From Mycobacteriales bacterium (lineage in GTDB: Bacteria; Actinomycetota; Actinomycetes; DATLTS01): 64,000 nt of DNA. The first letter of the stretch is position 1. Each line of letters starts with the position of its first letter. The DNA lies in NCBI GenBank assembly GCA_035533475.1, contig DATLTS010000046.1, positions 2,229 through 66,228 of the forward strand, given 5' to 3'. Positions 1-64,000 of the stretch are shown in pieces. Both the position numbers and the translations under genes were made by a program. The notes below the pieces were generated by a model. That model searched no databases and was not told the DNA's origin. It saw nothing but the letters and a program-made list of their open reading frames with translations.

Positions 1-1419
<1,419 letters not shown>

Positions 1420-1526
1420 TCAAGATCCATCCGGCGGCCTCCGGTCAGTCGCGGGGGACGCGCCTGAGCCTCGCCGAGCATCGTTTCCCGCCGGCTTCGG
1501 CGGCGTTTCACTCCGGTGACCGGGCG

Positions 1527-2708
1527 TTACCGGCGTGTGAACTCCTCGGCGGGGGTGTCCGGGGTGTCGCCGAGCAGCGCGTCGACGAACGCCTCGGGTT
1601 CGAACGGCGCCAGATCATCGGGTCCTTCGCCGAGCCCCACCAGCTTCACCGGGACGCCGAGTTCGCGCTGCACGGCGATGACGATGCCGCCCTTGGCCGT
1701 GCCGTCGAGTTTGGTCAGCGCAATGCCTGTGACGTGAACGGCCTCGAGAAAAACCCGGGCCTGCACGACACCGTTCTGCCCGGTGGTGGCGTCGAGAACC
1801 AGCAGCACCTCCCCCACCGCCGCCTGCTTCTCGACTACCCGCTTGAGTTTGCTGAGCTCGTCCATGAGACCGGTTTTCGTGTGCAACCGGCCGGCTGTGT
1901 CGATGACGACCGTGTCCGAACGACGGTCGATACCGAGCTTCACGGCCTCGAAGGCGACGCTCGCCGGATCCGATCCCTCGGCGCCACGGACAACCTCGGC
2001 GCCCACCCGGCCGGCCCAGGTCGCCAGCTGTTCGGCGGCGGCGGCCCGGAAGGTGTCTGCGGCGCCGAGGACGACGCTACGACCGTCCGCCACGAGCACC
2101 CGGGCGAGCTTCCCGCAGGTGGTCGTCTTGCCGGTGCCGTTGACGCCGACGACCAGCAGCACGGCGGGGATGCCGTCCGCCGCCGTGGTCGACAGCGATC
2201 GGTCGGCCTCGCCCACGGCGAGGATCAGCTGCTCCCGGAGCAGCGCCCGGAGCTCGACCGGGCCGCGGGCGCCGCGAACCCGGACCTGGGTCCGCAGCGC
2301 ATCGACGAGTTCCCGGGTGGCGGCGACCCCGACGTCGGCGGCGAGCAGCGTGTCCTCGACGTGCTCCCAGGCGTCGTCGTCGAGGACATCGCGGGCCAGG
2401 AGGGAGAGCAAACCGCGACCCAAGGTCGACTCCGAGCGGGCCAGCCGGCCACGGAGGCGGACCAGGCGGCCGTCGCTGGGGAGCGGCGCCTCGAGCCCCG
2501 GAGCGGGGAGCGGCGCCTCCATCTCCGGGGCGGCGAGCGGCGCCTCGAGTCCCGGAGCGGGTGGCGGCGACTCGACCGCCCGGCCCGGAGGCCCCACGAG
2601 CGGCTCCGGGCCCCGTCCACGGCGGCTTCGCAGCGCGGTGATCGAGGCGGCAGCCGCCGCCAGGACGACGACTGCGATCGCGAGATACAGGTAGAGCACG
2701 GACGGCAT
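1527..2708 (-). CDS. ftsY: Signal recognition particle receptor FtsY
   Basis: NG domain motifs GVNGTGKTTTCGKLA, DTAGRLH and TKLDGTAKGG are present. The N-terminal A-domain carries PAPGLEAPL-type tandem repeats. Confidence 0.9.
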   Translation of the reverse strand: MPSVLYLYLAIAVVVLAAAAASITALRSRRGRGPEPLVGPPGRAVESPPPAPGLEAPLAAPEMEAPLPAPGLEAPLPSDGRLVRLRGRLARSESTLGRGLLSLLARDVLDDDAWEHVEDTLLAADVGVAATRELVDALRTQVRVRGARGPVELRALLREQLILAVGEADRSLSTTAADGIPAVLLVVGVNGTGKTTTCGKLARVLVADGRSVVLGAADTFRAAAAEQLATWAGRVGAEVVRGAEGSDPASVAFEAVKLGIDRRSDTVVIDTAGRLHTKTGLMDELSKLKRVVEKQAAVGEVLLVLDATTGQNGVVQARVFLEAVHVTGIALTKLDGTAKGGIVIAVQRELGVPVKLVGLGEGPDDLAPFEPEAFVDALLGDTPDTPAEEFTRR

Positions 2709-2888
2709 CCTCGCAAACCGCCCCGGGGCCCGACGATGCGGTCCTACCGATCAGTAACGGATCGGGTCCGAGTCATTACGAGGTGTAGTCATTTTGGAGG
2801 ATCTTCGTAACGAACCGGTGATATCGGAATCGCCGCCTCCGATAGTAGGTGGCGCCGCCCGGACCCGGCGGCAGACAACTGGAGTCCG

Positions 2889-5186
2889 GTGACAGCGATC
2901 GCTTCCCCGCACCCGCTCTCGGCGCGCACGGCGGCCCGACTTTCCGGCGCCCTGTTCGTGCTGTGTGGCTCGCTCGTGGCCATTGTCGCGGCGGTGCTGC
3001 CGAACGCGCCGGGGACCAACCGGCCCGTCCTCACCGCGATCGGGCTGGTGGCTGCGGGCTGTGGGGTCCTCGTCTGGGTTCTGCCATGGGACCGCTGGCC
3101 GCGGATCGCCACGCTGACCCTGGTGCTCCCGGCGTGGCTGCTGATCGCGCTGCACAACACGTTCACGCGGGCCGACGGCTTCAAGTACTCGATCTTCTTC
3201 GCGGTCACCTTCGCCTGGATGGGGCTGACCCACCGACGGGGAACGAGCTCGGCGGTCTGGCCGCTGGCGCTGGTGGCCTACCTCGCCCCGCTGACCGTCG
3301 TTCCCCATGTCCCGGCGGCGGCCTGGTCGGCCGTCTACATAGTCCCGGTCTGCGTGCTGATCGGGGAGACCGTCGCCTGGGTGACCGGGCGGCTCGGCGA
3401 CACCGAACAGGAGCTGCGCTCCGGCCAGGAGCTGTGGCGCGGTCTGTTCGTCGAGTCGCCGCTGCCGATGTGGATCTTCGAGCGACCGGGGCTCGCTTTC
3501 CTCGACGTCAACGCCGCCGCCATCCAGCAGTACGGCTGGACCCGGGAGGAGTTCCTCTCTATGACCCTGCTGGACATCCGGCCGGTCGAGGCACATGCCG
3601 CCCTGCGCGAGGCGACCGCCGACCCCGCCGCCCACCAGTCCGCCATCTGGGAGCACCGCACGAAGGGTGGCACGCGGATCGATGTCGAGGTGCGGAGCTG
3701 CCCGGCAACCGGATTCCGGGCCGAGGCCTACGTCGTGGTCGCTCGCGACGTAAGCGACGAGCGGCGCGCGGCGGATGCCCTGGCCCGCCAGCTCGTCCAC
3801 GACCCGCTCACCGGCCTGCCCAACCGCGCCCTGCTCCTCGACCGGCTCCAACAGTCGGTGGAGCGCCGGCCCCGGGTCGCCGCCCTGCTCATCGACATCG
3901 ATCGATTTCGGCTGGTCAACGATCAGCTCGGCCCGGATGCCGCTGACCGGGTCCTGCGCGCGCTGGCCGAGCGGCTCGCCGATCTGGTCGGCCCGGCCCG
4001 CACGCTCGGCCGGATGGACGGGGACGCCTTCCTCGTCATCTGCGAGGACGGGGGGAGCGCCGAGCAGGTCGCCGAGGACATCCTGCGCGAGGTGTCCCGC
4101 CCGATGATCATCGATGGGCGGCAGCTCACGATCACCGTGAGTGTCGGCCTGGCCCGGCACGCCGGCCCGATGGACGCGGCCGATCTGCTGCGCGAGGTGG
4201 AGAACGCGCTGGGGGTGGCAAAGCAAGCCGGGCGCAACCGGGTCGTCGGGCTGGACTCGCAGGCCCGGGACCGGGCCTGGCAGCGCCGGGAGCTCGAGCG
4301 CCGGCTCCCCGACGCCGTGTCCACGGGCCAGCTCGTCCTGTATTTCCAGCCGATCGTGAGCCTCGCCGACCAAAGGGTGACCGGCGCGGAGGCCCTGATC
4401 CGGTGGCGCACCCCGGAGCACGGCCTAATCCTCCCCGACCACTTCCTGCCGATCGCCGAGGAGCTCGGACTACTCCCGCAGATCGACAGCTGGGTCTTGC
4501 TCGAGGCCTGCCGGGCCTACGCCCGCTGGTGCGGGCAGGGCAATCTGGCCGCGCCGGACCACGTGTACGTCAACGTCACCCCGGCCCAGCTGGCCCAGGC
4601 CCCCTTCCCGGAGTTCGTCCAGAGCGTGCTCGCCGCGACCGCAGTCCCGCCGGACGCGCTCTGCCTCGAGCTCACCGAGCACACCCTGATCGCCGAGGAT
4701 CCCGGGACCCACGCGACCCTGGAGCGGCTGCGTCGAATCGGGGTAGGGCTGGCGGTGGACGACTTCGGGGCCGGGTTCGCGTCGTTCGGCTACCTGCGCC
4801 ATCTCCCGGTGACGACGCTGAAGATCGACCGCTCGTTCGTCGCCGACCTGCCACACAATCCGCATGACGTGACCATCGTCAGCAACATCGTCCGGCTGGC
4901 CGACGAACTGGGACTCACCGCCGTCGCCGAAGGCATCGAGACCCCCGCCCAGGCTCAGGCCCTGCGGGACCTGGGCTGCGCGAACGGCCAGGGCTACCGC
5001 TGGGCACGCCCGACGGCCGAGCCCGAATTCGTCGACTGGCTGGCCGAGTGGCAAGGCGACCATCCGCACGCGGTCCGTTCCGAGCATCTCTCGTCGGTGG
5101 CGACCGTGAGCCGGCTGCACCCGAGGCCCCCCGAAGTGCTCAGGCCGGCTCGACCTCACGGATCCGCTGGGAGATCACCTGCGTGA
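2889..5186 (+). CDS. Membrane-anchored PAS-GGDEF-EAL protein (c-di-GMP diguanylate cyclase/phosphodiesterase)
   Basis: N-terminal hydrophobic segments, then a PAS-like region. The GGDEF-type domain appears as DPLTGLPNRALLLDRL...GRMDGDAFLV (degenerate GGDEF motif MDGDAF), followed by an EAL domain (EALIRW..., ELTEHTL, DDFGAGFASFGYL). GTG start at 2889. Confidence 0.85.
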   Translation: MTAIASPHPLSARTAARLSGALFVLCGSLVAIVAAVLPNAPGTNRPVLTAIGLVAAGCGVLVWVLPWDRWPRIATLTLVLPAWLLIALHNTFTRADGFKYSIFFAVTFAWMGLTHRRGTSSAVWPLALVAYLAPLTVVPHVPAAAWSAVYIVPVCVLIGETVAWVTGRLGDTEQELRSGQELWRGLFVESPLPMWIFERPGLAFLDVNAAAIQQYGWTREEFLSMTLLDIRPVEAHAALREATADPAAHQSAIWEHRTKGGTRIDVEVRSCPATGFRAEAYVVVARDVSDERRAADALARQLVHDPLTGLPNRALLLDRLQQSVERRPRVAALLIDIDRFRLVNDQLGPDAADRVLRALAERLADLVGPARTLGRMDGDAFLVICEDGGSAEQVAEDILREVSRPMIIDGRQLTITVSVGLARHAGPMDAADLLREVENALGVAKQAGRNRVVGLDSQARDRAWQRRELERRLPDAVSTGQLVLYFQPIVSLADQRVTGAEALIRWRTPEHGLILPDHFLPIAEELGLLPQIDSWVLLEACRAYARWCGQGNLAAPDHVYVNVTPAQLAQAPFPEFVQSVLAATAVPPDALCLELTEHTLIAEDPGTHATLERLRRIGVGLAVDDFGAGFASFGYLRHLPVTTLKIDRSFVADLPHNPHDVTIVSNIVRLADELGLTAVAEGIETPAQAQALRDLGCANGQGYRWARPTAEPEFVDWLAEWQGDHPHAVRSEHLSSVATVSRLHPRPPEVLRPARPHGSAGRSPA

Positions 5187-8100
5187 TCCCGTCCCCGCGC
5201 ATGCTCACCCCGTAGAGGGAGTCGGCGGCCTCCATGGTTCGTTTCTGGTGGGTCACCACCAGCAGCTGTGAGGTGTCCTTCAGCTCGGCGAGCAAGTCGA
5301 CCAGGCGCGCCAGGTTCCGGTCGTCGAGCGCCGCCTCGACCTCGTCGAGCACGTAGAACGGCGAGGGCCGGGCCCGGAAGATCGCGACCAACAGCGCGAT
5401 GGCGGTGAGCGAGCGCTCCCCCCCGGACAGCAGAGACAGTCGCTTCACCTTCTTGCCCGGCGGGCGGGCCTCCACGTCCACCCCGCTGGTCAGCAGGTCG
5501 GCGGGGTCGGTGAGCACGAGCCGACCCTCTCCGCCGGGGAAGAGGGTCGCGAACACCTGCCCGAATTCGCGGGCCGTGTCGTGATAGGCGGCAGCGAAGA
5601 CCGCCTCGACCCGGTCGTCTACCTCCTTGACCACGGTCAGCAGGTCCCGGCGGGTGGCCCGCAGGTCCTCGAGCTGCTCGGCGAGGAATTTCTGCCGCTC
5701 CTCCAGCGCGGCGTACTCCTCGAGCGCGAGCGGGTTGACCCGGCCGAGCACGGCGAGGGCACGTTCGGCCGCCCGGGCCCGCTTCTCCTGCTCCTCCCGG
5801 ACGTAGGCGACCGATCCGGCGGCTTCGCGAGCGGGTTCGGCGTCCGCCTCGGTGAGCACGGGGACGGGGGCCTGGGGACCGTACTCGCCGACCAGGGTGG
5901 CCTCGTCGACCCCGTACTCCTCGACCGCCTTCGTGGCGAGGGCCTCGACCCGGGCCCGCTGCTCGGCCCGGAGCAGCTCGTCGCGGTGCACGGCGTCGGT
6001 CAGCGTGGCCAGTTCGGTGGCCAGCTCGCGAACCCGGCCGCGAACTCCGAGCAGCTCACCTTCGCGAACCGTGCGGCCCTCTTCGGCCGCCGCCCGCTCC
6101 CGGGCGGCGGCGGCGAGCGAGGTTTCGACGCTGCGGGCGGCGATCGCACCGGCCCGGGCCACCGCCGCGGCGACAGCGGACTCGCGGGCACGGCGGGCTC
6201 GAGCCGCGACCGCTGCCGCCCGGGCGGCCCGCTCGGCGGCGGCCGCCGCGGCCAGCGCCTGGGCCCGCTCGGTGACCGCGCGGAGCCGCTCCTCGCCGGT
6301 CCGGACCGCGAGCCGCGCATCGACCTCGGCGACCCGGGATTCGGCGCACGCGAGGGCCAGCCGGTCCCGTTCCGCGCTGCCGGGCTCCTCGGCTGCCGGG
6401 GCGGCCTGCGCATTCGCCAGCCGTTCCTCGAGCTCGAGGAGCTCACCCGCCCAGCGTTCCCGGTCCGCCGTGGCCTGGTCGCGGGCTCGGGCCAGCCGTT
6501 CCGTCTCGGCCTGGGCGGCCCGGGCGGCCGCGCCGAGCTGCCCCAGCCGCTCGGCAACCGCGGCCTGCCGAGCGTCGGATTCGTGAAGTTCGCCGAGCGT
6601 CGCATCGAGCTCGACCTGCCACCGGTCGCGCTCCGCGATGGCCGCACCGAGAGCGAAGCGCAGCCGCTCGCAACGATGCCCCGTCTCGACGAGACGGGCG
6701 TCGGCATCGTCGAGGGCGACCTGAACCTCGAGCCGGCTCGGCACCCGAGCCGATCCCCCCGCGGCCCACCCGGCTCCGAGCTGGTCCCCCGCGGCGGTGA
6801 CCGCGCACAGCGACGGGTCGGCCCGAACCACCCGCCGGGCGGCCGCGAGGTCGTCGACGACTACTACGTGGCCGAGCAGCCGACCCAACGCCGCAGAGAA
6901 CTCGGGGGGCGCACTCACGCACTCGAGCGCCCAACGCCCCTCCGGTGCCTGGCCCCGGCGGTCCGGCACCGCTGCGGCTCCGCCCACGAGCAGCCCGACC
7001 CGGCCGGCGTCATCGGCCTTGACCAGCTCGAGTGCCGTCACCGCGCCGTCGACCGACCCGACGGCGATCGCGTCGGCGGCGACCCCCAGGGCCGCGGCGA
7101 GCGCGGTCTCGAAACCCGGCGCGACGGCGAGGATGCTGGCGACCGCGCCGACCAGGTCGGGAAGGCGCTCGCGGGCATCGAGCAGGGCCGCTCCCGCGTC
7201 GCCACGCTCGAGGGACAGCGCGAGGGCCTCGCGGCGGCCCAGCAGCAGGCTGCGGTCGCGCTCGGCCTCCCGCTCCTCCGCCTCGAGCCGGCGAACCTGC
7301 TCGGCCGCGGCCTCGACGGCGGCCGCGGCCGTCTCGTAACGCTCGTCGAGCCCGGCCTCGCCGGCGTCGAGGCCGGCGATGTCGGCTTCGATCGCCTGAA
7401 ACTCGCCCTGCGCCACACCGGCCCGGGTGCTGGCCTCGTCGACCGCCGCCCGCAGCCGTCCGATCTCGGCGTCCGCCGCTGCGGCCCGCGATCGCAGTGC
7501 GGCCACCTGCCCGGTGAGCCGAGCCAGCCCTTCCCGCCGGTCGGCCACGGCCCGCACCGCGGCGACCAGTCGGCTCTCCTCCGCGGCCAACTCGGCCTCG
7601 AGCCCGGCCCGCGCGTCGGCCGCGGCCCGAAGGCTCAGCTGATCCCGGGCCAGCTCCTCCGCCAGCTTCGCCTGCTCGCCGCGGACCGCCGCCGCCTCGG
7701 CGTCCAGCGCGTCCGGGTCGGGACCGGTCCGGTCCGCGTCGTCGGCGGCGGCCAGGTGCCGACCCCGCTCGGCCGCCAACGCCGCGACGCCGCGAAGGCG
7801 CTCGGCGAGGGAGCTGAGTCGATACCAGGTCTCCTGGGCTCGGGACAGCAGCGGGACGGCCTCGAGCAGTTCGGCCTCGAGGCGGGCTTCCCGGGCGGTC
7901 GCCTCGGTGAGCATGCCCTCGACCTCGACCCGTCGCGACCGGATCGCCGTCTCGTCGGCCACCTCGCTGTCCAGTGCCGCGGTGAGCGTGACGAGGTCCT
8001 CGGCGAGCAGCCGGAGCCGGGCGTCGCGGAGGTCTGCCTGGATCACCGCCGCCCGGCGGGCGACTTCGGCCTGCCGCCCGAGCGGTTTGAGCTGACGGCG

Positions 8101-8694
8101 CAGCTCGGCGGTGAGGTCGGTGATCCGGGTCAGGTTGGCCTGCATGGCCTCCAGCTTGCGGAGCGCCTTCTCCTTGCGCTTGCGGTGCTTGAGGACTCCG
8201 GCGGCTTCCTCGATGAACGCCCGCCGGTCCTCCGGTCGGGCGGAGAGCACCGCGTCGAGCTGTCCCTGGCCGACGATGACGTGCATCTCTCGGCCGATGC
8301 CGGAATCGGAGAGCAGCTCCTGAACGTCGAGCAGCCGGCACGGCGAACCGTTGATCGAGTATTCGCTGTCCCCGGACCGGTACATCAACCGGCTGATCGT
8401 CACCTCGGCGTAGTCGATCGGAAGCGCCCCGTCGGCGTTGTCGATGGTCAGCACGACCTCGGCCCGGCCGAGCGGCGGCCGGCCGGCCGTTCCGGCGAAG
8501 ATGACGTCCTCCATCTTGCCGCCGCGCAGCGACTTGGCACCCTGCTCGCCGAGCACCCAGGCGATCGCGTCGACCACGTTCGACTTTCCCGACCCGTTGG
8601 GCCCGACGACACAGGTGATTCCCGGCTCGAAACGCAACGTCGTCGACGACGCGAAGGACTTGAACCCGCGCAACGTGAGGCTCTTCAGGTGCAC
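5140..8694 (-). CDS. smc: Chromosome partition protein Smc
   Basis: 1184 aa. The N-terminal Walker A region reads MHLKSLTLRGFKSFA...GPNGSGKSNVVDAI. Long coiled-coil arms follow, and the C-terminus has LSGGERSLTAIALLVAIF signature and Walker B motifs. Confidence 0.95.
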   Translation of the reverse strand: MHLKSLTLRGFKSFASSTTLRFEPGITCVVGPNGSGKSNVVDAIAWVLGEQGAKSLRGGKMEDVIFAGTAGRPPLGRAEVVLTIDNADGALPIDYAEVTISRLMYRSGDSEYSINGSPCRLLDVQELLSDSGIGREMHVIVGQGQLDAVLSARPEDRRAFIEEAAGVLKHRKRKEKALRKLEAMQANLTRITDLTAELRRQLKPLGRQAEVARRAAVIQADLRDARLRLLAEDLVTLTAALDSEVADETAIRSRRVEVEGMLTEATAREARLEAELLEAVPLLSRAQETWYRLSSLAERLRGVAALAAERGRHLAAADDADRTGPDPDALDAEAAAVRGEQAKLAEELARDQLSLRAAADARAGLEAELAAEESRLVAAVRAVADRREGLARLTGQVAALRSRAAAADAEIGRLRAAVDEASTRAGVAQGEFQAIEADIAGLDAGEAGLDERYETAAAAVEAAAEQVRRLEAEEREAERDRSLLLGRREALALSLERGDAGAALLDARERLPDLVGAVASILAVAPGFETALAAALGVAADAIAVGSVDGAVTALELVKADDAGRVGLLVGGAAAVPDRRGQAPEGRWALECVSAPPEFSAALGRLLGHVVVVDDLAAARRVVRADPSLCAVTAAGDQLGAGWAAGGSARVPSRLEVQVALDDADARLVETGHRCERLRFALGAAIAERDRWQVELDATLGELHESDARQAAVAERLGQLGAAARAAQAETERLARARDQATADRERWAGELLELEERLANAQAAPAAEEPGSAERDRLALACAESRVAEVDARLAVRTGEERLRAVTERAQALAAAAAAERAARAAAVAARARRARESAVAAAVARAGAIAARSVETSLAAAARERAAAEEGRTVREGELLGVRGRVRELATELATLTDAVHRDELLRAEQRARVEALATKAVEEYGVDEATLVGEYGPQAPVPVLTEADAEPAREAAGSVAYVREEQEKRARAAERALAVLGRVNPLALEEYAALEERQKFLAEQLEDLRATRRDLLTVVKEVDDRVEAVFAAAYHDTAREFGQVFATLFPGGEGRLVLTDPADLLTSGVDVEARPPGKKVKRLSLLSGGERSLTAIALLVAIFRARPSPFYVLDEVEAALDDRNLARLVDLLAELKDTSQLLVVTHQKRTMEAADSLYGVSMRGDGITQVISQRIREVEPA

Positions 8695-8850
8695 GCGGCT
8701 CGCTCCGGGGCCATCTGGCCGGATCGTGACGGAGGGGAAGTCCGTTCGACCCTACTCGTCGGTCCCCGGCGCCGGCGCGTAACGCACCGGCACAACCGTC
8801 CGGAAATGGGCTGGGAAGAGGGCAGCGGCGCCCTCGGCGGAACCGAGCGG

Positions 8851-9075
8851 TCAGGCCAGCGCGGGCTCGCCGGCCACTTCGGCCGCCGAGTCGGGCACGG
8901 AGATCGCCAGCATGTCGTCGGAGACGCGGACCGACTCGACGAGCCGGTCGTTGATCTGGCGCAGCTGGCTCAGCTCCGCCTCGAGATCGTGCACCTGCCG
9001 CCGCAGCCGATGAACCTCGGCCGTGAGACGGGGGTCGGGGCCGAGCCCGACGTGGCCGAACAGGGCCTTCGCCAT
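8851..9075 (-). CDS. Hypothetical small coiled-coil protein (74 aa)
   Basis: An ATG ORF sits in the correct orientation between smc and fpg. Sequence is helical and heptad-like (RLRRQVHDLEAELSQLRQINDRL), with no recognisable family. Called weakly because it fills a real intergenic gap. Confidence 0.35.
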   Translation of the reverse strand: MAKALFGHVGLGPDPRLTAEVHRLRRQVHDLEAELSQLRQINDRLVESVRVSDDMLAISVPDSAAEVAGEPALA

Positions 9076-9276
9076 CTTCGGAGTCCTCCGCAGTGAGGCA
9101 CGTGATGCGCGAGCTGGTGGGCGATGGAGGCTCGCAGGGGGTCATTTGAGGGTGACACGCTCCGCCGCGCCGGTCAAGCCCCAGGTTACGGGTTCATCAC
9201 GACTTGAGTCCCGATGGCTCAATCTTACGCCGGGTCGAGGAGGCCACCGGAGTGCACGGCGCGCCCTTCGGGTGGG

Positions 9277-10131
9277 TCATCGAGGGGCCCGGCGGGGAGG
9301 TGGTTGGCAACCGGGGCAGAAATACGAGGAGCGGTTCATGAACGGGTCACGCCGGACCGGGCGGCCGCAGCGCGGACATGGCTGGCCCGCGCGACCGTAG
9401 ACCGCGAGTTCCCGCTCGAAGTGGCCGCGCTCCCCCTCGACGTTGACATAGAGCGCGTCGAAGCTCGTCCCCCCGGCCGCGAGCGCCTCGGTGAACACCT
9501 CGCGGACCCCGGCGAGGACCCGCACCACCTCCCCCCGCCGCAGCGTCGAGGTCGGCCGGGCGTAGTGCAGCCGGGCCCGCCACAGCGCCTCGTCGGCATA
9601 GATGTTGCCGATCCCGGAGACGAGGGTTTGATCGAGCAATGCCCGCTTGAGCCCGGTGTTGCGACGCCGGATCGCGGCGACGCATCCGGGCTCGTCGAAC
9701 TCGGGGTCGAGGGGGTCACGGGCGACATGGGCGATGCTCGGCGGAACGGGATACCCATCTTTTACGACAGCCAGCCCACCGAACGTCCGCTGGTCCCGGA
9801 ACCGCAACTGCGGGCCGAGGTCGGCGAAGCTCAGACGAGCCCGCAGGTGCCCCGGGTCGACGAACCCGGGGGGAGCGACGACGAACTGCCCGCTCATGCC
9901 CAGGTGGGCGGCCAGTGCCTCACCCGAGTCCAGCGGGAGCCACAGGTACTTGCCCCGGCGGCGAGCCGACTCGATCCGCCGACCGATCAGCCGGGCCGCG
10001 AAATCCTCCCCGCCGGCGAGGTGGCGGCGCAGCGTGCGCGGTCCGGAGACCTCGACCGCGGCGATGGTGCGCCCGACGACATGGCGGTCGAGCCCGGACC
10101 GGACGACCTCGACCTCGGGAAGCTCCGGCAC
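9277..10131 (-). CDS. mutM: Formamidopyrimidine-DNA glycosylase (Fpg/MutM)
   Basis: N-terminal MPELPEVE catalytic Pro2/Glu3 motif. The helix-two-turn-helix region is present, and the C-terminus has a CPRCG....CPGCQ zinc finger. Confidence 0.9.
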
Positions 10132-10134
10132 CGG

Positions 10135-10851
10135 TTAGTCCCCCGCGGCCCGCAGCCGCTCGGCCAGGGTCAGCCACGCGGCCTCGGCGGCGCGCTGTTC
10201 GGCTTCCTTCTTGCTCCGGCCATGTCCGGACCCGAGGACGTCGCCGTCGATCCCGACGGTGGCCTCGAAGTTCTTCTGATGGTCGGGGCCGCTCTCGTCG
10301 ACCTTGTAGTCGGGGGCCCCGTACTCCCCGGTCGAAGCCAGCTCCTGAAGCGAGGTCTTCCAGTCGAGGCCGGCCCCACGCTCCACGGCGTCGATGATGA
10401 GCGGATCGAACAGCCGGTGGACGAGTCCGGTGGCGGCGGCGATCCCCTGGTCGACGTAGACCGCCCCGATCAGCGCCTCGAGGGTGTCGGCGAGGATCGA
10501 GGACTTGTCCCGCCCCCCGCTGGTTTCCTCGCCGCGGCCGAGCCGAACCGAATCGCCGAGGTCGAGGCTGCGGGCGACGTCGGCCAGGGCACGGGAATTG
10601 ACCACGGCGGCTCGCAGCTTGGCGAGCTGCCCTTCGGCGAGGTCGGGGTGACGGTGGTAGAGGCTGTCGGTGACGACCAGGCCGAGCACGGCATCGCCGA
10701 GGAACTCCAGCCGCTCATTGGTGGGCAGGCCGCCATGCTCGTAGGCGAAAGACCGGTGGGTCAACGCCTGGCAGAGCAGATCCGGGTCGAGGGTCAACCC
10801 GAGGGTGGCAGCCAGCGCGGTCGGATCGGCTGGCTCCGGGGTTCGGCTCAC
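10135..10851 (-). CDS. rnc: Ribonuclease III
   Basis: Signature motifs [18 protein letters not shown] and EALIGAVY are present, plus a C-terminal dsRBD ([20 protein letters not shown]). The start is inferred near an internal GTG; the 330-aa listed ORF has a spurious upstream extension that overlaps the ACP gene in another frame. Confidence 0.85.
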
Positions 10852-11117
10852 AGCCGGGCGACCGCGTAGTCCACGGCGTCCCCCACGGTGCGCAGATCCT
10901 CGAGATCGCCGTCGTCGATGTGGAACCCGGAAGCCGCCCGCGGGGCGAGCCGCTCCTCGACGATCTCGGCCATCTCGACGAGCGCCAGCGAGTCCGCGCG
11001 CAGGTCCTCGCGGAACGTGCTGTCCCGCCGAACCGTCGCTGGATCTATCTCGAGGACGGTGGCGATCGCGTCGCGGATCACCCCGAACACATCCGGTGGC
11101 CCGTCCGGCGTACTCAC
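10848..11117 (-). CDS. Acyl carrier protein-like (89 aa)
   Basis: Acidic small protein with a phosphopantetheine-attachment-type DSL motif ([19 protein letters not shown]). It sits between plsX and rnc, as in the Bacillus plsX-fab-acpA-rnc-smc-ftsY order. Confidence 0.7.
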
Positions 11118-12223
11118 CGGGCCGCACCCACCGTGCGGCGGGACAGCAGGTCGGCGAGCACCGCCCCGGTCCGCACGACGAGCCCCTCGGTGGCCGCCCG
11201 GGCCGCGATCCGGATGCCGGAGGCGATCGCCCGCGGGTTCGCGGCGCCGTGACCGATCACCGCGACCCCGTTGACGCCGAGCAGGATCGCCCCGCCGAGC
11301 CGGTCCGGCTCGAGCCGCTCGTCGATCCGCGCCGGGCCGTCGATCGCCCCCAGGACCAGCCGGTACATCCCTTCCAGACCCTTGAGCAGGACGTTGCCGG
11401 TGAATCCGTCGGTGACGACGACGTCGGCCCGCTCCCCGAGGGGCACGTCATGACCTTCGACGTTGCCGACGAACCGGATCGGCAGTTCGGCGAGCACCTG
11501 GTGGGCGTCCTTGCGGAGCTGGTCACCCTTGCCCGGCTCCTCGCCCATGGACAGCAGCCCGACCCGCGGGTTCTCGATCCCCAGACCGATCTGGGCGTAG
11601 GCCACACCGGCCATCGCGAACTGGGCGAGCCGGTCCGGATCGGCGTGCACCCCGGCACCGGCGTCGAGCAGGACGACCGGGCCGTGCGCGGCCGGCACTA
11701 CGACGGCCAGGGCCGGCCGGGACATCCCCGGCAGCCGACCGAGTACGAGCAGGGCCGCGGCCACCGCGGCTCCGGTGGATCCCATCGACACGGTGGCGTC
11801 GGCGGCGCCGTCGCGAACCAGCCGGGCCGCGACGCGCACGGTGGCGTCGCGTTTGGCCCGGACCGCGCGGGCCGGATCCTCGGCCATTCCGATCGATTCG
11901 GTGGCCGCGACGACGTCGAGCCGGTCCGCGAGCGGCCGGCCGGCGAGCAGTTTCGCCGCCAGGTCCGGCGGCCCGACCAGGGTGACCGCCAGGTCCGGCA
12001 GCTCGGCGCAGGCGAGCAGGGCGCCGTCGACGACGGCGGCCGGGGCACCCTCACCGCCGAGCAGATCCAGGGCGACGGTGAGCAGCCGGTCCGATCCGCT
12101 CACGGTCAGACGGTGAGGACGCGTCGGCCGTTGTAGAAACCGCAGACGGCGCAGGCGGCGTGCGGCAGCTTGGCCTGCTTGCATCTCGGGCAGTCGACCG
12201 TCGTGGGTGCGGTCGTCTTCCAC
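11114..12223 (-). CDS. plsX: Phosphate acyltransferase PlsX
   Basis: 369 aa with the typical PlsX core ([12 protein letters not shown]..., [28 protein letters not shown]). Lies immediately downstream of rpmF. Confidence 0.9.
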
Positions 12224-12279
12224 TGGGAGCGGCGCGCGCGGGTGTTGCTGCGCGACATTCGGCGTTTCGGGACGGCCAC
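12106..12279 (-). CDS. rpmF: 50S ribosomal protein L32
   Basis: [21 protein letters not shown]...C..C....C motif. GTG start inferred. The listed 160-aa ORF is an upstream extension overlapping the DUF177 gene. Confidence 0.85.
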   Translation of the reverse strand: MAVPKRRMSRSNTRARRSQWKTTAPTTVDCPRCKQAKLPHAACAVCGFYNGRRVLTV

Positions 12280-12281
12280 GG

Positions 12282-12833
12282 TCAACTCTCCTCGTTCTCG
12301 TCGGTCACCAAGCGGAGGGCGGCCCAGCGGGGGTCGGCCTCGACGTGCATGTGGCCCGGTTCGACGTTGTCTAGCCGGGCGCCGCACCCTGGGCACAGGC
12401 CCGGGCACTCCGCCCGGCACAGCGGTGTGAGCGGAAGTGCGAGCACGACCGCGTCCCGGACCGCCGGCTCGAGGTCGATGAGGTCGCCCGCCAACCGGCC
12501 GGTCTCCTCGCCGGCGTCGTCGTACGCGAACAACTCCTGGAGCTCGGCCTCCACCTCGGCGGCGACCGGCTCCAGGCAACGTCCGCACTCGCCGGAAAGC
12601 GGAGCACGGGCGGTTCCCGACACGAGCACCCCCTCGACGACCGCCTCGAGCCTCAGATCGAGTTCGAGATCGGTGCCTTCGGGGACGCCGATGAGCTCGA
12701 GGCCGAACCCGCCCGGCGCCGGGACCGTCCGGCGGACCCGGCGCATCGACCCGGGGCGCCGCCCGAGTTCCCGGGTGTCGAGAACGAGCGGGGCGCGGGG
12801 ATCGAGCCGGGGCGCAGTGTGATCGCGAGGCAT
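12282..12833 (-). CDS. DUF177 (YceD-like) protein
   Basis: 183 aa with a conserved C-terminal CxxC...CxxC region (CRAECPGLCPGCG). It sits in the conserved yceD-rpmF position. Confidence 0.8.
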   Translation of the reverse strand: MPRDHTAPRLDPRAPLVLDTRELGRRPGSMRRVRRTVPAPGGFGLELIGVPEGTDLELDLRLEAVVEGVLVSGTARAPLSGECGRCLEPVAAEVEAELQELFAYDDAGEETGRLAGDLIDLEPAVRDAVVLALPLTPLCRAECPGLCPGCGARLDNVEPGHMHVEADPRWAALRLVTDENEES

Positions 12834-12883
12834 GGTGAGGTTCGGTCTCAGGCAGACCGTAGGGGCATCCTACCGAACGGCGG

Positions 12884-13390
12884 TCAGTGCGGGAGCTCCG
12901 GCTCGTCCGGGTTCTCCTGGAGCCGGCTCAGCTCGTGCTGGCCGGCCAGCTTGGAGCGGCCGCGCTCGACGGCGGCGAGGGTCTTGTTGAGCACGATCTC
13001 GAAGTTCGCGAGCTTCTTGTCGACGTAGTCCTCGACCTCGGCCCGCATCTGGACCGCGGCGTCTTCCGCGTCGCCGACCAGCCGCTCGGCCTCGAGTGCG
13101 GCCTCCGCCACCACCTCGGTCTTCGCGATCAGGCGGGCCCGCTCATCCCGGGCCGCCGCGATGATCCGGTCGGCATCCTGCCTGCCCTCCTCGACCAGCT
13201 GGTCCCGGTCGCGGAGCAGGCGCCGGGCTTGGCTCATCTCCGCCGGCAGCATGGCTCGCAGCTCTTCGAGCTGGTTGAGCAGCTCGACGCGGTTGACCAT
13301 GCACGAGGCGGACATCGGCATCGCCCGCGCCCCTTCGATCAGGCCGACGATCTCGTCCAGCTTGGCCGGTACATCCACGGGACCGGTCAC
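12884..13390 (-). CDS. Conserved coiled-coil protein (Rv2927c/SepIVA-like, ATP-synthase-b-like helix)
   Basis: 168 aa, highly helical (LEELRAMLPAEMSQARRLLRDRDQLVEEGRQDADRIIAAARDERARLI). Position is conserved between coaD and the DUF177 gene in Corynebacteriales. Confidence 0.6.
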   Translation of the reverse strand: MTGPVDVPAKLDEIVGLIEGARAMPMSASCMVNRVELLNQLEELRAMLPAEMSQARRLLRDRDQLVEEGRQDADRIIAAARDERARLIAKTEVVAEAALEAERLVGDAEDAAVQMRAEVEDYVDKKLANFEIVLNKTLAAVERGRSKLAGQHELSRLQENPDEPELPH

Positions 13391-13896
13391 TTCCGGGGGG
13401 TGGGCGGCCGGTCGGCGGCGTAGCGCGAGGCAACTCGGTCGGTGAGCCGGGTGAGCACGCTGAGCGGCACCAGTCCGGACACGTCCCCACCATAGGTCGC
13501 GACCTCCCGGACGAGGCTCGACGAGAGGAAACTGTAGAGCGGGTTGGTCGGCATGAACAGCGTCTCCACCCCGGCGAGGCTGTGGTTCATCTGGCCCATC
13601 TGAAGCTCGTAGTCGAAGTCGCTGACGGCCCGCAGGCCCTTGACGGCGACCTGGATCGACCGATCCCGGCAGAAGTCGACGAGCAGTCCGTAGAAGCTGG
13701 CGACGGTGACGTTGGGGTACTCGGCGACCACCTCACGCAGCATCTCCATCCGCTCGTCCACGTCGAACAGGCTGCTCTTCGACTTGTTGACGAGAACGGC
13801 CACGACGACCTCGTCGAACAGCCGGCTGGCCCGGCCGATGATGTCGAGATGACCATTGGTGACCGGGTCGAACGACCCGGGGCAGACCGCCCGTCG
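13387..13896 (-). CDS. coaD: Phosphopantetheine adenylyltransferase
   Basis: AVCPGSFDPVTNGHLDII H/T-x-G-H motif, with ...SSSLVRE near the C-terminus. Start taken at the internal ATG (MRRAVCPGSFDP). Confidence 0.9.
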   Translation of the reverse strand, partial: RRAVCPGSFDPVTNGHLDIIGRASRLFDEVVVAVLVNKSKSSLFDVDERMEMLREVVAEYPNVTVASFYGLLVDFCRDRSIQVAVKGLRAVSDFDYELQMGQMNHSLAGVETLFMPTNPLYSFLSSSLVREVATYGGDVSGLVPLSVLTRLTDRVASRYAADRPPTPRK

Positions 13897-13910
13897 CACG
13901 CGCGTCCTCC

Positions 13911-14486
13911 TCAGCACGCCTCCGGCGGGGCGGCGGCGCGACCGTACCAAAGCCGAGCTTCACCGTAACGGCGGTCCCGGTCGGGGACCACCCCGGTGGG
14001 CCACCGCCAAGCGCCGTCCCGGACGGCCCGCTCCACGACGACGACCGCCCCGGCCGCCAACCAGCCACCGACCCGGAGTCGGCTCACCGTCGCCGCCAGC
14101 TCCTCGTCCCCTACCGCGTAGGGCGGGTCGGCGAAGGCGACGTCGAAGCGCTCGGGCGCGCCGGCGAGGTAGCGCCGCACGGCGAGCGGACGCACGACGG
14201 CACCGGGCAACCCGAGCCCGCGGGCATTGTCCGTCGCGGTCGCCACCGCCGTCCGGTCGGACTCGACGAGCACCACCCGCGCGGCGCCGCGGGACAGCGC
14301 TTCGAGCCCCACGGCGCCGGACCCGGCGTAGAGGTCGAGGAAACGGGCACCGGCGAGCGGGCCTCGAAGCGCCTCCAGAGTGGAGAACAGCCCCTCCCGG
14401 GCCCGGGCCGAGGTGGGTCGAGTCCGCTCCCCCGACGGCACGGCCAGCCGCCGGCCCCCGGCCGCCCCGGCGATGAGCCGGGTCAC
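13911..14486 (-). CDS. rsmD: 16S rRNA (guanine966-N2)-methyltransferase RsmD
   Basis: VTRLIAGAAGGRRL...DLYAGSGAVGLEALSRGA...VFADPPY signature. The GTG start overlaps the recG stop (GTGA). The upstream part of the listed 299-aa ORF is low-complexity R/G-rich and rejected. Confidence 0.85.
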   Translation of the reverse strand: MTRLIAGAAGGRRLAVPSGERTRPTSARAREGLFSTLEALRGPLAGARFLDLYAGSGAVGLEALSRGAARVVLVESDRTAVATATDNARGLGLPGAVVRPLAVRRYLAGAPERFDVAFADPPYAVGDEELAATVSRLRVGGWLAAGAVVVVERAVRDGAWRWPTGVVPDRDRRYGEARLWYGRAAAPPEAC

Positions 14487-16627
14487 GCCTTCTCCAGAAA
14501 CTCGGCGCGATCCTCGTCGAGGCTGGCCTCGACCGCCCGGGCCAGCTCCGGGTGACCGGCCAGCCCGGGGTCGGCCGCCACCAACGCGAGGGCCTCGGCC
14601 CGGGCCGCCTCGATCACGTCGCGGTGGCGCAACACCTCGAGCAGCCGCAGCCTCTTCTTCCGGCCGGACTGGGCCTCGCCGAGCACGTCGCCCTCCCGCC
14701 GCTGCTGGAGGTCGAGCTCGGCCAGCACGAATCCGTCGAGGGTCTCGGCGACCGCGTCGATCCGATCCCGGGCCGGCGTTCCGGCGGCGGCGGAGGTGAC
14801 GAGCAGGCACAGCCCGGCAGCGCTGCCCCGGCCGACCCGCCCGCGCAGCTGGTGCAGCTGAGAGACCCCGAAACGGTCCGCGTCGAGCACGACCATGACC
14901 GTGGCGTTTGCGACGTCGACCCCGACCTCGATCACGGTGGTCGCGACCAGGACGTCGATCCGTCCCGCCGCGAACGAGGTCATGACGTCGTCCTTCGCCT
15001 CGGCCGGGAGGCGACCGTGCAGGGCCTCGACGCGCAGCCCGGCCAACTCTCGCTCACGCAACCCGGCCAGGACGTCGAGCACCGCGGCGCTCCCCTCGGC
15101 CTGCTCCTCCTCGCCGGCCGCCGTCGCGGCGTCGATCCGCGGGCAGACGACGTAGACCTGATGGCCGGCGGCCACCTCTTCGGTGACCCGCTGCCAGCTT
15201 CGCTCCAGCCAGGCGGGCTTCTCGCGGGCCGGTACGACCGACGTGGCGATCGGCGACCGGCCGGCCGGCAGTTCGGTGAGCACGCTGGTGTCGAGATCGC
15301 CGAACACGGTCATCGCCACCGTTCGCGGGATCGGCGTGGCCGTCATGACCAGCAGGTGCGGCGGGCGCGCCGCCTTGGCCCGCAACGCGTCGCGCTGTTC
15401 GACCCCGAACCGGTGCTGCTCGTCGACCACGACCAGGCCGAGATCGGCGAACTCCACGCTCTCCTCGAGCAATGCGTGGGTGCCGATGACCAGTCCGGCG
15501 CTCCCGTTCGCCGCCGCCGCGAGGGCATCCCGGCGGGCGGCGGCGCCGAGCGAGCCGGTGAGCAGCGCGATGCCGGTGGCCCGGTCGTCGCCGCCGAGCT
15601 GACCAGCCAGGGCGAGCGGCCCGAGCAGTTCAGCGATCGAGCGCGCGTGTTGATGTGCCAGCACCTCGGTCGGGGCGAGGAGCGCCGCCTGCCCGCCTGC
15701 ATCGACGACGGTCAGCATCGCCCGAAGCGCCACCACCGTCTTGCCGCTGCCGACTTCGCCCTGAAGCAGTCGGTGCATCGGGTGCTCGCCGGCCAGTTCG
15801 GCCAGAATCGTCTCGGAGACCGCATGCTGACCGGCCGTGAGGGCGAACGGCAGCTGGGCGTCGAATCCGGCGAGCAAGCCGTCGGGACGGGGCCGGCGTG
15901 GCGTCGCCGGCTGGGCTCGGGCCGCTGCCCGGCGGCCGGCGAGCGCGACCTGGAGAAAGAAGGCCTCGTCCCAGATCAGGCGTTGCCTGGCTCGTTCGAT
16001 CTCGGCCCGCGACTCCGGGCGGTGCACCAGCTGCAGGGCTTCGGCCAGTCCGATCAGCCCGTGCCGGTCACGCACGTCGGCCGGCACTGGATCCGCCAGG
16101 TCCTGGAGGCCGTCCAGCACGATCCGGACCGCTCGACTGATCGCCCAGGTGTTCGCCGCCGCCCCGGCCGGGTAGATCGGGATCAGCGGGCGGGCGAACT
16201 CGGCGATGTCCTCCTCGTCCTTGCCGTCGATCAGCAGGTAAGCCGGGTGGGAGAGCTGGCGAACCCTGTTGAAGACCTCGACCTTCCCGGCGAACAGGCC
16301 GCGGCGGCCGGGCGCCAACCGATCGAGCAGCCACCTCTTGGCGTTGAAGAAGGTCAGGACCAGCTTGCCGGTGCCGTCGGTGAGCTCGACCTTCAGCAGG
16401 CTTCCGGGGCGGCTCGAGTAGGGGATCAGTGCGCTCTTGTCGATGTCGGCGACCACGGTCGCGTATTCGCCGACCTGGAGCGAGCCGAGGTCGGTGAGCT
16501 GCCCGCGCTCCGCGTAGCGGCGCGGGTAGTGGTGCAGCAGATCGTTGACGGTCCGGATGTCGAGCCCGGCCAGCGCGTTGGCCGTCTTGTCGCCAACGAC
16601 TCGCTTGAGCGGCTCGTCGAGTCTCAC
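14483..16627 (-). CDS. recG: ATP-dependent DNA helicase RecG
   Basis: Wedge/OB region is present. Helicase motifs include LQGEVGSGKTVVALRAML, DEQHRFGVEQR and TATPIPRT, with a C-terminal helicase domain. The start near 16627 (VRLDEPLKRVVGDKTANALAGLDIRTVNDLLHHYPRRY) is approximate. Confidence 0.9.
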   Translation of the reverse strand: MRLDEPLKRVVGDKTANALAGLDIRTVNDLLHHYPRRYAERGQLTDLGSLQVGEYATVVADIDKSALIPYSSRPGSLLKVELTDGTGKLVLTFFNAKRWLLDRLAPGRRGLFAGKVEVFNRVRQLSHPAYLLIDGKDEEDIAEFARPLIPIYPAGAAANTWAISRAVRIVLDGLQDLADPVPADVRDRHGLIGLAEALQLVHRPESRAEIERARQRLIWDEAFFLQVALAGRRAAARAQPATPRRPRPDGLLAGFDAQLPFALTAGQHAVSETILAELAGEHPMHRLLQGEVGSGKTVVALRAMLTVVDAGGQAALLAPTEVLAHQHARSIAELLGPLALAGQLGGDDRATGIALLTGSLGAAARRDALAAAANGSAGLVIGTHALLEESVEFADLGLVVVDEQHRFGVEQRDALRAKAARPPHLLVMTATPIPRTVAMTVFGDLDTSVLTELPAGRSPIATSVVPAREKPAWLERSWQRVTEEVAAGHQVYVVCPRIDAATAAGEEEQAEGSAAVLDVLAGLRERELAGLRVEALHGRLPAEAKDDVMTSFAAGRIDVLVATTVIEVGVDVANATVMVVLDADRFGVSQLHQLRGRVGRGSAAGLCLLVTSAAAGTPARDRIDAVAETLDGFVLAELDLQQRREGDVLGEAQSGRKKRLRLLEVLRHRDVIEAARAEALALVAADPGLAGHPELARAVEASLDEDRAEFLEKA

Positions 16628-18177
16628 TCGACGCCGAGCAACAGCGGTCGGTCCGGCTGGCCGCCGGCGTAGATCACGGTTTCGACGCCCGGCCGGACCG
16701 CCTCGAGGTAGGCGGCGATCTCGCCGCCTACCTCCGGATCCGCCGCACCGCCGGTGATCAGCGTCACCAGCTCTCCGCCGCCGATGAGCATCCGGTCGAG
16801 CACCCCGGTGGCCACGTCTCGAACCGAGCTGCCGACGACGACGATCTCGCCCTCGACCAGCCCGAGCACGTCGCCCCTGGAGCACGGTCCGGCCGGGGTC
16901 GAGGACTCCCGGACCGCGCTGGTGACCTCCGCCCAGCGGGTTGCACCGGCGGCGGCCGTCATCGCGATGACGTCGTCGGCGAAGCGTCGGCGCGGGTCGT
17001 GGACCGCCAGCGCGGCGAGCCCCTGCACCGGGGACTGGGTCGGGATCACCTCGACCGCGCGCCCCTCTTCGCGCGCCCGGGCCGCAGCGGTGTCGGCGAA
17101 CGGCCGGACCGCGGGGTCGTTGGGGAGCAAGGCGACCTGGTCGGCTCCGGTAGCCCGGACGACCGCGAGCAGGTCGGCCGCCGACGGCGGGCGTACGCCG
17201 TCGATCACGGCGGCGCCCTCGGCGCGGAAGAGCCCGGCCAGCCCTTCGCCCGGCGCCACGGCGACAACCGCCGCGCCGACCGCGGGCTGCGCCGGCGCGT
17301 CAGCGAACCGGGTCACGACGATCCGGTGCGGCCGGCCGGCCTCGATCCCGGCCTCGACCGCCGCACCGACGTCGTTGACGTGCACATGGACCGTCCACAG
17401 GCCGTCCCCGCCGACCACGACTAGGGAGTCGCCGAGACGGCCGAGCCGCTCGCGCAGGCCGGCCACCGACGTCTCCGGCGCGTCGAGCAGGTACTGGACC
17501 TCGTACCCGAACGCGAGACTGCCCGACTCCCGGGCCCGGACGGACGGCGCGGGGCCGGCGTTGACCGGGGTGCCACCCGGTTGGCCGCCGCAGACCGCGG
17601 CCAGCGCGTCCAGCAGCACGACGAGGCCCCGGCCGCCGGCGTCGACGACACCGGCCAGGGCGGCGAGCTTCTGCGGGCTGCGGACCAGCTCCTCCGCGGC
17701 CCCCCGCGCGGCGGCGTCCGCCACTCCGGCGAGGTCGTCACCGGCGACCGCGGCGGCTGCCTCGGCGGCGGCCCGGGCCACCGACAGGACGGTACCTTCG
17801 ACCGGAGTGGCGACGGCGGCGTAGGCGAGATCCGCGGCGCGACCCAGCGCCACCTCCAGCTCGCGGCCACCGGCCGGACCGGCGCCGAACACCTCAGCGA
17901 GACCGCGGAGCAGCTCGCTGAGGATGACTCCGGAATTGCCGCGCGCACCGAGCAGAGCGCCGCGGGCCATCGCGGCGACCGTCCCCGGCAGATCCGAGCC
18001 GACGGGTGGTAGTGCCTCGACCACCGCGGCCATCGTGAGCGCGAGATTCGTTCCGGTGTCGCCGTCGGGGACCGGGTATACGTTCAGCCCGTCGATCTCC
18101 GCACGAGCCCGCTGGAGGGCTTCGAGTCCGGCGATGCACCACCGTCGGATGTCGTCGGCGTCGAGGCGGTCGAGCAC
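16624..18177 (-). CDS. DAK2 domain fusion protein (YloV family)
   Basis: N-terminal DAK2 domain (LNVYPVPDGDTGTNL) followed by a DegV-like C-terminal region, the conserved partner divergent from rpmB. Start set at the GTG of VLDRLDADDIRRW. The listed 834-aa ORF runs through rpmB and thiD and is not real upstream of ~18300. Confidence 0.7.
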   Translation of the reverse strand: MLDRLDADDIRRWCIAGLEALQRARAEIDGLNVYPVPDGDTGTNLALTMAAVVEALPPVGSDLPGTVAAMARGALLGARGNSGVILSELLRGLAEVFGAGPAGGRELEVALGRAADLAYAAVATPVEGTVLSVARAAAEAAAAVAGDDLAGVADAAARGAAEELVRSPQKLAALAGVVDAGGRGLVVLLDALAAVCGGQPGGTPVNAGPAPSVRARESGSLAFGYEVQYLLDAPETSVAGLRERLGRLGDSLVVVGGDGLWTVHVHVNDVGAAVEAGIEAGRPHRIVVTRFADAPAQPAVGAAVVAVAPGEGLAGLFRAEGAAVIDGVRPPSAADLLAVVRATGADQVALLPNDPAVRPFADTAAARAREEGRAVEVIPTQSPVQGLAALAVHDPRRRFADDVIAMTAAAGATRWAEVTSAVRESSTPAGPCSRGDVLGLVEGEIVVVGSSVRDVATGVLDRMLIGGGELVTLITGGAADPEVGGEIAAYLEAVRPGVETVIYAGGQPDRPLLLGVE

Positions 18178-18310
18178 AGCGGCCAGCGTAGCCGCGGGTA
18201 GCGACGGTTCGGTTGGTCCCGGCGACCCCGGTCGGCTAGTCTGGATCCGCTTGATCGCACCGCCGGTCGACGAATCCCGCGCCGGCTGACCACGTTCAGG
18301 AGAGATCCCG

Positions 18311-18499
18311 TTGGCTGCCGTCTGCGACGTCTGTGGCAAGGGGCCCGGTTTCGGCATGTCCGTGTCCCACTCCCACCGTCGCACCAGGCGCCGCTGGAAC
18401 CCGAACATCCAAACCGTGCACGCGGTCGTCGGCGGCACGCGGCGCCGGCTCAACACCTGCACGTCCTGCCTCAAGGCCGGCAAGGTCAGCCGGGGGTAG
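18311..18499 (+). CDS. rpmB: 50S ribosomal protein L28
   Basis: 62 aa, [34 protein letters not shown]..., a canonical L28 sequence. Confidence 0.9.
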
Positions 18500-19283
18500 T
18501 CCGCCACCGCCAGCCGTGGTCGACCGGGCCGATGCCCTGTCCCAGCGGGAACCCGGCGGCGATCGCGCCCGTCACGTAATCCTTCGCGGCTCGCGCCGCG
18601 GCCGGGACGTCCAGCCCGCGGGCGAGACCCGCCGCCAGTGCAGAGGCCAACGTGCAGCCGGTGCCGTGCGTGTGCCGGCGATCGAGCCGACCGGCCCGCA
18701 ACTCGAGGTGCGAACTGCCATCGGTGAGCAGGTCCACCGCGTCGCCCGACAAGTGGCCGCCGGTGACAAGGACCCAGCGCGGGCCCAGGGCGAGCACCGC
18801 GTCGGCCGCGCGGGACAGATCGGATTCCGCGTCGACGCGCAGGCCGGTGAGCATCTCGACCTCGTACAGGTTCGGCGTCACCACCGTCGCCAGCGGGAGA
18901 AGCTCGGTCCGGACGGTGGCCACGGCTTCCGGGGCGAGTAGCGGGTCGCCGTGCTTGGAGACGCCGACCGGGTCCACGACGAGCGGTGCCGTGATCCCGG
19001 ACAAGCCCTCGGCCACCGCCGACACCAGTTCCGGGGAGGCGAGCATCCCCGTTTTGACCGCGTCGACCCCGATGTCCCCGAGGACGCTCGCCAGCTGGGC
19101 GCGGACCGCCTCGACCGGTAGCTCCCATACCCCCTGGACACCGACCGAGTTCTGCGCGGTCACCGCGGTGATCACCGACATCGCGTGCACCCCGAAGGCG
19201 AGCATCGTCTTGAGGTCCGCCTGGATCCCAGCGCCACCCCCGGAATCCGAGCCGGCGATCGCGAGCACCCGCGGCGGGGTCAC
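18486..19283 (-). CDS. thiD: Hydroxymethylpyrimidine/phosphomethylpyrimidine kinase
   Basis: [23 protein letters not shown]..., VVDPV and [10 protein letters not shown] motifs are present. The GTG start overlaps the thiL stop. Confidence 0.85.
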
Positions 19284-20269
19284 CCGGGGTCCGCGAAGTG
19301 CTCGTGCCCGGGCGCCCCGGGTGGCTCGCGATCGATCCAGGCGAGTCCGCTGCCGGCGAGGACCCTGCCGACCTGCGTCACCGGCCACGGTCGGGCCAGC
19401 CCGGCGATCCGCACCGCAACGCGCCGCGCATCCTGATCCGACAGCGTCGCAGCGAACGCGTGGTCGTCCCCACCGCCGGCCAGCCAGCTGAGCGGATCGA
19501 TGCCCAGCCGTGCGGCGGCGGTGGCGAGCTCGGGGCCCATCGGCAGATCCGCGGCGGACAGTTCGATCCGGACGGCGGACCGCGTGGCCACGTGCCCGAG
19601 GTCGCGGGCCAGCCCGTCGCTCACATCGATCATCGAACTGGCGCCGGCCTCGGCCAGCTGGAGCGCCGCCGGGTAGGCCACAACCGGCTGCCGGTGCGCC
19701 TGGGCGAGCCGGGCCAGGTCCGGCTCGTGGCCGAGCCCGGCCCGCAGCACGGCGAGTCCGGCCGCCGCCCAGCCCAGTCGGCCGACGACGAGGACCACGT
19801 CCCCGGGCCGGGCTCCGGCGCGGGTCACCGGAGCCCGCCCGGCCAGGTCGCCGAGCGCGGTGACCGAGACGACCAGCCGGTCGCAGCGAACCACGTCGCC
19901 GCCGGCCACCGCCGCGCCACCGGCCATCGCCTCGTCCCGCAGCCCGTCGGCCAGCGCCTCGGCCCAGGCGACGGGGAGGGCGGCCGGCGCGGCCAGGCCG
20001 ACGAGTAGCGCGGTCGGAGCGGCTCCCATCGCGGCGACGTCGGCGAGGTTCTGTGCCGCCGCCTTGCGGCCGACGTCGTAACCGCTGGACAGGTCACGAT
20101 CGAAGTGCACGTCCTCGACCAGCAGGTCGGTGGTCGCGACCACCCGGCCGTCCGGCGCCCGAACGACCGCCGCGTCGTCACCTGGCCCGAGCACGATCCC
20201 CGGCCCGGACGGCAACCGGGCGATGATCCGCTCGATCAGGGCGAACTCGCCGATGTCGGCGAGCGTCAA
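19280..20269 (-). CDS. thiL: Thiamine-monophosphate kinase
   Basis: [15 protein letters not shown]..., DDAAVV and [10 protein letters not shown] are present with an AIR-synthase-related fold. Adjacent to and upstream of thiD. Confidence 0.85.
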
Positions 20270-20355
20270 GGGCTCCGATACCGAGATGACAGCCTCCCCG
20301 ATAGATCGGATAGCGTGCCACTTCCAGTGCCGAGCGCCCGGGAGGTGGCACAGCC

Positions 20356-20592
20356 GTGACGGTTCAGGCCTACATCCTCATCCAGACCGAGGTCGGCAAG
20401 GCAGCGAAGGTCGCGCGCGACATCGCGGCCATCAAGGGCGTCACGATGGCCGAAGACGTCACCGGCCCCTACGACGTCATCGTCCGGGCCGAGGCCCGCA
20501 ACGTCGACGAGCTCGGCAAGATGGTCGTCGCGCGGGTCCAGGGCGTGGACGGCATCACCCGGACGCTCACCTGCCCGATCGTTCACCTCTGA
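20356..20592 (+). CDS. Lrp/AsnC ligand-binding (RAM) domain protein, stand-alone (78 aa)
   Basis: MTVQAYILIQTEVGKAAKVARDIAAIKGV...YDVIVRAEARNVDELGKMV..., typical of AsnC C-terminal domain-only proteins. Confidence 0.7.
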   Translation: MTVQAYILIQTEVGKAAKVARDIAAIKGVTMAEDVTGPYDVIVRAEARNVDELGKMVVARVQGVDGITRTLTCPIVHL

Positions 20593-20618
20593 ACCGGGGC
20601 CGCCTCGCGGGCCCCCTG

Positions 20619-21047
20619 TTGGCTGCCGCCTTCGCCGGCGGCTGCGGTGGGGGGGGCGGACCCACCCCGGTGGTCCCGCCGGTCCCGCCCAACCCAGCCG
20701 TCCGGGCGGCGTGCCTCCGGCTCGGCGCGACCCTGCCTGCCCGGCTCGACGGCGAGTCGCGCCGACGCACCGTCCCTGCCTCGCCGCTCACCACGGCCTG
20801 GGGGGATCCCGCCGTCGTCCTCCGCTGCGGGGTGGCGCGACCGGCCGGGTACAACGCCGCAGCCGAGACCGCCGTCGTCGACGGCGTGGCGTGGTTCCAG
20901 CAGGTGGGATCCGCGTCGGTGACCTGGACCCTCGTCGGGCGCGGCGCATACCTGGACCTACGGGTTCCGACGCGCTATCCGGCGCAGGCCGGGTTCCTGG
21001 TCGGCCTGGCCGGCCCGATCACCGCCGCCCTCCCGGCGACCGGCTGA
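20619..21047 (+). CDS. DUF3515-like putative secreted/lipoprotein (start uncertain)
   Basis: The open frame continues from the AsnC-like gene. FAGGC followed by a Gly/Pro linker suggests a lipoprotein, and a conserved C-terminal domain is present (VVLRCGV..., VDGVAWFQ). No convincing start codon with a signal peptide was found; the TTG at 20619 is a guess. Confidence 0.4.
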   Translation: MAAAFAGGCGGGGGPTPVVPPVPPNPAVRAACLRLGATLPARLDGESRRRTVPASPLTTAWGDPAVVLRCGVARPAGYNAAAETAVVDGVAWFQQVGSASVTWTLVGRGAYLDLRVPTRYPAQAGFLVGLAGPITAALPATG

Positions 21048-21060
21048 GCCGGCGGTCGAC

Positions 21061-22182
21061 TCAACGCAGCCCCGGCCGGCGACCCAGCGCGGTCCGGATC
21101 AGCCGGTCCACGAGCGCGGGGTAGTCCAGGCCGGTGGCTGCCCACATCCGGGGAAACATCGACGCGGGGGTGAAACCGGGCATCGTGTTGAGCTCGTTGA
21201 CGGTGAGCGCCCCCGCGTCGTCGAGGAAGAAGTCCACCCGGGCCAGGCCCTCGCAACCGAGCGCGGTGAACGCCGCGGCGGACAACCCCCGCACCTCGGC
21301 GAGTACCTCCGCCGGTAGCCGGGCCGGAACGTCGAAGGTCGTGTCGCCCAGATACTTCGCGTCGAAGTCGTAGAACTCCCGCCCGGCCCCGACATGGATC
21401 TCGGCCGGAAGGCTGGTGTCCGGCAGCGCGCCGTCCAATCCCTCGAGCACGCCGCACTCGATTTCCCGGCCGACCATCCGGACCTCGACGAGCGCCTTCG
21501 TGTCGTGCCGGAAGGCGAGTTCGAGGGCCGCGGCCAGCTCGTCGCGAGTTGCGGCGGAGCTGATCCCGAGGCTCGAACCGCCCCGTGCCGGCTTGACGAA
21601 CACCGAGCCCCCGAGGTCGTCGAGCCGGTCGAGCGCGCCGTGCGGATCCGCAATCCACTCGCGCTCGCGGACGAGCGCGAACCGACCGACCGGAAGCCCG
21701 CGCGCGTCGAGCACCAGCTTCATGTACTCCTTGTCCATGCTCGCCGCGCTCGCGAGGACCCCGGAGCCGACGTAGGGAACCCCGGCCAGCTCGAGCAAGC
21801 CCTGCACCGTTCCGTCCTCGCCGTAGGGACCGTGCAGAAGCGGGAACACCACGTCGACCGCTTCGAGGGGGGAGGCCTTCGTTGAAGGGTCGAGAAGGAG
21901 CAGCGCAGTGGCGGTCGGGTCACCCGGCAACGCGAGTGCCGGCCCGTCCGGATCCACCTGTGGAAGTTCGCCGGATGCACCGACGAGCCGCTTCGGGTCG
22001 TCGGCGGCGAGCAGCCAGCGACCCTCCGGGCTGATGCCGATCGGGACGACGTCGTATCGGTCTCGGTCCAGTGCGGCGAGCACGCTCCCGGCGGACATGC
22101 AGGAGACCGCATGCTCGCTACTGCGACCGCCGAACAGGACCGCGATCCTGATCCGTCGACTCGGTCGACTCGGCCCCGGCAC
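21061..22182 (-). CDS. ddl: D-alanine--D-alanine ligase
   Basis: IAVLFGGRSSEHAVS..., HGPYGEDG and an ATP-grasp domain (SSLGIS, ECGVLE, EINTMPGFT). Confidence 0.9.
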   Translation of the reverse strand: MPGPSRPSRRIRIAVLFGGRSSEHAVSCMSAGSVLAALDRDRYDVVPIGISPEGRWLLAADDPKRLVGASGELPQVDPDGPALALPGDPTATALLLLDPSTKASPLEAVDVVFPLLHGPYGEDGTVQGLLELAGVPYVGSGVLASAASMDKEYMKLVLDARGLPVGRFALVREREWIADPHGALDRLDDLGGSVFVKPARGGSSLGISSAATRDELAAALELAFRHDTKALVEVRMVGREIECGVLEGLDGALPDTSLPAEIHVGAGREFYDFDAKYLGDTTFDVPARLPAEVLAEVRGLSAAAFTALGCEGLARVDFFLDDAGALTVNELNTMPGFTPASMFPRMWAATGLDYPALVDRLIRTALGRRPGLR

Positions 22183-22202
22183 CGGCCGACCCTATCCGCA
22201 GG

Positions 22203-23444
22203 TCAGGCCGGTCGGACCGCGCCGATGTAGTCCGAACGGAAGACGTTGTCGAACCGCACGTCGGCCCCGGTGAACGGCGCGTCGATCATCTGCCCGCTCC
22301 CCACGTAGATGCCGACATGGTGGATCGTCGAAGGGTCGGAGGTGTTGGTTGCGAAGAAGACGAGGTCGCCGGGGAGAAGCGCGGATTGGGCGACCCGCGT
22401 CCCTTCGGTCCACTGGTCGCCGGTGTAGTGCAGCAGTGCGATCCCGGCCTGCGCGTAGACGTACTGGGTGAGCCCGGAACAGTCGAAGGTGTCCGGTCCG
22501 GCCGCCCCCCACACGTAGGGCTTGCCGATCTCGGCGTATGCCCAGCGCACCGCGACGGCAGCGGCGCTGCCCGGCGGACCCGCAACGATGGGGATCGGCG
22601 TCGCGCCCTGGCTTGCCCGGGCGGACTCCAGCGCCAGCCGCGCCGCCTGGGCGGCGGCCGCGGCTGCCGCGGCGGCCCGGGCGGCCGCGAGCGCCGCGGC
22701 ACGACGGGCGGCCAGCGCGTGCGCCGAGGCGATCGCCTGGTGCAGCAGCATGGACAGCTGTCCCTGCTCGACCTGAAGGGCGCGCAACGCGCTCACCTGA
22801 GCACCTACCTGGGCGAGCGCGCGGCCCCGGGCCTGGTCGGCGGCCGCGGCAGCCGACCGGCGGGCCGCGAGAACCCGGGTGGTCTCCTCCGCCACCGCCC
22901 CCGCGTAGGTCCGGGCGGCGACCAGCTCGAGCACCGCCCGATTCTCGCCGGACGCGATCGCGTCAAGGGTTCGCAGCTGGGCGAGGAAGGTGGCGGGGCC
23001 GTTGGAGTCGATGACCGCGCCAAGAGCCGAGCCGGTCCCGATCGACATATAGGCGCTCGCGGCGTAGCGGTCGACTGCGGTCTGCGCATCCGCGAGTTGG
23101 ACGCCCGCGGCCGCGGCGACGGTCTCGGCGGCCACGGCTTGGGTGCTCGCCTGCGCGAGCCGGACCTGGGCCAGGTCGAACGATTCGATGGTGAGCTCGG
23201 CGGTGGTGTTCAGCACACCGAGCCGGCGCTGGGTGATCGCGATCTGCCTCTCCACCGCAGTGACCTCGGCCGCCCGGTGTCCGACCGCCGAGTTCGCGGC
23301 CGCGATCTGGCCGGGGGTCGGGGCCGGCGCAGAATCGGCCCCGGGCAGTCCAGCCCCGGCCGGGCCAGCCTCGGCCGGGCCAGCGGCCAACCCGGTGGCC
23401 AAGGCGAGCACGGCGACAAGCGACCCGAGCCGTTCTCCTCGCAC
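22203..23444 (-). CDS. Secreted NlpC/P60 peptidoglycan endopeptidase with N-terminal coiled-coil (RipA-like)
   Basis: Signal peptide followed by a long Ala/Gln-rich coiled coil. The C-terminal NlpC/P60 domain has the Cys-His catalytic pair (YVWGAAGPDTFDCSGL...HHVGIYVG). Confidence 0.85.
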   Translation of the reverse strand: MRGERLGSLVAVLALATGLAAGPAEAGPAGAGLPGADSAPAPTPGQIAAANSAVGHRAAEVTAVERQIAITQRRLGVLNTTAELTIESFDLAQVRLAQASTQAVAAETVAAAAGVQLADAQTAVDRYAASAYMSIGTGSALGAVIDSNGPATFLAQLRTLDAIASGENRAVLELVAARTYAGAVAEETTRVLAARRSAAAAADQARGRALAQVGAQVSALRALQVEQGQLSMLLHQAIASAHALAARRAAALAAARAAAAAAAAAQAARLALESARASQGATPIPIVAGPPGSAAAVAVRWAYAEIGKPYVWGAAGPDTFDCSGLTQYVYAQAGIALLHYTGDQWTEGTRVAQSALLPGDLVFFATNTSDPSTIHHVGIYVGSGQMIDAPFTGADVRFDNVFRSDYIGAVRPA

Positions 23445-23517
23445 TCCGCCCCCTCGACGGTCGGCAGCGTCGGTCCTACTGTAGTGACAGATGTGACGAA
23501 AGTGAACAGTTGTCCCG

Positions 23518-24729
23518 TCAGGGCGGCTCCAGGGCCGCGACCAGGTCCGCCACGATGTCCTCGGCGTCTTCGAGACCGACCGAGATCCGGACCGCGGCCG
23601 GGTCGATGCCCGCCCCGGCGAGAGCGGCGTCGTCGAGCTGACGGTGCGTGGTGGAGGCTACGTGGCTCACGACGGTGTGCGTTCCGCCGAGACTGGTGGC
23701 GTTGGTAGCCAGGCGGAGCCGATTGCAGAACGCCTGTCCAGCCTCCCGTCCCCCCACCGGCACGACGGTCACCACGCCGCCGAACAGGTTTTTCTCGAAC
23801 AGCTCCACGGCAAGCTGATGATCGACGTGGCTCGGCAGCCCGGGATAGTGAACGGCGGCGACCGCCGGGTGCCCGACCAGAGCGCGGGCCACCGACCCGG
23901 CGTTGGCGCAATGCCGCTCGACCCGCAGCGGCAGCGTCGCGAGCCCGCGGTGCAGCAGGAATGCCTCGTCCGGGGCCAGCGCGCCGCCGAGATCGATCCG
24001 GGTAGCCCGGATCGCCCGGACGAGATCCGGGTGGCCGATGACCGCACCGCCGGTCACGTCGCTATGCCCGCCGATGTATTTGGTGGCCGAATGCACGACG
24101 AGATCAGCGCCGTGGGCGAGTGGCCGGCAGACCACCGGAGTGGCGAACGTCGAGTCCACGACGAGCGGCACGGCGGCTTCATGGGCGACCGCGGCGAGCC
24201 CGGGCAGGTCGGCGACGGTCAGCATGGGATTGGCGATCGTCTCCGCCCACACCAACGCCGTCTCCGGACGCAACGCGGCCCGGGCACCCTCGACGTCGTC
24301 GACGAAGGTGGCCGCCACGCCAAACCGGGCGAGGACGTGGGCGAGCAGGCCATAGGTGCCGCCGTAGACCTGGCGTTGCACGACAACATGACTACCGGCG
24401 GAGCACAGGGCGATCAGCGTGCTAGAGATCGCCGCCATCCCGGAAGCGAACGGCTGACCGGCCGCCGCCTGGCCGTCGGCCACCGGCAGACCGCCAGCCT
24501 CCAGGGCCGTTAGTCCCGCGACGAACGCGTCGGCGGTCGGGTTGTCGATCCGGCTGTAGACGTAGCCGAGCGTCGGGTCGGCGAGCACGTCCGCGTAAGC
24601 CTCGGCGGTGTCGAAGCCGAAGACCGCGGTCCGGTAGACCGGCAGGCCGATCGGGGGCTGGGACGGTGGCGGCGGGACCGGCAGGTGGACGGCGCGGGTG
24701 TGCGTCCCCGGCTCGCTGGGCTCAGCCAC
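23518..24729 (-). CDS. PLP-dependent Cys/Met metabolism enzyme (cystathionine gamma-synthase/lyase family)
   Basis: YSRIDNPT and SATKYIGGHSDVTGG motifs (PLP-lysine), typical of the MetB/MetC/MetZ family. Confidence 0.85.
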   Translation of the reverse strand: MAEPSEPGTHTRAVHLPVPPPPSQPPIGLPVYRTAVFGFDTAEAYADVLADPTLGYVYSRIDNPTADAFVAGLTALEAGGLPVADGQAAAGQPFASGMAAISSTLIALCSAGSHVVVQRQVYGGTYGLLAHVLARFGVAATFVDDVEGARAALRPETALVWAETIANPMLTVADLPGLAAVAHEAAVPLVVDSTFATPVVCRPLAHGADLVVHSATKYIGGHSDVTGGAVIGHPDLVRAIRATRIDLGGALAPDEAFLLHRGLATLPLRVERHCANAGSVARALVGHPAVAAVHYPGLPSHVDHQLAVELFEKNLFGGVVTVVPVGGREAGQAFCNRLRLATNATSLGGTHTVVSHVASTTHRQLDDAALAGAGIDPAAVRISVGLEDAEDIVADLVAALEPP

Positions 24730-25733
24730 CGCGAGGGCGCTCCGACTTGGGGTCCCGCGACATCAGGCTCCGCACCATGTCTCCGACACCCATCCGCTCA
24801 TGAACGACGGCCGCCACATGTTCGGCGATCGGAACGTCGATGTCGTGCTTGTGAGCCAACTCGAGCACGGCATCGCAGGACTTGACCCCCTCGGCGGTCT
24901 CCTTCGTGATGGCCAGCACCTCGGCGACGGTCATGCCCTTGCCGAGGTTCTCACCGAAGGTTCGGTTCCGCGAGAGCGGTGAAGAGCAGGTCGCAACGAG
25001 ATCCCCGAGGCCGGCCAGCCCGGCGAAGGTGAGCGGGTCGCCGCCAAGTGCCTCCCCCAGCCGAGCCGTCTCGGCGAGCCCGCGGGTGATCAGCGATGCC
25101 CGGGCGTTGTCTCCGAAACCCAGACCGACCGCGATGCCCACCGCCACGGCCATGACGTTCTTCACCGCTCCCCCGAGCTCGCAGCCGACGACATCGGTGT
25201 TCGTGTACGGCCGGAAGTAGCCAGTGGCCATGGCGGACTGCAGGCGGACTGCCACGGCCTCGTCGGTGCAGGCGACGACACTGGCTGCGGGTTGCCGGCG
25301 GGCGATCTCCTTCGCCAGGTTCGGCCCGCTGACCACAGCCACCCGCTCCGCCGTGAGGTCCGCGACCTCGCAGATAACCTCGCTCATCCGCTTGGCGGTG
25401 CCGAGCTCGATGCCCTTCATCAGGCTGACCAACACGCTGTCCGGCGGCAACATCGTCAGCCAGCCGGTCAGGTTCCCGCGCAGGGTCTGGGACGGCATCG
25501 CGAGGACGACGAAGTCGGCACCCGCGAGGGCTTCGGCGGCCTCGGTGGTCGCCCGAAGCGCTGCCGGAAGCACGACCCCGGGCAAGTAGTCGATGTTCTC
25601 GTGCCGGGTGTTGAGCGCGTCGGCGAGCTCCGGGCGGCGCGCCCAGAGCACGGTCTCGGTGCCCGCGTCGGTTAGCACGGCCGCGAACGCGGTCCCCCAG
25701 GAACCGGCGCCGAGGACCGCCGCCCGCGTCACG
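24722..25733 (-). CDS. gpsA: NAD(P)H-dependent glycerol-3-phosphate dehydrogenase
   Basis: VTRAAVLGAGSWGTAFA Rossmann motif and the NTDVVGCELGGAVKNV family motif. GTG start inferred. The listed 468-aa ORF includes a spurious upstream extension into plsC. Confidence 0.85.
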
Positions 25734-26472
25734 CCGACCGCCGCCGCGCTGTGGTGGCTTCGACTCGGGTTCGAGTTCGCGGGTCGAACACCGACGCCGG
25801 CGGTTGCGCCCCCCGCAGTTCCGCTACCAGCGCGGTGACCGCGCCCATGATGGTTTCGGTCACGTCGCGCAACACCTCGACGGTCGGCTCGGCGCCGAGA
25901 TAGCCGGAGAGGTCGACCGGCGGGCCGGCGAGGACCTGCGAGGTCTTGCGGGGCAGCAGACGGAGCAACCTGGTGTACGGGCGCAGGATCTCCTGCGGAC
26001 CCCACTGGGCCACCGGGATGACCGGCGCCCCGGTCGCGAGGGCGAGCCGGGCCACCCCGGTCTTCGCGAGCATCGGCCAGCCCTGCGGGTCGCGCGTGAC
26101 CGTGCCCTCCGGGTAGATGGCCAGGCATTCCCCGCGACCCAGGGCGCCCAGCGCATCCCGGAGCGCGAGCGTGGCGTCCGCGGTGTAGCGGTAGACCGGG
26201 ATCTGCTCGGCGCCCCGGACCAGACGGCCGATGAGCGGCACCCGGAACAGCTCGGACTTCGCCAGGTACCGCGGCAATCGGCCGCTCTCGTAGAGGAAGT
26301 GCGCCAGGGTCAGCGGGTCGACATGCCCGACGTGGTTCGTCGCGATGATCACCTTGCCGGTCGGCGGGATGTTCTCCCGGCCGCGCCAGTCGCGCTTGAC
26401 GAATACGAGGAGCAGAGGCTTGACCACGCAGATGGCGAGGCGGTACCAGAAACCGATCTTGCCTCGGCGCAC
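25729..26472 (-). CDS. plsC: 1-acyl-sn-glycerol-3-phosphate acyltransferase (PlsC family)
   Basis: N-terminal transmembrane segment, NHVGHVDP (HxxxxD) catalytic motif and YPEGT motif. Confidence 0.85.
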   Translation of the reverse strand: MRRGKIGFWYRLAICVVKPLLLVFVKRDWRGRENIPPTGKVIIATNHVGHVDPLTLAHFLYESGRLPRYLAKSELFRVPLIGRLVRGAEQIPVYRYTADATLALRDALGALGRGECLAIYPEGTVTRDPQGWPMLAKTGVARLALATGAPVIPVAQWGPQEILRPYTRLLRLLPRKTSQVLAGPPVDLSGYLGAEPTVEVLRDVTETIMGAVTALVAELRGAQPPASVFDPRTRTRVEATTARRRSA

Positions 26473-26612
26473 CGAACCGACCTCCTCATCCGTCCACGAC
26501 CGTCAGAGTTCGCGCCACCGGCCGCCTCGCCTGCCGCGAGTCTGTCTCGACGGCCGCCGACTGTCGAGCGATCAACGCGACCCCGGCGTGGGCCACCCTG
26601 CGATTATTCCAA

Positions 26613-27249
26613 CGTGACGTCAGCGGCACTCCTCTGGTCGGTCGTTCTGCCGGTCAAGCGACTCGAGATCGCGAAGACCCGGCTGGCGACACCGGAACGG
26701 GCTGCGCTCGCCCTGGCGATGGCGCTCGACACGGCGGCCGCGGCCCTCGCCGGTCGCCGGGTCGCGTGCGTGGTGGCCGTGTGCGACGACCCGACCGCCG
26801 CCGCCGAGCTCCGGTCGCTCGGGGTCCAGGTCGTGCCAGACCTCCCGGATGCCGGGCTCAACCCGGCGCTGCGCCACGGGGTGGCCGCGGCCCTGGCCGA
26901 TCTCGGGTCGGGGGTAGCCGCCGTCTCCGCCGACCTGCCGGCACTGCGCCCGGCCGAACTTGACCTCGCGCTAGACGCCGCCGCCGGCCACGAGCAGGCT
27001 GTCGTCCCGGACGTCGGCGGGCTCGGCACCACGATGTACGCGGTCCGGGATCAGCGTCATTTCCGCCCGGAGTTCGGGACCGACTCGCTCGCTCGCCACC
27101 TGCGCGGCGGAGCCATGCCGATCATCCTCGACGGCATCGACGGCCTGCGCCGCGACGTCGACACGTTGGTCGACCTCGCAGCGGCCGATGCCCTCGGGTT
27201 GGGTGCGCACACGTCAGCGGTGCTTGCCCGGTCCGCGGCCGGCCGGTGA
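26613..27249 (+). CDS. cofC: 2-phospho-L-lactate guanylyltransferase (CofC/FbiD), F420 biosynthesis
   Basis: WSVVLPVKRLEIAKTRL... is CofC-like. Position next to gpsA matches the mycobacterial fbiD locus. GTG start inferred. Confidence 0.8.
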
Positions 27250-27257
27250 GAAGCATG

Positions 27258-27443
27258 CAGGCAACCGTGCACTCTTTCGAACCGGGCGGCAGCGGCACCG
27301 TTGTCACCGACGACGGCCGCGAGCTGGCATTTGGAGCGGATGCGTTCGCTCGCTCCGGCCTGCGCCTGCTCAGACCAGGCCAACGCGTCCGGCTCGAGAC
27401 CAGCGACGGGCGAATAACCCTGGTCACGATCTCCACGATGTGA
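27258..27443 (+). CDS. Hypothetical small protein (~61 aa)
   Basis: The ORF abuts cofC and is followed directly by a strong hairpin. It is beta-strand-like (TVHSFEPGGSGTVVTDDGRELAFGADAF) with no recognisable family. Confidence 0.35.
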   Translation, partial: QATVHSFEPGGSGTVVTDDGRELAFGADAFARSGLRLLRPGQRVRLETSDGRITLVTISTM

Positions 27444-27487
27444 AGGAGGGGAAGCCCCGTTAAACCCGGGCCTTCCCCTCCTTCACG
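27439..27487. terminator. Bidirectional intrinsic-terminator-like hairpin between convergent genes
   Basis: Perfect 15-bp inverted repeat gtgaaggaggggaag / cttcccctccttcac with a ~17-nt loop. It lies between the small + ORF and the hupB 3' end. Confidence 0.6.
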
Positions 27488-27504
27488 ATCGCGCCTGGCG
27501 CCGC

Positions 27505-28032
27505 CTAACGCCGCCGCGCGGGCGCCTTCTTCGCGGGGGCCTTCTTCGCGGGCGCCTTCTTCGCGGCCGCCTTCGCGGGGGCCTTCTTCACGACCGCCTT
27601 CTTCGCGGCCGCCTTTGCGGGGGCCTTCTTCGCCGCCGGCCGGCCGGCGGCTCCCCTGGCCGCGCTACTCGCCTTAGCCGCAGTGCGCTTGGCGGGGGCC
27701 GCCGCCTTCGTCGCCGTGGACTTCGCCGCCAAGGTGGTGGCCGCGGCGAGCTTCACCGCCCCGTTGACGACGCCCTTGAACTGGCTGCCGGGCCGGAACT
27801 TCGGCACCGAGCTCTTCTTCACCCGGACTGCCTGGCCGGTCTGCGGGTTGCGTCCCATCCGGGCCGGTCGCTCGATCTTCTCGAACACCCCGAAACCCGT
27901 GATGGCCACTTTCTCGCCCTTGGCAACCGCTCGGGTCACCGTATCGATCACTGCTTCCACGGCATTGTTCGCCGTTCTCTTGTCCACACCGATTCGATCG
28001 GCGATGGCATCGATCAGCTCCGCCTTGTTCAC
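27505..28032 (-). CDS. hupB: Histone-like DNA-binding protein HU with C-terminal Lys/Ala-rich tail (HupB/MDP1-like)
   Basis: [32 protein letters not shown]...[22 protein letters not shown] is an HU fold. It is followed by ~90 aa of [13 protein letters not shown] repeats. GTG start at 28032. Confidence 0.9.
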
Positions 28033-28151
28033 GTAGACCCTCCGATTAGTGCCGAGACCCGCGCTCGACTTTCGACGGAACGTAGCGGCGAATGGGGTGC
28101 ACTGACAACGACCGGGCGGCGTTTTTCTTTGTGTCGAGGATGTTTTTCTTT

Positions 28152-28778
28152 TCAGCCGGCCGACGGTGACCCGGATTTGCGGCCCGGACGGGCGAAAGTC
28201 GTTGGAAACCAAGGGGGCCGCCGGACCTCGAAAAGTGCGATGTCCTCGACGTGTCGAAGGGTCAGTTCGATGTCGTCGAGGCCTTCCATCAGTCTCCAGC
28301 GGGTGTCGTCGTCAATTTCGAAGCCGGCCACGAGATCACCGAGGCGGACCTGTCGGGTGGCGAGGTCGATGACGATTTCGGTCGTGGGCTCGCGGTCGAC
28401 CCGATCCATCAGCACGTCGACGACCGTCCCGGGAAGGACGACGGGTAGCAAGCCGTTCTTCAATGCATTCCCGCGAAAGATGTCGGCGAAGCGCTCGGCG
28501 ATGACCGCTCGGAATCCGTAGTCCTGCAGGGCCCAGATCGCATGCTCCCGCGAGGAGCCGGTGCCGAAGTCGGCACCAGCTAGCAGGATCGACGCGCCCG
28601 CGTGTCGGGGGTCGTCGAGCACGAAGCCCGGCTCGCTGCGCCACGTGGCGAACAGGCCGTCGGCGAAGCCGGACCGAGTGACCCGCTTCAGGTAATCGCT
28701 CGGGATGATCTGGTCGGTATCGACGTTGCTGCGACGCAGCGCGACGGCTCGGCCGGCGTGCGCGGTGAATGGCTGCAT
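28152..28778 (-). CDS. leuD: 3-isopropylmalate dehydratase small subunit
   Basis: [12 protein letters not shown] and [16 protein letters not shown] motifs. Lies directly downstream of leuC. Confidence 0.9.
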
Positions 28779-28791
28779 GGGGAGGCTCCGG

Positions 28792-30201
28792 TCAGAGGTC
28801 TGCCGGCGCCGTGAGGCGGCCGGTGATGGCAGTGGCCGCGGCTACCTGCGGCGACACGAGATGCGTTCGCGCGCCGCGGCCCTGCCGGCCTTCGAAGTTG
28901 CGGTTGGACGTCGACGCGGAACGCTCACCCGGCGCGAGGGTGTCCGGGTTCATCCCGAGGCACAACGAGCAGCCGGCACCACGCCATTCGGCACCGGCAG
29001 CGAGAAACACTTCGTTCAGGCCCTCGGCCTCTGCCGCGATCCGCACCGCGGTGGATCCCGGCACGACCAGCACGCGCAAGCCATCGGCGACCCGCCGACC
29101 GGCGAGGACCTCGGCGGCGGCCCGCAGATCCTCCAGCCGGCCGTTGGTGCAGGATCCGATGAACACCGTGTCGACGACGACGTCGCGCAGCCGGGTGCCG
29201 GGCGCTAGCGCCATGTATGCCAGCGCGCGTTCGGCCGCGGCCCGCTCGGCCGGATCGGCGAAGCTCGCCGGATCCGGCACCGTGGCGTCGAGCGGGACGC
29301 CCTGGCCCGGATTCGTCCCCCAGGTGACGAAAGGCGCGAATCCGGCTGCGTCGAAGCTCACCTCACGGTCGAAGACGGCATCCGGATCGGTCGCCAGGGA
29401 TTGCCAATGCTCGACGGCGGTGTCCCAGTCGTCGGCCGCCGGCGCATGCCGGCGGCCGCGCAGGTAGCCGAACGTGGTGGCGTCCGGAGCGATGATGCCG
29501 GCACGAGCGCCAGCCTCGATCGACATGTTGCAGACTGTCATCCGACCTTCCATGGTCAGGCCCCGGATCGCCGCCCCCCGGTACTCGATGGCGTGGCCCT
29601 GCCCACCCCCGGTTCCGATCCGGGCGATGATCCCGAGGATGAGGTCCTTCGCGGTGACCCCGTCCGGAAGGTCGCCGTCGAGGTTCACCGCCATCGTTTT
29701 GGGCCGCACGGCCGCCAGGGTCTGGGTGGCGAGCACGTGCTCGACTTCGCTGGTGCCGATCCCGAAAGCAAGGGCACCGAAGGCGCCGTGCGTCGACGTG
29801 TGGCTGTCCCCGCAGACGACGGTGAGCCCCGGTTGGGTCAACCCCAGCTGCGGTCCGATCACGTGCACGATGCCCTGTTCGGGATCGCCCATGGAATGCA
29901 ACGGAACGCCGAACTCGGCGCAGTTGCGGCGCAGCGTCTCCAACTGGATGCGCGATACCGGATCGGCGATCGGCGCGTCGAGGTCGGTGGTCGGAACGTT
30001 GTGGTCCTCGGTCGCGATCGTGAGGTCGGGCCGGCGCACCACCCGGCCGGCGAGCCGAAGCCCATCGAATGCCTGTGGCGAGGTCACCTCGTGGACGAGG
30101 TGCAAGTCGATGTAGAGCAGGTCCGGCTGACCTTCCGCCCGGTGAACCACATGCGCGTCCCAGAGCTTCGCTGCGAGCGTCTGCCCCATCGGTCTCTCCA
30201 C
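28792..30201 (-). CDS. leuC: 3-isopropylmalate dehydratase large subunit
   Basis: Aconitase-family motifs [33 protein letters not shown] and GSCTNGR. Confidence 0.9.
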
Positions 30202-30254
30202 CTACCCTCTGGCTGCCTCTTGTGTCTCGCGGGCCGAGACGAGAGTATCGGAAC

Positions 30255-31109
30255 ATGGACAACTCTAGCGGAGTCGGCGTAATAGACAAGGCGGTTCGAA
30301 TCCTGGACAGCCTTGCCGTGGGCCCGGCCAGTCTTGCCGCGTTGGTCGAACGCACCGGCCTGGCCAGACCCACCGCCTACCGGATTGCCGTCGCCCTGGA
30401 GAGCCATCGGATGGTCGCGAGAGACGCCGGGGGGCGTTTTGCCCTGGGCCGGCGCCTCGCGGAGCTGTCTGGGGCCGCGACCGTGGACCCGCTGCTCGCA
30501 GCCGCCGCCTTTGTGCTGCCCCGGCTGCGGGACGCCACCGGCGAGAGCGCCCAGCTCTACGGTCGGCGCGACGACGTCCGGGTCTGCCTCGCGGCGGCGG
30601 AACGGGCCGCTGGCCTACGAGACACCGTCCCGGTGGGCGCTGCACTCCCGATGAGCGCGGGCTCGGCCGCACAGGTCCTGTTGGCCTGGGAACCGCCGGC
30701 TGAGGTAACCCGGCTGATCGAGGGCGCCCGGTTCAGTGCCGCCGCCCTCTCCGCCGTGCGGCGCCGGGGCTGGGCAGCCAGCGTGGCCGAGCGTGAGGCA
30801 GGGGTCGCGTCGGTGTCGGCGCCGGTGCGGGCCGCGGACGGGCGAGTTGTCGCGGCCGTCTCGGTGTCCGGCCCGATCGACCGGCTGACCCGGACCCCTG
30901 GCCGGCGACATGCCGGCGCAGTCGTCGCTGCGGGAGCCGAACTCAGCGCAAGCCTCGGCGCCGGAGCCGCTCCCGGGGCCAAGCCGCCCGCCGGGGCCAG
31001 GCCGCCCGCCGGGGCCATGCCGCTCCCGGGGGCAGGCCGCAGGAGGGCCGCTACCCCCGCTAGGGGTCAGTCGGGCACCCCCGCGCCAAGCAGCGGCCCG
31101 CTCGTTTGA
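30255..31109 (+). CDS. IclR-family transcriptional regulator (LtbR-like, divergent from leuCD)
   Basis: wHTH IGVIDKAVRILDSLAVGPASLAALVERTGLARPTAYRIAVAL plus an IclR effector domain. The C-terminus carries PAGA(K/R)PP tandem repeats. Confidence 0.85.
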   Translation: MDNSSGVGVIDKAVRILDSLAVGPASLAALVERTGLARPTAYRIAVALESHRMVARDAGGRFALGRRLAELSGAATVDPLLAAAAFVLPRLRDATGESAQLYGRRDDVRVCLAAAERAAGLRDTVPVGAALPMSAGSAAQVLLAWEPPAEVTRLIEGARFSAAALSAVRRRGWAASVAEREAGVASVSAPVRAADGRVVAAVSVSGPIDRLTRTPGRRHAGAVVAAGAELSASLGAGAAPGAKPPAGARPPAGAMPLPGAGRRRAATPARGQSGTPAPSSGPLV

Positions 31110-32458
31110 CGAAACAGCACCACGTCGACCCGGTTACCGTTGCTGCCGGTCGCCGGGCCGTCACTGGACACCGCCGAAAACCCGCGCCCGTCAGGCCCGA
31201 CGGCGGTCCAGATGTAATCGAGCAGGTTGCGATTGTTTCCGAACCCTGGGACGCCGCAGAGGATCCCTGACATGCAAATGTCGAGCAGGTGCACCGGCAA
31301 CGGGAGGGGCCGCACCACCGCGACGACCGGGTGCGCCGAGTCGGCGTGGACGACGTAACCGGCTTCGGCGCTCCACGGCTGGGCGGTGTTCGGACCACTC
31401 GCGGGCCCGTGCAGATAAACCAGACCGAGGGTGCCGCGCACCGAGGTGGCCGCGATGGCTGCGTACACGTTGTTGCCGCCGGCGAGCCCGAGATCGGCCG
31501 GCCGGGACCAGTGCAGCGCGTGATCCGTGGACACCCAGAGCCAGGCGGACTGGTGGCCCGCGTGCAGACCATTGCCCAGCACGTACAGAGTGCCGTTCGG
31601 GGCGACGGTCAGCCAGTTGAAGCCGTCGATGAATCCGTCACCGGACCCCCCGACGTAGACCGGGTGGCTGACGAAGTGGCCGCCGGCCAGGCCCGGCGCG
31701 AGCACCGCCACGTACAACCGATCAGGGACCCCGACCGGATTGGCCGCGCTATAGGTTTCCGGACCGTCGATACCGTAGAGCACGTAGAGCTGACCGGTGC
31801 GCGGATCGGTAGCGACGTGGTCGACGTAGGCGTTCTGATTGGTCACGAGCGCCTCGACCGGGGTGGGGGACGTGCCGCCCGCCTCGGCAGGTACCACTCC
31901 GTCGCCGTAAATCGGCACCGGCACCGGGCCGAAGCTCTGCCCGCCGTCGTGACTGGTGTAAAGGTACGGGATGCCGTCGAAACCCTTGGTTACGACGTAT
32001 ACGAGCCTGCTCCCGAAGGTGGTCAGCCAAGGACGGTCGTAGACGTCCTCACTGATTACCGCATCGGTCCAGTGCAGACCACCGTCGGTGGATCGGTGAA
32101 TGTAGATCCCCGTACCGAGAGATAGATCGACCGCGATCACGGTGTGGTCGTCGAGCCAGCGCATGTCCCAATCCCCGCCACCCACGTGCTGGAAGTACGG
32201 CCTGATGTTGACGAAGTGCCGGCCGCCGTCGATCGAGCGGAACAGGTCGGCCGGCTGGTTGGGCCCGCCCCCGCCCAGCCCGTCGACGAGCACGATCCGT
32301 CCGTTCGGGCTGACCGAGACATTCGGCTCTCCGCCTGCACCGCGGAACACCGTCACGGCGAATCGCGGCGGGCCGGGCCGCCCGGCGGACGCCGCGGTGG
32401 CGAGCGGGGCGGCCAGAAGGGCGACCGTGGCGAGGGCGGCGAGCAGACGACGGTTCAT
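31067..32458 (-). CDS. Secreted BNR/Asp-box repeat protein (sialidase/glycosyl-hydrolase-like beta-propeller)
   Basis: Signal peptide MNRRLLAALATVALLAAPLATAASA followed by multiple Asp-box motifs (SIDGGRHF, STDGGLHW, SHDGGQSF, STDHALHW). Confidence 0.7.
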   Translation of the reverse strand: MNRRLLAALATVALLAAPLATAASAGRPGPPRFAVTVFRGAGGEPNVSVSPNGRIVLVDGLGGGGPNQPADLFRSIDGGRHFVNIRPYFQHVGGGDWDMRWLDDHTVIAVDLSLGTGIYIHRSTDGGLHWTDAVISEDVYDRPWLTTFGSRLVYVVTKGFDGIPYLYTSHDGGQSFGPVPVPIYGDGVVPAEAGGTSPTPVEALVTNQNAYVDHVATDPRTGQLYVLYGIDGPETYSAANPVGVPDRLYVAVLAPGLAGGHFVSHPVYVGGSGDGFIDGFNWLTVAPNGTLYVLGNGLHAGHQSAWLWVSTDHALHWSRPADLGLAGGNNVYAAIAATSVRGTLGLVYLHGPASGPNTAQPWSAEAGYVVHADSAHPVVAVVRPLPLPVHLLDICMSGILCGVPGFGNNRNLLDYIWTAVGPDGRGFSAVSSDGPATGSNGNRVDVVLFRQTSGPLLGAGVPD

Positions 32459-32499
32459 GAACCGAACAGTTCGCTGCCCAGGCGCCGGTTCCTGCCCTG

Positions 32500-32997
32500 C
32501 TATCGCCTGGACACCGCACGCCGGGCGGTGCCCGTCGACCCGGCCGATGCTCCTGCGCTGTAGAGCCGGCCGACGAGATCCTCGAGCAGGTTCGCGAGGC
32601 TCCGTCGCCTGGCGTCGGTCATGCTGGCGAGCGAAGCCGCGAGTTGGCGGCGCATGTGGTCGCGCAGCCGCTGCCGGGTCCGCCGGCCGGCCGGCGTCGC
32701 CGCGTAGACCACCACCCGTCGGTCGGCGGGGTCCCCGGCTCGGGCCAGCAGTCCTTCCTCCTCCAGCTGGAGAAGCGAGCGGCTAGCGGTGGGCTGGCTC
32801 ACGTCGAGCAGCGCGGCCAGCCGGGACACCGAGATCGGTCCGGAGTCGGCAACCGTCGAAAGCAACCGGAAGTTCGCCCGGGACAGCTGCACCCCGCTGG
32901 CCCTGGCCCGCGCCTCGTGCACCCGAGGGGACATGGTGAGCCGCATCAGCTCACTCAGCGCGGCATCGATTCGCCGGATGTCCGCATCGTCCTCCAC
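32500..32997 (-). CDS. MarR-family transcriptional regulator
   Basis: Winged helix region LSRANFRLLSTVADSGPISVSRLAALLDVSQPTASRSLLQLEEEGLLAR...RR..V..T..G. Confidence 0.85.
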   Translation of the reverse strand: MEDDADIRRIDAALSELMRLTMSPRVHEARARASGVQLSRANFRLLSTVADSGPISVSRLAALLDVSQPTASRSLLQLEEEGLLARAGDPADRRVVVYAATPAGRRTRQRLRDHMRRQLAASLASMTDARRRSLANLLEDLVGRLYSAGASAGSTGTARRAVSRR

Positions 32998-33071
32998 CAG
33001 CCCACCCTTCGTATGCGTGCCGAAACTATCTACACGTGGTCGGGGTTCATGTCACCGGCTAGCGTCGGGAG

Positions 33072-34175
33072 ATGCCGTCGCCGCTCGATGAGTACCCGAT
33101 CCATCAGACCTCACGATCGATGCGGACTGTGGAATCGAGCGACCCCAACTTCTACGACCGCTGCTACGTCAACGCCCACGATCGCAGCGGCGACGTTTTC
33201 CTGGTGGCGGGCCTCGGCGTTTATCCAAACCTCGGCGTCATCGATGCCTTCGCCGTCGTCCGGCATGGGGGCCGCCAGCACGCACTCCGGTGCTCCGACC
33301 AGCTACCCGAGGACCGGCTCCAACAACGCGTCGGGGCGTTCGCGGTCGAGGTACTCGAGCCTCTGCGCAGACTACGTCTCACCTGTACCGGCGATGAACT
33401 CGGAATCGCCTTCGACCTCACCTGGGAGGGGTCCTTCCCGGCCACCGAGGAACCGCCGCACACGCTGTACGCCGGCACCCGTCGGATCGTCGACGCCTCC
33501 CGGTTCGCGCAGGTGGGGACTTGGGAGGGTCGGCTCCGGGCCGGCGGGTCCGAGTGGACCGTCACCCCGGATCGCTGGGTCGGCAGCCGGGACCGGTCCT
33601 GGGGTATCCGGCCGGTGGGCGAGCCCGAGCCTCCCGGGCGAGCAGCGCACGAGCCAATCGCCGGCTTCTGGTGGCTATACATCCCGATCCGCTTCGAGAG
33701 CTACGCGGTCGTCCTCATCGCCCAGGAGGATCCGGACGGTTTTCGCAGTCTCAACGAGGCGATCCGCGTGCACCCGGACGGCCGGATCGAGCAACTCGGC
33801 TGGCCCCGGGTCCAGATCGGCTACCGGAGCGGGACTCGGCACCCCGAGCACGCACTCATCGGGCTGACCGACAGCTCCGGACGCCCGCTCCGGCTCGAGA
33901 TCGACACACTCACGGCAGTGGCGTTGAACGTCGGCGCCGGTTACGGAGGGGACCCAGACTGGACCCACGGCCAGTGGCGGGGGCCCGCCTGGCGGGATAG
34001 TGCGGTCTACGACCTGGCCAGTCCGGAGGTCGCGAGCCGCATCCCCTTCGGGGTGGTCGACCACGTGGCGCGGGCGAGCCTCGACGGAGCCGAGGGCTGG
34101 GGGCTGTTCGAGCATGCTTCGATCGGCCGGCACGATCCCTCCGGTTTTGCGGACTGGGCAGCTGTCGCCCGCTGA
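33072..34175 (+). CDS. Conserved hypothetical protein (367 aa)
   Basis: Long clean ORF divergent from the MarR gene, no transmembrane segments, no family recognised by eye. Confidence 0.55.
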   Translation: MPSPLDEYPIHQTSRSMRTVESSDPNFYDRCYVNAHDRSGDVFLVAGLGVYPNLGVIDAFAVVRHGGRQHALRCSDQLPEDRLQQRVGAFAVEVLEPLRRLRLTCTGDELGIAFDLTWEGSFPATEEPPHTLYAGTRRIVDASRFAQVGTWEGRLRAGGSEWTVTPDRWVGSRDRSWGIRPVGEPEPPGRAAHEPIAGFWWLYIPIRFESYAVVLIAQEDPDGFRSLNEAIRVHPDGRIEQLGWPRVQIGYRSGTRHPEHALIGLTDSSGRPLRLEIDTLTAVALNVGAGYGGDPDWTHGQWRGPAWRDSAVYDLASPEVASRIPFGVVDHVARASLDGAEGWGLFEHASIGRHDPSGFADWAAVAR

Positions 34176-34252
34176 CCTCCGATTGCCGTCTTGTTTCGGC
34201 GGCCATTCCCCAGACAGAATCTGACGATCCGTCAGAACGTCGGGGAGGAAAT

Positions 34253-35160
34253 GTGCTGAGGAATGCTCGCGTACTCGTCACCGGCGTGACCAGCCCGGTT
34301 GCCCGCCCGGTGGCGGTCGCCCTGGCCAGGGACAACCAGGTCATCGGAGCCGCCCGGTTCCGGGACGAGACGCTCCGGTCGTCCCTGGCTGCGGAGGGGG
34401 TGTCCACCGCCAGGCTGGACCTGGTCGGAGGTGACCTCGACGATCTTCCGGCAGAGGTCGACTACGTCCTGCACTTCGCCGTCGTCAAGAGCAACAAGTG
34501 GTCGGTCGACCTTGACGGCAACGTCGGCGGATTGGCGCTTCTCATGGAGCGCTACCAGCAGGCCCGGGGCTTTCTGCACTGCAGCACGACGGCGGTCTAC
34601 CAGCCCGACGGGCATCGTGCCTTCGACGAGGATGCCCCCTCGGTGACAGCCACCGCAATTATTTCCTGCCGACCTACAGCATCGCCAAGATCGCGGCGGA
34701 GGCCGTAGCCCGGCACGGCGCACGGCGCTGGCAGCTACCCACGACCATCGCCCGGCTCAGCGTCCCCTACGGCAACGGTGGCGGCTGGCCGGCGTTCCAC
34801 CTGGCCCTGATGGCGCAAGGGTCGGACATCGCCATTCACCATGACGCCCCAAGCGTCTACCACCCGTTGCACGAGGACGACATCGTCGCGATGGTGCCAC
34901 GGCTTCTCGATGTCGCGGGGGTGCCGGCGACGGTGGTCAACTGGGGCGGCGACGAACCGGTGAGCGTCGAGGACTGGTGTGCCTACCTAGGCGAGCTGAC
35001 CGGCCTCCGGCCCCGGCTCGTCCCGACCGACCAGGCCCTGCGCAGTGTCCAGCTGGACCTGTCCCGAATGCACGAACTGGTCGGCCACCCGACGGTCCCC
35101 TGGCACGATGGGTTCCGCCGGATGGTCGGGGCGATCCGGCCCGACCTGCTTCGGGCATGA
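34253..35160 (+). pseudogene. NAD-dependent epimerase/dehydratase, apparent frameshift at a C5 tract near 34640
   Basis: Frame A (34253-34708) encodes the Rossmann N-terminus (VLVTGVTSPVARP...HCSTTAVY). The catalytic YxxxK motif (PTYSIAK) and the C-terminal half are in another frame that runs to 35160. The joint is at gatgccccctcgg; one extra C would restore a continuous ~300-aa protein. Confidence 0.5.
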
Positions 35161-35166
35161 CCGGGT

Positions 35167-36242
35167 TCAGATGCCGGTCGCCAGGCCGTCGAGCACGCGG
35201 TTCGCCTGAACCACGATCCGCTCGATGAGCTCCGCGCAACTCGGCAGGTCGTCGATTACGCCGACGACCTGGCCGGCGGCCATGACTCCGAGATCGGCCC
35301 GCCCGTCGACCATGGCGGCGCGAAGCATCGTCGGCGTGTTCGCCGCCATCAGCACCTGGCTCCAGCTCAGCTGGTGGCTCCTGCGCATGGCCAACCCTTC
35401 CCGGGCGATTTCCGGCCACGACGTTCCCGACCGACGCTGGAACTCCCGCGCGCTGCGTACCGACCGGGTCAACCGACGCAGGCCGCCGCTGGACTCCAGC
35501 CGGTCGACCAGGGCACTGCGCAGAACTCGGTGCGGAATGCCGTCGACCTGCGTGGTCACGACGGTGTCGGTCACCGACCGGGCCAGATAGTGCTCCTTCA
35601 CGCCTTGCGGCACCGGACTGTCGCGGGTCAGCAGGAACCGCGTTCCCATAGCCACCCCGGCGGCGCCATAGGCGAGCGCCGCGACGAGACCGCGCCCGTC
35701 GAAGAAACCCCCCGCGGCGATGACCGGGACGTCGACGGTATCGACCACCTGGGGTAAGAGCAGGCTGGTCGGAACCGGACCGGTGTGGCCACCACCCTCG
35801 CCACCCTGCACGAGCACAGCGTCCACGCCCCAGGCGGCGACTTTCTCGGCATGTCGCTTCGCGCCGATCGAGGGCATGACGAGGACTCCGCCCCCCTGCA
35901 GCCGCCGGATCAGCTCCGGCTTGGGAGCCAGCGCGAACGACGCCACCCGCACTCCGGTCTCGATGAGTAGGTCGATGCGCTGCGCGATGTCGCCCTGATC
36001 GGCGCGCATGTTCACCCCGAACGGCGCGTCAGTACGCTCCCGCATCTCGCCGATCGCCCGGCGCAACCCCTCGAGGGACATCGTCGCCGCGGCCAGGATC
36101 CCGAGGCCGCCGGCGGCCGACGTTGCCGCGGCAAGCGGTGGTTCGGCCACCCAGCCCATCCCGGTCTGAACGATCGGATAACGGATCCCGAAAAGGTCAC
36201 AGATCGGCGTCCGGAGCGCCCGATGCGGCTCGACGGTCATCC
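35167..36242 (-). CDS. Nitronate monooxygenase-family flavoprotein (IpdC-like)
   Basis: NMO/2-nitropropane dioxygenase fold (GIRYPIVQTGMGWVA..., GGEGGGHTG). It sits downstream of the CoA transferase A/B pair, as ipdC does in HIP catabolic clusters. Confidence 0.8.
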
Positions 36243-36968
36243 GTCCACCTCCCGGTAACGCTCGCCGTCCGGATCGATCCGCCTCAGCCACTCGAGTTCG
36301 TCCGAGGTGGGCAGCCGGGTCTCAGCCAGGTCGCTAGCCAGCTGGAGGTCGAATCCGGTCGCCCGCTTGACGTCCTCGGCGCTGACTCCCGGGTGCACCG
36401 ATCGGAGCCGCATCCGGTGGTCCGCGGTCTGAAAGTCGAGCACCGCAAGGTCGCTCACCACGTAGCGCAGCTCGTGGTAGCGGCTCGCGGCAGGGCCGGC
36501 CGCAAGCGCCCGTTCGTACCCGACTCCGCTGACGACATCGACCCGCTCCACGAAGACGCGCGGCGAATGGTTGGGCACCCAGTAGCTCGTCACGTTGTTG
36601 ACCGTGTTACCAGGGGCTCCACGGAACCCGAGCAACTGAACCCTGGGTCGCACCATGTCGCCGATCGCGGCGAAGTTCTGGTTGCCGAAGACGTCGATCT
36701 GGCTCCCGCCCATGATCACGTGCCGCCGACCAGACCACACGACGTCGAACATCGATCGGTACGGATTCCAGGACTCGATCGCGCCGGAGCGGTCGGTGAA
36801 CATCGCCTCCCCGTCGGTCATCACCAGGTCGGGTTCGAAGGTGAGCCGGGCGAGCAAGCCACCGATCCGGGGGATGGTCCCGATCGGGTTGGCCACGATC
36901 TCCCCATCCCCCCGGAAGCACTCGGCGATCGCCACCGCACAGACATCGGCCCGCCGCGGGCTACTCAT
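36237..36968 (-). CDS. CoA transferase subunit B (IpdB-like)
   Basis: 3-oxoacid/glutaconate CoA-transferase beta-subunit features. Overlaps subunit A by 4 nt. Confidence 0.85.
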   Translation of the reverse strand: MSSPRRADVCAVAIAECFRGDGEIVANPIGTIPRIGGLLARLTFEPDLVMTDGEAMFTDRSGAIESWNPYRSMFDVVWSGRRHVIMGGSQIDVFGNQNFAAIGDMVRPRVQLLGFRGAPGNTVNNVTSYWVPNHSPRVFVERVDVVSGVGYERALAAGPAASRYHELRYVVSDLAVLDFQTADHRMRLRSVHPGVSAEDVKRATGFDLQLASDLAETRLPTSDELEWLRRIDPDGERYREVDG

Positions 36969-37822
36969 CGGTCGGCGAGCTTGCGCTGGTAGTCGGACTC
37001 CGTGAGGTCGATCCAGGCCGCACGGAACGCCGCCCAGTCCTCCGCGGACCGGGCTGACTGGGCATACTCACGTTGGAACGCCTCGTCCCGGTCATAGTCG
37101 GGAAGGCACGAGGTGAAGTGGGCGCCGTTGGGGGTCTCGACCACCCCGTCCGTCCAGAGCCGGCTGATCCGCAGCGTGTGGTGGCTTCCCTCCGCACCGA
37201 ACTGGTCGGTCGCCACGAGTCTTTCGCAGCTGACGAAAGCACGGTCGGCGGCTTGGCACAACAGGTCGTCGAAGTAGAGGTCGGGGCCGAGGAACTGGGC
37301 ATTGCCAGCCATGTCCGCCCGGTTCTGATGGACGAGGGCGACATCGAGGCGCAACGCAGGCATCGCGACCAGCTCCTCCCCGTCGCTGTACGGGGAACGA
37401 ACAGTCCGGAGCTCAGGCTGACGGACGATCAGGTCGGAACCCAGGCCCGCCCGGGTGGGCAGAAAGGGGACCCGCCAGGCAGCCGCCTGAAGCCCGAGCA
37501 GGAACATCCCCTCGTCGAGTTCGAGGCTACCGACGGCCCCAGATTCCCGGGCCCGGCGAAAATGCGGCTCCAGCGGGATGGAGTCCAACGACACGAACGC
37601 GAACACCACCCGTCGAACCTTTCCGGCCGCGCAAAGCAACCCGACGTCCGGGCCGCCGTACGACACCACGGTGAGATCGGCGAGCCCCGATCGCAGGATG
37701 GCCCGCACCATGGCCATCGGCTTGCGCCGCGAGCCCCAACCGCCGATCCCGATCGTCATCCCGTCGCGCAGCTCCGCGACGACGTCGTCGAGTTCGAGGC
37801 GCTTGTCGGTCACGAGCCGAAC
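36965..37822 (-). CDS. CoA transferase subunit A (IpdA-like)
   Basis: VTDKRLELDDVVAELRDGMTIGIGGWGSRRKP..., a CoA-transferase alpha-subunit fold. Start taken at the internal GTG. The listed 453-aa ORF extends spuriously into the hydratase gene. Confidence 0.85.
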   Translation of the reverse strand, partial: VRLVTDKRLELDDVVAELRDGMTIGIGGWGSRRKPMAMVRAILRSGLADLTVVSYGGPDVGLLCAAGKVRRVVFAFVSLDSIPLEPHFRRARESGAVGSLELDEGMFLLGLQAAAWRVPFLPTRAGLGSDLIVRQPELRTVRSPYSDGEELVAMPALRLDVALVHQNRADMAGNAQFLGPDLYFDDLLCQAADRAFVSCERLVATDQFGAEGSHHTLRISRLWTDGVVETPNGAHFTSCLPDYDRDEAFQREYAQSARSAEDWAAFRAAWIDLTESDYQRKLADR

Positions 37823-38577
37823 GTCGGTTCGCGGTTCTCGACGAAGGCGTCCCGCGCCTCGTCGGACACGCCGGTGAGATTCAGCTCGAACGTGAAACCC
37901 TGTTCGAACCGGTAGCTGCGCCGGACGTCCACCGGATCGATCCCATTGAGCGATTCCTTCGCCGCCCGGATCACCATCGGGCTCTTCCCGGCAATAACCG
38001 CGGCGAGCTCTCGCGCGGCGCTCCGCAACTGGGCCACCGGGACCACCTTGAGGATCGACCCGTAGCCGGCCAGTTCGGCGGCGCTGGCACGTTCCGACGT
38101 ATAGACCATCTGGCGCATCCGCTGCAGGGGGACAAGCCTGGCGAGGTGGGTAGCGGCGCCCAGCGCGCCCCGGTCGACCTCGGGCAAGCCGAAGGTCGCG
38201 TCCTCCGCCGCGACAACGATGTCGGCGTTGCCCACCAGTCCGATCCCACCGCCAAGGCAGAAGCCATGAACCGCCGCGATGACCGGCACCGCGCATTCGT
38301 ACACCGCGGCAAAAGCCGCCGCGCATCCTCGATTGGCGCCAACGAGCCCCGTGAATCCCGCTGCGGCCTGGATCTCCTTGATGTCGACCCCAGCGTTGAA
38401 TCCACGGCCCTCGGCAGCCAGGATCACCACTCGAACTGTCGGATCCTCGCCGGCGCGGCGGAGAGTCTCAGCCAATTCGAACCACCCGGCAATGGTCAGC
38501 GCATTCACCGGCGGGGCGTCCACGACGACTTCGGCGATTCCGTCTCGCACCAAGCACGTGGTCACCATCGACGACAC
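37810..38577 (-). CDS. Enoyl-CoA hydratase/isomerase (EchA20-like)
   Basis: Crotonase fold: VVILAAEGRGFNAGVDIKE..., AAVHGFCLGGGIGL.... Confidence 0.85.
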   Translation of the reverse strand: MSSMVTTCLVRDGIAEVVVDAPPVNALTIAGWFELAETLRRAGEDPTVRVVILAAEGRGFNAGVDIKEIQAAAGFTGLVGANRGCAAAFAAVYECAVPVIAAVHGFCLGGGIGLVGNADIVVAAEDATFGLPEVDRGALGAATHLARLVPLQRMRQMVYTSERASAAELAGYGSILKVVPVAQLRSAARELAAVIAGKSPMVIRAAKESLNGIDPVDVRRSYRFEQGFTFELNLTGVSDEARDAFVENREPTFGS

Positions 38578-38633
38578 ACTTTCTGATAGAGAGTCAGATC
38601 TGCTGACACCATAGACAACCGAGGGAGATCGCC

Positions 38634-39428
38634 ATGGTGCAGGCGCCCGGGAACGATCTCGCCGGACGGGTCGCCCTCGTGACCGGTGGCACCAAGGGCC
38701 TCGGCCGCGGGCTGACCGAGGCTTTTCTCCGCGCCGGAGCCAACGTCGTCACCTGTGCCCGAACGGCGGCGGACACCTGTCCCGAAGTCGACGGCCGCAG
38801 CGCGGTCTTCGTCGCCGCCGACCTCCGCGACCCGGCGGGAGCGGAGGCTGTCGTGACGGCCACGATCGGTGAATTCGGCCGCCTCGACATCTGCGTGAAT
38901 AGCGCGGGCGGTTCCCCGCCCGCGGCCGCGGCCACCGTCTCCCCACGCTTCGTGGAACGGATCGTGGCACTGAACCTGCTCGCTCCCTTCTATGTCGCGC
39001 AGCGGGCCAACGCCGTCATGCAGGCTCAGGACGATGGCGGCGTCATCATCAATATCGGCAGCATCTCCGGCAACCGACCGTCTCCGGGCACCGCCGCCTA
39101 CGGCGCTGCCAAGGCCGGATTGGCGAACTTGACCGGATCGCTGGCGATGGAGTGGGCCCCCCGGGTCCGCGTGAACTGCATCGTCGTCGGCTACCTGAGA
39201 ACCGAGCGCGTCGAGCTTCACTACGGCGATCCGGCGGGCGTCGCGGCCGTGGAACGGACCATTCCGATGGGGCGGCTGGTCGAAGCCTCCGATGTCGCGG
39301 CGGCTTGCCTGTTTCTCGCCTCCGACCCGGCGGCTTACCTCACCGGCACGACGATCGCCGTCCATGGCGGCGGGGAACCCCCGCCGTTCCTTGCCGCCGC
39401 CCGGGCCCGGCCCGAAGCCAGCGATTAG
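38634..39428 (+). CDS. Short-chain dehydrogenase/reductase (SDR)
   Basis: TGGTKGLGRG Rossmann motif, NSAG and the Y..AK catalytic motif (YGAAKAG). Confidence 0.85.
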   Translation: MVQAPGNDLAGRVALVTGGTKGLGRGLTEAFLRAGANVVTCARTAADTCPEVDGRSAVFVAADLRDPAGAEAVVTATIGEFGRLDICVNSAGGSPPAAAATVSPRFVERIVALNLLAPFYVAQRANAVMQAQDDGGVIINIGSISGNRPSPGTAAYGAAKAGLANLTGSLAMEWAPRVRVNCIVVGYLRTERVELHYGDPAGVAAVERTIPMGRLVEASDVAAACLFLASDPAAYLTGTTIAVHGGGEPPPFLAAARARPEASD

Positions 39429-39437
39429 CATTCCCCC

Positions 39438-40100
39438 GTGGTCAAACCTGATGCCGCGTCAGTTCCGCGTGCGGCCGACGGCCGACTGCCGGGCCGACGC
39501 GGTCTGGCCACCCGGCAAAAGCTCGTCGACTGCACCCGTGACCTGCTGGCGACGACCCGGTACCGCGATCTCAAGGTCACCGACATCACGCGCTCGGCCG
39601 GTACCTCGTCGGCCACGTTCTACCAGTACTTCCTCGACCTGGAAGCTGTCATGCTCGCGGTCGCCGAGGAGACCGCCGAGGAGGGGCTCGAGCTCGCCCG
39701 GCTGATCGCGGATCACAAGTGGCAGGGGGCGGCCGGACTGACCAGCGCGGGGGACCTGGTCGACGGCTTTCTCGAATTCTGGCGGGCCCATCGTCCGCAG
39801 TTGCGGGTGCTCGACCTGCTCACGTCCGAGGGTGATGAGCGCTTCCGGCGCACGCGAACGGTCATGCTGAATGCGATTACCCGGGAACTGGCGTCGGCGA
39901 TCACCGCCGTGCGGACGACCGACCGGAACGATGACGTCGATCCGATGGCAATGGCCGGTGCCCTGATCGGAACCCTGGCCAATCTCAGCGCCCACCAGAG
40001 CGGCTTCGAAGCCTGGAACATCCCGATGGCGGAGGTGCGCGAGGCGATGGTGCGGCTGCTCTACTGGGGAGTGACCGGGCCCCGCCTGCCACGGCGCTGA
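39438..40100 (+). CDS. TetR-family transcriptional regulator (KstR2-like by context)
   Basis: N-terminal TetR HTH (RQKLVDCTRDLLATTRYRDLKVTDITRSAGTSSATFYQYF). It is embedded among HIP-degradation-type genes. Confidence 0.75.
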   Translation: MVKPDAASVPRAADGRLPGRRGLATRQKLVDCTRDLLATTRYRDLKVTDITRSAGTSSATFYQYFLDLEAVMLAVAEETAEEGLELARLIADHKWQGAAGLTSAGDLVDGFLEFWRAHRPQLRVLDLLTSEGDERFRRTRTVMLNAITRELASAITAVRTTDRNDDVDPMAMAGALIGTLANLSAHQSGFEAWNIPMAEVREAMVRLLYWGVTGPRLPRR

Positions 40101-40104
40101 CGCC

Positions 40105-41181
40105 TTACCCAGGGCCGCTGGCGACGCCCAGACCGGCCGCGATCGCGACCGCTCGCCGCTGCGCGCGACTGTCGCCGAGTAGCAGTCGCGACGTGGTGGC
40201 CCGCTTGAAATACAGATGTGCCTCGTGCTCCCAGGTGAAGCCAATCCCACCGTGCAACTGGATGGATTCGGCTGCGATGTGAAAGAACGCGTCGCAGCAG
40301 ACGGCCTTTGCCAACGGACCGACCAGGTTGAGCTGGGCCGGCTCCGCCGCCGCGGCCCAAGAGGCGTAGTACCCGGTCGAAGCGGCCGCCTCGAGCTGCA
40401 CCGCCAGATCGGCCGCCCGATGCTGCAGCGCCTGGAACGACCCGATCGGTTGACCGAACTGAACCCGCCTGCGCAGGTAGTCGAGGGTCATCTCCAGGCA
40501 CCGCCGGGCGCCCCCGATCGCCTCGACCGCCAGCGCGACCCGCAGCAGACCGGTCGCAACGTCGGCCGCTTCGGCACCCCCGAGCCGGCTGCCACCCGCG
40601 CCATGCAGAACGACCGAGGCCTGCCGCCGGGTCGGGTCCAAGGTGGCGAGCGGGATGCGCTCCACGGCGGGCTGGTCGGTCTCGATCGCGACCAGCGAAG
40701 GTTCCCCGGCAAGGTCGGCGACGGCGACGAGCAGGTCCGCGGATTCGGCGTCGACAACCTGGTCGAGCCGACCCTCGAGCGTCATCCCGCCCGGTCCCGA
40801 GTCCCCGGTCAGCCCGCGACCCACACAGACCGCGGCGATCCGGCGGCCGGTGGCCAGTTCCGGCAGCAATTCGTCGGCCAGCGCGCCACCCGCGCGCTCG
40901 ATTGCGGCCGCCGCCGTCATCGTCGCCAGCAGCGGCACCGGCAACAGGGCCCGGCCGGCCTCTTCGAAGACGATGCCGGCCTCCACCCAGGACCCCCCCG
41001 CGCCACCGTGCCGCTCCGCGAGGGCCACCCCCGGCAAGCCGAGCTGGCCGGCAACGACCGCCCACATTTCCGGGTCGAATCCGGCGGTCCGGCGGACCCG
41101 GTCGAAGGCCGTGTGATCCTCGGCGAGCGACCTGATCGTGCCGCGGAGCACGTCCTGCTCGGCGGTGAAGGTGAAGTCCAT
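40105..41181 (-). CDS. Acyl-CoA dehydrogenase (short, FadE alpha/beta-type subunit)
   Basis: ACAD C-terminal signature (QLHGGIGFTWEHEAHLYFKRA). 358 aa. Divergent from the next ACAD. Confidence 0.85.
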   Translation of the reverse strand: MDFTFTAEQDVLRGTIRSLAEDHTAFDRVRRTAGFDPEMWAVVAGQLGLPGVALAERHGGAGGSWVEAGIVFEEAGRALLPVPLLATMTAAAAIERAGGALADELLPELATGRRIAAVCVGRGLTGDSGPGGMTLEGRLDQVVDAESADLLVAVADLAGEPSLVAIETDQPAVERIPLATLDPTRRQASVVLHGAGGSRLGGAEAADVATGLLRVALAVEAIGGARRCLEMTLDYLRRRVQFGQPIGSFQALQHRAADLAVQLEAAASTGYYASWAAAAEPAQLNLVGPLAKAVCCDAFFHIAAESIQLHGGIGFTWEHEAHLYFKRATTSRLLLGDSRAQRRAVAIAAGLGVASGPG

Positions 41182-41256
41182 CGGGTCGATCCTAGGACCT
41201 GACGGTGCGTCAGGTCGGCTAAGCTGACTCGTCGTCAGATTCTAGGGAGCCAGCCG

Positions 41257-42438
41257 GTGGACTTCGATTTCACGCCGGAGCAGGAGTCGTTCCTCGCCGA
41301 GGTGGAGCGCTTCCTCGACGAGTGCGCCGATCCCGAGGTCTTCGACCCGACCCGCGAGAATATGGCGCAGATCGTCGACACTCCGGCCCGCCGGGCCTTC
41401 ATGCGGAAGTTGGCCGAGCGGGGTTGGCTGGGAATCACCTGGCCGAAGGCCTGGGGCGGCCAGGACGGCGAGGGCGTCTACGAATACCTGCTCAATGAGG
41501 CCCTGGCCGGGCGTGGCGGTCCGCAGATCGGCAAGGGCGTCGGCATCATCGGAAAGACGTTGCTCCGGCACGGCAGCGAAAAGCTCCAACACGAGTTTCT
41601 GCCGCAAATCCGCAACGCCGAGATCGAGTTCGCCGTCGGCTACAGCGAACCCGATGCCGGGTCCGATGCCGCATCGATGCGCCTCAAGGCCACCAGGGAC
41701 GGAGCCGGCTGGCGGCTCAACGGGCAGAAGATCTGGACCACTTCGGCACACTTCGCCGACTGGTACTGGGTTGGGGCCCGGACCGACCCCGAGGCTCCGA
41801 AGCATCACGGCATCACTTTGTTCCTTGTGCCGATGAACCACCCCGGGCTCACCGTCAAAGCCATCTGGACCATGGGCGACGAACGGACGAACGAGGTGTT
41901 CTTCGACGACGTATGGGTGTCCGACGACTACGTGGTCGGAGAGCTCAACCGGGGCTTCCAGTACATCTCGGAGGCGCTCGACCTCGAGCGCTTCACGATG
42001 TTCACGTTCTCACCGATCAGGCAGCGGCTCGAGCTGCTCATCGGGCACCTGCGGCAGGCTACCCGCGACGGGCAGCCGGTCCGAGACGACCCGGTCGTCC
42101 GATCCCGGGTCGCCCAGCTGGTCACCCAGGCCGAGGTGGCCCGCGTCCTCGGGCTGCGTTTCGTCGCCGAGTCTGCCAAGGGGGACGCTGCCCCGACCAG
42201 CGAGGCCAGCGAATACAAGCTCTACGCCACCGAGTTCTCGAAGCGCCTGGCGGACGCGTCGATGGATCTGTTGGGGCCGGGTTCCCAGCTGCGGGTCGGG
42301 ACAGCCGAGGCCCCCTTGGCCGGGCGCGCGGAGTCGACCTACCGTTACACCGTTCTGGACACGATCGGCGGTGGCACCTCCGAGGTGCAGAAGAACATCA
42401 TCGCCCGTCGCAAGCTTGGCCTGCCGAAGAACTTCTGA
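41257..42438 (+). CDS. Acyl-CoA dehydrogenase
   Basis: MDFDFTPEQESF...GWLGITWPKAWGGQ..., the classical ACAD N-terminus and core. Confidence 0.85.
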   Translation: MDFDFTPEQESFLAEVERFLDECADPEVFDPTRENMAQIVDTPARRAFMRKLAERGWLGITWPKAWGGQDGEGVYEYLLNEALAGRGGPQIGKGVGIIGKTLLRHGSEKLQHEFLPQIRNAEIEFAVGYSEPDAGSDAASMRLKATRDGAGWRLNGQKIWTTSAHFADWYWVGARTDPEAPKHHGITLFLVPMNHPGLTVKAIWTMGDERTNEVFFDDVWVSDDYVVGELNRGFQYISEALDLERFTMFTFSPIRQRLELLIGHLRQATRDGQPVRDDPVVRSRVAQLVTQAEVARVLGLRFVAESAKGDAAPTSEASEYKLYATEFSKRLADASMDLLGPGSQLRVGTAEAPLAGRAESTYRYTVLDTIGGGTSEVQKNIIARRKLGLPKNF

Positions 42439-43610
42439 TGAGCCATGGACCGCTCGGTGGCATCACCGTGCTCGATCTGTCCAGTGTGGGTCCGGCCGCC
42501 CGTGCGTCCCGCTGGCTGAGCGACTACGGCGCCGCCGTGGTCAAGGTCGGTCCGGTCCCGACCGTCCGGGGCCCAGGTGTCCAGATCGTCCCTCCGTTCC
42601 ACGCCTACAGCGGCCAGCGGGGTATCCGCCGGACCCTGATCGATCTCAAGGCGAGCGAGGGTCGGGCGGTCTTTCTCCGGCTGACCGCGCGGGCCGACGT
42701 GATCATCGAAAGTTTCCGACCAGGCGTGGCGGACCGGCTGGGCATCGGCTACGACGACGTCAAGGGCCGCAACCCACGGATCGTGTACTGCTCAACTTCG
42801 GGCTACGGCCAGCACGGACCACGGTCGCAGTGGGCCGGACACGATCTCAACTACCTAGCCGTCGCTGGGTTCCTCCACACCTCCGGGCGTGGCCCGGACG
42901 GCAGGCCTGTACTCCCTGGAGCCACCGTGGCTGACAGCGCGGGTGGCGGATTGCACGCGGTCACCGCGATCCTCGCCAGCCTGGTGGCTCGCGCCCAAAC
43001 CGGCGAAGGCTGCTACCTCGACGTTTCGATCGCCGACGGAGTGCTCGCGTTGATGGCGCTCCAGGTCGACGAATATCTCGCGGTTGGCCGTTCCCCCGAG
43101 CCCGGTTCCGGACTGCTTACCGGCCGTTACGCCTGTTACGACACCTACCGCACGAGTGACGGTGGATGGTTGGCGGTCGCCGCGATCGAGCCTCGGTTCT
43201 GGGCCAACTTGTGCCGGACGCTCGGTCTGGAGAAGTGGATCAACCATCAGACCGACGACGCGGTGCAAGACGATGTGCGGCGCGACCTGGCTGCGGTCTT
43301 GGCAGGCCGGAGTCGGCTGGACTGGGAGACCGACTTGGCGGGCGCCGACACCTGTATCGCGGCTGTCCGCCCGGTCGAGGAGGTAGTGGTCGACGAACAC
43401 TTCAGTGCGCGCGGCGCGGTCATCGAAGCGCAGCATCCAAGCCACGGCGCCCTCCGCCAACTCGGACCGCTGCTAGCCGGCGCGCCACGCGCCGAACAGC
43501 CGGTCGTGTTGCCCGACCCCGCGACCACTGACACAGACGAACTGCTCAGCGCCGCTGGGTACACCGCGAGCGATTGTCGGGAGCTGCGGGCGAAGGGGGT
43601 CGTCGGGTGA
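42438..43610 (+). CDS. CoA-transferase family III (CaiB/BaiF-like)
   Basis: LGGITVLDLSSVGPAARASRWLSDYGAAVVKV..., the family III N-terminal motif. ATG overlaps the previous stop. Confidence 0.85.
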   Translation: MSHGPLGGITVLDLSSVGPAARASRWLSDYGAAVVKVGPVPTVRGPGVQIVPPFHAYSGQRGIRRTLIDLKASEGRAVFLRLTARADVIIESFRPGVADRLGIGYDDVKGRNPRIVYCSTSGYGQHGPRSQWAGHDLNYLAVAGFLHTSGRGPDGRPVLPGATVADSAGGGLHAVTAILASLVARAQTGEGCYLDVSIADGVLALMALQVDEYLAVGRSPEPGSGLLTGRYACYDTYRTSDGGWLAVAAIEPRFWANLCRTLGLEKWINHQTDDAVQDDVRRDLAAVLAGRSRLDWETDLAGADTCIAAVRPVEEVVVDEHFSARGAVIEAQHPSHGALRQLGPLLAGAPRAEQPVVLPDPATTDTDELLSAAGYTASDCRELRAKGVVG

Positions 43611-44122
43611 CCGGCACAGACCTGCCACCGGGCGTCACCACGCTGATCGACGTCGTGCAGTACGAACAGGCCGCCGATTTTCCGGTCGAACGCGGCTACG
43701 TGTGGACGTGCTGCGCGTCGGTCGAGAACGGCAATCCGCTCTACTGGGACGACGCGGTGGCCGCTGAAGTCACCGGCGGCCCGATAGCCCCGCCGTCGAT
43801 GCTCTCCGCGTGGTTTCGCCCCCACCATTGGACTCCCGGCCAGACCAAGGCAGCCCTGCCGCTCCAGGTGCACTTCGACCTCAAGGAGCTGCTCGGGTTG
43901 CCGGAGGCGGTCATGACCGACAACTCGATGGTCTTCTATGACCCCGTACGGCCGGGGGATCTTCTGGTCACCGGCCAGCGGCTGCGCTCGGTCGGCCCGG
44001 AGAAACGGACCTCGCTGGGCACCGGTCGCTTCTGGGTCATCGACGTGGAGTACCGCAATCAGCGTGGCGAGCTCGTCGGTATCGAGTCCTACACCGGATT
44101 CGGCTACCGGAGGTCGGCATGA
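43607..44122 (+). CDS. Hotdog-fold protein, MaoC N-terminal-like (ChsH-type partner)
   Basis: Small hotdog-fold protein translationally coupled (GTGA / ATGA overlaps) to the following MaoC dehydratase. Confidence 0.65.
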   Translation: MTGTDLPPGVTTLIDVVQYEQAADFPVERGYVWTCCASVENGNPLYWDDAVAAEVTGGPIAPPSMLSAWFRPHHWTPGQTKAALPLQVHFDLKELLGLPEAVMTDNSMVFYDPVRPGDLLVTGQRLRSVGPEKRTSLGTGRFWVIDVEYRNQRGELVGIESYTGFGYRRSA

Positions 44123-44604
44123 GCCCGGGCGCCGGCCAGTTGATGCTCCCGGACGTCCGCGCCGGCGACCGCCTGCCCGACCTGACCCATGACGTCAGCG
44201 CGACGACAATCGTGCTCGGCGCCCTTGCCAGCCGGGACTGGCGCCCGATGCACCACGACCACGACTTCGCGGTCAACCGCAATGGCACCCGCGACATCTT
44301 CATGAACACTCCCAACCAAGCCGCCTGGTTCGAGCGCTACCTCACCGACTGGAGTGGGCCCCTCGGCAGGCTCGGTCGGCTGCGCTTCCGGATGCGTGAG
44401 TCGGTCTTTCCCGGGGACACGATGGTGCTCTCCGGGATCGTCCGCGCCGTCGAGCGGGATGAGGTCGGGTGCGGCTGGGCAGAGCTCGACGTGACGCTCT
44501 CCGCAGGCGGGCGGACCTGCACCGAGTGCCTCGCCCGGATCGCCCTCCCCGACGCAGACGACGACAACCCCTGGGCCCGCCGTGGCCCCCGCTGGCAGCC
44601 GTGA
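44119..44604 (+). CDS. MaoC-like (R)-specific enoyl-CoA hydratase
   Basis: MaoC dehydratase motifs (RDWRPMHHDHDFA, GDTM). Confidence 0.75.
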   Translation: MSPGAGQLMLPDVRAGDRLPDLTHDVSATTIVLGALASRDWRPMHHDHDFAVNRNGTRDIFMNTPNQAAWFERYLTDWSGPLGRLGRLRFRMRESVFPGDTMVLSGIVRAVERDEVGCGWAELDVTLSAGGRTCTECLARIALPDADDDNPWARRGPRWQP

Positions 44605-44618
44605 GCTGAGGAGCTGGC

Positions 44619-45737
44619 ATGGACCTGGATCTCACCTCCGAGCAGGAGCTGCTGCGAGAATCAGTGCGGCGAATCTGCGCCCGGCACGCCGGACTCGACG
44701 TGGTTCGCAAGATGGAGAACGACCCGATCGGGTACCCGCCACAGCTGTGGGCGCAGCTCGCCGACTCCGGGCTGATCGGTCTCACTCTCCCCGATCGCTG
44801 GGGCGGCTCCGCCATGACCCTGCTCGAGGCAGCTCTGGTCTACGGGGAGTTCGGCCGATCTCTGGCCCCGTCGCCGCACTTCGTGAGCTCCGTGCTGTGC
44901 GGAGGTGTGCTCGCGCGCGGCGGGACGGATGAGCAACGCGAGCGTTTCCTGCCCGGGATCGCTGACGGTTCGGCCGTCTGGTCCGTCGCCTGGCTCGAGC
45001 CCGCGGGTGGGTTCGGCCCGCGCGGGATCGGCCTCCGCGCCGAAGCCGAGGGGGACGGATGGCGACTGGATGGCGTCAAGCGGCACGTTGCCTACGCGAC
45101 GGCAGCCGACCGGCTGCTCGTCCTCGCCGAAACCGCAGATGGGATCACCCTGTTCGTCGTCGACCCGAGCTCCCCCGGGGTCAGCCTCACTCAACAGCTG
45201 TCGGTGGCGTCGGACACCCAGTACCGGGTGGAGTTCGCCGCAGCCACCGTCCCCGCCGACGCCGTCGTCGGGGCACCGGGCGCCGGCTGGGCGATCTGGG
45301 AAGAGGTCGCACCCGCGGCGATGATCCTGTTGGCGGCGCAAGCCGTCGGCGGAGCCCGCCGCTCCCTCGAGCTCGCGGTCGACTACGCCGCGACCCGACG
45401 CCAGTTCGACAAGCCGCTCGGCGCCTTCCAGGCGATCGCGCACTACCTCGCGGACGCAACCACCGCGGTCGACGGCGCCGAGACGCTGGTCTGGGAGGCG
45501 GCCTGGGCTGCTTCAGCCGGGCGTTCGACGGCCCGGCTGGCGCCGATGGCGAAGTTGTTCGCCTGTCAGACATTCCGCGACGTCACCGCCATGGCGCAGC
45601 AGATCTTCGGCGGCGTCGGCTTCGCCCTCGAATTCGACGTCCAGCTGTTCTTTCGCCGCGCCAAGGCTCTCCAGGTCGCCTGGTGGGACGGCCGCTACCT
45701 CGAGGAGCTCATCGCTGCCGAGGTGCTCGACGCGTAG
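44619..45737 (+). CDS. Acyl-CoA dehydrogenase
   Basis: ACAD fold (QIFGGVGFALEFDVQLFFRRAKAL). Confidence 0.85.
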   Translation: MDLDLTSEQELLRESVRRICARHAGLDVVRKMENDPIGYPPQLWAQLADSGLIGLTLPDRWGGSAMTLLEAALVYGEFGRSLAPSPHFVSSVLCGGVLARGGTDEQRERFLPGIADGSAVWSVAWLEPAGGFGPRGIGLRAEAEGDGWRLDGVKRHVAYATAADRLLVLAETADGITLFVVDPSSPGVSLTQQLSVASDTQYRVEFAAATVPADAVVGAPGAGWAIWEEVAPAAMILLAAQAVGGARRSLELAVDYAATRRQFDKPLGAFQAIAHYLADATTAVDGAETLVWEAAWAASAGRSTARLAPMAKLFACQTFRDVTAMAQQIFGGVGFALEFDVQLFFRRAKALQVAWWDGRYLEELIAAEVLDA

Positions 45738-45765
45738 CGCCAGCGCCCCCAGCAAGATCAAACTG

Positions 45766-45838
45766 CTCGAGTGTGCAATTTCCGACAGCGCCCATGCGGG
45801 GATCTGTCGAAAGACCGTCGGAAATTGCACACTCGTGC
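45766..45838. promoter_or_regulatory. Long perfect inverted repeat (18-21 bp arms, ~28 nt spacer): candidate operator or terminator between the fadE gene and the WXG100 operon
   Basis: cgagtgtgcaatttccgacag ... ctgtcggaaattgcacactcg, read directly from the sequence. Confidence 0.6.
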
Positions 45839-46013
45839 AGGCAATCCGGCCGGCGGAGGGACCGAGGCGGCGTCCCGGCCGAGCTGTTGGTCCGATTCGT
45901 CCGGCGGGCGCCCGGGCGGCGCATCCGAACGACGGGCCAGCGGGCACATGAGTCTCGGCGAACCGCTTTCCGGGCGGCGGGGCCTGGTCTAGTCTGCGAT
46001 CGAGGCGCCCGAT

Positions 46014-46040
46014 CGGCGGGCGCTCCGAGCGCCCGCCGGA
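46014..46040. promoter_or_regulatory. GC-rich 12-bp palindrome cggcgggcgctc-cg-gagcgcccgccg ~30 nt upstream of the WXG100 start
   Basis: Perfect palindrome read directly. It is followed by a gggga RBS-like stretch and the ATG at 46072. Confidence 0.5.
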
Positions 46041-46071
46041 GCTTGCCCGGTCGGGAGTTGAGGGGACCGCG

Positions 46072-46368
46072 ATGGCCATGATCAAAGTCACGTCCGAGGA
46101 TCTGCAGAGCGCATCCGGCACGCTGATGCAGGGCTCGAACGAGATCAGCGACCGCCTGACGAGCATGAAGAACCTCGTGACGAATCTCGTCGGCGGCGAC
46201 TGGCAGGGCGCCGCGTCGGGCAAGTTCAACGAACTGTTCGACCAGTGGAACGTCTCGGCGGCCGACCTGCAGCGGGCCCTAAGCGGGATCTCCCAACTGC
46301 TGGGCAACGCGGCCAGCGCCTACGCCGAGACGGAGAGCCAAATCGCGCAGTCGATGAACCAGGGCTGA
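46072..46368 (+). CDS. WXG100-family protein (ESAT-6/EsxA-like type VII secretion substrate)
   Basis: 98 aa, helical hairpin with a central W-x-G motif (LVGGDWQGAASGKFNELFDQW). N-terminus reads MAMIKVTSEDLQSASGTLMQGSNEI, typical of Esx proteins. Confidence 0.85.
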   Translation: MAMIKVTSEDLQSASGTLMQGSNEISDRLTSMKNLVTNLVGGDWQGAASGKFNELFDQWNVSAADLQRALSGISQLLGNAASAYAETESQIAQSMNQG

Positions 46369-46396
46369 GCCGGGCACCAGAGGCAAGGGAGACCAG

Positions 46397-46690
46397 GTGC
46401 GCTTCACCGTCGACCCGGAAGGGCTCGCCGCCTTGCACGACCAGCTGGTGGGCATCCAGGCCGACATGCAGAACATCGGCTCGTTCACCGGGAACCACGA
46501 TCCGCTGGACCTCGGCACGAATGATGACGTGTTCAACAGCCTGCAGAACTTCTACAACCAGTGGTCCAACGGGCTGTCCATCGTCACCGACGACATGACG
46601 GCGATCGTGGAGTCCCTCGCGACCGCGGCCGAGGGCTACGCGAAGACTGAGAACTCGATCGTGACAGCGGAAACCCCGAAGGGTTCATAG
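46397..46690 (+). CDS. Small helical partner protein (97 aa), WXG100-like size but lacking a WXG motif
   Basis: Good RBS (caagggagacc) upstream. Tightly linked between the WXG100 gene and the large WXG-domain protein. Predicted helical. Confidence 0.5.
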   Translation: MRFTVDPEGLAALHDQLVGIQADMQNIGSFTGNHDPLDLGTNDDVFNSLQNFYNQWSNGLSIVTDDMTAIVESLATAAEGYAKTENSIVTAETPKGS

Positions 46691-46694
46691 TTCG

Positions 46695-48146
46695 ATGCCC
46701 CGATGGCTGACCATTCTCGGTCAGAATTTCTCGCTGCCCGATCCCGACGTCGTCGAGGAGATCTCGCGCCAGTTCCGGCAGATCTCCGATAACCTGGAGC
46801 AGTCCGGCACGCGCCTCACCAAGCTCGGACCCACCCACGACTGGGGTCATTGGTCCGGCTCCGCCGCGGACGCGTTCGAGCAGAAGCTCGGGCCGCTGCC
46901 TGGTGACCTGAATCAGGCATCCGGCTCCTTCGGCAAGGTCGCTTGGGCGCTGTGGGAGTACGGCAACACGCTGCGCGACGTCATCACCTCCATCCAGACG
47001 CTCGCCGGGCATGTCGACGATGCCCAGTCCGAGCTCTCGTCCATCCAGGCCGCGGCCGCCGCTAATACCGACCCCACCCAGCAACGCGCCTGGCAGGACA
47101 AGATCACCCAGGCACAGCAGGCAGTTGCCTCGCACGCGACGCGGCTCCAGCAGTTGCGGGACGACCTGGATTCGGCAGCGCACCTCGTCGAGGGTCGGAT
47201 CCAGGACGCCATCAACATCGGCATCACCGGCTTCAGCTCGTTCGGCCGGCACTGGATCGGTCGAACTCAGAACGCGGTTGGTGAGGTTGCTGGCTTCGTC
47301 GTGCATCCGATCGAGGATCTACCCGGGGCCATCGCCGCCGAGTGGAATCACCCGTCATGGCAGAACCTGGCTCGGGTGGTGGGTGACGTCGCGGGCATCG
47401 TTGGACTAGTCGCTCTGGTCATTCCCGGGCTGGGCGAGGCGCTCATGGTTGTGTCGATGGGCCTCGATGCCGGCAAGCTCGCCCTGGACACGGGGGCGGT
47501 TGTCAGCGGGGAAACACACAGCTGGGGCAACGTCGCCCTCGACGGAATCTCGTTGGCCCTCGATGGCACGGCACTGCACGCGAGCGGGGCGGCCGAAGGT
47601 GAGACTGTGGCCAACGATGCGCTCGGCGCCGGCCAGTCGGATCTGAACCAGGCCGTCCGGGCCAACGTGAAGGCACAGAGCAGCCTGTCTCGGGCGATCG
47701 CGAGCGGACGTTCCGACGGACTGATCGCATCTCTGCGCGACGGCGCCGACGGGTCACTGGTGCATCTCGAGTCGATGCGCAACAAGGTGTCGATGCTCGA
47801 CGACGCCCGGACGGCGGCACAGACGGGTGCCGGCGCCTGGCGGACCGGGTTCCGCAGCTCGCTGAAATTCGACTTCGGCGGGGTCGGCGAAACGTATCAG
47901 GCGTGGCGGCACCTCCAGTGGAACACGCTCGCCCGCAGGTATCTCGGTGAATTCACCGGCGTGGACCTCTCCGGGGCTGTGCACAGCGCAGGTGTCGTTC
48001 GGATCGAAAACCTGAACTTCGCCGTGCATCAGCTCCGAGCTGCGAGCGGCGGCATGGTCGGGGGCGACGATAACTTCTCTGCTGTCCTTGGAGATCCGCT
48101 CGCGGGCCTCCGCGCTCTCGGAGTCAAGGTGGGGGCCGCATCATGA
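46695..48146 (+). CDS. Large WXG-like N-terminal domain protein (483 aa): candidate T7SS effector/polymorphic toxin with central hydrophobic hairpin
   Basis: N-terminal ~100 aa mimic a WXG100 fold with a W-x-G motif (THDWGHWSGSAADAFEQKL). A hydrophobic segment follows (VAGIVGLVALVIPGLGEALMVVSMGL). The C-terminal ~200-aa domain has no recognisable family. It begins 5 nt after the previous gene. Confidence 0.65.
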   Translation: MPRWLTILGQNFSLPDPDVVEEISRQFRQISDNLEQSGTRLTKLGPTHDWGHWSGSAADAFEQKLGPLPGDLNQASGSFGKVAWALWEYGNTLRDVITSIQTLAGHVDDAQSELSSIQAAAAANTDPTQQRAWQDKITQAQQAVASHATRLQQLRDDLDSAAHLVEGRIQDAINIGITGFSSFGRHWIGRTQNAVGEVAGFVVHPIEDLPGAIAAEWNHPSWQNLARVVGDVAGIVGLVALVIPGLGEALMVVSMGLDAGKLALDTGAVVSGETHSWGNVALDGISLALDGTALHASGAAEGETVANDALGAGQSDLNQAVRANVKAQSSLSRAIASGRSDGLIASLRDGADGSLVHLESMRNKVSMLDDARTAAQTGAGAWRTGFRSSLKFDFGGVGETYQAWRHLQWNTLARRYLGEFTGVDLSGAVHSAGVVRIENLNFAVHQLRAASGGMVGGDDNFSAVLGDPLAGLRALGVKVGAAS

Positions 48147-48787
48147 CCGCAACGACGCACATCGCACCGAGCGGGATCCGGCTGGCGACACCCGGGGACT
48201 GGTTCGAGGTGCCGACCTCCGAAGACCCCTCCGAGATCGCACGTCAGGTAGACGCACTGGTCGTCTCCCGGCCCGGGCTTGAAGGGCAGCGCGAGGTGCT
48301 CACCGGGCTGCTCGGCGTCCTCGGGGCCACGGCCGCAGCGAGCCGTGCCCTATGCGTGCGGGCAGTGCTCGTCGACGCTCCCGGTGGCCAGCTGCCGGCC
48401 TTTCTCATGGCCTCTATCGGGGAGGCGCCCGCGGGCGGTGTGGCGGCTATCCCCGGGGAAGACGCTTCTTGGCTGAGCCGGACCTTCGATTTGCCGATGG
48501 GCCCGACGGTCCGTCTCGAGGGGGTCGGCGAAACCCCCCGTGGTGCCGACGGCGGCGCAGTGGCCGTTTCACTCGTGCAGTACCACGCTGCCGTTCCGAG
48601 CACCGACCGGCTGCTCAGCCTGGTGTTTTTCACACCCGCGCTAGGGCTGATGGACACCGTGCTACGGGAGATCTTCCACGGCATCGCCTGCAGCGTCGAG
48701 TTCGAGGCCGACAACCCGGACCCCGAAGGTACGGCCGCGATGGCGCCGACCCATGGGCGTTCCGCCCCGGACGGCCTGACCTCCTGA
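48143..48787 (+). CDS. Hypothetical cytoplasmic protein (214 aa): candidate cognate immunity protein/chaperone
   Basis: Start overlaps the stop of the candidate effector (ATGA), and its stop overlaps the eccC start. No transmembrane segment and no known family. Confidence 0.5.
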   Translation: MTATTHIAPSGIRLATPGDWFEVPTSEDPSEIARQVDALVVSRPGLEGQREVLTGLLGVLGATAAASRALCVRAVLVDAPGGQLPAFLMASIGEAPAGGVAAIPGEDASWLSRTFDLPMGPTVRLEGVGETPRGADGGAVAVSLVQYHAAVPSTDRLLSLVFFTPALGLMDTVLREIFHGIACSVEFEADNPDPEGTAAMAPTHGRSAPDGLTS

Positions 48788-51700
48788 TGCGGCTCACGAT
48801 CACCCTGCGCTCCGCGGAGGCATCTCGTCATCTGGCAGTAGACACCCAGCCCGGAACCACCCTCGCCGACTTGCTCGAGGCCGCCGGTGCCAGCGGCGCT
48901 GTTGCGGTGAACGGCAGGGCGGCGCAGCCCAAGACCTTGCTTAGCCATATTCCGGTTCGTGACGGAACTGTGCTCGATGTTGGTCGCCGGCGCCCTGCCA
49001 CCCGCCGTGCGGACCCGGGCGCCCTGGCCCTACTCGTAGCAGGGGGGCCGGCGGCCGGGCACAGCCTGCCACTGGCCGAAGGAACGCATCCTCTCGGACG
49101 CACCGAACCCCTGCCGCTGGACGATCCGGACGTGTCCCGTCGCCATGCCCAGCTGGTGGTCACCCCCGACCATTCCCTCGCCTTGACCGACCTCGGCTCG
49201 CTGAATGGCACCCGCGTGCAGGAGCAACCGGTGGCCGGCACGCACCTGCTACGCCCCGGCGACCTGATCCGGATGGGGCAGTCCGCGCTCATAGTGGCGA
49301 TGGCACCGACGGCGGACGCGGCCATGACCGAAGGCGACGGGGGCCGGCTCCGGTACAGCCGTCCACCGAGGATCCGGGTGGGAGCGGCCGGGACCAAAGT
49401 GGACCTGCCGGCACCGCCCGGGGAAACCGACCGCGCGCCGATTCCGGTTCTGGCCATCCTGGCCCCAGTGGCTATCGGGGTGATGATGGCCCTGCTGCTG
49501 CACCAGATCACCTACCTAGCCTTCACCGCCCTGTCGCCGGTGATGGCCATCGGCAACGTGGTGTCCGATCGGCGCCGCGGCCGGGTCGGTCACCGCCAGA
49601 GAATGGTCGAGTTCGAGGCGCGTCGCTCCGCCGCCCTGGCTACCGCGCGCACCGCCCAGGAAACCGAGCTTGGTCGTTTGCGCTACGACCATCCCGATCC
49701 GGCCACCGCGCTGCTCATTGCGACCGGCCCGAGCAGCCGATTGTGGGAGCGGCAACGCCACGACGATGACTTCCTCACGCTGCGCATCGGCACCGCCGAG
49801 ATCCCCGCGTCGGTGGAGGTCCGGCAAACGGCGCCGCCCACCGAAACGGTGTCCCGGGTCACCCGGTTGCCAGAAGCGCCCGTGGTCGTGCCGGTGACGA
49901 GTTGCGGCGCGGTGGGTCTGACCGGCCCTGCGACGCTGGTCCGGGCGCTCGCTCGGGCGATGCTGCTGACGGCCGCAGTCCTGCATAGCCCACGTGAACT
50001 CACCATCACCTTGTTGACCCTCGACGAGGCTCGTGCCGACTGGGAGTGGCTGCGCTGGCTCCCGCACACACGCTTCCCTGACTCCGCTGCCGCCGGTTCC
50101 CGAATCGGCAACGACGAGGTCACAGTGACAAACAGGGTTAGTGAACTGGCCGCACTGATCGATGCGCGCCGTGCGGCTGTCCCGCCTGGTCAGAAGCCGA
50201 CGCTGCCGGCAACCGCCGATCTGGTGGTCGTAGACAACTCCTATCGGGTGCGACTCGAAACCGCGCTGGGCCCACTGCTGCACGCCGGGCCGGGTGTCGG
50301 TGTCTACTTCCTCTGCCTGGATGACACGGCCGCCCGGCTGCCCGAGGAATGCGCATCCGTCGTGGAGATCCGCGATGCGCCGGATGGTCCGCTGGCCCAA
50401 CTCCGCCGGAGCGGGCACCAACCGGTAGAGCAAATCGTGCCGGACCGGGTTACTCCCGACGTGTGCGAGGAGCTGGCTCGTTCCATCGCCCCCGTGATCG
50501 ATGCCGGTGGCGTCGAGACCCAGGCGGCGTTGCCCGGATCGGTGCGCTTCCTCGAGCTGGCCGGTCTCGAGCCGCCGACCTCGGAGGCGATCCTCGCGGG
50601 CTGGTCCGGCGGCGGTCGGACCACCCGAGCGCTGCTCGGCGTTGGCGCGGACGGTCCGGCAATTCTCGACCTGGCTCAGGGACCGCACGTCCTCATCGGC
50701 GGCACCACCGGGTCGGGCAAGAGCGAACTGTTGCAAACCCTGGTGGCCTCGCTCGCGGTCGCAAACCGCCCGGACGCGATGAACTTCGTGCTCGTCGACT
50801 ACAAGGGGGGGGCGGCGTTCCGCGGATGCGCCCAGCTGCCGCACACCGTCGGCATGCTCACCGACCTCGACGCCTTCCTCGTCGAGCGGGCGCTCACCTC
50901 GCTGCGTGCCGAACTTCAGCGTCGCAAGGCCCTCCTCGACGCCGCAGACAAGACCAACGTCTCCCGATACTGGGAAGCCCTGCCTTCGATGCCCGGCGCA
51001 GACCCCATGCCACGGCTCGTCGTAGTTGTCGACGAGTTCGCGGTGATGGCCGAGCAGTTGCCGGAACTGCTCAAGTCCCTCGTCGAGATCGCCGCGCAGG
51101 GTCGCTCGCTCGGCGTGCATCTCGTGCTGGCCACGCAGCGCCCGGCGGGCGTGGTCAACGCCGAGATGCGAGCGAACATCAACTTGCGCATCGCGTTGCG
51201 GGTGGCGTCCATTGACGACAGCATGGACGTGATCGGCGGTCCGGAGGCGGCCCGGATCCCGGCCGAAGGCACCGCCGGACGTTGCCTCGTGCGGACCGGC
51301 ACCAGCCGACCGGTCCCCCTGCAGGCCGCGCGAGTCGGGGGCCTGCGGCCCGGAGCCCACGCGGTTAGCGCCAGTGTCGGCGTCGTGCCTGTGGACTGGC
51401 TCGACGTCGGCCGGCCACCGGCCGGCGCGCCGCCCGACAGCTACGACCCGGCGGATCCCACTGATCTGTCCACCTTGGTGACCGCGGTCGCCGAAGCCGG
51501 GAGTCGGCTTGGCACAGCGCGGCCACGCTCACCCTGGCAGCCGCCGCTGCCGACCGCCCTCCCGCTGTCGTCGCTGGCGCCGTCCGACCAGGATCTCGCC
51601 ATCGTCTACGGCCTTGAGGACCTGCCGTCCCGGCAACAGCAGCGTCCCGCCGTACACGACCTACGCCGTGCCGGGCACCTGCTGGTAGCTGGTGCCCCCA

Positions 51701-53109
51701 AATCCGGCAGATCGACCCTGCTGCGCACATTGGCCGGATCGATCGCCACAAGCGTCACCGCCGAAGTGGCCCAGCTCTATGTCGTGGACTGCGGCGGGGG
51801 GGGCCTGTCGTCGCTGGCGGCGTTGCCGCACTGCGGTGCCGTCGTCACGCCGGCCGAGCCTGAGCGGGTTGACCGGCTGCTTACCAGGCTCACAGCTGAG
51901 CTGTCGCGCCGGATGCAGCTGCTTGCCACTGCGGGCTGCAGCGATATCGGTGAGTACGTTGCCGGGGGTGGTGAGCCCCTTCCGTACCTCGCGGTGATCG
52001 TCGATCGTCACGACGCATTCAGCACCGCGCTCGAGCACATCGACGGTGGCCGCCTGGTTACCGAGCTCCAGCGACTGGTCCGGGACGGGCTGGCCGCGGG
52101 TGTCCGGGTCATCGTGACCGGTGACCGGAGCCTCCTGACGGGGAAGCTCGGTGGCCTCGTCGAGGACAAGCTGGTGCTTCGGCTCGCCGACCGGATGGAC
52201 TACACCGTGGCTGGCCTATCGGCCAAGACATTGCCCGACATCGTTCCAACCGGACGCGCGTTCCGGCTGCCGGCCGGCGACCAGATTCAAATCGCCACCC
52301 TCTCCGCCGACCCGGAGGGTGCGGCGCAGAATCGCGCGATCCGGGACATCGCCGCGACTGCTGCGGCACCACGGCACCGACCGATCCGGGTCGATTCGCT
52401 GCCTCCGGCAATCAGCTATGCCGAGGCACGTGATCTGCCCGTCTCCGGCAGCGGCGCTCTTGTCGGCGTCGGCGGCGACGAGTTGGGACAGGTCCGCGCC
52501 GACGGCCCCGGGTTCCTCGTCCTCGGGACGTCAGGTAGCGGCCGCAGCAGCGCCCTGGCCGTTATCGCCCGTTCCGTCGTCGACGACGGTCGCCCGGTGG
52601 TTCTGGTCACCCCACGCCGGTCCCGATTGTCGGTACTGATCCCCGCCGGACCCGGCGTACTCGCAGTTCACGACGGTGGCGAGGAGGAACTTGCGGCCGC
52701 GGTAGCCACTTCAACCGACACGGTCCTCATCATCGACGACGTGGAAATGCTCACCGAGACCGCCCTTGGAGAACAGATCACCGCCATCCTCCGCCAGGCA
52801 CGCGATACCCGGCACGTCGTGTACGCCGCCGCGTCGGGAGACGAGGCGGGAAACATCTACCGCGGCCCGCTCGCCGAACTGCGCAAGTGCAAGCAAGGGC
52901 TGGTACTTGCACCAACCAACCCCACCCAGGGGGATGTGATCGGCACCCGGCTGCCTCGGTCGGTGCTGTCCGCCGGCATCCCGCAACGAGGCGCCCTGGT
53001 GCTCAACGGGACGGTCACCGCGGTGCATGTACCAACCATCGAACCGCCGGCACCCGCGCGTGCTCCCGCCAAGCGCCGACGGGCGCCTGCCCGGACCGAG
53101 AGCGGTTGA
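48787..53109 (+). CDS. eccC: EccC/EssC-type type VII secretion FtsK/SpoIIIE ATPase (three P-loop domains) with N-terminal ubiquitin-like and FHA domains
   Basis: 1440 aa. A beta-grasp-like N-terminus (MRLTITLRSAEASRHLAVDTQPGTTLADLLEAAG) is followed by an FHA domain (HPLGRTEPLPLDDPDVSRRHAQLVV...SLNGTRV). Two transmembrane helices follow. Three Walker A motifs are present (GGTTGSGKSELLQTL, AGAPKSGRSTLLRTL, LGTSGSGRSSALAV) with Walker B-like DEF/DD boxes. The listed ORF start at 48352 overlaps the previous gene; ATG 48787 was chosen. Confidence 0.9.
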   Translation: MRLTITLRSAEASRHLAVDTQPGTTLADLLEAAGASGAVAVNGRAAQPKTLLSHIPVRDGTVLDVGRRRPATRRADPGALALLVAGGPAAGHSLPLAEGTHPLGRTEPLPLDDPDVSRRHAQLVVTPDHSLALTDLGSLNGTRVQEQPVAGTHLLRPGDLIRMGQSALIVAMAPTADAAMTEGDGGRLRYSRPPRIRVGAAGTKVDLPAPPGETDRAPIPVLAILAPVAIGVMMALLLHQITYLAFTALSPVMAIGNVVSDRRRGRVGHRQRMVEFEARRSAALATARTAQETELGRLRYDHPDPATALLIATGPSSRLWERQRHDDDFLTLRIGTAEIPASVEVRQTAPPTETVSRVTRLPEAPVVVPVTSCGAVGLTGPATLVRALARAMLLTAAVLHSPRELTITLLTLDEARADWEWLRWLPHTRFPDSAAAGSRIGNDEVTVTNRVSELAALIDARRAAVPPGQKPTLPATADLVVVDNSYRVRLETALGPLLHAGPGVGVYFLCLDDTAARLPEECASVVEIRDAPDGPLAQLRRSGHQPVEQIVPDRVTPDVCEELARSIAPVIDAGGVETQAALPGSVRFLELAGLEPPTSEAILAGWSGGGRTTRALLGVGADGPAILDLAQGPHVLIGGTTGSGKSELLQTLVASLAVANRPDAMNFVLVDYKGGAAFRGCAQLPHTVGMLTDLDAFLVERALTSLRAELQRRKALLDAADKTNVSRYWEALPSMPGADPMPRLVVVVDEFAVMAEQLPELLKSLVEIAAQGRSLGVHLVLATQRPAGVVNAEMRANINLRIALRVASIDDSMDVIGGPEAARIPAEGTAGRCLVRTGTSRPVPLQAARVGGLRPGAHAVSASVGVVPVDWLDVGRPPAGAPPDSYDPADPTDLSTLVTAVAEAGSRLGTARPRSPWQPPLPTALPLSSLAPSDQDLAIVYGLEDLPSRQQQRPAVHDLRRAGHLLVAGAPKSGRSTLLRTLAGSIATSVTAEVAQLYVVDCGGGGLSSLAALPHCGAVVTPAEPERVDRLLTRLTAELSRRMQLLATAGCSDIGEYVAGGGEPLPYLAVIVDRHDAFSTALEHIDGGRLVTELQRLVRDGLAAGVRVIVTGDRSLLTGKLGGLVEDKLVLRLADRMDYTVAGLSAKTLPDIVPTGRAFRLPAGDQIQIATLSADPEGAAQNRAIRDIAATAAAPRHRPIRVDSLPPAISYAEARDLPVSGSGALVGVGGDELGQVRADGPGFLVLGTSGSGRSSALAVIARSVVDDGRPVVLVTPRRSRLSVLIPAGPGVLAVHDGGEEELAAAVATSTDTVLIIDDVEMLTETALGEQITAILRQARDTRHVVYAAASGDEAGNIYRGPLAELRKCKQGLVLAPTNPTQGDVIGTRLPRSVLSAGIPQRGALVLNGTVTAVHVPTIEPPAPARAPAKRRRAPARTESG

Positions 53110-53601
53110 TCAGTGCCGCCGCAGAGCCCCCCGCAGGCGCCCCCATCGGCCATGCATTACCGGTTGGCCTGCTGGCGCTGCGCCAGCGGGCCGATCCGCC
53201 CGCATCCGGGTTCGCGTCGGATCCGCCACGGGTTCGGACTGCTGTATTTCCGGCCGGGCGGCTACGCTCGCCGGCCGGAAATGCACCCATACGTCGCCAA
53301 AGCGCAGCGAGCACGCGTCGATCAGGGCGGTTCCGTCCGGCCCAACGGCGGTCTCCCCCAGCCACGTGCCGTTCGCGGACCCGAGGTCACGCAACACGAC
53401 AGCGGAAGCGGTCACTTCGAGTTCGGCGTGACGACGGGAGACGGACCGGTCTGGGTCCAGCTCGGTGAGATCGACATCCGGTGGCACCGGCATCCGCTCG
53501 TCGTAGCGTCCGACAACTGTCATCCCGGGCGGCAGGAACCATACCGATGGTCCGGCCGCGAGGGACGATTCGGTCGCCCGTTGGGTCACGGCAGCGAGCA
53601 T
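53110..53601 (-). CDS. Stand-alone FHA-domain protein
   Basis: GMTVVGRYDERMPVPPDVDLTELDPDRSVSRRHAELEVTASAVVLRDLGSANGTWL matches the FHA consensus (G-R, S-R-x-H, N-G-T). It is convergent with the eccC end. The start could be further upstream (up to 53844) through an Arg-rich stretch. Confidence 0.7.
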   Translation of the reverse strand: MLAAVTQRATESSLAAGPSVWFLPPGMTVVGRYDERMPVPPDVDLTELDPDRSVSRRHAELEVTASAVVLRDLGSANGTWLGETAVGPDGTALIDACSLRFGDVWVHFRPASVAARPEIQQSEPVADPTRTRMRADRPAGAAPAGQPVMHGRWGRLRGALRRH

Positions 53602-53630
53602 ACGGTGATCGAACCTCAGGGGGCGCAATC

Positions 53631-54437
53631 GTGAGCGACGACCCGACCGCAACCCGCGGCCGGTCCAAGCCACCTGCATCAGAGCCGCCGGCGGAAGGGC
53701 AGCCCAGCAACGACCCGACCGCAACCCGCGGCCGGTCCAAGCCGGCGCCGGCACCGCCTGTATCCGAGCCGCCGGCGGAGCGGCAGGCCGCCGCAGATCC
53801 GACCGCAACCCGCGGTCGGCTCGCTCCACAGTCCTCGCCGCCACCCGACGGCGCGCCCCAGCCTGACCCGCAAGGGACCGTGCTCCGGCGTCGCGCGCCG
53901 GGGTCCTTCCCGGCCGCGGAAGTCAAGGTCGCTCCAGCACTGGCCTCCGCCCCGATGGCACCGGTCGTACTGCCCGATCGTCGGATCGAGCCACCCGTCT
54001 ACCGGCCTCCCGGCAGCCGGCGCAGGCTGGTCGCTGCCGTCGGTGGTTTGCTTCTCGCGGGCGCCGGAGTGGCCCTCGGATACGCATTGCATCCGCAGCC
54101 AACGCCCCCGGCCCGGGCCACGGTCGCACCGCCGACCCTGTCGGGGGTGGTCGCTTCCGGTCCGGCCGGAGCTCTGCACTGCCCATCAGCGCTCCTGCAC
54201 GTGGTCGGAACTATCACGGTCACCGCCGCGACCACGGTTCGCTACCAGTGGCGCCTTCCGGATGGCACCTTCACGGCCGTGCAAACCCTCACCGCGGCAG
54301 GCCCCGGACCGGTCACCGCCACACTGAGCTACACCCTGTCCGGTCACGGACAGCAAACCGGCGTGGCCACTCTGCACGTGCTGACACCCGCGGACGTTTA
54401 CTCCAACCCAGTGGCCGTCGCCTACCGGTGCCCATGA
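53631..54437 (+). CDS. Proline-rich single-pass membrane protein with 3x DPTATRGR(S/L)KP tandem repeats and a C-terminal extracytoplasmic beta-rich domain
   Basis: GTG start with an aggggg RBS. Three ~60-bp direct repeats (53640-53830) encode DPTATRGRSKP...SEPPAE. A transmembrane helix follows (LVAAVGGLLLAGAGVALGYAL), then a Cys-containing C-terminal domain. The opposite-strand reading of the same repeats is also open, so strand assignment is not certain. Confidence 0.55.
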   Translation: MSDDPTATRGRSKPPASEPPAEGQPSNDPTATRGRSKPAPAPPVSEPPAERQAAADPTATRGRLAPQSSPPPDGAPQPDPQGTVLRRRAPGSFPAAEVKVAPALASAPMAPVVLPDRRIEPPVYRPPGSRRRLVAAVGGLLLAGAGVALGYALHPQPTPPARATVAPPTLSGVVASGPAGALHCPSALLHVVGTITVTAATTVRYQWRLPDGTFTAVQTLTAAGPGPVTATLSYTLSGHGQQTGVATLHVLTPADVYSNPVAVAYRCP

Positions 54438-54449
54438 AGCCAGTTGCCG

Positions 54450-57063
54450 CTAGGAACCTGTGAAATGGAAGGTGACCGGCATGTAGTTCGCCGCGTGAGC
54501 GTTAGCGTTTGGACTGCTCTGGCATGACGCCTCGATGGTGAGGTCACCGGCGGGTATCGAGGGCGTTGGTTGTCCCTGCTGGGATTGGAATGAGCCGACC
54601 TGCGCCGTGCCCTGCCAGGAACCGTCCGGCTGTAGCCGGATCGGCCCACCCTGCCTGAGGTCCGCTTGGGGGACGAGGGTTGCGATGTCGTAAATGACGA
54701 TTTGGCTTCCTGCTGGGCAGGCTGTTTGGGAGGTCATGGTGATGACCGTTTTGGCCCCACCACTGCTCGGCGAAATGGTGAACGTCATCGCCGGGCCGCC
54801 GTAGCAGAGCCACGACACCGCGTCGTTGGGATCGTTGAGCCTGGCCGTCACGTTCGAGTGGTAGTAGAACTGCCACTGACAGGCAGCGTTCATGTCGACC
54901 GGCTGGGTGCCTTTGGCTCCTGTACAGGTCCAGTTCCCGGTCCCGTCGCCCGGACCGAGCAGAGGCTTCGTCGGGGCGGCCATGCTGAATCCGAGCGACG
55001 CGCAGTAGGAGTCGAGTTGCGCGCCGCCGAGCAAGCCGGCCTGCGACGGCACGATAGACGCGGGCGGCAACTCGGCGCCGGCCGGCAGCCTGCGGAGGTT
55101 TTGCGTGCTGGTCAGGACGTGCCCGTGGTAGGTGAACGAATCGAATATGGTCAACCGCGTTGCCGTGCACGTTACCTGAGTCGGGACGATACCCGTCTGC
55201 AGCGGCACGCCCTGCGACAGTGTGTGATCGTACCCGGCGTAGAGCAGGCTCACCGAGTGGCTGTAGTCAGCGTTGATCGTCAGCAGGGTGTGCTCACCAC
55301 GGGTCGCCCAGCGCCAGGTCGACGTCCCATATCCGGTGTCGATGAAGGGGGCGCCGTTGAGAACCCCCGTGGCCGGCGGTCCGCCGGGCGGGGACACCCC
55401 GATCGCCGTGCCGTCGGCGTTGTAACGCGTGTCCCCGTCGAGCGGACTGGGCGGCAGGTTTACCAGGACGGGCTGCTGGCTCCAGACGTCGTCGTACGGA
55501 CCGCCCAGCACCGCCCAGGTGCCGACTATGCATGACGCCAGCGGTGGGGGGCTGGGTGAGGCTGCAGCGGCGCCGACGAGAGTGACGGCCGTCAGTACCG
55601 CAACCACTCCAGCGACGACCGGCGGCCGGCTGGCGATGCGCACCGGTATCGCGCTCACAACGACACTAACCAGAGCGGATGTGCGCCGCGGTGGCGCCGC
55701 CCGGCCCGGTTCCGCGGGAGCTTTCGGGCCGTCCGCCGCGTGACTCGGGGGCTCGCTCCTCGGGGCGCTCGGTCCGGGGGGAGCCGCCGGGGAAGTGCCG
55801 CCCGCCACGGTGCCGCCCGCCACGGTGCCGCTCGCCACGGTGGCCCCCACCGTGCTGGAACCGGCGACCGGAGCGAGCGCAGCCCCCGCTGCCGAGACGG
55901 TCCCGGCGCCGACAATCGCGGCCGTTGCGCCGCCGGCGGCCAGAGCGGCGACAGCGCCAACCATCGCGGCCGGCTGCCAATTCGGCCCGTAGGCCTGACG
56001 AGCTGCCGCGGTGAGGTTCTCCCGGAACTGCGCGGCCGAACCGGGCCGGGCGGCAGGATCTTTGGCCAGGGCGGACATCGTGAGCAGCGCCAAGGCCTCG
56101 GGGATCTGTGGCCGCACCGACCGGGGGTCCGGCACCGGATCTCCGAGGTGGGCGTCCATCACGGCGGCTGGGGTCGCGCCCACGTACGGGCGCTGCCCGG
56201 TCAGCACCTCGAAGAGCACCGCCCCGCAGGAGTAGATATCCGTTCTGGCGTCCAGGGGTTCGCCGCGCACCTGTTCCGGACTCATGTAGGCGGGCGAGCC
56301 CACCGATGCCTCGCTGCCCTGGGCGAAGGCTCCGACGTCGCGGGCGAGGCCGAAGTCGACGAGCCGGGACACCCCGGCGCGATCCACGAGGATGTTGTCG
56401 GGCTTGATGTCGCGGTGCACCATCCCCCGGGCATGCACGTGCTCGAGGCCGGCGAGCGCCCCGTCGAAGACTGCGGCCGCCTGTTCGCCACCAAGTGGGC
56501 CAGAACGGCGAAGCATCGCGCGCAGGCTGGCCCCGTCCACGTAGTCGACCACGATCGCCGCGATCACGTCGTCGTCGAGGATTTCGCGCACCCGGACGCA
56601 GTTCGGATGATCGAGGGCACGCATCAGCGTGGCCTCGTCGCGGAAGCGGGCGCGAAATTCCTCGTCGTCCATCCACTCGGGCGCGAGCACTTTGATCGCA
56701 ACCGCATGGCCGTCGTCGTCATGCGCCCGATACACGGTGCCGGACGCGCCGGACCCCACGATTCCGTCAACCGAGTAGGTGCCGATCCGCACCCGGGCTG
56801 GCGAGCCCAGCCACCTGGCCACGAGCAGTGGCGCCGCCCCGAGTAGGGCACCGGCGACGGCTGCGACGATCCACCACACCGGGTTCATCGAACCGACCCG
56901 CGACCCCCACCACGCAGCGTCCCCAGCGCCAGCAGCGAGGCCCAGCCCCGCTAACCGTGCCAGGCTCGAGGAACGGTGGCGGAAAGCCAGCATCAAGGAG
57001 ATGCCGGTGGCGGCGACGGTGACGGCCAGACCGAAGTAACCGGCCCAGGTGGGAACATGCATG
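54450..57063 (-). CDS. Membrane Ser/Thr protein kinase with N-terminal transmembrane helices, second TM and large Cys-rich extracytoplasmic domain
   Basis: Hanks kinase motifs are present (GSGASGTVYRA, AIKVL, HRDIKPDNILV, DFGLA, SPAYMSPE). N-terminal hydrophobic helices precede the kinase domain. An Ala/Gly-rich linker, a transmembrane helix (VVAGVVAVLTAVTLVGAAAA) and a ~380-aa C-terminal region with eight Cys follow. Start set at ATG 57063 (MHVPTWAGYFGL). Confidence 0.9.
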
Positions 57064-57148
57064 ACGGCCTCCTCGCGAACACCCAAGCATCTCCGCGCAC
57101 CGATCGCGGGTGTTTTCGGGTAACCAGCGGGAGAAGCGCCCTGGTCGC

Positions 57149-58546
57149 CTAGCTGAAGGCGGCGGCGAGTTCTTCGAGGCATCCGGGCAGCGCGTCGGCG
57201 ATCGCCCAGGTGTCCGCCACCAGATCGGGGCAGGCCATGATGCCGACGTCGAGCCGGTCGAGGTTGGACAGCACCGTGATGTTCATCCCGGTGCCCGGCA
57301 GCAGCGGGCCGAGCGGATAGATGGCGTCGATCCGAGCCCCAGCCAGGTACAGCGCTACCGGCGGTCCCATGACGTTGGACACGATGAGGTTCTGAAGGGC
57401 GGGCTGCAGCGCCGAGAGACCGAGGCTGCGCATCAGCCAGGTCACGACGGAAACCGCCGCGGGTGGCGTCACGTCGGCGAGCGACGCGAGCGTCGACGTC
57501 CCTGCCGCCCCCGTAATCTCCTTGGCCATCGCCGAGTTTCGATGCACGAGCTGTAGGAGCTCCGCCGGCTCGCTCTCCCGCATCGGTAGAGCTACGAGGA
57601 GGGCGGCGAGCCGGTTGGTGCCGCTCGTCTCGCCCTCACCCGCATTGAGCGGGCAGCTGACGACGAGCGGTCGGCCCGGCACCGCATCCCGCGCCCTGAG
57701 GTAGCGCCGGAGTGCCAGCGCGATCGTGGCGAGCACCACATCGTTGAGCTTCACGCCGGCCGCGTCCTTGACCTGCTTCGCCTGCTCGAGCGGCAGCGCG
57801 GAGAAGGCCGCGATCCGGGCCCGGGTGGGCGGCCCGCTGATCGGGGTCCGCGGCGAGGCGATCGGCATCGTGGCCGGGCCGGAACCGGCAATCATGCGAC
57901 CCACGGCGGGCAGGGCCGAGATCAGGCCCCGTCCGCTCGACAGCACGGCCCTCCCGGCGGCCAGCGGCCAGCGGAGTTGGTTCGCCAGGGTCCGGCCGGT
58001 CAGCGCGAATGCGCCGGGCCGTTCGTCCTGGGGGCCGGGCAGCGGCGGCGCGGGAAGCGGCGGAGGGTTCGGCTCGAGATCTAGCAGGGCGGCAATGAAC
58101 TCGGCCCCCGCCGCCCCGTAGAGGGTGCAGTGGTGCACCTTGGCGACCAGCCCCACCCGGCCCGCTGCCAGTCCGTGAACGACGTGCAACTCCCAAAGCG
58201 GCCGGTCCCGGTCCAACCGTCGGCTCGCGATCCTTCCGACCAGATCGCCGAGGGCGCGCGCATCGCCGGGGGGATCGACCTCGTCGTCGAACAGGTGGAG
58301 CGAGAGGTCGACGTCGGCCACCTCCAGCCAGTACGGCTTGTCCAGGGAGAGCGGCACGGTGACGAGTTGCCGTCCGAATGGCGGCATCAGGTGGATTCGG
58401 TCGGCCACGACCTGGCGCAACCGGGCGCGGGAGTACCCGTCTCCGGGTGAAGGATCGAGCAGCAGGACACCGAGAACGTGCATCGGGAGCTCGGCGGTCT
58501 CCAGGGCGAGGAAGGCGGCGTCCATCCCGGTGAGCTGCTCGGCCAT
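57149..58546 (-). CDS. Wax ester synthase/diacylglycerol acyltransferase (WS/DGAT)
   Basis: MAEQLTGMDAAFLALET N-terminus and the active-site HHCTLYGAAG (HHxxxDG-type) motif. Confidence 0.85.
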   Translation of the reverse strand: MAEQLTGMDAAFLALETAELPMHVLGVLLLDPSPGDGYSRARLRQVVADRIHLMPPFGRQLVTVPLSLDKPYWLEVADVDLSLHLFDDEVDPPGDARALGDLVGRIASRRLDRDRPLWELHVVHGLAAGRVGLVAKVHHCTLYGAAGAEFIAALLDLEPNPPPLPAPPLPGPQDERPGAFALTGRTLANQLRWPLAAGRAVLSSGRGLISALPAVGRMIAGSGPATMPIASPRTPISGPPTRARIAAFSALPLEQAKQVKDAAGVKLNDVVLATIALALRRYLRARDAVPGRPLVVSCPLNAGEGETSGTNRLAALLVALPMRESEPAELLQLVHRNSAMAKEITGAAGTSTLASLADVTPPAAVSVVTWLMRSLGLSALQPALQNLIVSNVMGPPVALYLAGARIDAIYPLGPLLPGTGMNITVLSNLDRLDVGIMACPDLVADTWAIADALPGCLEELAAAFS

Positions 58547-58560
58547 CGGGCTCCCCTCGT

Positions 58561-59684
58561 TTAGGCCGGTTGCCCGCACCGGCCGGCCAGGCCGGCGATC
58601 TTGGCCGACCGAGTAAACGCCGACACGACTTCCACGTCCAGCCCGTTCGTCAGGTAACAGAACGACAGCCCGGTATCGGGATCGGCCCAGGCGAGCTGCC
58701 CGCCAACTCCCATCGAGCCAAATGTCCGCGGCCCGACGGTTCGGCCGAACTGGCGGACGACGGCGTGCCCGTCGTCGCCGGCGATCACGAGTCCGAGCGT
58801 CCGGTTCGCCGCAACCCCGAGGAGGGGGTCCACCATGGCGTTACGAATCCGCCCGGTCGCATCGGCCAGGACCGCGGGATCCCAGACGGCGCTTGGGTCG
58901 TGCAACAGTGCCTGGTAGTACAGCGCGACGTCGCCAGCGCCGGCGACGGCGCCGGCCCCCGGGACTCCGGCGGCGCGCACCCTTGGCTCGTTGAACCGGA
59001 GCAGGAGCCCGTCCGCAGTCTCTGCGAGCCGATCCCCCAACTTCTCCCCCGCCGACCCGCCGTCGCCTGTCAAGGTCAGGTCCAGAACGTCGCCCTGCTC
59101 GTCCGCTGGTACGCCCAGCTGGAGTCGCGGTAGACCGAGCCGGCCGGCGACCCGGGAGGCGAAGAACTTGCGGAAGTCGGTGCCGGTGACCCGCTCGATG
59201 AGATCCGCGAGCACCCAGGACGCGGAAGTTGCGTGATACTCGGTCCGACTTCCGGGGGCCCAATCGAGCCGCCAGCTGGCGAAGCGCGCGCGGCGGCGGT
59301 CTGGGTCGGCACCCTCCTCGGGTCGCATCGGCGCCCGCGCGAACCCCGCGGTATGGGTGAGAAGGTGCTCAACCGTGACCAGGTCCTTGCCGGGGGTGGC
59401 AAACTCCGGCACAAGTTCGGCGACGGCAGTCTCCGGCCGCAGGTTGCCCTCGCCGAACAGCAGCCAGATCGCGGAAGCGGTCAGCGCCTTGGTCACGCTG
59501 AAGACGACGTAGCGGGCGGACTCCTCGGCGCCGAAGGTCTCGGCAGCTATCAGCCGACCGGAGTGCGCGACCGCGACCTGGCAGCTGGGTAGCGTCCCGT
59601 CGTCGATGTCGCGACGCGCCCGCGCGAACAGGGCTTTCAGCGCGCCGGCTGGTATCGGGTCGGGCGCCGTCACGAGCTCGTCAG
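58561..59684 (-). CDS. Serine hydrolase, beta-lactamase/esterase family
   Basis: S-x-x-K motif (FSVTKALTASAIWLL) and beta-lactamase-fold signatures. The N-terminus is approximate; the listed 472-aa ORF includes a spurious upstream extension. Confidence 0.7.
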
Positions 59685-60686
59685 GTCCGCCAGCGCGCGC
59701 AGCTGCGCCGGGTCCCGAACCCCGCCGATGAGCAGCGTTCGCACCGGGCTGGCCCGCCACAGCTCGAGCCGCTCGCGGATTCGCGCCAGCGGACCGCAGA
59801 GCGCGATGCCGTCCGCCAGGCTGTCCGGGACGGCTCGCATTGCCGCCTCGCGATCGCCGGCTAGAAACAGCCGCTGCACGACTGCCGCAGACTCGGCGTA
59901 GCCCATCCGGGCAATGACGTTCAGATGGAAGTTCTGACTCGCTGCTCCCATCCCGCCGATGTAGAAGGCCAAACTCCACTTGACCAGGCTCAGTGCCTGC
60001 TCGACATCATCGTGGATGGACACGGTCACCGGGCAGGCCACTTCGAAGTCCGGTCCCGCTCCGGCCAGCGCCTCCGCGTACACCTCGGCTCCACGTTCGA
60101 CGTGGTAGAAGATCGGCAGCCAACCATCCGCTATTTCGGCCGCCAGCGCGACGTTCTTCGGTCCCTCCGCTCCGAGCAGCACCGGGATCCGCTCCCGGAG
60201 CGGATGCAGGGTGAGCTTCAGCGGCTTACCGAGCCCGGCGCCCCCGGGGTAGGGCATCGGGTAGTGCGGCCCGTCGTTGCGCACCACGTCCCTACGCCAG
60301 ACCGACCGGAGGATCTCGACGTACTCCCGGGTCCTTGCAAGCGGTTGGGGAAACGGCAGCCCGTACCAGCCCTCGACCACCTGTGGACCGGATACCCCCA
60401 GTCCCAGCGTCAGCCGGCCACCGGATAGGGCGTCCAGGGTCGCCGCAGTCATCGCCGTCGCGGCAGGGGTCCGCGCGGATATCTGCACGAGCCCGGTACC
60501 GAGCCGGATCCGGGATGTACGGGCCGCGTACCAGGTGAGCGGAGTGAATGCGTCGGAACCGTAAGCCTCCGCGGTCCAGACCGATCCAAAGCCGCAATCC
60601 TCCGCCGCGAGCACGGCGTCCGTCGCGTCGTCGGGTTGCGCCCCCCAGTAGCCGAGCATCAGACCGAGGTTGAGGTCGCTCACCAT
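59670..60686 (-). CDS. Luciferase-like monooxygenase family oxidoreductase (probably F420-dependent)
   Basis: LGLMLGYWGAQP... and TIM-barrel LLM signatures. ATG at 60686 with a gggagg RBS lies 11 nt downstream of the fadE stop. Confidence 0.8.
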   Translation of the reverse strand: MVSDLNLGLMLGYWGAQPDDATDAVLAAEDCGFGSVWTAEAYGSDAFTPLTWYAARTSRIRLGTGLVQISARTPAATAMTAATLDALSGGRLTLGLGVSGPQVVEGWYGLPFPQPLARTREYVEILRSVWRRDVVRNDGPHYPMPYPGGAGLGKPLKLTLHPLRERIPVLLGAEGPKNVALAAEIADGWLPIFYHVERGAEVYAEALAGAGPDFEVACPVTVSIHDDVEQALSLVKWSLAFYIGGMGAASQNFHLNVIARMGYAESAAVVQRLFLAGDREAAMRAVPDSLADGIALCGPLARIRERLELWRASPVRTLLIGGVRDPAQLRALADLTSS

Positions 60687-60697
60687 GGCGTGCCTCC

Positions 60698-62851
60698 CTA
60701 GCCCCGCGGCAAGCCGAGGATGCGCTCCCCGACGACATTGCGGAGAACCTCGCTCGTCCCACCAGCGATCGTCAGTGCCCGGCTCGCCAGGAAGCGGTGG
60801 TAGGCCGCGGTCTGTTCGGGGGCGGCCTCCGGCCCGAGCAGTTCGAGACCGAGCTCCGCCGCATCCTGGCGCAGGTGCATGCCGACGAGCTTGCGGACGC
60901 TCGAGGCAGCCCCCGGATCGGTGCCAGACACCCGAGCGAGGGTGGATCGGAGCCCGAGCATGCCGTCCGCCTGAGCCAGACACACGAGCCGCCCCACGCG
61001 GTCCAATACACCCTGATCGTCGAGGTGGCCAGTCCCGGCAAGGCCCTCCAGCACGTCCTCGACCCCGGACGGGAAGGCCGAGCCGCTGCTCATGGCCACC
61101 CGCTCGTTCGCGAGCGTCGTCCTGGCCAGGCTCCAGCCGCGACCCACCTCGCCCACGACGCAGTCGTCGGCGACGAAGACATCGGACAGGAAGATTTCGT
61201 TGAACAACGCCTCCCCGGTCAGTTCGCGCAGCGGACGCACATCGATCCCTGGGCTGGTCATGTCAATCAGGAAGTAGGTGATCCCCTCGTGCCGTCTTTG
61301 CCCATCCGAGCCGGTACGGGCCAGGCAGATCGCCCAGTCCGCCTGGCGCGCGGACGACGTCCATACCTTCTGCCCGGAGATGGACCAACCCCCATCGACC
61401 CGGACCGCCCTCGTCTGCAGGGACGCCAGGTCAGACCCGGCTTCGGGTTCGCTGAACATCTGGCACCAGGAGATCTCGCCGGCCAAAGTCGGTGGGACGA
61501 ACCGGGCCCGCTGCTCCGCCGTCCCGTACTGCAAGATCGTGGGTAGCGCCCAGTTGCCGATGACCAGATCGGGGCGCTCGACGCCGGACCGGCGGAACTC
61601 CTCGTCGATCACCAGCTGCTCGAGGGGGCCCGCATCCCGACCGTACGGCGCGGGCCAGTGCGGGACCAGATAGCCAGACTCCGCGATCCGCCGACGCCTC
61701 CCGACCGCGTCTTCAGGGCCGATCGAGTCGAGAAAGGACCGAACTTCGGGCCGGTAGCTCTCGGCGGCGACCGGCAGGTCGATCTTCCGGCCCCGGCGAC
61801 CTCCGGCTCTGGCGGTGATCGCGGCACGGCGTCTCCAAAGCTCCGTACCGCCGACAAGCTGGCGGCTGGCCACGGCGCGCTTGAGATAGAGATGGGCGTC
61901 GTGCTCCCAGGTGAAGCCGATCCCGCCGAGGATTTGGATACAAGCCTTCGCGCAACCGACGGCCGCCTCCAGGCAGACGGCCCCGGCGGTTGCAACCGCC
62001 AGCCGGCGCTCGTCGGCAGAGGCTCCGGTGCTGCTTACCGCGCGGGCGGCATCCCACGCAGCCGCCCGGGCCAACTCAACTTCCACCAGCATGTCGGCGC
62101 AGCGATGCTTGACCGCCTGGAAGGCCCCGATCGGGCGGCCGAACTGGATCCGGTCGCGGGCATGGCCACACGCGGTGTCGAGGCACCACCCGGCGATCCC
62201 GGCGGCCTCAGCCGAGAGCAGGACCACCGCCCAGTCCCGGACCATGTCGGAGTCGACCCCATCGAGCCGTCGGCCTGCGCCGAGCCTGATCCCGGCCGTG
62301 GACAACCGCGCGATCCGCCGGCCCGGGTCCATACCCGGCCTCGAGGTAAGGGTGACGTCAGCCGCGTCCACGACGTACCACGCACGCCGGTCGCCGAGGT
62401 CGACGGGCACCAGGCAGAGCCGGACGGCGGCACCGCCGAGCAGCAGGCCGACGTCCCCGGCCGCGACAACGCCACCCCCGTCCGGTCGGCCGACGAGCGT
62501 CTGGTCGCCGAGCGCAACCGCCACCGGCGCCGAGCCGTCCAGAATCCCGGGGAGCAGTTCAGGCGCAGGTGGCCGCCCCTGCACGAGAACCGCGGCCAGG
62601 ACGGTCGGCAGGTACGGTCCGGGCGCGACGCAGCGGCCCAACTCGTCGAGGATCACAGCGAGTTCCGGGCCGCCGCCCTCAGCCGCCGCCGCGACCAGGC
62701 CCTGACCGGCGAGCGAATCCCACCAGGACGGCAGCTCGTCGGCGTCGGACTCGGCTGCCGACCGGGCACTCGCGGCGACCTGTGAACGCAGCGCCCAGCC
62801 GCGCACGGATGCGCCGAGCGCCTCCTGCTCTTCACCGATACCGAGGCCCAT
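60698..62851 (-). CDS. Fused double acyl-CoA dehydrogenase (two tandem ACAD domains, FadE34/ChsE3-like architecture)
   Basis: 717 aa. The C-terminal ACAD signature occurs twice (ILGGIGFTWEHDAHLYLKRA in the middle; a second ACAD core in the C-terminal half). Confidence 0.8.
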   Translation of the reverse strand: MGLGIGEEQEALGASVRGWALRSQVAASARSAAESDADELPSWWDSLAGQGLVAAAAEGGGPELAVILDELGRCVAPGPYLPTVLAAVLVQGRPPAPELLPGILDGSAPVAVALGDQTLVGRPDGGGVVAAGDVGLLLGGAAVRLCLVPVDLGDRRAWYVVDAADVTLTSRPGMDPGRRIARLSTAGIRLGAGRRLDGVDSDMVRDWAVVLLSAEAAGIAGWCLDTACGHARDRIQFGRPIGAFQAVKHRCADMLVEVELARAAAWDAARAVSSTGASADERRLAVATAGAVCLEAAVGCAKACIQILGGIGFTWEHDAHLYLKRAVASRQLVGGTELWRRRAAITARAGGRRGRKIDLPVAAESYRPEVRSFLDSIGPEDAVGRRRRIAESGYLVPHWPAPYGRDAGPLEQLVIDEEFRRSGVERPDLVIGNWALPTILQYGTAEQRARFVPPTLAGEISWCQMFSEPEAGSDLASLQTRAVRVDGGWSISGQKVWTSSARQADWAICLARTGSDGQRRHEGITYFLIDMTSPGIDVRPLRELTGEALFNEIFLSDVFVADDCVVGEVGRGWSLARTTLANERVAMSSGSAFPSGVEDVLEGLAGTGHLDDQGVLDRVGRLVCLAQADGMLGLRSTLARVSGTDPGAASSVRKLVGMHLRQDAAELGLELLGPEAAPEQTAAYHRFLASRALTIAGGTSEVLRNVVGERILGLPRG

Positions 62852-62975
62852 TCACCCACCCTGCCGGTAGTGGTCGCACACGGTCGAACGGCATATACTA
62901 GAACGTGTTTCATTTTTCGGATACCAGCGCCTGGCCGGATCCCGCGCGAGGGTGGGCGGCTGCTGAGCGACGGGC

Positions 62976-63890
62976 GTGATGGACTGGACGCTCTGGGCCG
63001 GCAAAGCCCTGGGTCGGCTGGTAACTGCCCCCAGGCCGGCCACCGTTCCGACGACGCGACTGGTCGAGCTACCCGGCCGCGGCACGACGTCCGTCATCGA
63101 CTTGCCCGGGCCACCTGATGCCCAGACGCTCGTTCTCCTCCACGCGCTGGGGACCACGGCGCGGCTGAGTTGGTATCCCTCACTCGAGACGCTCGCAGAG
63201 CGCTACCGCGTCGTGGCCTTCGACCAGCGCTGGCACGGGTCGGGAATCCGGTCCCGCGAATTCCGGCTGGTTGATTGCGCCGACGACGCGGTCGCGGTCG
63301 CCGACCTGCTCGGCCTCGACCGTTTCGTCGTCGTCGGGTATTCGATGGGCGGCGCGGTCGCCCAGTTGATCTGGCGCCGGCACCGGTCCCGGGTGGCCGG
63401 CTTGGTGCTTGCGGCGACCGCTCGCAACTACCGGGGAAAGGTCGGGGAGCGGCTCTGGTTCCAGCTGACCCGGGCGTCGATGGCGCGCTTCGGTGGGCAC
63501 GCCCATGGCCGAGTGGAACAGCTCGGCACGCGAGTCGCTGCGCTGGACGGCAACGGTTACCAGGACGAACTGTCCCGCTGGGCCATGCGGGAATTCCGCA
63601 GCACGAGCGTGTGGTCGATGCTCGCCGCACTCGATGAGCTGGGGCGGTTCGATTCCTCGGCCTGGATCCGGCGGGTGGACATTCCGACCAGCGTGATCGT
63701 CATGACCCGAGACCGGTTCGTTCCGACCCGACGTCAACGCAGCCTCGCGGCCGCGATACCGGGTGCGATCTCCTTCGACGTCGCCGGTCACCATGCCGCG
63801 CTGGTGCTCGGTGCCGATGAGTTCGTGCCCGTACTTCGCGCCGCCTGCGACTCGGTGGTCCGCCGAATCGATCAGGCCGGACGGCCCTGA
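62976..63890 (+). CDS. Alpha/beta hydrolase fold protein
   Basis: HALGTT..., GYSMGG nucleophile elbow and a C-terminal His region (VAGHHAAL). Confidence 0.8.
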   Translation: MMDWTLWAGKALGRLVTAPRPATVPTTRLVELPGRGTTSVIDLPGPPDAQTLVLLHALGTTARLSWYPSLETLAERYRVVAFDQRWHGSGIRSREFRLVDCADDAVAVADLLGLDRFVVVGYSMGGAVAQLIWRRHRSRVAGLVLAATARNYRGKVGERLWFQLTRASMARFGGHAHGRVEQLGTRVAALDGNGYQDELSRWAMREFRSTSVWSMLAALDELGRFDSSAWIRRVDIPTSVIVMTRDRFVPTRRQRSLAAAIPGAISFDVAGHHAALVLGADEFVPVLRAACDSVVRRIDQAGRP

Positions 63891-64000
63891 CGCGGAGTCG
63901 CCCGAGCTTTTCTCGGCGTCGCTGCGGACCGACCCCCGGGCAACTCGTCGGCTGCCCGCACGAGCTCCGCGAGGGCTGCGGGCACGGCGTCGACGAGATC

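What the first reader, a model, noticed from the sequence alone, without database searches (positions are those of the whole stretch)
53110..57063. FHA protein, Thr-repeat membrane protein and receptor-like Ser/Thr kinase divergent from the eccC operon: candidate phospho-threonine regulatory module
Three genes follow eccC: a small stand-alone FHA protein, a proline-rich membrane protein and a transmembrane Ser/Thr kinase.

The membrane protein's cytoplasmic N-terminus carries three near-identical repeats, DPTATRGR(S/L)KP, read directly from 53640-53830. Mycobacterial STPKs favour Thr in short repeated motifs, and FHA domains bind pThr. These repeats are therefore plausible kinase substrates and FHA docking sites, for both the stand-alone FHA protein and the EccC FHA domain. 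That would link an extracellular signal sensed by the kinase to secretion activity.
Basis: inference. Interest (0 to 1): 0.7.

Follow-up and report, generated by a model that had tools for sequence, protein, structure and literature searches.

The report
Threonine-motif scaffold, FHA protein, kinase beside T7SS
Next to a type VII secretion ATPase sit a receptor-like Ser/Thr kinase, a small phosphothreonine-binding (FHA) protein and a membrane protein whose cytoplasmic tail carries repeated threonine motifs; this gene set and the motif recur in several soil actinobacteria, so it is very probably a phospho-threonine switch for secretion, though no phosphorylation has been measured.

Summary
A small FHA gene (53110-53601, minus), a 268-aa single-pass membrane protein ("MEM", 53631-54437, plus) and an 870-aa Ser/Thr kinase (STPK; 54450-57062, minus) follow an FHA-bearing EssC/EccC ATPase. 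MEM starts with three DPTATRGR copies. The strand question is settled for the plus strand.

New evidence supports the pThr reading:
- MEM belongs to an undescribed family: disordered N-terminus, TM helix, Ig-like ectodomain.
- The ectodomain also ends many receptor STPKs, so MEM looks like a kinase-less receptor half.
- 17 of 23 family members carry copies of a Thr motif, about DPx[A/E]-T-[R/V]-x-R-P-P. Thr is never replaced by Ser in its hydrophobic form (24 vs 0).
- The motif also sits in the tail of the neighbouring FHA protein and its homologues, down to about 32% identity.
- MEM homologues neighbour an FHA gene in 7 of 8 informative contexts. Window-type STPKs and FHA-EssC recur beside them.
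- EssC FHA domains with an intact pThr pocket are enriched for neighbouring kinases (p=0.004).

Kinases and FHA proteins in T7SS variants, and the T6SS PpkA-TssL-Fha switch, are published. This is therefore a new variant of a known kind. Phosphorylation, binding and the link to secretion remain inferred.

The parts
46072..46690 (+). Two WXG100-type genes (46072-46368 and 46397-46690). They give the secretion-system context.
   Evidence: Pfam WXG100 E=4.7e-22 for the first and a weak E=0.0067 for the second. Gene calls on L002 agree.
46695..48787 (+). A 483-aa T7SS_signal/WXG100-like protein (46695-48146) and a 214-aa partner (48143-48787). They are a candidate substrate and accessory protein.
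   Evidence: Pfam T7SS_signal E=6e-7. Both are conserved directly upstream of EssC in the six nearest relatives.
48787..53109 (+). EssC/EccC-type FtsK/SpoIIIE secretion ATPase, 1440 aa. It has an N-terminal beta-grasp-like segment, an FHA domain and TM helices.
   Evidence: Pfam FtsK_SpoIIIE E=8e-58 and FHA E=4e-12. 80 actinobacterial homologues were found.
49042..49296 (+). FHA domain of EssC with an intact pThr pocket (GR ... SRRH ... NGT).
   Evidence: The Pfam match covers residues about 87-171. The pocket signature RSHNG is one of only 16 intact among 77 homologues.
53110..53601 (-). Small stand-alone FHA protein, 163 aa. The FHA domain lies at about 53296-53517, followed by a disordered Pro/Arg-rich tail and a basic C-terminus, RWGRLRGALRRH.
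   Evidence: Pfam FHA E=3.2e-11. Invariant G31 R32 S55 R56 H58 N77 G78 across 10 family members. A 99%-identical NCBI protein is annotated as an FHA protein of a Mycobacteriales MAG. GC3 favours the minus frame in the domain.
53200..53223 (-). Thr motif DPTRTRMR in the tail of the FHA protein. It is the same motif as in MEM.
   Evidence: It is the fourth and only other DPTxTRxR in the window. It is identical in P0004 (89% identity). It reads DPTRTHQGRR in P0005 (43%), EPTQTRLGRR in L089, LTQTRLGRR in L088, EGTRLGRR in L086, DQTVLGPRPR in L084 and ETVISARRPRPP in L093.
53631..54437 (+). MEM, a 268-aa single-pass membrane protein. It has a disordered cytoplasmic N-terminus (residues 1-128), a TM helix (129-153; 54015-54089) and an Ig-like ectodomain (170-266; 54138-54428) with two invariant Cys.
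   Evidence: An identical protein is called on a 198-kb ENA contig. AF2 gives pLDDT above 90 for the ectodomain and no secondary structure in 1-128. The Foldseek top hit is a CARDB/Ig-like fold. There are 225 remote homologues.
53640..53828 (+). Three DPTATRGR(S/L)(K/A)P repeats (53640-53672, 53712-53744, 53796-53828). They are candidate phospho-acceptor and FHA-docking motifs. The conserved Thr is the second one (ATR).
   Evidence: The relative P0002 has DPIATRGR, so the first Thr is dispensable. The family consensus has A/E at -1 and R at +3.
53865..53894 (+). Fourth Thr motif of MEM, DPQGTVLRRR (Thr at 53877-53879).
   Evidence: The same T-V-[LV]-R-x-R motif lies in the juxtamembrane linker of the EssC-adjacent kinases of the nearest relatives. 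There are 6 hits in kinase ORFs against 0.34 expected. It is conserved in P0002.
54450..57062 (-). Receptor-like Ser/Thr kinase, 870 aa. In order: N-terminal hydrophobic helices (residues 9-27 and 56-74), kinase domain (96-342; 56037-56777), Ala/Gly- and Pro-rich linker, TM (482-500; 55563-55619), and a Cys-rich ectodomain of about 350 aa (54453-55562).
   Evidence: Pfam Pkinase E=3.9e-50. VAIK, HRDIKPDN, DFG and SPE are read directly from the translation. Hydropathy supports the helices. Full-length orthologues at 48-51% identity sit next to MEM homologues in L087, L088 and L089. Eight Cys are invariant in the ectodomain.
55795..55842 (-). A 15-nt tandem repeat (3.2 copies) encoding GTVAGGTVAGGT in the kinase linker. 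These are possible autophosphorylation or docking threonines.
   Evidence: TRF gives 96% matches. Orthologues keep (G/E)TVA copies at the same place. Function is untested.

Best explanation
The three genes form a phospho-threonine signalling and assembly module attached to an FHA-bearing type VII secretion ATPase.

**What MEM is.** MEM is a kinase-less relative of a family of actinobacterial receptor kinases. It keeps their juxtamembrane region, TM helix and Ig-like ectodomain. Its disordered cytoplasmic N-terminus displays four copies of a short Thr motif, with family consensus D-P-x-[A/E]-T-[R/V]-x-R-P-P.

**Proposed mechanism (inferred).**
1. The adjacent receptor-like STPK phosphorylates the motif threonines on MEM. 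It also phosphorylates the single copy in the tail of the small FHA protein.
2. These pThr sites are read by the two FHA domains with intact pThr pockets: that of the small FHA protein and that at the N-terminus of EssC.
3. The multivalent MEM tail could recruit or cluster EssC directly. Alternatively the small FHA protein acts as an adaptor, with its FHA domain on MEM-pThr and its own pThr tail in the EssC FHA domain.
4. Either way, secretion is switched on in response to whatever the kinase ectodomain senses.

**Status.** Shown here: gene structure, coding strand, topology, motif conservation and Thr-specificity, shared motif, conserved gene neighbourhood, and intact catalytic and pThr-binding residues. 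Inferred: phosphorylation, FHA binding, who binds whom, and that secretion is the output.
For: **MEM family architecture.**
- HMMER against 1.84 billion representatives gives 225 hits.
- Of the best 150, 29 are STPK + linker + TM + this ectodomain. 22, plus MEM itself, are kinase-less with an N-terminal cytoplasmic region of more than 45 aa, a TM helix and the ectodomain.

**Thr motif arrays.**
- There are 41 motif instances in 23 kinase-less members; 17 of 23 have at least 1 copy and 15 of 23 have at least 2.
- T[VILM][VLIAH][RQ] occurs 24 times with Thr and 0 times with Ser, against 0.9 in shuffles.
- 24 of the 29 hydrophobic-hydrophobic-R tripeptides are preceded by Thr, although Thr is only 7% of residues.

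**Motif shared with the FHA protein.** The same motif lies in the tail of the adjacent FHA protein. It is conserved in homologues down to about 32% identity.

**Conserved neighbourhood.**
- L086: SARP / FHA / MEM / STPK.
- L088: EssC-FHA / SARP / FHA / MEM / STPK.
- L089 and L090: EssC-FHA / FHA / MEM / STPK / WXG-like genes.
- L087: MEM / STPK.
- L093: EssC-FHA ... MEM / FHA.
- L092: Hsp70-FHA / MEM.
- The STPKs of L087-L089 are 48-51% identical to the window kinase over their full length.

**FHA-EssC and kinases.** The six nearest EssC relatives have an STPK gene directly downstream. Their kinases carry TVLRHRDR in the juxtamembrane linker. An intact EssC pThr pocket correlates with a neighbouring kinase: 11 of 16 against 17 of 61, Fisher p=0.004.

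**Competent parts.**
- FHA-family invariants G-R, S-R-x-H and N-G are present.
- The kinase catalytic motifs are present.
- MEM residues 1-128 are disordered. RRR precedes the TM helix and the Cys-bearing beta-sandwich follows it, giving N-in topology.

**Precedent.**
- In the Agrobacterium T6SS, PpkA phosphorylates Thr14 of the membrane protein TssL and Fha binds it (PMC3953482).
- T7SS variants with a kinase, an FHA protein and single-TM proteins with unstructured cytoplasmic tails are described, with phospho-control proposed (PMC11217815).
- In Schaalia, a kinase-dependent pThr in the disordered region of an FHA protein controls Esx (PMC13622651).
Against: - No experimental data exist for this organism, an uncultured Mycobacteriales-like MAG.
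- The motif regular expressions were written after seeing the sequences, so the shuffle statistics are optimistic. The Thr-versus-Ser contrast is the cleaner control.
- R at pT+3 is not a documented FHA preference that I can cite.
- No PP2C phosphatase was seen in the cluster. It was not searched for genome-wide.
- Stand-alone FHA proteins are rare among FHA-EssC loci in general (3 of 79). MEM is absent from all 80 loci found through EssC, so the full module is confined to a few lineages.
- Two MEM-family contexts show no EssC in view. L086 is a short contig. L092 has a different FHA partner.
- One more context (L091) shows neither FHA nor kinase by Pfam.
- In kinase-fused members the motif enrichment is weaker (16 observed against 9.2 in shuffles).
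- The Ala/Gly-rich hydrophobic stretch at kinase residues 366-384 leaves its topology slightly uncertain.
Confidence: 0.6

Rival explanations
1. Structural-core reading. The kinase and MEM are constitutive membrane subunits of a minimal T7SS variant. They would be counterparts of the EssB pseudokinase or TsdD and of the single-TM proteins TsdH/TseK. Their contacts with FHA domains would build the machine rather than transmit a signal. The Thr motifs would be assembly contacts that may not need regulated phosphorylation.
For: - The cluster has no other membrane components besides EssC, MEM and the kinase; the same holds in L088 and L089.
- In T7SSb the EssC FHA domains bind the EssB pseudokinase without phosphorylation. 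T7SSd/e contain a membrane kinase plus single-TM proteins with unstructured cytoplasmic tails (PMC11217815).
- The nearest EssC relatives always carry a kinase directly downstream.
Against: - The kinase keeps all catalytic motifs.
- Both FHA pockets are intact, unlike the T7SSb EssC FHA domains (PMC11217815).
- The motif residue is strictly Thr, which is hard to explain without phosphorylation.
- This reading is not exclusive of the best explanation.
Confidence: 0.2
2. Different output. The FHA-MEM-STPK trio is a general envelope or transcription signalling cassette, for example acting through SARP regulators as in PknH-EmbR or AfsK-AfsR. On this view its position next to eccC in this window says little about secretion.
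For: - SARP (BTAD + Trans_reg_C) genes abut the FHA-MEM pair in L086 and L088.
- L092 pairs a MEM homologue with an Hsp70-FHA fusion and dynamin-like genes, with no EssC in view.
- The MEM ectodomain occurs on many STPKs in unrelated contexts, for example L085.
Against: - FHA-EssC lies within about 3 kb of the MEM homologue in 4 of the 6 contexts with enough flank: window, L088, L089 and L093.
- Small-FHA homologues are glued to EssC in L083 (tail-to-tail) and L084 (same operon) even without MEM.
- The EssC pThr pocket correlates with kinase adjacency.
Confidence: 0.12
3. The repeats are a recent, functionally neutral tandem duplication in a low-complexity Pro/Ala-rich linker. On this view the resemblance to the FHA tail is chance.
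For: - Two copies are 97% identical at the DNA level, and copy number differs between close relatives, 3 versus 2. This shows recent expansion and contraction.
- Such regions evolve fast.
Against: - Homologues at 35-48% identity have independently different copies of the same Thr motif in variable numbers.
- The motif is Thr-specific.
- One extra copy in the 163-aa neighbouring protein is about 4e-5 likely by chance, and it is conserved in relatives.
Confidence: 0.05
4. The repeat region is read on the minus strand as an N-terminal extension of the FHA protein, or it is non-coding DNA between divergent genes, for example operator repeats.
For: - The minus ORF 53110-53844 is open through the repeats.
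- It stays open in L001 as well.
- The repeats lie just beyond a 29-bp divergent gap.
Against: - The substitution pattern fits the plus frame and not the FHA frame.
- Family N-termini match the plus-strand product from GTG 53631.
- FHA relatives start at or near the position of ATG 53601 and lack the extension.
- In relatives FHA is co-directional with MEM, so there is no divergent promoter region there.
- No promoter-like sites were found.
Confidence: 0.02

Closest known systems
T6SS threonine-phosphorylation pathway of Agrobacterium tumefaciens: PpkA kinase, membrane protein TssL (pThr14), Fha (Lin et al. 2014, PMC3953482)
   Same: - A membrane Ser/Thr kinase is present.
- A bitopic membrane protein carries the target Thr in its cytoplasmic N-terminus.
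- A stand-alone FHA protein docks on that pThr.
- Secretion is the output.
- This is exactly the logic proposed here.
   Different: - It is a different secretion system (T6SS in a Gram-negative) with no homology of the membrane protein.
- TssL has one site whereas MEM has four motif copies.
- Here the ATPase itself also carries an FHA domain, and the FHA protein carries the motif too.
T7SS variants T7SSd/T7SSe of Garrett, Palmer et al. 2024 (PMC11217815): TsxA WXG100, TsxC FHA-EssC with conserved pThr site, TsxD membrane kinase, TsdH/TseK single-TM proteins with unstructured cytoplasmic tails, TseJ FHA protein
   Same: - The parts list matches: WXG100, FHA-EssC with an intact pocket, a membrane STPK, a single-pass protein with a disordered cytoplasmic region and (in T7SSe) a separate FHA protein.
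- The authors also propose control by Thr phosphorylation.
   Different: - T7SSd was described in Olsenella and Bifidobacterium. Its EssC relatives are only about 33% identical to this one (L059, L062).
- No TsdI-like giant Ig protein and no phosphatase are in this cluster.
- The kinase here has extra N-terminal TM helices. Its ectodomain is Cys-rich and, in a low-confidence model, mostly beta. The TsdD ectodomain is predicted helical.
- MEM has an Ig-like ectodomain, whereas TsdH is described as a TM helix plus a short tail.
- The small FHA protein lacks DUF6382.
- The paper reports no Thr motif.
Esr threat-sensing pathway linked to Esx in Actinomycetales (bioRxiv 2026, PMC13622651)
   Same: - It is actinobacterial.
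- A kinase/phosphatase pair phosphorylates a Thr in the disordered region of an FHA-domain output protein.
- It is genetically linked to EccC and proposed to modulate EccC.
   Different: - Esr uses MoxR/vWA proteins and beta-propeller surface sensors.
- Its FHA protein has a pseudophosphatase domain.
- It has no MEM-type protein.
- None of those components is in this window.
GarA/OdhI-type FHA proteins of Corynebacteriales (PDB 2KFU, 2KB3; weak phmmer matches, E about 0.02)
   Same: Each is a small FHA protein that carries its own kinase-target Thr motif in a disordered extension. This allows intramolecular pThr-FHA binding.
   Different: - In GarA the motif (ETTS) is N-terminal and the targets are TCA-cycle enzymes.
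- Here the motif is C-terminal, has a different sequence, and is shared with a membrane protein.
Receptor STPK juxtamembrane phosphosites and neighbouring FHA partners (StkP JMD, PMC12077195; PknQ-MupFHA, PMC4238996)
   Same: In both, Thr residues lie in the linker between kinase and TM helix, and an FHA gene neighbours the kinase.
   Different: Here the juxtamembrane/TM/ectodomain half exists as a separate kinase-less protein with an array of motifs.

Membership tests
FHA domain (PF00498), small protein 53110-53601 | Profile match above the curated threshold | tested here: met
   43.9 bits against a cutoff of 20.7, E=3.2e-11.
FHA domain (PF00498), small protein 53110-53601 | Canonical pThr-contacting residues (G-R, S-x-x-H, N-G) | tested here: met
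   VVGR, VSRRH and ANGT are present. They are invariant in 10 aligned family members. They align to FhaA (3PO8) PDTGVSRRH...NSTNGT.
FHA domain (PF00498), small protein 53110-53601 | Binds phosphothreonine peptides | not testable with these tools
   Needs ITC or pull-down with phospho- and unphospho-DPTA(pT)RGR peptides.
Hanks-type Ser/Thr protein kinase (PF00069) | Profile match and catalytic motifs (VAIK Lys, HRD, DFG, APE-like) | tested here: met
   171 bits, E=3.9e-50. VAIKVL, HRDIKPDN, VDFG and YMSPE are read in the translation.
Hanks-type Ser/Thr protein kinase (PF00069) | Kinase activity on the MEM and FHA-tail motifs | not testable with these tools
   Needs an in vitro kinase assay or phosphoproteomics.
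T7SS EssC/EccC ATPase with N-terminal FHA | FtsK/SpoIIIE NTPase domains, TM segment and N-terminal FHA, encoded beside WXG100 genes | tested here: met
   FtsK_SpoIIIE E=8e-58 (2 stretches) and FHA E=4e-12. WXG100 lies at 46072-46368.
T7SSd (Garrett et al. 2024) | TsdC FHA domain with conserved pThr-binding consensus | tested here: met
   Pocket signature R, S, H, N, G is intact.
T7SSd (Garrett et al. 2024) | TsdD: membrane STPK with N-terminal cytoplasmic kinase and extracytoplasmic C-terminal region | tested here: inconclusive
   A membrane STPK is present. However, it has extra N-terminal hydrophobic helices and a Cys-rich ectodomain rather than the helical one described. No TsdD sequence was compared.
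T7SSd (Garrett et al. 2024) | TsdH: single TM helix with short unstructured cytoplasmic region | tested here: inconclusive
   MEM has a disordered cytoplasmic region and one TM helix, but also a 100-aa Ig-like ectodomain. No TsdH sequence was available for comparison.
T7SSd (Garrett et al. 2024) | TsdI: very large Sec-exported Ig-repeat protein with C-terminal TM, encoded in the cluster | tested here: not met
   No such gene lies within 10 kb either side of MEM (gene list of L002), nor in L088 or L089.
T7SSd (Garrett et al. 2024) | EssC clusters phylogenetically with TsdC of Olsenella/Bifidobacterium | not tested
   Only pairwise values are available: Bifidobacteriaceae loci L059 and L062 are 33% identical. 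No tree was built.
MEM family (defined here): kinase-less IDR + TM + Ig-like ectodomain proteins | C-terminal ectodomain HCP...W.LPDG...LHVL.P.DVYS.PV.V.Y.CP after a single TM helix | tested here: met
   phmmer gives E of 1e-24 to 1e-8 to the kinase-less members of 184-309 aa. The alignment has invariant C184, P185, W207, G244, P253 and C267.
MEM family (defined here) | At least 2 copies of the Thr motif in the cytoplasmic N-terminal region | tested here: met
   The window protein has 4 copies. 15 of 23 members have at least 2.
MEM family (defined here) | Adjacent FHA-domain gene | tested here: met
   Window, L001, L086, L088, L089/L090, L092 and L093 all have one. L091 is the negative case. 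L087 lacks the flank.
T6SS threonine phosphorylation pathway (PpkA/Fha/TssL) | T6SS core genes (TssL, TssM, Hcp ...) | tested here: not met
   None is in the cluster. This is an analogy of mechanism only, not membership.

The most novel reading that the evidence does not exclude
EssC, the receptor kinase, MEM and the small FHA protein together are the complete membrane platform of an undescribed actinobacterial T7SS subtype. MEM-type proteins are 'kinase-less receptor halves'. Their arrays of a Thr-only docking code (DPxxT[R/V]xRPP) are phosphorylated in trans. They then act as multivalent pThr scaffolds that oligomerise the FHA-bearing ATPase. The small FHA protein, which carries the same code in its own tail, would serve as a relay or brake. 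The code would then be a general FHA-docking language shared by a whole family of actinobacterial receptor kinases.
Probability: 0.25. Interest if true: 0.8.

Novelty: new variant of a known kind. Interest (0 to 1): 0.62.

Why it matters
Several newly catalogued T7SS variants encode kinases, phosphatases and FHA proteins. Their EssC FHA domains keep a pThr pocket. What gets phosphorylated and what the FHA domains bind has been left open (PMC11217815).

This locus and its relatives point to concrete candidates:
- a specific Thr-only motif, present in arrays on a dedicated membrane protein and once on the FHA protein;
- a cognate kinase and two intact FHA pockets encoded next door.

That turns a general idea into experiments with defined peptides and point mutants.

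It also defines an unannotated protein family (no Pfam match), made of kinase-less paralogues of receptor kinases. The family may show how bacterial Ser/Thr kinase signalling uses separate scaffold subunits.

Tried and rejected
- **Word-indexed protein searches.**
  - The search with MEM found only itself and one 88% relative.
  - The search with the kinase ectodomain found nothing.
  - The full HMMER scan was needed to find the MEM family.
- **tblastn against the EssC loci.** MEM, the kinase ectodomain and the kinase N-terminus gave no hits against the 80 EssC-anchored loci. The full module is absent from those genomes' EssC neighbourhoods.
- **Degenerate DNA pattern scan.** A scan of metagenome contigs returned one locus, L085. 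It is a kinase-fused member in an uninformative context.
- **Stop codons as a strand test.** The minus frame is also open in L001, so this was not informative. Codon-position substitution counts were used instead.
- **GC-frame plot.** It is ambiguous in the Pro/Ala/Arg-rich parts. The FHA tail shows highest GC at first codon positions. It must still be translated, because it is the only continuation of the FHA domain frame.
- **Inverted DNA repeat I1.** The arms 53548-53576 and 53639-53667 are 72% complementary. They fall in different codon phases of the two genes, so I treated the match as chance.
- **EssC linker motif.** PATRRADP between the beta-grasp-like segment and the FHA domain of EssC is not conserved in relatives and was dropped.
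- **Kinase ectodomain structure.**
  - The single-sequence model had pLDDT 33 and was unusable.
  - The ligand or fold of the sensor domain stays unknown.
- **PDB search with the small FHA protein.** phmmer gave only weak matches, E >= 0.003.
- **Promoter and terminator scan.** It showed nothing above the shuffle level.

Full report
**1. What is there**

Six-frame ORFs and Pfam scans show a compact type VII secretion cluster:
- two WXG100-type genes (46072-46690);
- a 483-aa T7SS_signal/WXG100-like protein (46695-48146);
- a 214-aa protein (48143-48787);
- a 1440-aa FtsK/SpoIIIE ATPase of the EssC/EccC type with an N-terminal FHA domain (48787-53109).

The three genes of the finding follow:
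- a small FHA protein on the minus strand (53110-53601; Pfam FHA E=3.2e-11);
- a Pro-rich single-pass membrane protein on the plus strand (53631-54437), called MEM here;
- an 870-aa Ser/Thr kinase on the minus strand (54450-57062; Pkinase E=3.9e-50).

The kinase has VAIK, HRD, DFG and SPE motifs. It also has hydrophobic helices before the kinase domain, a further TM helix at residues 482-500 and a Cys-rich C-terminal region of about 350 aa.

- eccC and the FHA gene are tail-to-tail with abutting stop codons;
- FHA and MEM are divergent, 29 bp apart;
- MEM and the kinase are convergent, 12 bp apart.

The window contains no other kinase or FHA domain.

A 99%-identical FHA protein in NCBI is labelled as coming from a Mycobacteriales MAG. 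The window is identical over MEM and its neighbourhood to a 198-kb ENA metagenome contig. On that contig an automatic gene caller placed a spurious plus-strand ORF antisense to the FHA gene.

**2. The repeats and the strand question**

The three repeats are real:
- 38-nt copies lie at 53634, 53706 and 53790, spaced 72 and 84 nt.
- They encode DPTATRGRSKP twice and DPTATRGRLAP once.

Stop codons cannot decide, because the minus frame is open in the one close relative too. Substitutions can decide:
- Against the 88%-identical relative L001, 12 of 19 differences in 53631-53870 hit third positions of the plus ORF, giving 11 synonymous and 7 non-synonymous codons.
- In the FHA frame the same 12 hit second positions, giving 3 synonymous and 15 non-synonymous codons.
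- The relative lacks exactly one 72-nt unit, in frame.

Remote family members begin MSDDPxATR, just as the product from GTG 53631 does. FHA relatives start at or near the position of ATG 53601. The repeats are therefore the extreme N-terminus of MEM.

**3. What MEM is**

Word-indexed search found almost nothing. A full HMMER scan of 1.84 billion representatives with the TM helix plus C-terminal part gave 225 hits.

An AlphaFold model built on 19 family sequences gives:
- no secondary structure in residues 1-128;
- a TM helix at 129-153;
- a confident beta-sandwich at 170-266 (pLDDT above 90).

The best structural matches are CARDB/Ig-like domains. There is no Pfam family. Basic residues (RRR) precede the helix and two invariant cysteines lie in the C-terminal domain. 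This places the N-terminus in the cytoplasm.

Architectures among the 150 best hits:

| Architecture | Count |
|---|---|
| Kinase domain + linker + TM + this ectodomain | 29 |
| Kinase-less like MEM (N-terminal region over 45 aa, TM, ectodomain) | 22, plus MEM itself |
| Short anchored forms, or secreted proteins with tandem copies of the domain | the remainder |

MEM therefore looks like the juxtamembrane, TM and ectodomain half of a receptor-kinase family, existing as a separate protein.

**4. The Thr motif is the hallmark of the family**

The cytoplasmic regions of the kinase-less members share almost no sequence except short repeated motifs built around one threonine. Examples:
- DPNATRLPP, three copies;
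- DPNSTRHRG and DPGATRYRG;
- ETVLRP and STVLRARPG;
- EKTALRP, SETVLRS and NETILRS;
- ETVVRPP, ETMLRVPG and ETMVRAPR.

From 41 instances in 23 proteins the consensus is D(-4) P(-3) x [A/E](-1) T [R/V](+1) [L/V/G](+2) R(+3) P P. The counts:
- The hydrophobic form T[VILM][VLIAH][RQ] occurs 24 times with Thr and never with Ser. Composition is 172 Thr to 139 Ser, and shuffles give 0.9.
- 24 of the 29 hydrophobic-hydrophobic-Arg tripeptides in these regions are preceded by Thr.

The patterns were written after inspection, so the shuffle numbers are generous. The Thr/Ser contrast is an internal control. [quoted passage not shown]

In the window protein the conserved residue is the second Thr of DPTATRGR, because the close relative has DPIATRGR. 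MEM also has a fourth copy, DPQGTVLRRR at 53865-53894. That form, TV[LV]RxR, is present in the juxtamembrane linker of the kinases encoded directly downstream of EssC in the six nearest EssC relatives. There are 6 hits in kinase ORFs against 0.34 expected.

**5. The same motif sits on the FHA protein**

DPTxTRxR occurs four times in the six-frame translation of the 64-kb window: three times in MEM and once, on the other strand, in the C-terminal tail of the small FHA protein (VADPTRTRMRADRP, 53200-53223). Shuffles give 0.03 per window. There are no copies in 1.7 Mb of related loci.

The tail motif is conserved while the rest of the tail is not:

| Homologue | Tail motif |
|---|---|
| P0004 (89% identity) | identical |
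| P0005 (43%) | DPTRTHQGRR |
| L089 | EPTQTRLGRR |
| L088 | LTQTRLGRR |
| L086 | EGTRLGRR |
| L084 | DQTVLGPRPR |
| L093 | ETVISARRPRPP |

All these proteins keep G-R, S-R-x-H and N-G of the pThr pocket. They end in a basic RW(Y)RRL segment.

**6. Conserved neighbourhoods**

Contexts of MEM homologues:

| Locus | Gene order |
|---|---|
| L086 | SARP / FHA171 / MEM241 / STPK661 |
| L088 | FHA-EssC / SARP / FHA165 / MEM231 / STPK860 / two further genes |
| L089, L090 | FHA-EssC / FHA186 / MEM255 / STPK854 / 599-aa protein / WXG-like / WXG100 |
| L087 | MEM254 / STPK882 (contig starts at MEM) |
| L093 | FHA-EssC / sigma factor / HTH / response regulator / MEM253 / FHA180 |
| L092 | Hsp70-FHA fusion / MEM195 |
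| L091 | no FHA or kinase recognisable |

- The kinases of L087, L088 and L089 are 48-51% identical to the window kinase over the full length. This includes the N-terminal helices and the ectodomain with eight invariant Cys.
- An FHA-domain gene is next to the MEM homologue in 7 of 8 contexts that have the flank, counting the window and L001.
- Small-FHA homologues are also attached to FHA-EssC without MEM. In L083 they are tail-to-tail, as in the window. In L084 they share an operon, with WXG100 and an STPK nearby.

**7. The EssC side**

A genome scan with EssC gave 80 actinobacterial loci. Home-made HMMs gave these counts:
- an STPK within 10 kb in 30 of 79 loci;
- a stand-alone FHA protein in only 3 of 79;
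- MEM in none.

The pThr-pocket residues of the EssC FHA domain are intact in only 16 of 77 loci, the window among them. Of those 16, 11 have a neighbouring kinase, against 17 of 61 with a degenerate pocket (odds ratio 5.7, Fisher p=0.004). Three of the five exceptions are contigs under 8 kb.

**8. Mechanism**

The best-supported reading is a phospho-threonine module.
1. The receptor-like kinase phosphorylates the motif threonines on the MEM tail and on the tail of the small FHA protein.
2. The two intact FHA domains, of the small FHA protein and of EssC, read them.
3. Assembly or activity of the secretion ATPase follows.

The multivalent MEM tail could cluster EssC directly. Alternatively the small FHA protein, which has both a reader domain and a motif, could bridge MEM to EssC or compete as a brake.

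None of these steps is measured. Phosphorylation, binding partners and the output are inferences from architecture, conservation and precedent.

I consider four rivals:
- The kinase and MEM are constitutive structural subunits, like EssB, TsdD or TsdH. This is not exclusive of the main reading.
- The output is something other than secretion, for example SARP-dependent transcription as suggested by L086 and L088.
- The repeats are a neutral low-complexity expansion.
- The region is read on the minus strand or is non-coding. This is rejected in section 2.

**9. Comparison with what is known**

- **Closest mechanism.** In the Agrobacterium T6SS, PpkA phosphorylates Thr14 in the cytoplasmic N-terminus of the membrane protein TssL. 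Fha binds it and secretion is activated (PMC3953482).
- **T7SS catalogue.** Garrett, Palmer and colleagues catalogued variants T7SSc-j. Several combine an FHA-EssC having a conserved pThr site, a membrane kinase, single-TM proteins with unstructured cytoplasmic tails and sometimes a separate FHA protein. The authors suggested control by phosphorylation without naming sites (PMC11217815).
- **Experimental case.** A 2026 preprint shows kinase-dependent pThr in the disordered region of an FHA protein controlling Esx in Schaalia. It uses different components, namely MoxR, vWA and beta-propeller sensors (PMC13622651).
- **Fit to T7SSd.** The present cluster shares the T7SSd/e parts list in outline. 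It fails one defining feature of T7SSd, because there is no TsdI-like giant Ig protein in the cluster. It also differs in the kinase and in having MEM with an Ig ectodomain.
- **Literature gap.** In the papers I searched and read (Garrett et al. read) I found no description of this family or of a Thr motif.

I therefore rate this a new variant of a known kind. The principle is known. The scaffold family, the Thr-only motif and the four-gene set are new.

**10. Limits**

- All relatives come from metagenomes, and only nine MEM-family contexts could be read.
- The kinase ectodomain could not be modelled, so the signal sensed is unknown.
- No phosphatase was identified.
- A hydrophobic Ala/Gly stretch in the kinase linker (residues 366-384) leaves a small doubt about its topology.

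Noticed in passing
window 53152-53634 (+): The gene call stored with the identical ENA contig (L002) places a 160-aa plus-strand ORF with no Pfam hit antisense to the real FHA gene. The NCBI copy annotates the FHA protein instead. This is a clear gene-calling error in a 71% GC genome.
   Followed up: yes
window 46695-48787: A 483-aa T7SS_signal/WXG100-like protein has a Gly/Ala-rich hydrophobic C-terminal half, followed by an overlapping 214-aa gene. Both are conserved directly upstream of EssC in the six nearest relatives. They look like a secreted membrane-active substrate with a partner or immunity protein.
   Followed up: partly
window 48787-48980: The first 65 or so residues of EssC (MRLTITLRS...VRDGTVLDV) look like a beta-grasp/ubiquitin-like module ahead of the FHA domain. 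They are conserved in relatives. Pfam finds nothing. Garrett et al. reported that T7SSd lacks a ubiquitin-like protein, so it may be fused to the ATPase in this lineage.
   Followed up: partly
window 55795-55842 (minus-strand gene): A 15-nt tandem repeat (3.2 copies, 96% matches) encodes GTVAGGTVAGGT in the kinase linker. Orthologues keep (G/E)TVA copies at the same place. These may be autophosphorylation or docking threonines on the kinase itself.
   Followed up: partly
loci L003-L082 (EssC homologues): Most actinobacterial FHA-EssC proteins (61 of 77), including the Streptomyces and Actinoplanes ones, have a degenerate pThr pocket (for example SPASG in place of RSHNG). Only 16 are intact, and these are enriched for neighbouring kinases.
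   Followed up: yes
L086 3-812; L088 4392-6737: SARP-type regulators (BTAD + Trans_reg_C; with an NTPase domain in L088) sit immediately beside the FHA-MEM pair. This recalls PknH-EmbR and AfsK-AfsR and suggests a transcriptional branch in some lineages. No SARP is near the window cluster.
   Followed up: partly
L092 8506-10588: A MEM-family gene directly follows an Hsp70-like ATPase fused to an FHA domain, in a cluster with dynamin-like GTPase genes and no EssC in view. The MEM-FHA pairing seems older than the link to T7SS.
   Followed up: no
window 53985-54014 and MEM family members: A second short motif, P-[VI]-[YF]-[RK]-P followed by Arg-rich residues (PPVYRPPGSRRR), lies just before the TM helix. 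It is found in 17 of 23 kinase-less members and in kinase-fused members. Its function is unknown.
   Followed up: partly
window 53113-53150 (minus) and FHA homologues: The small FHA proteins end in a conserved basic Trp-containing segment: RWGRLRGALRRH, RWYRRLFRR, IWRRLLRRPRR. It may be an amphipathic membrane- or partner-binding helix.
   Followed up: no
window 57149-63000 and 41900-45740: The cluster is embedded among lipid-metabolism genes: WS/DGAT acyltransferases, acyl-CoA dehydrogenases, CoA-transferase, luciferase-like monooxygenase and beta-lactamase-fold protein. This is typical of Mycobacteriales. No mobile-element signs were seen next to the cluster.
   Followed up: no
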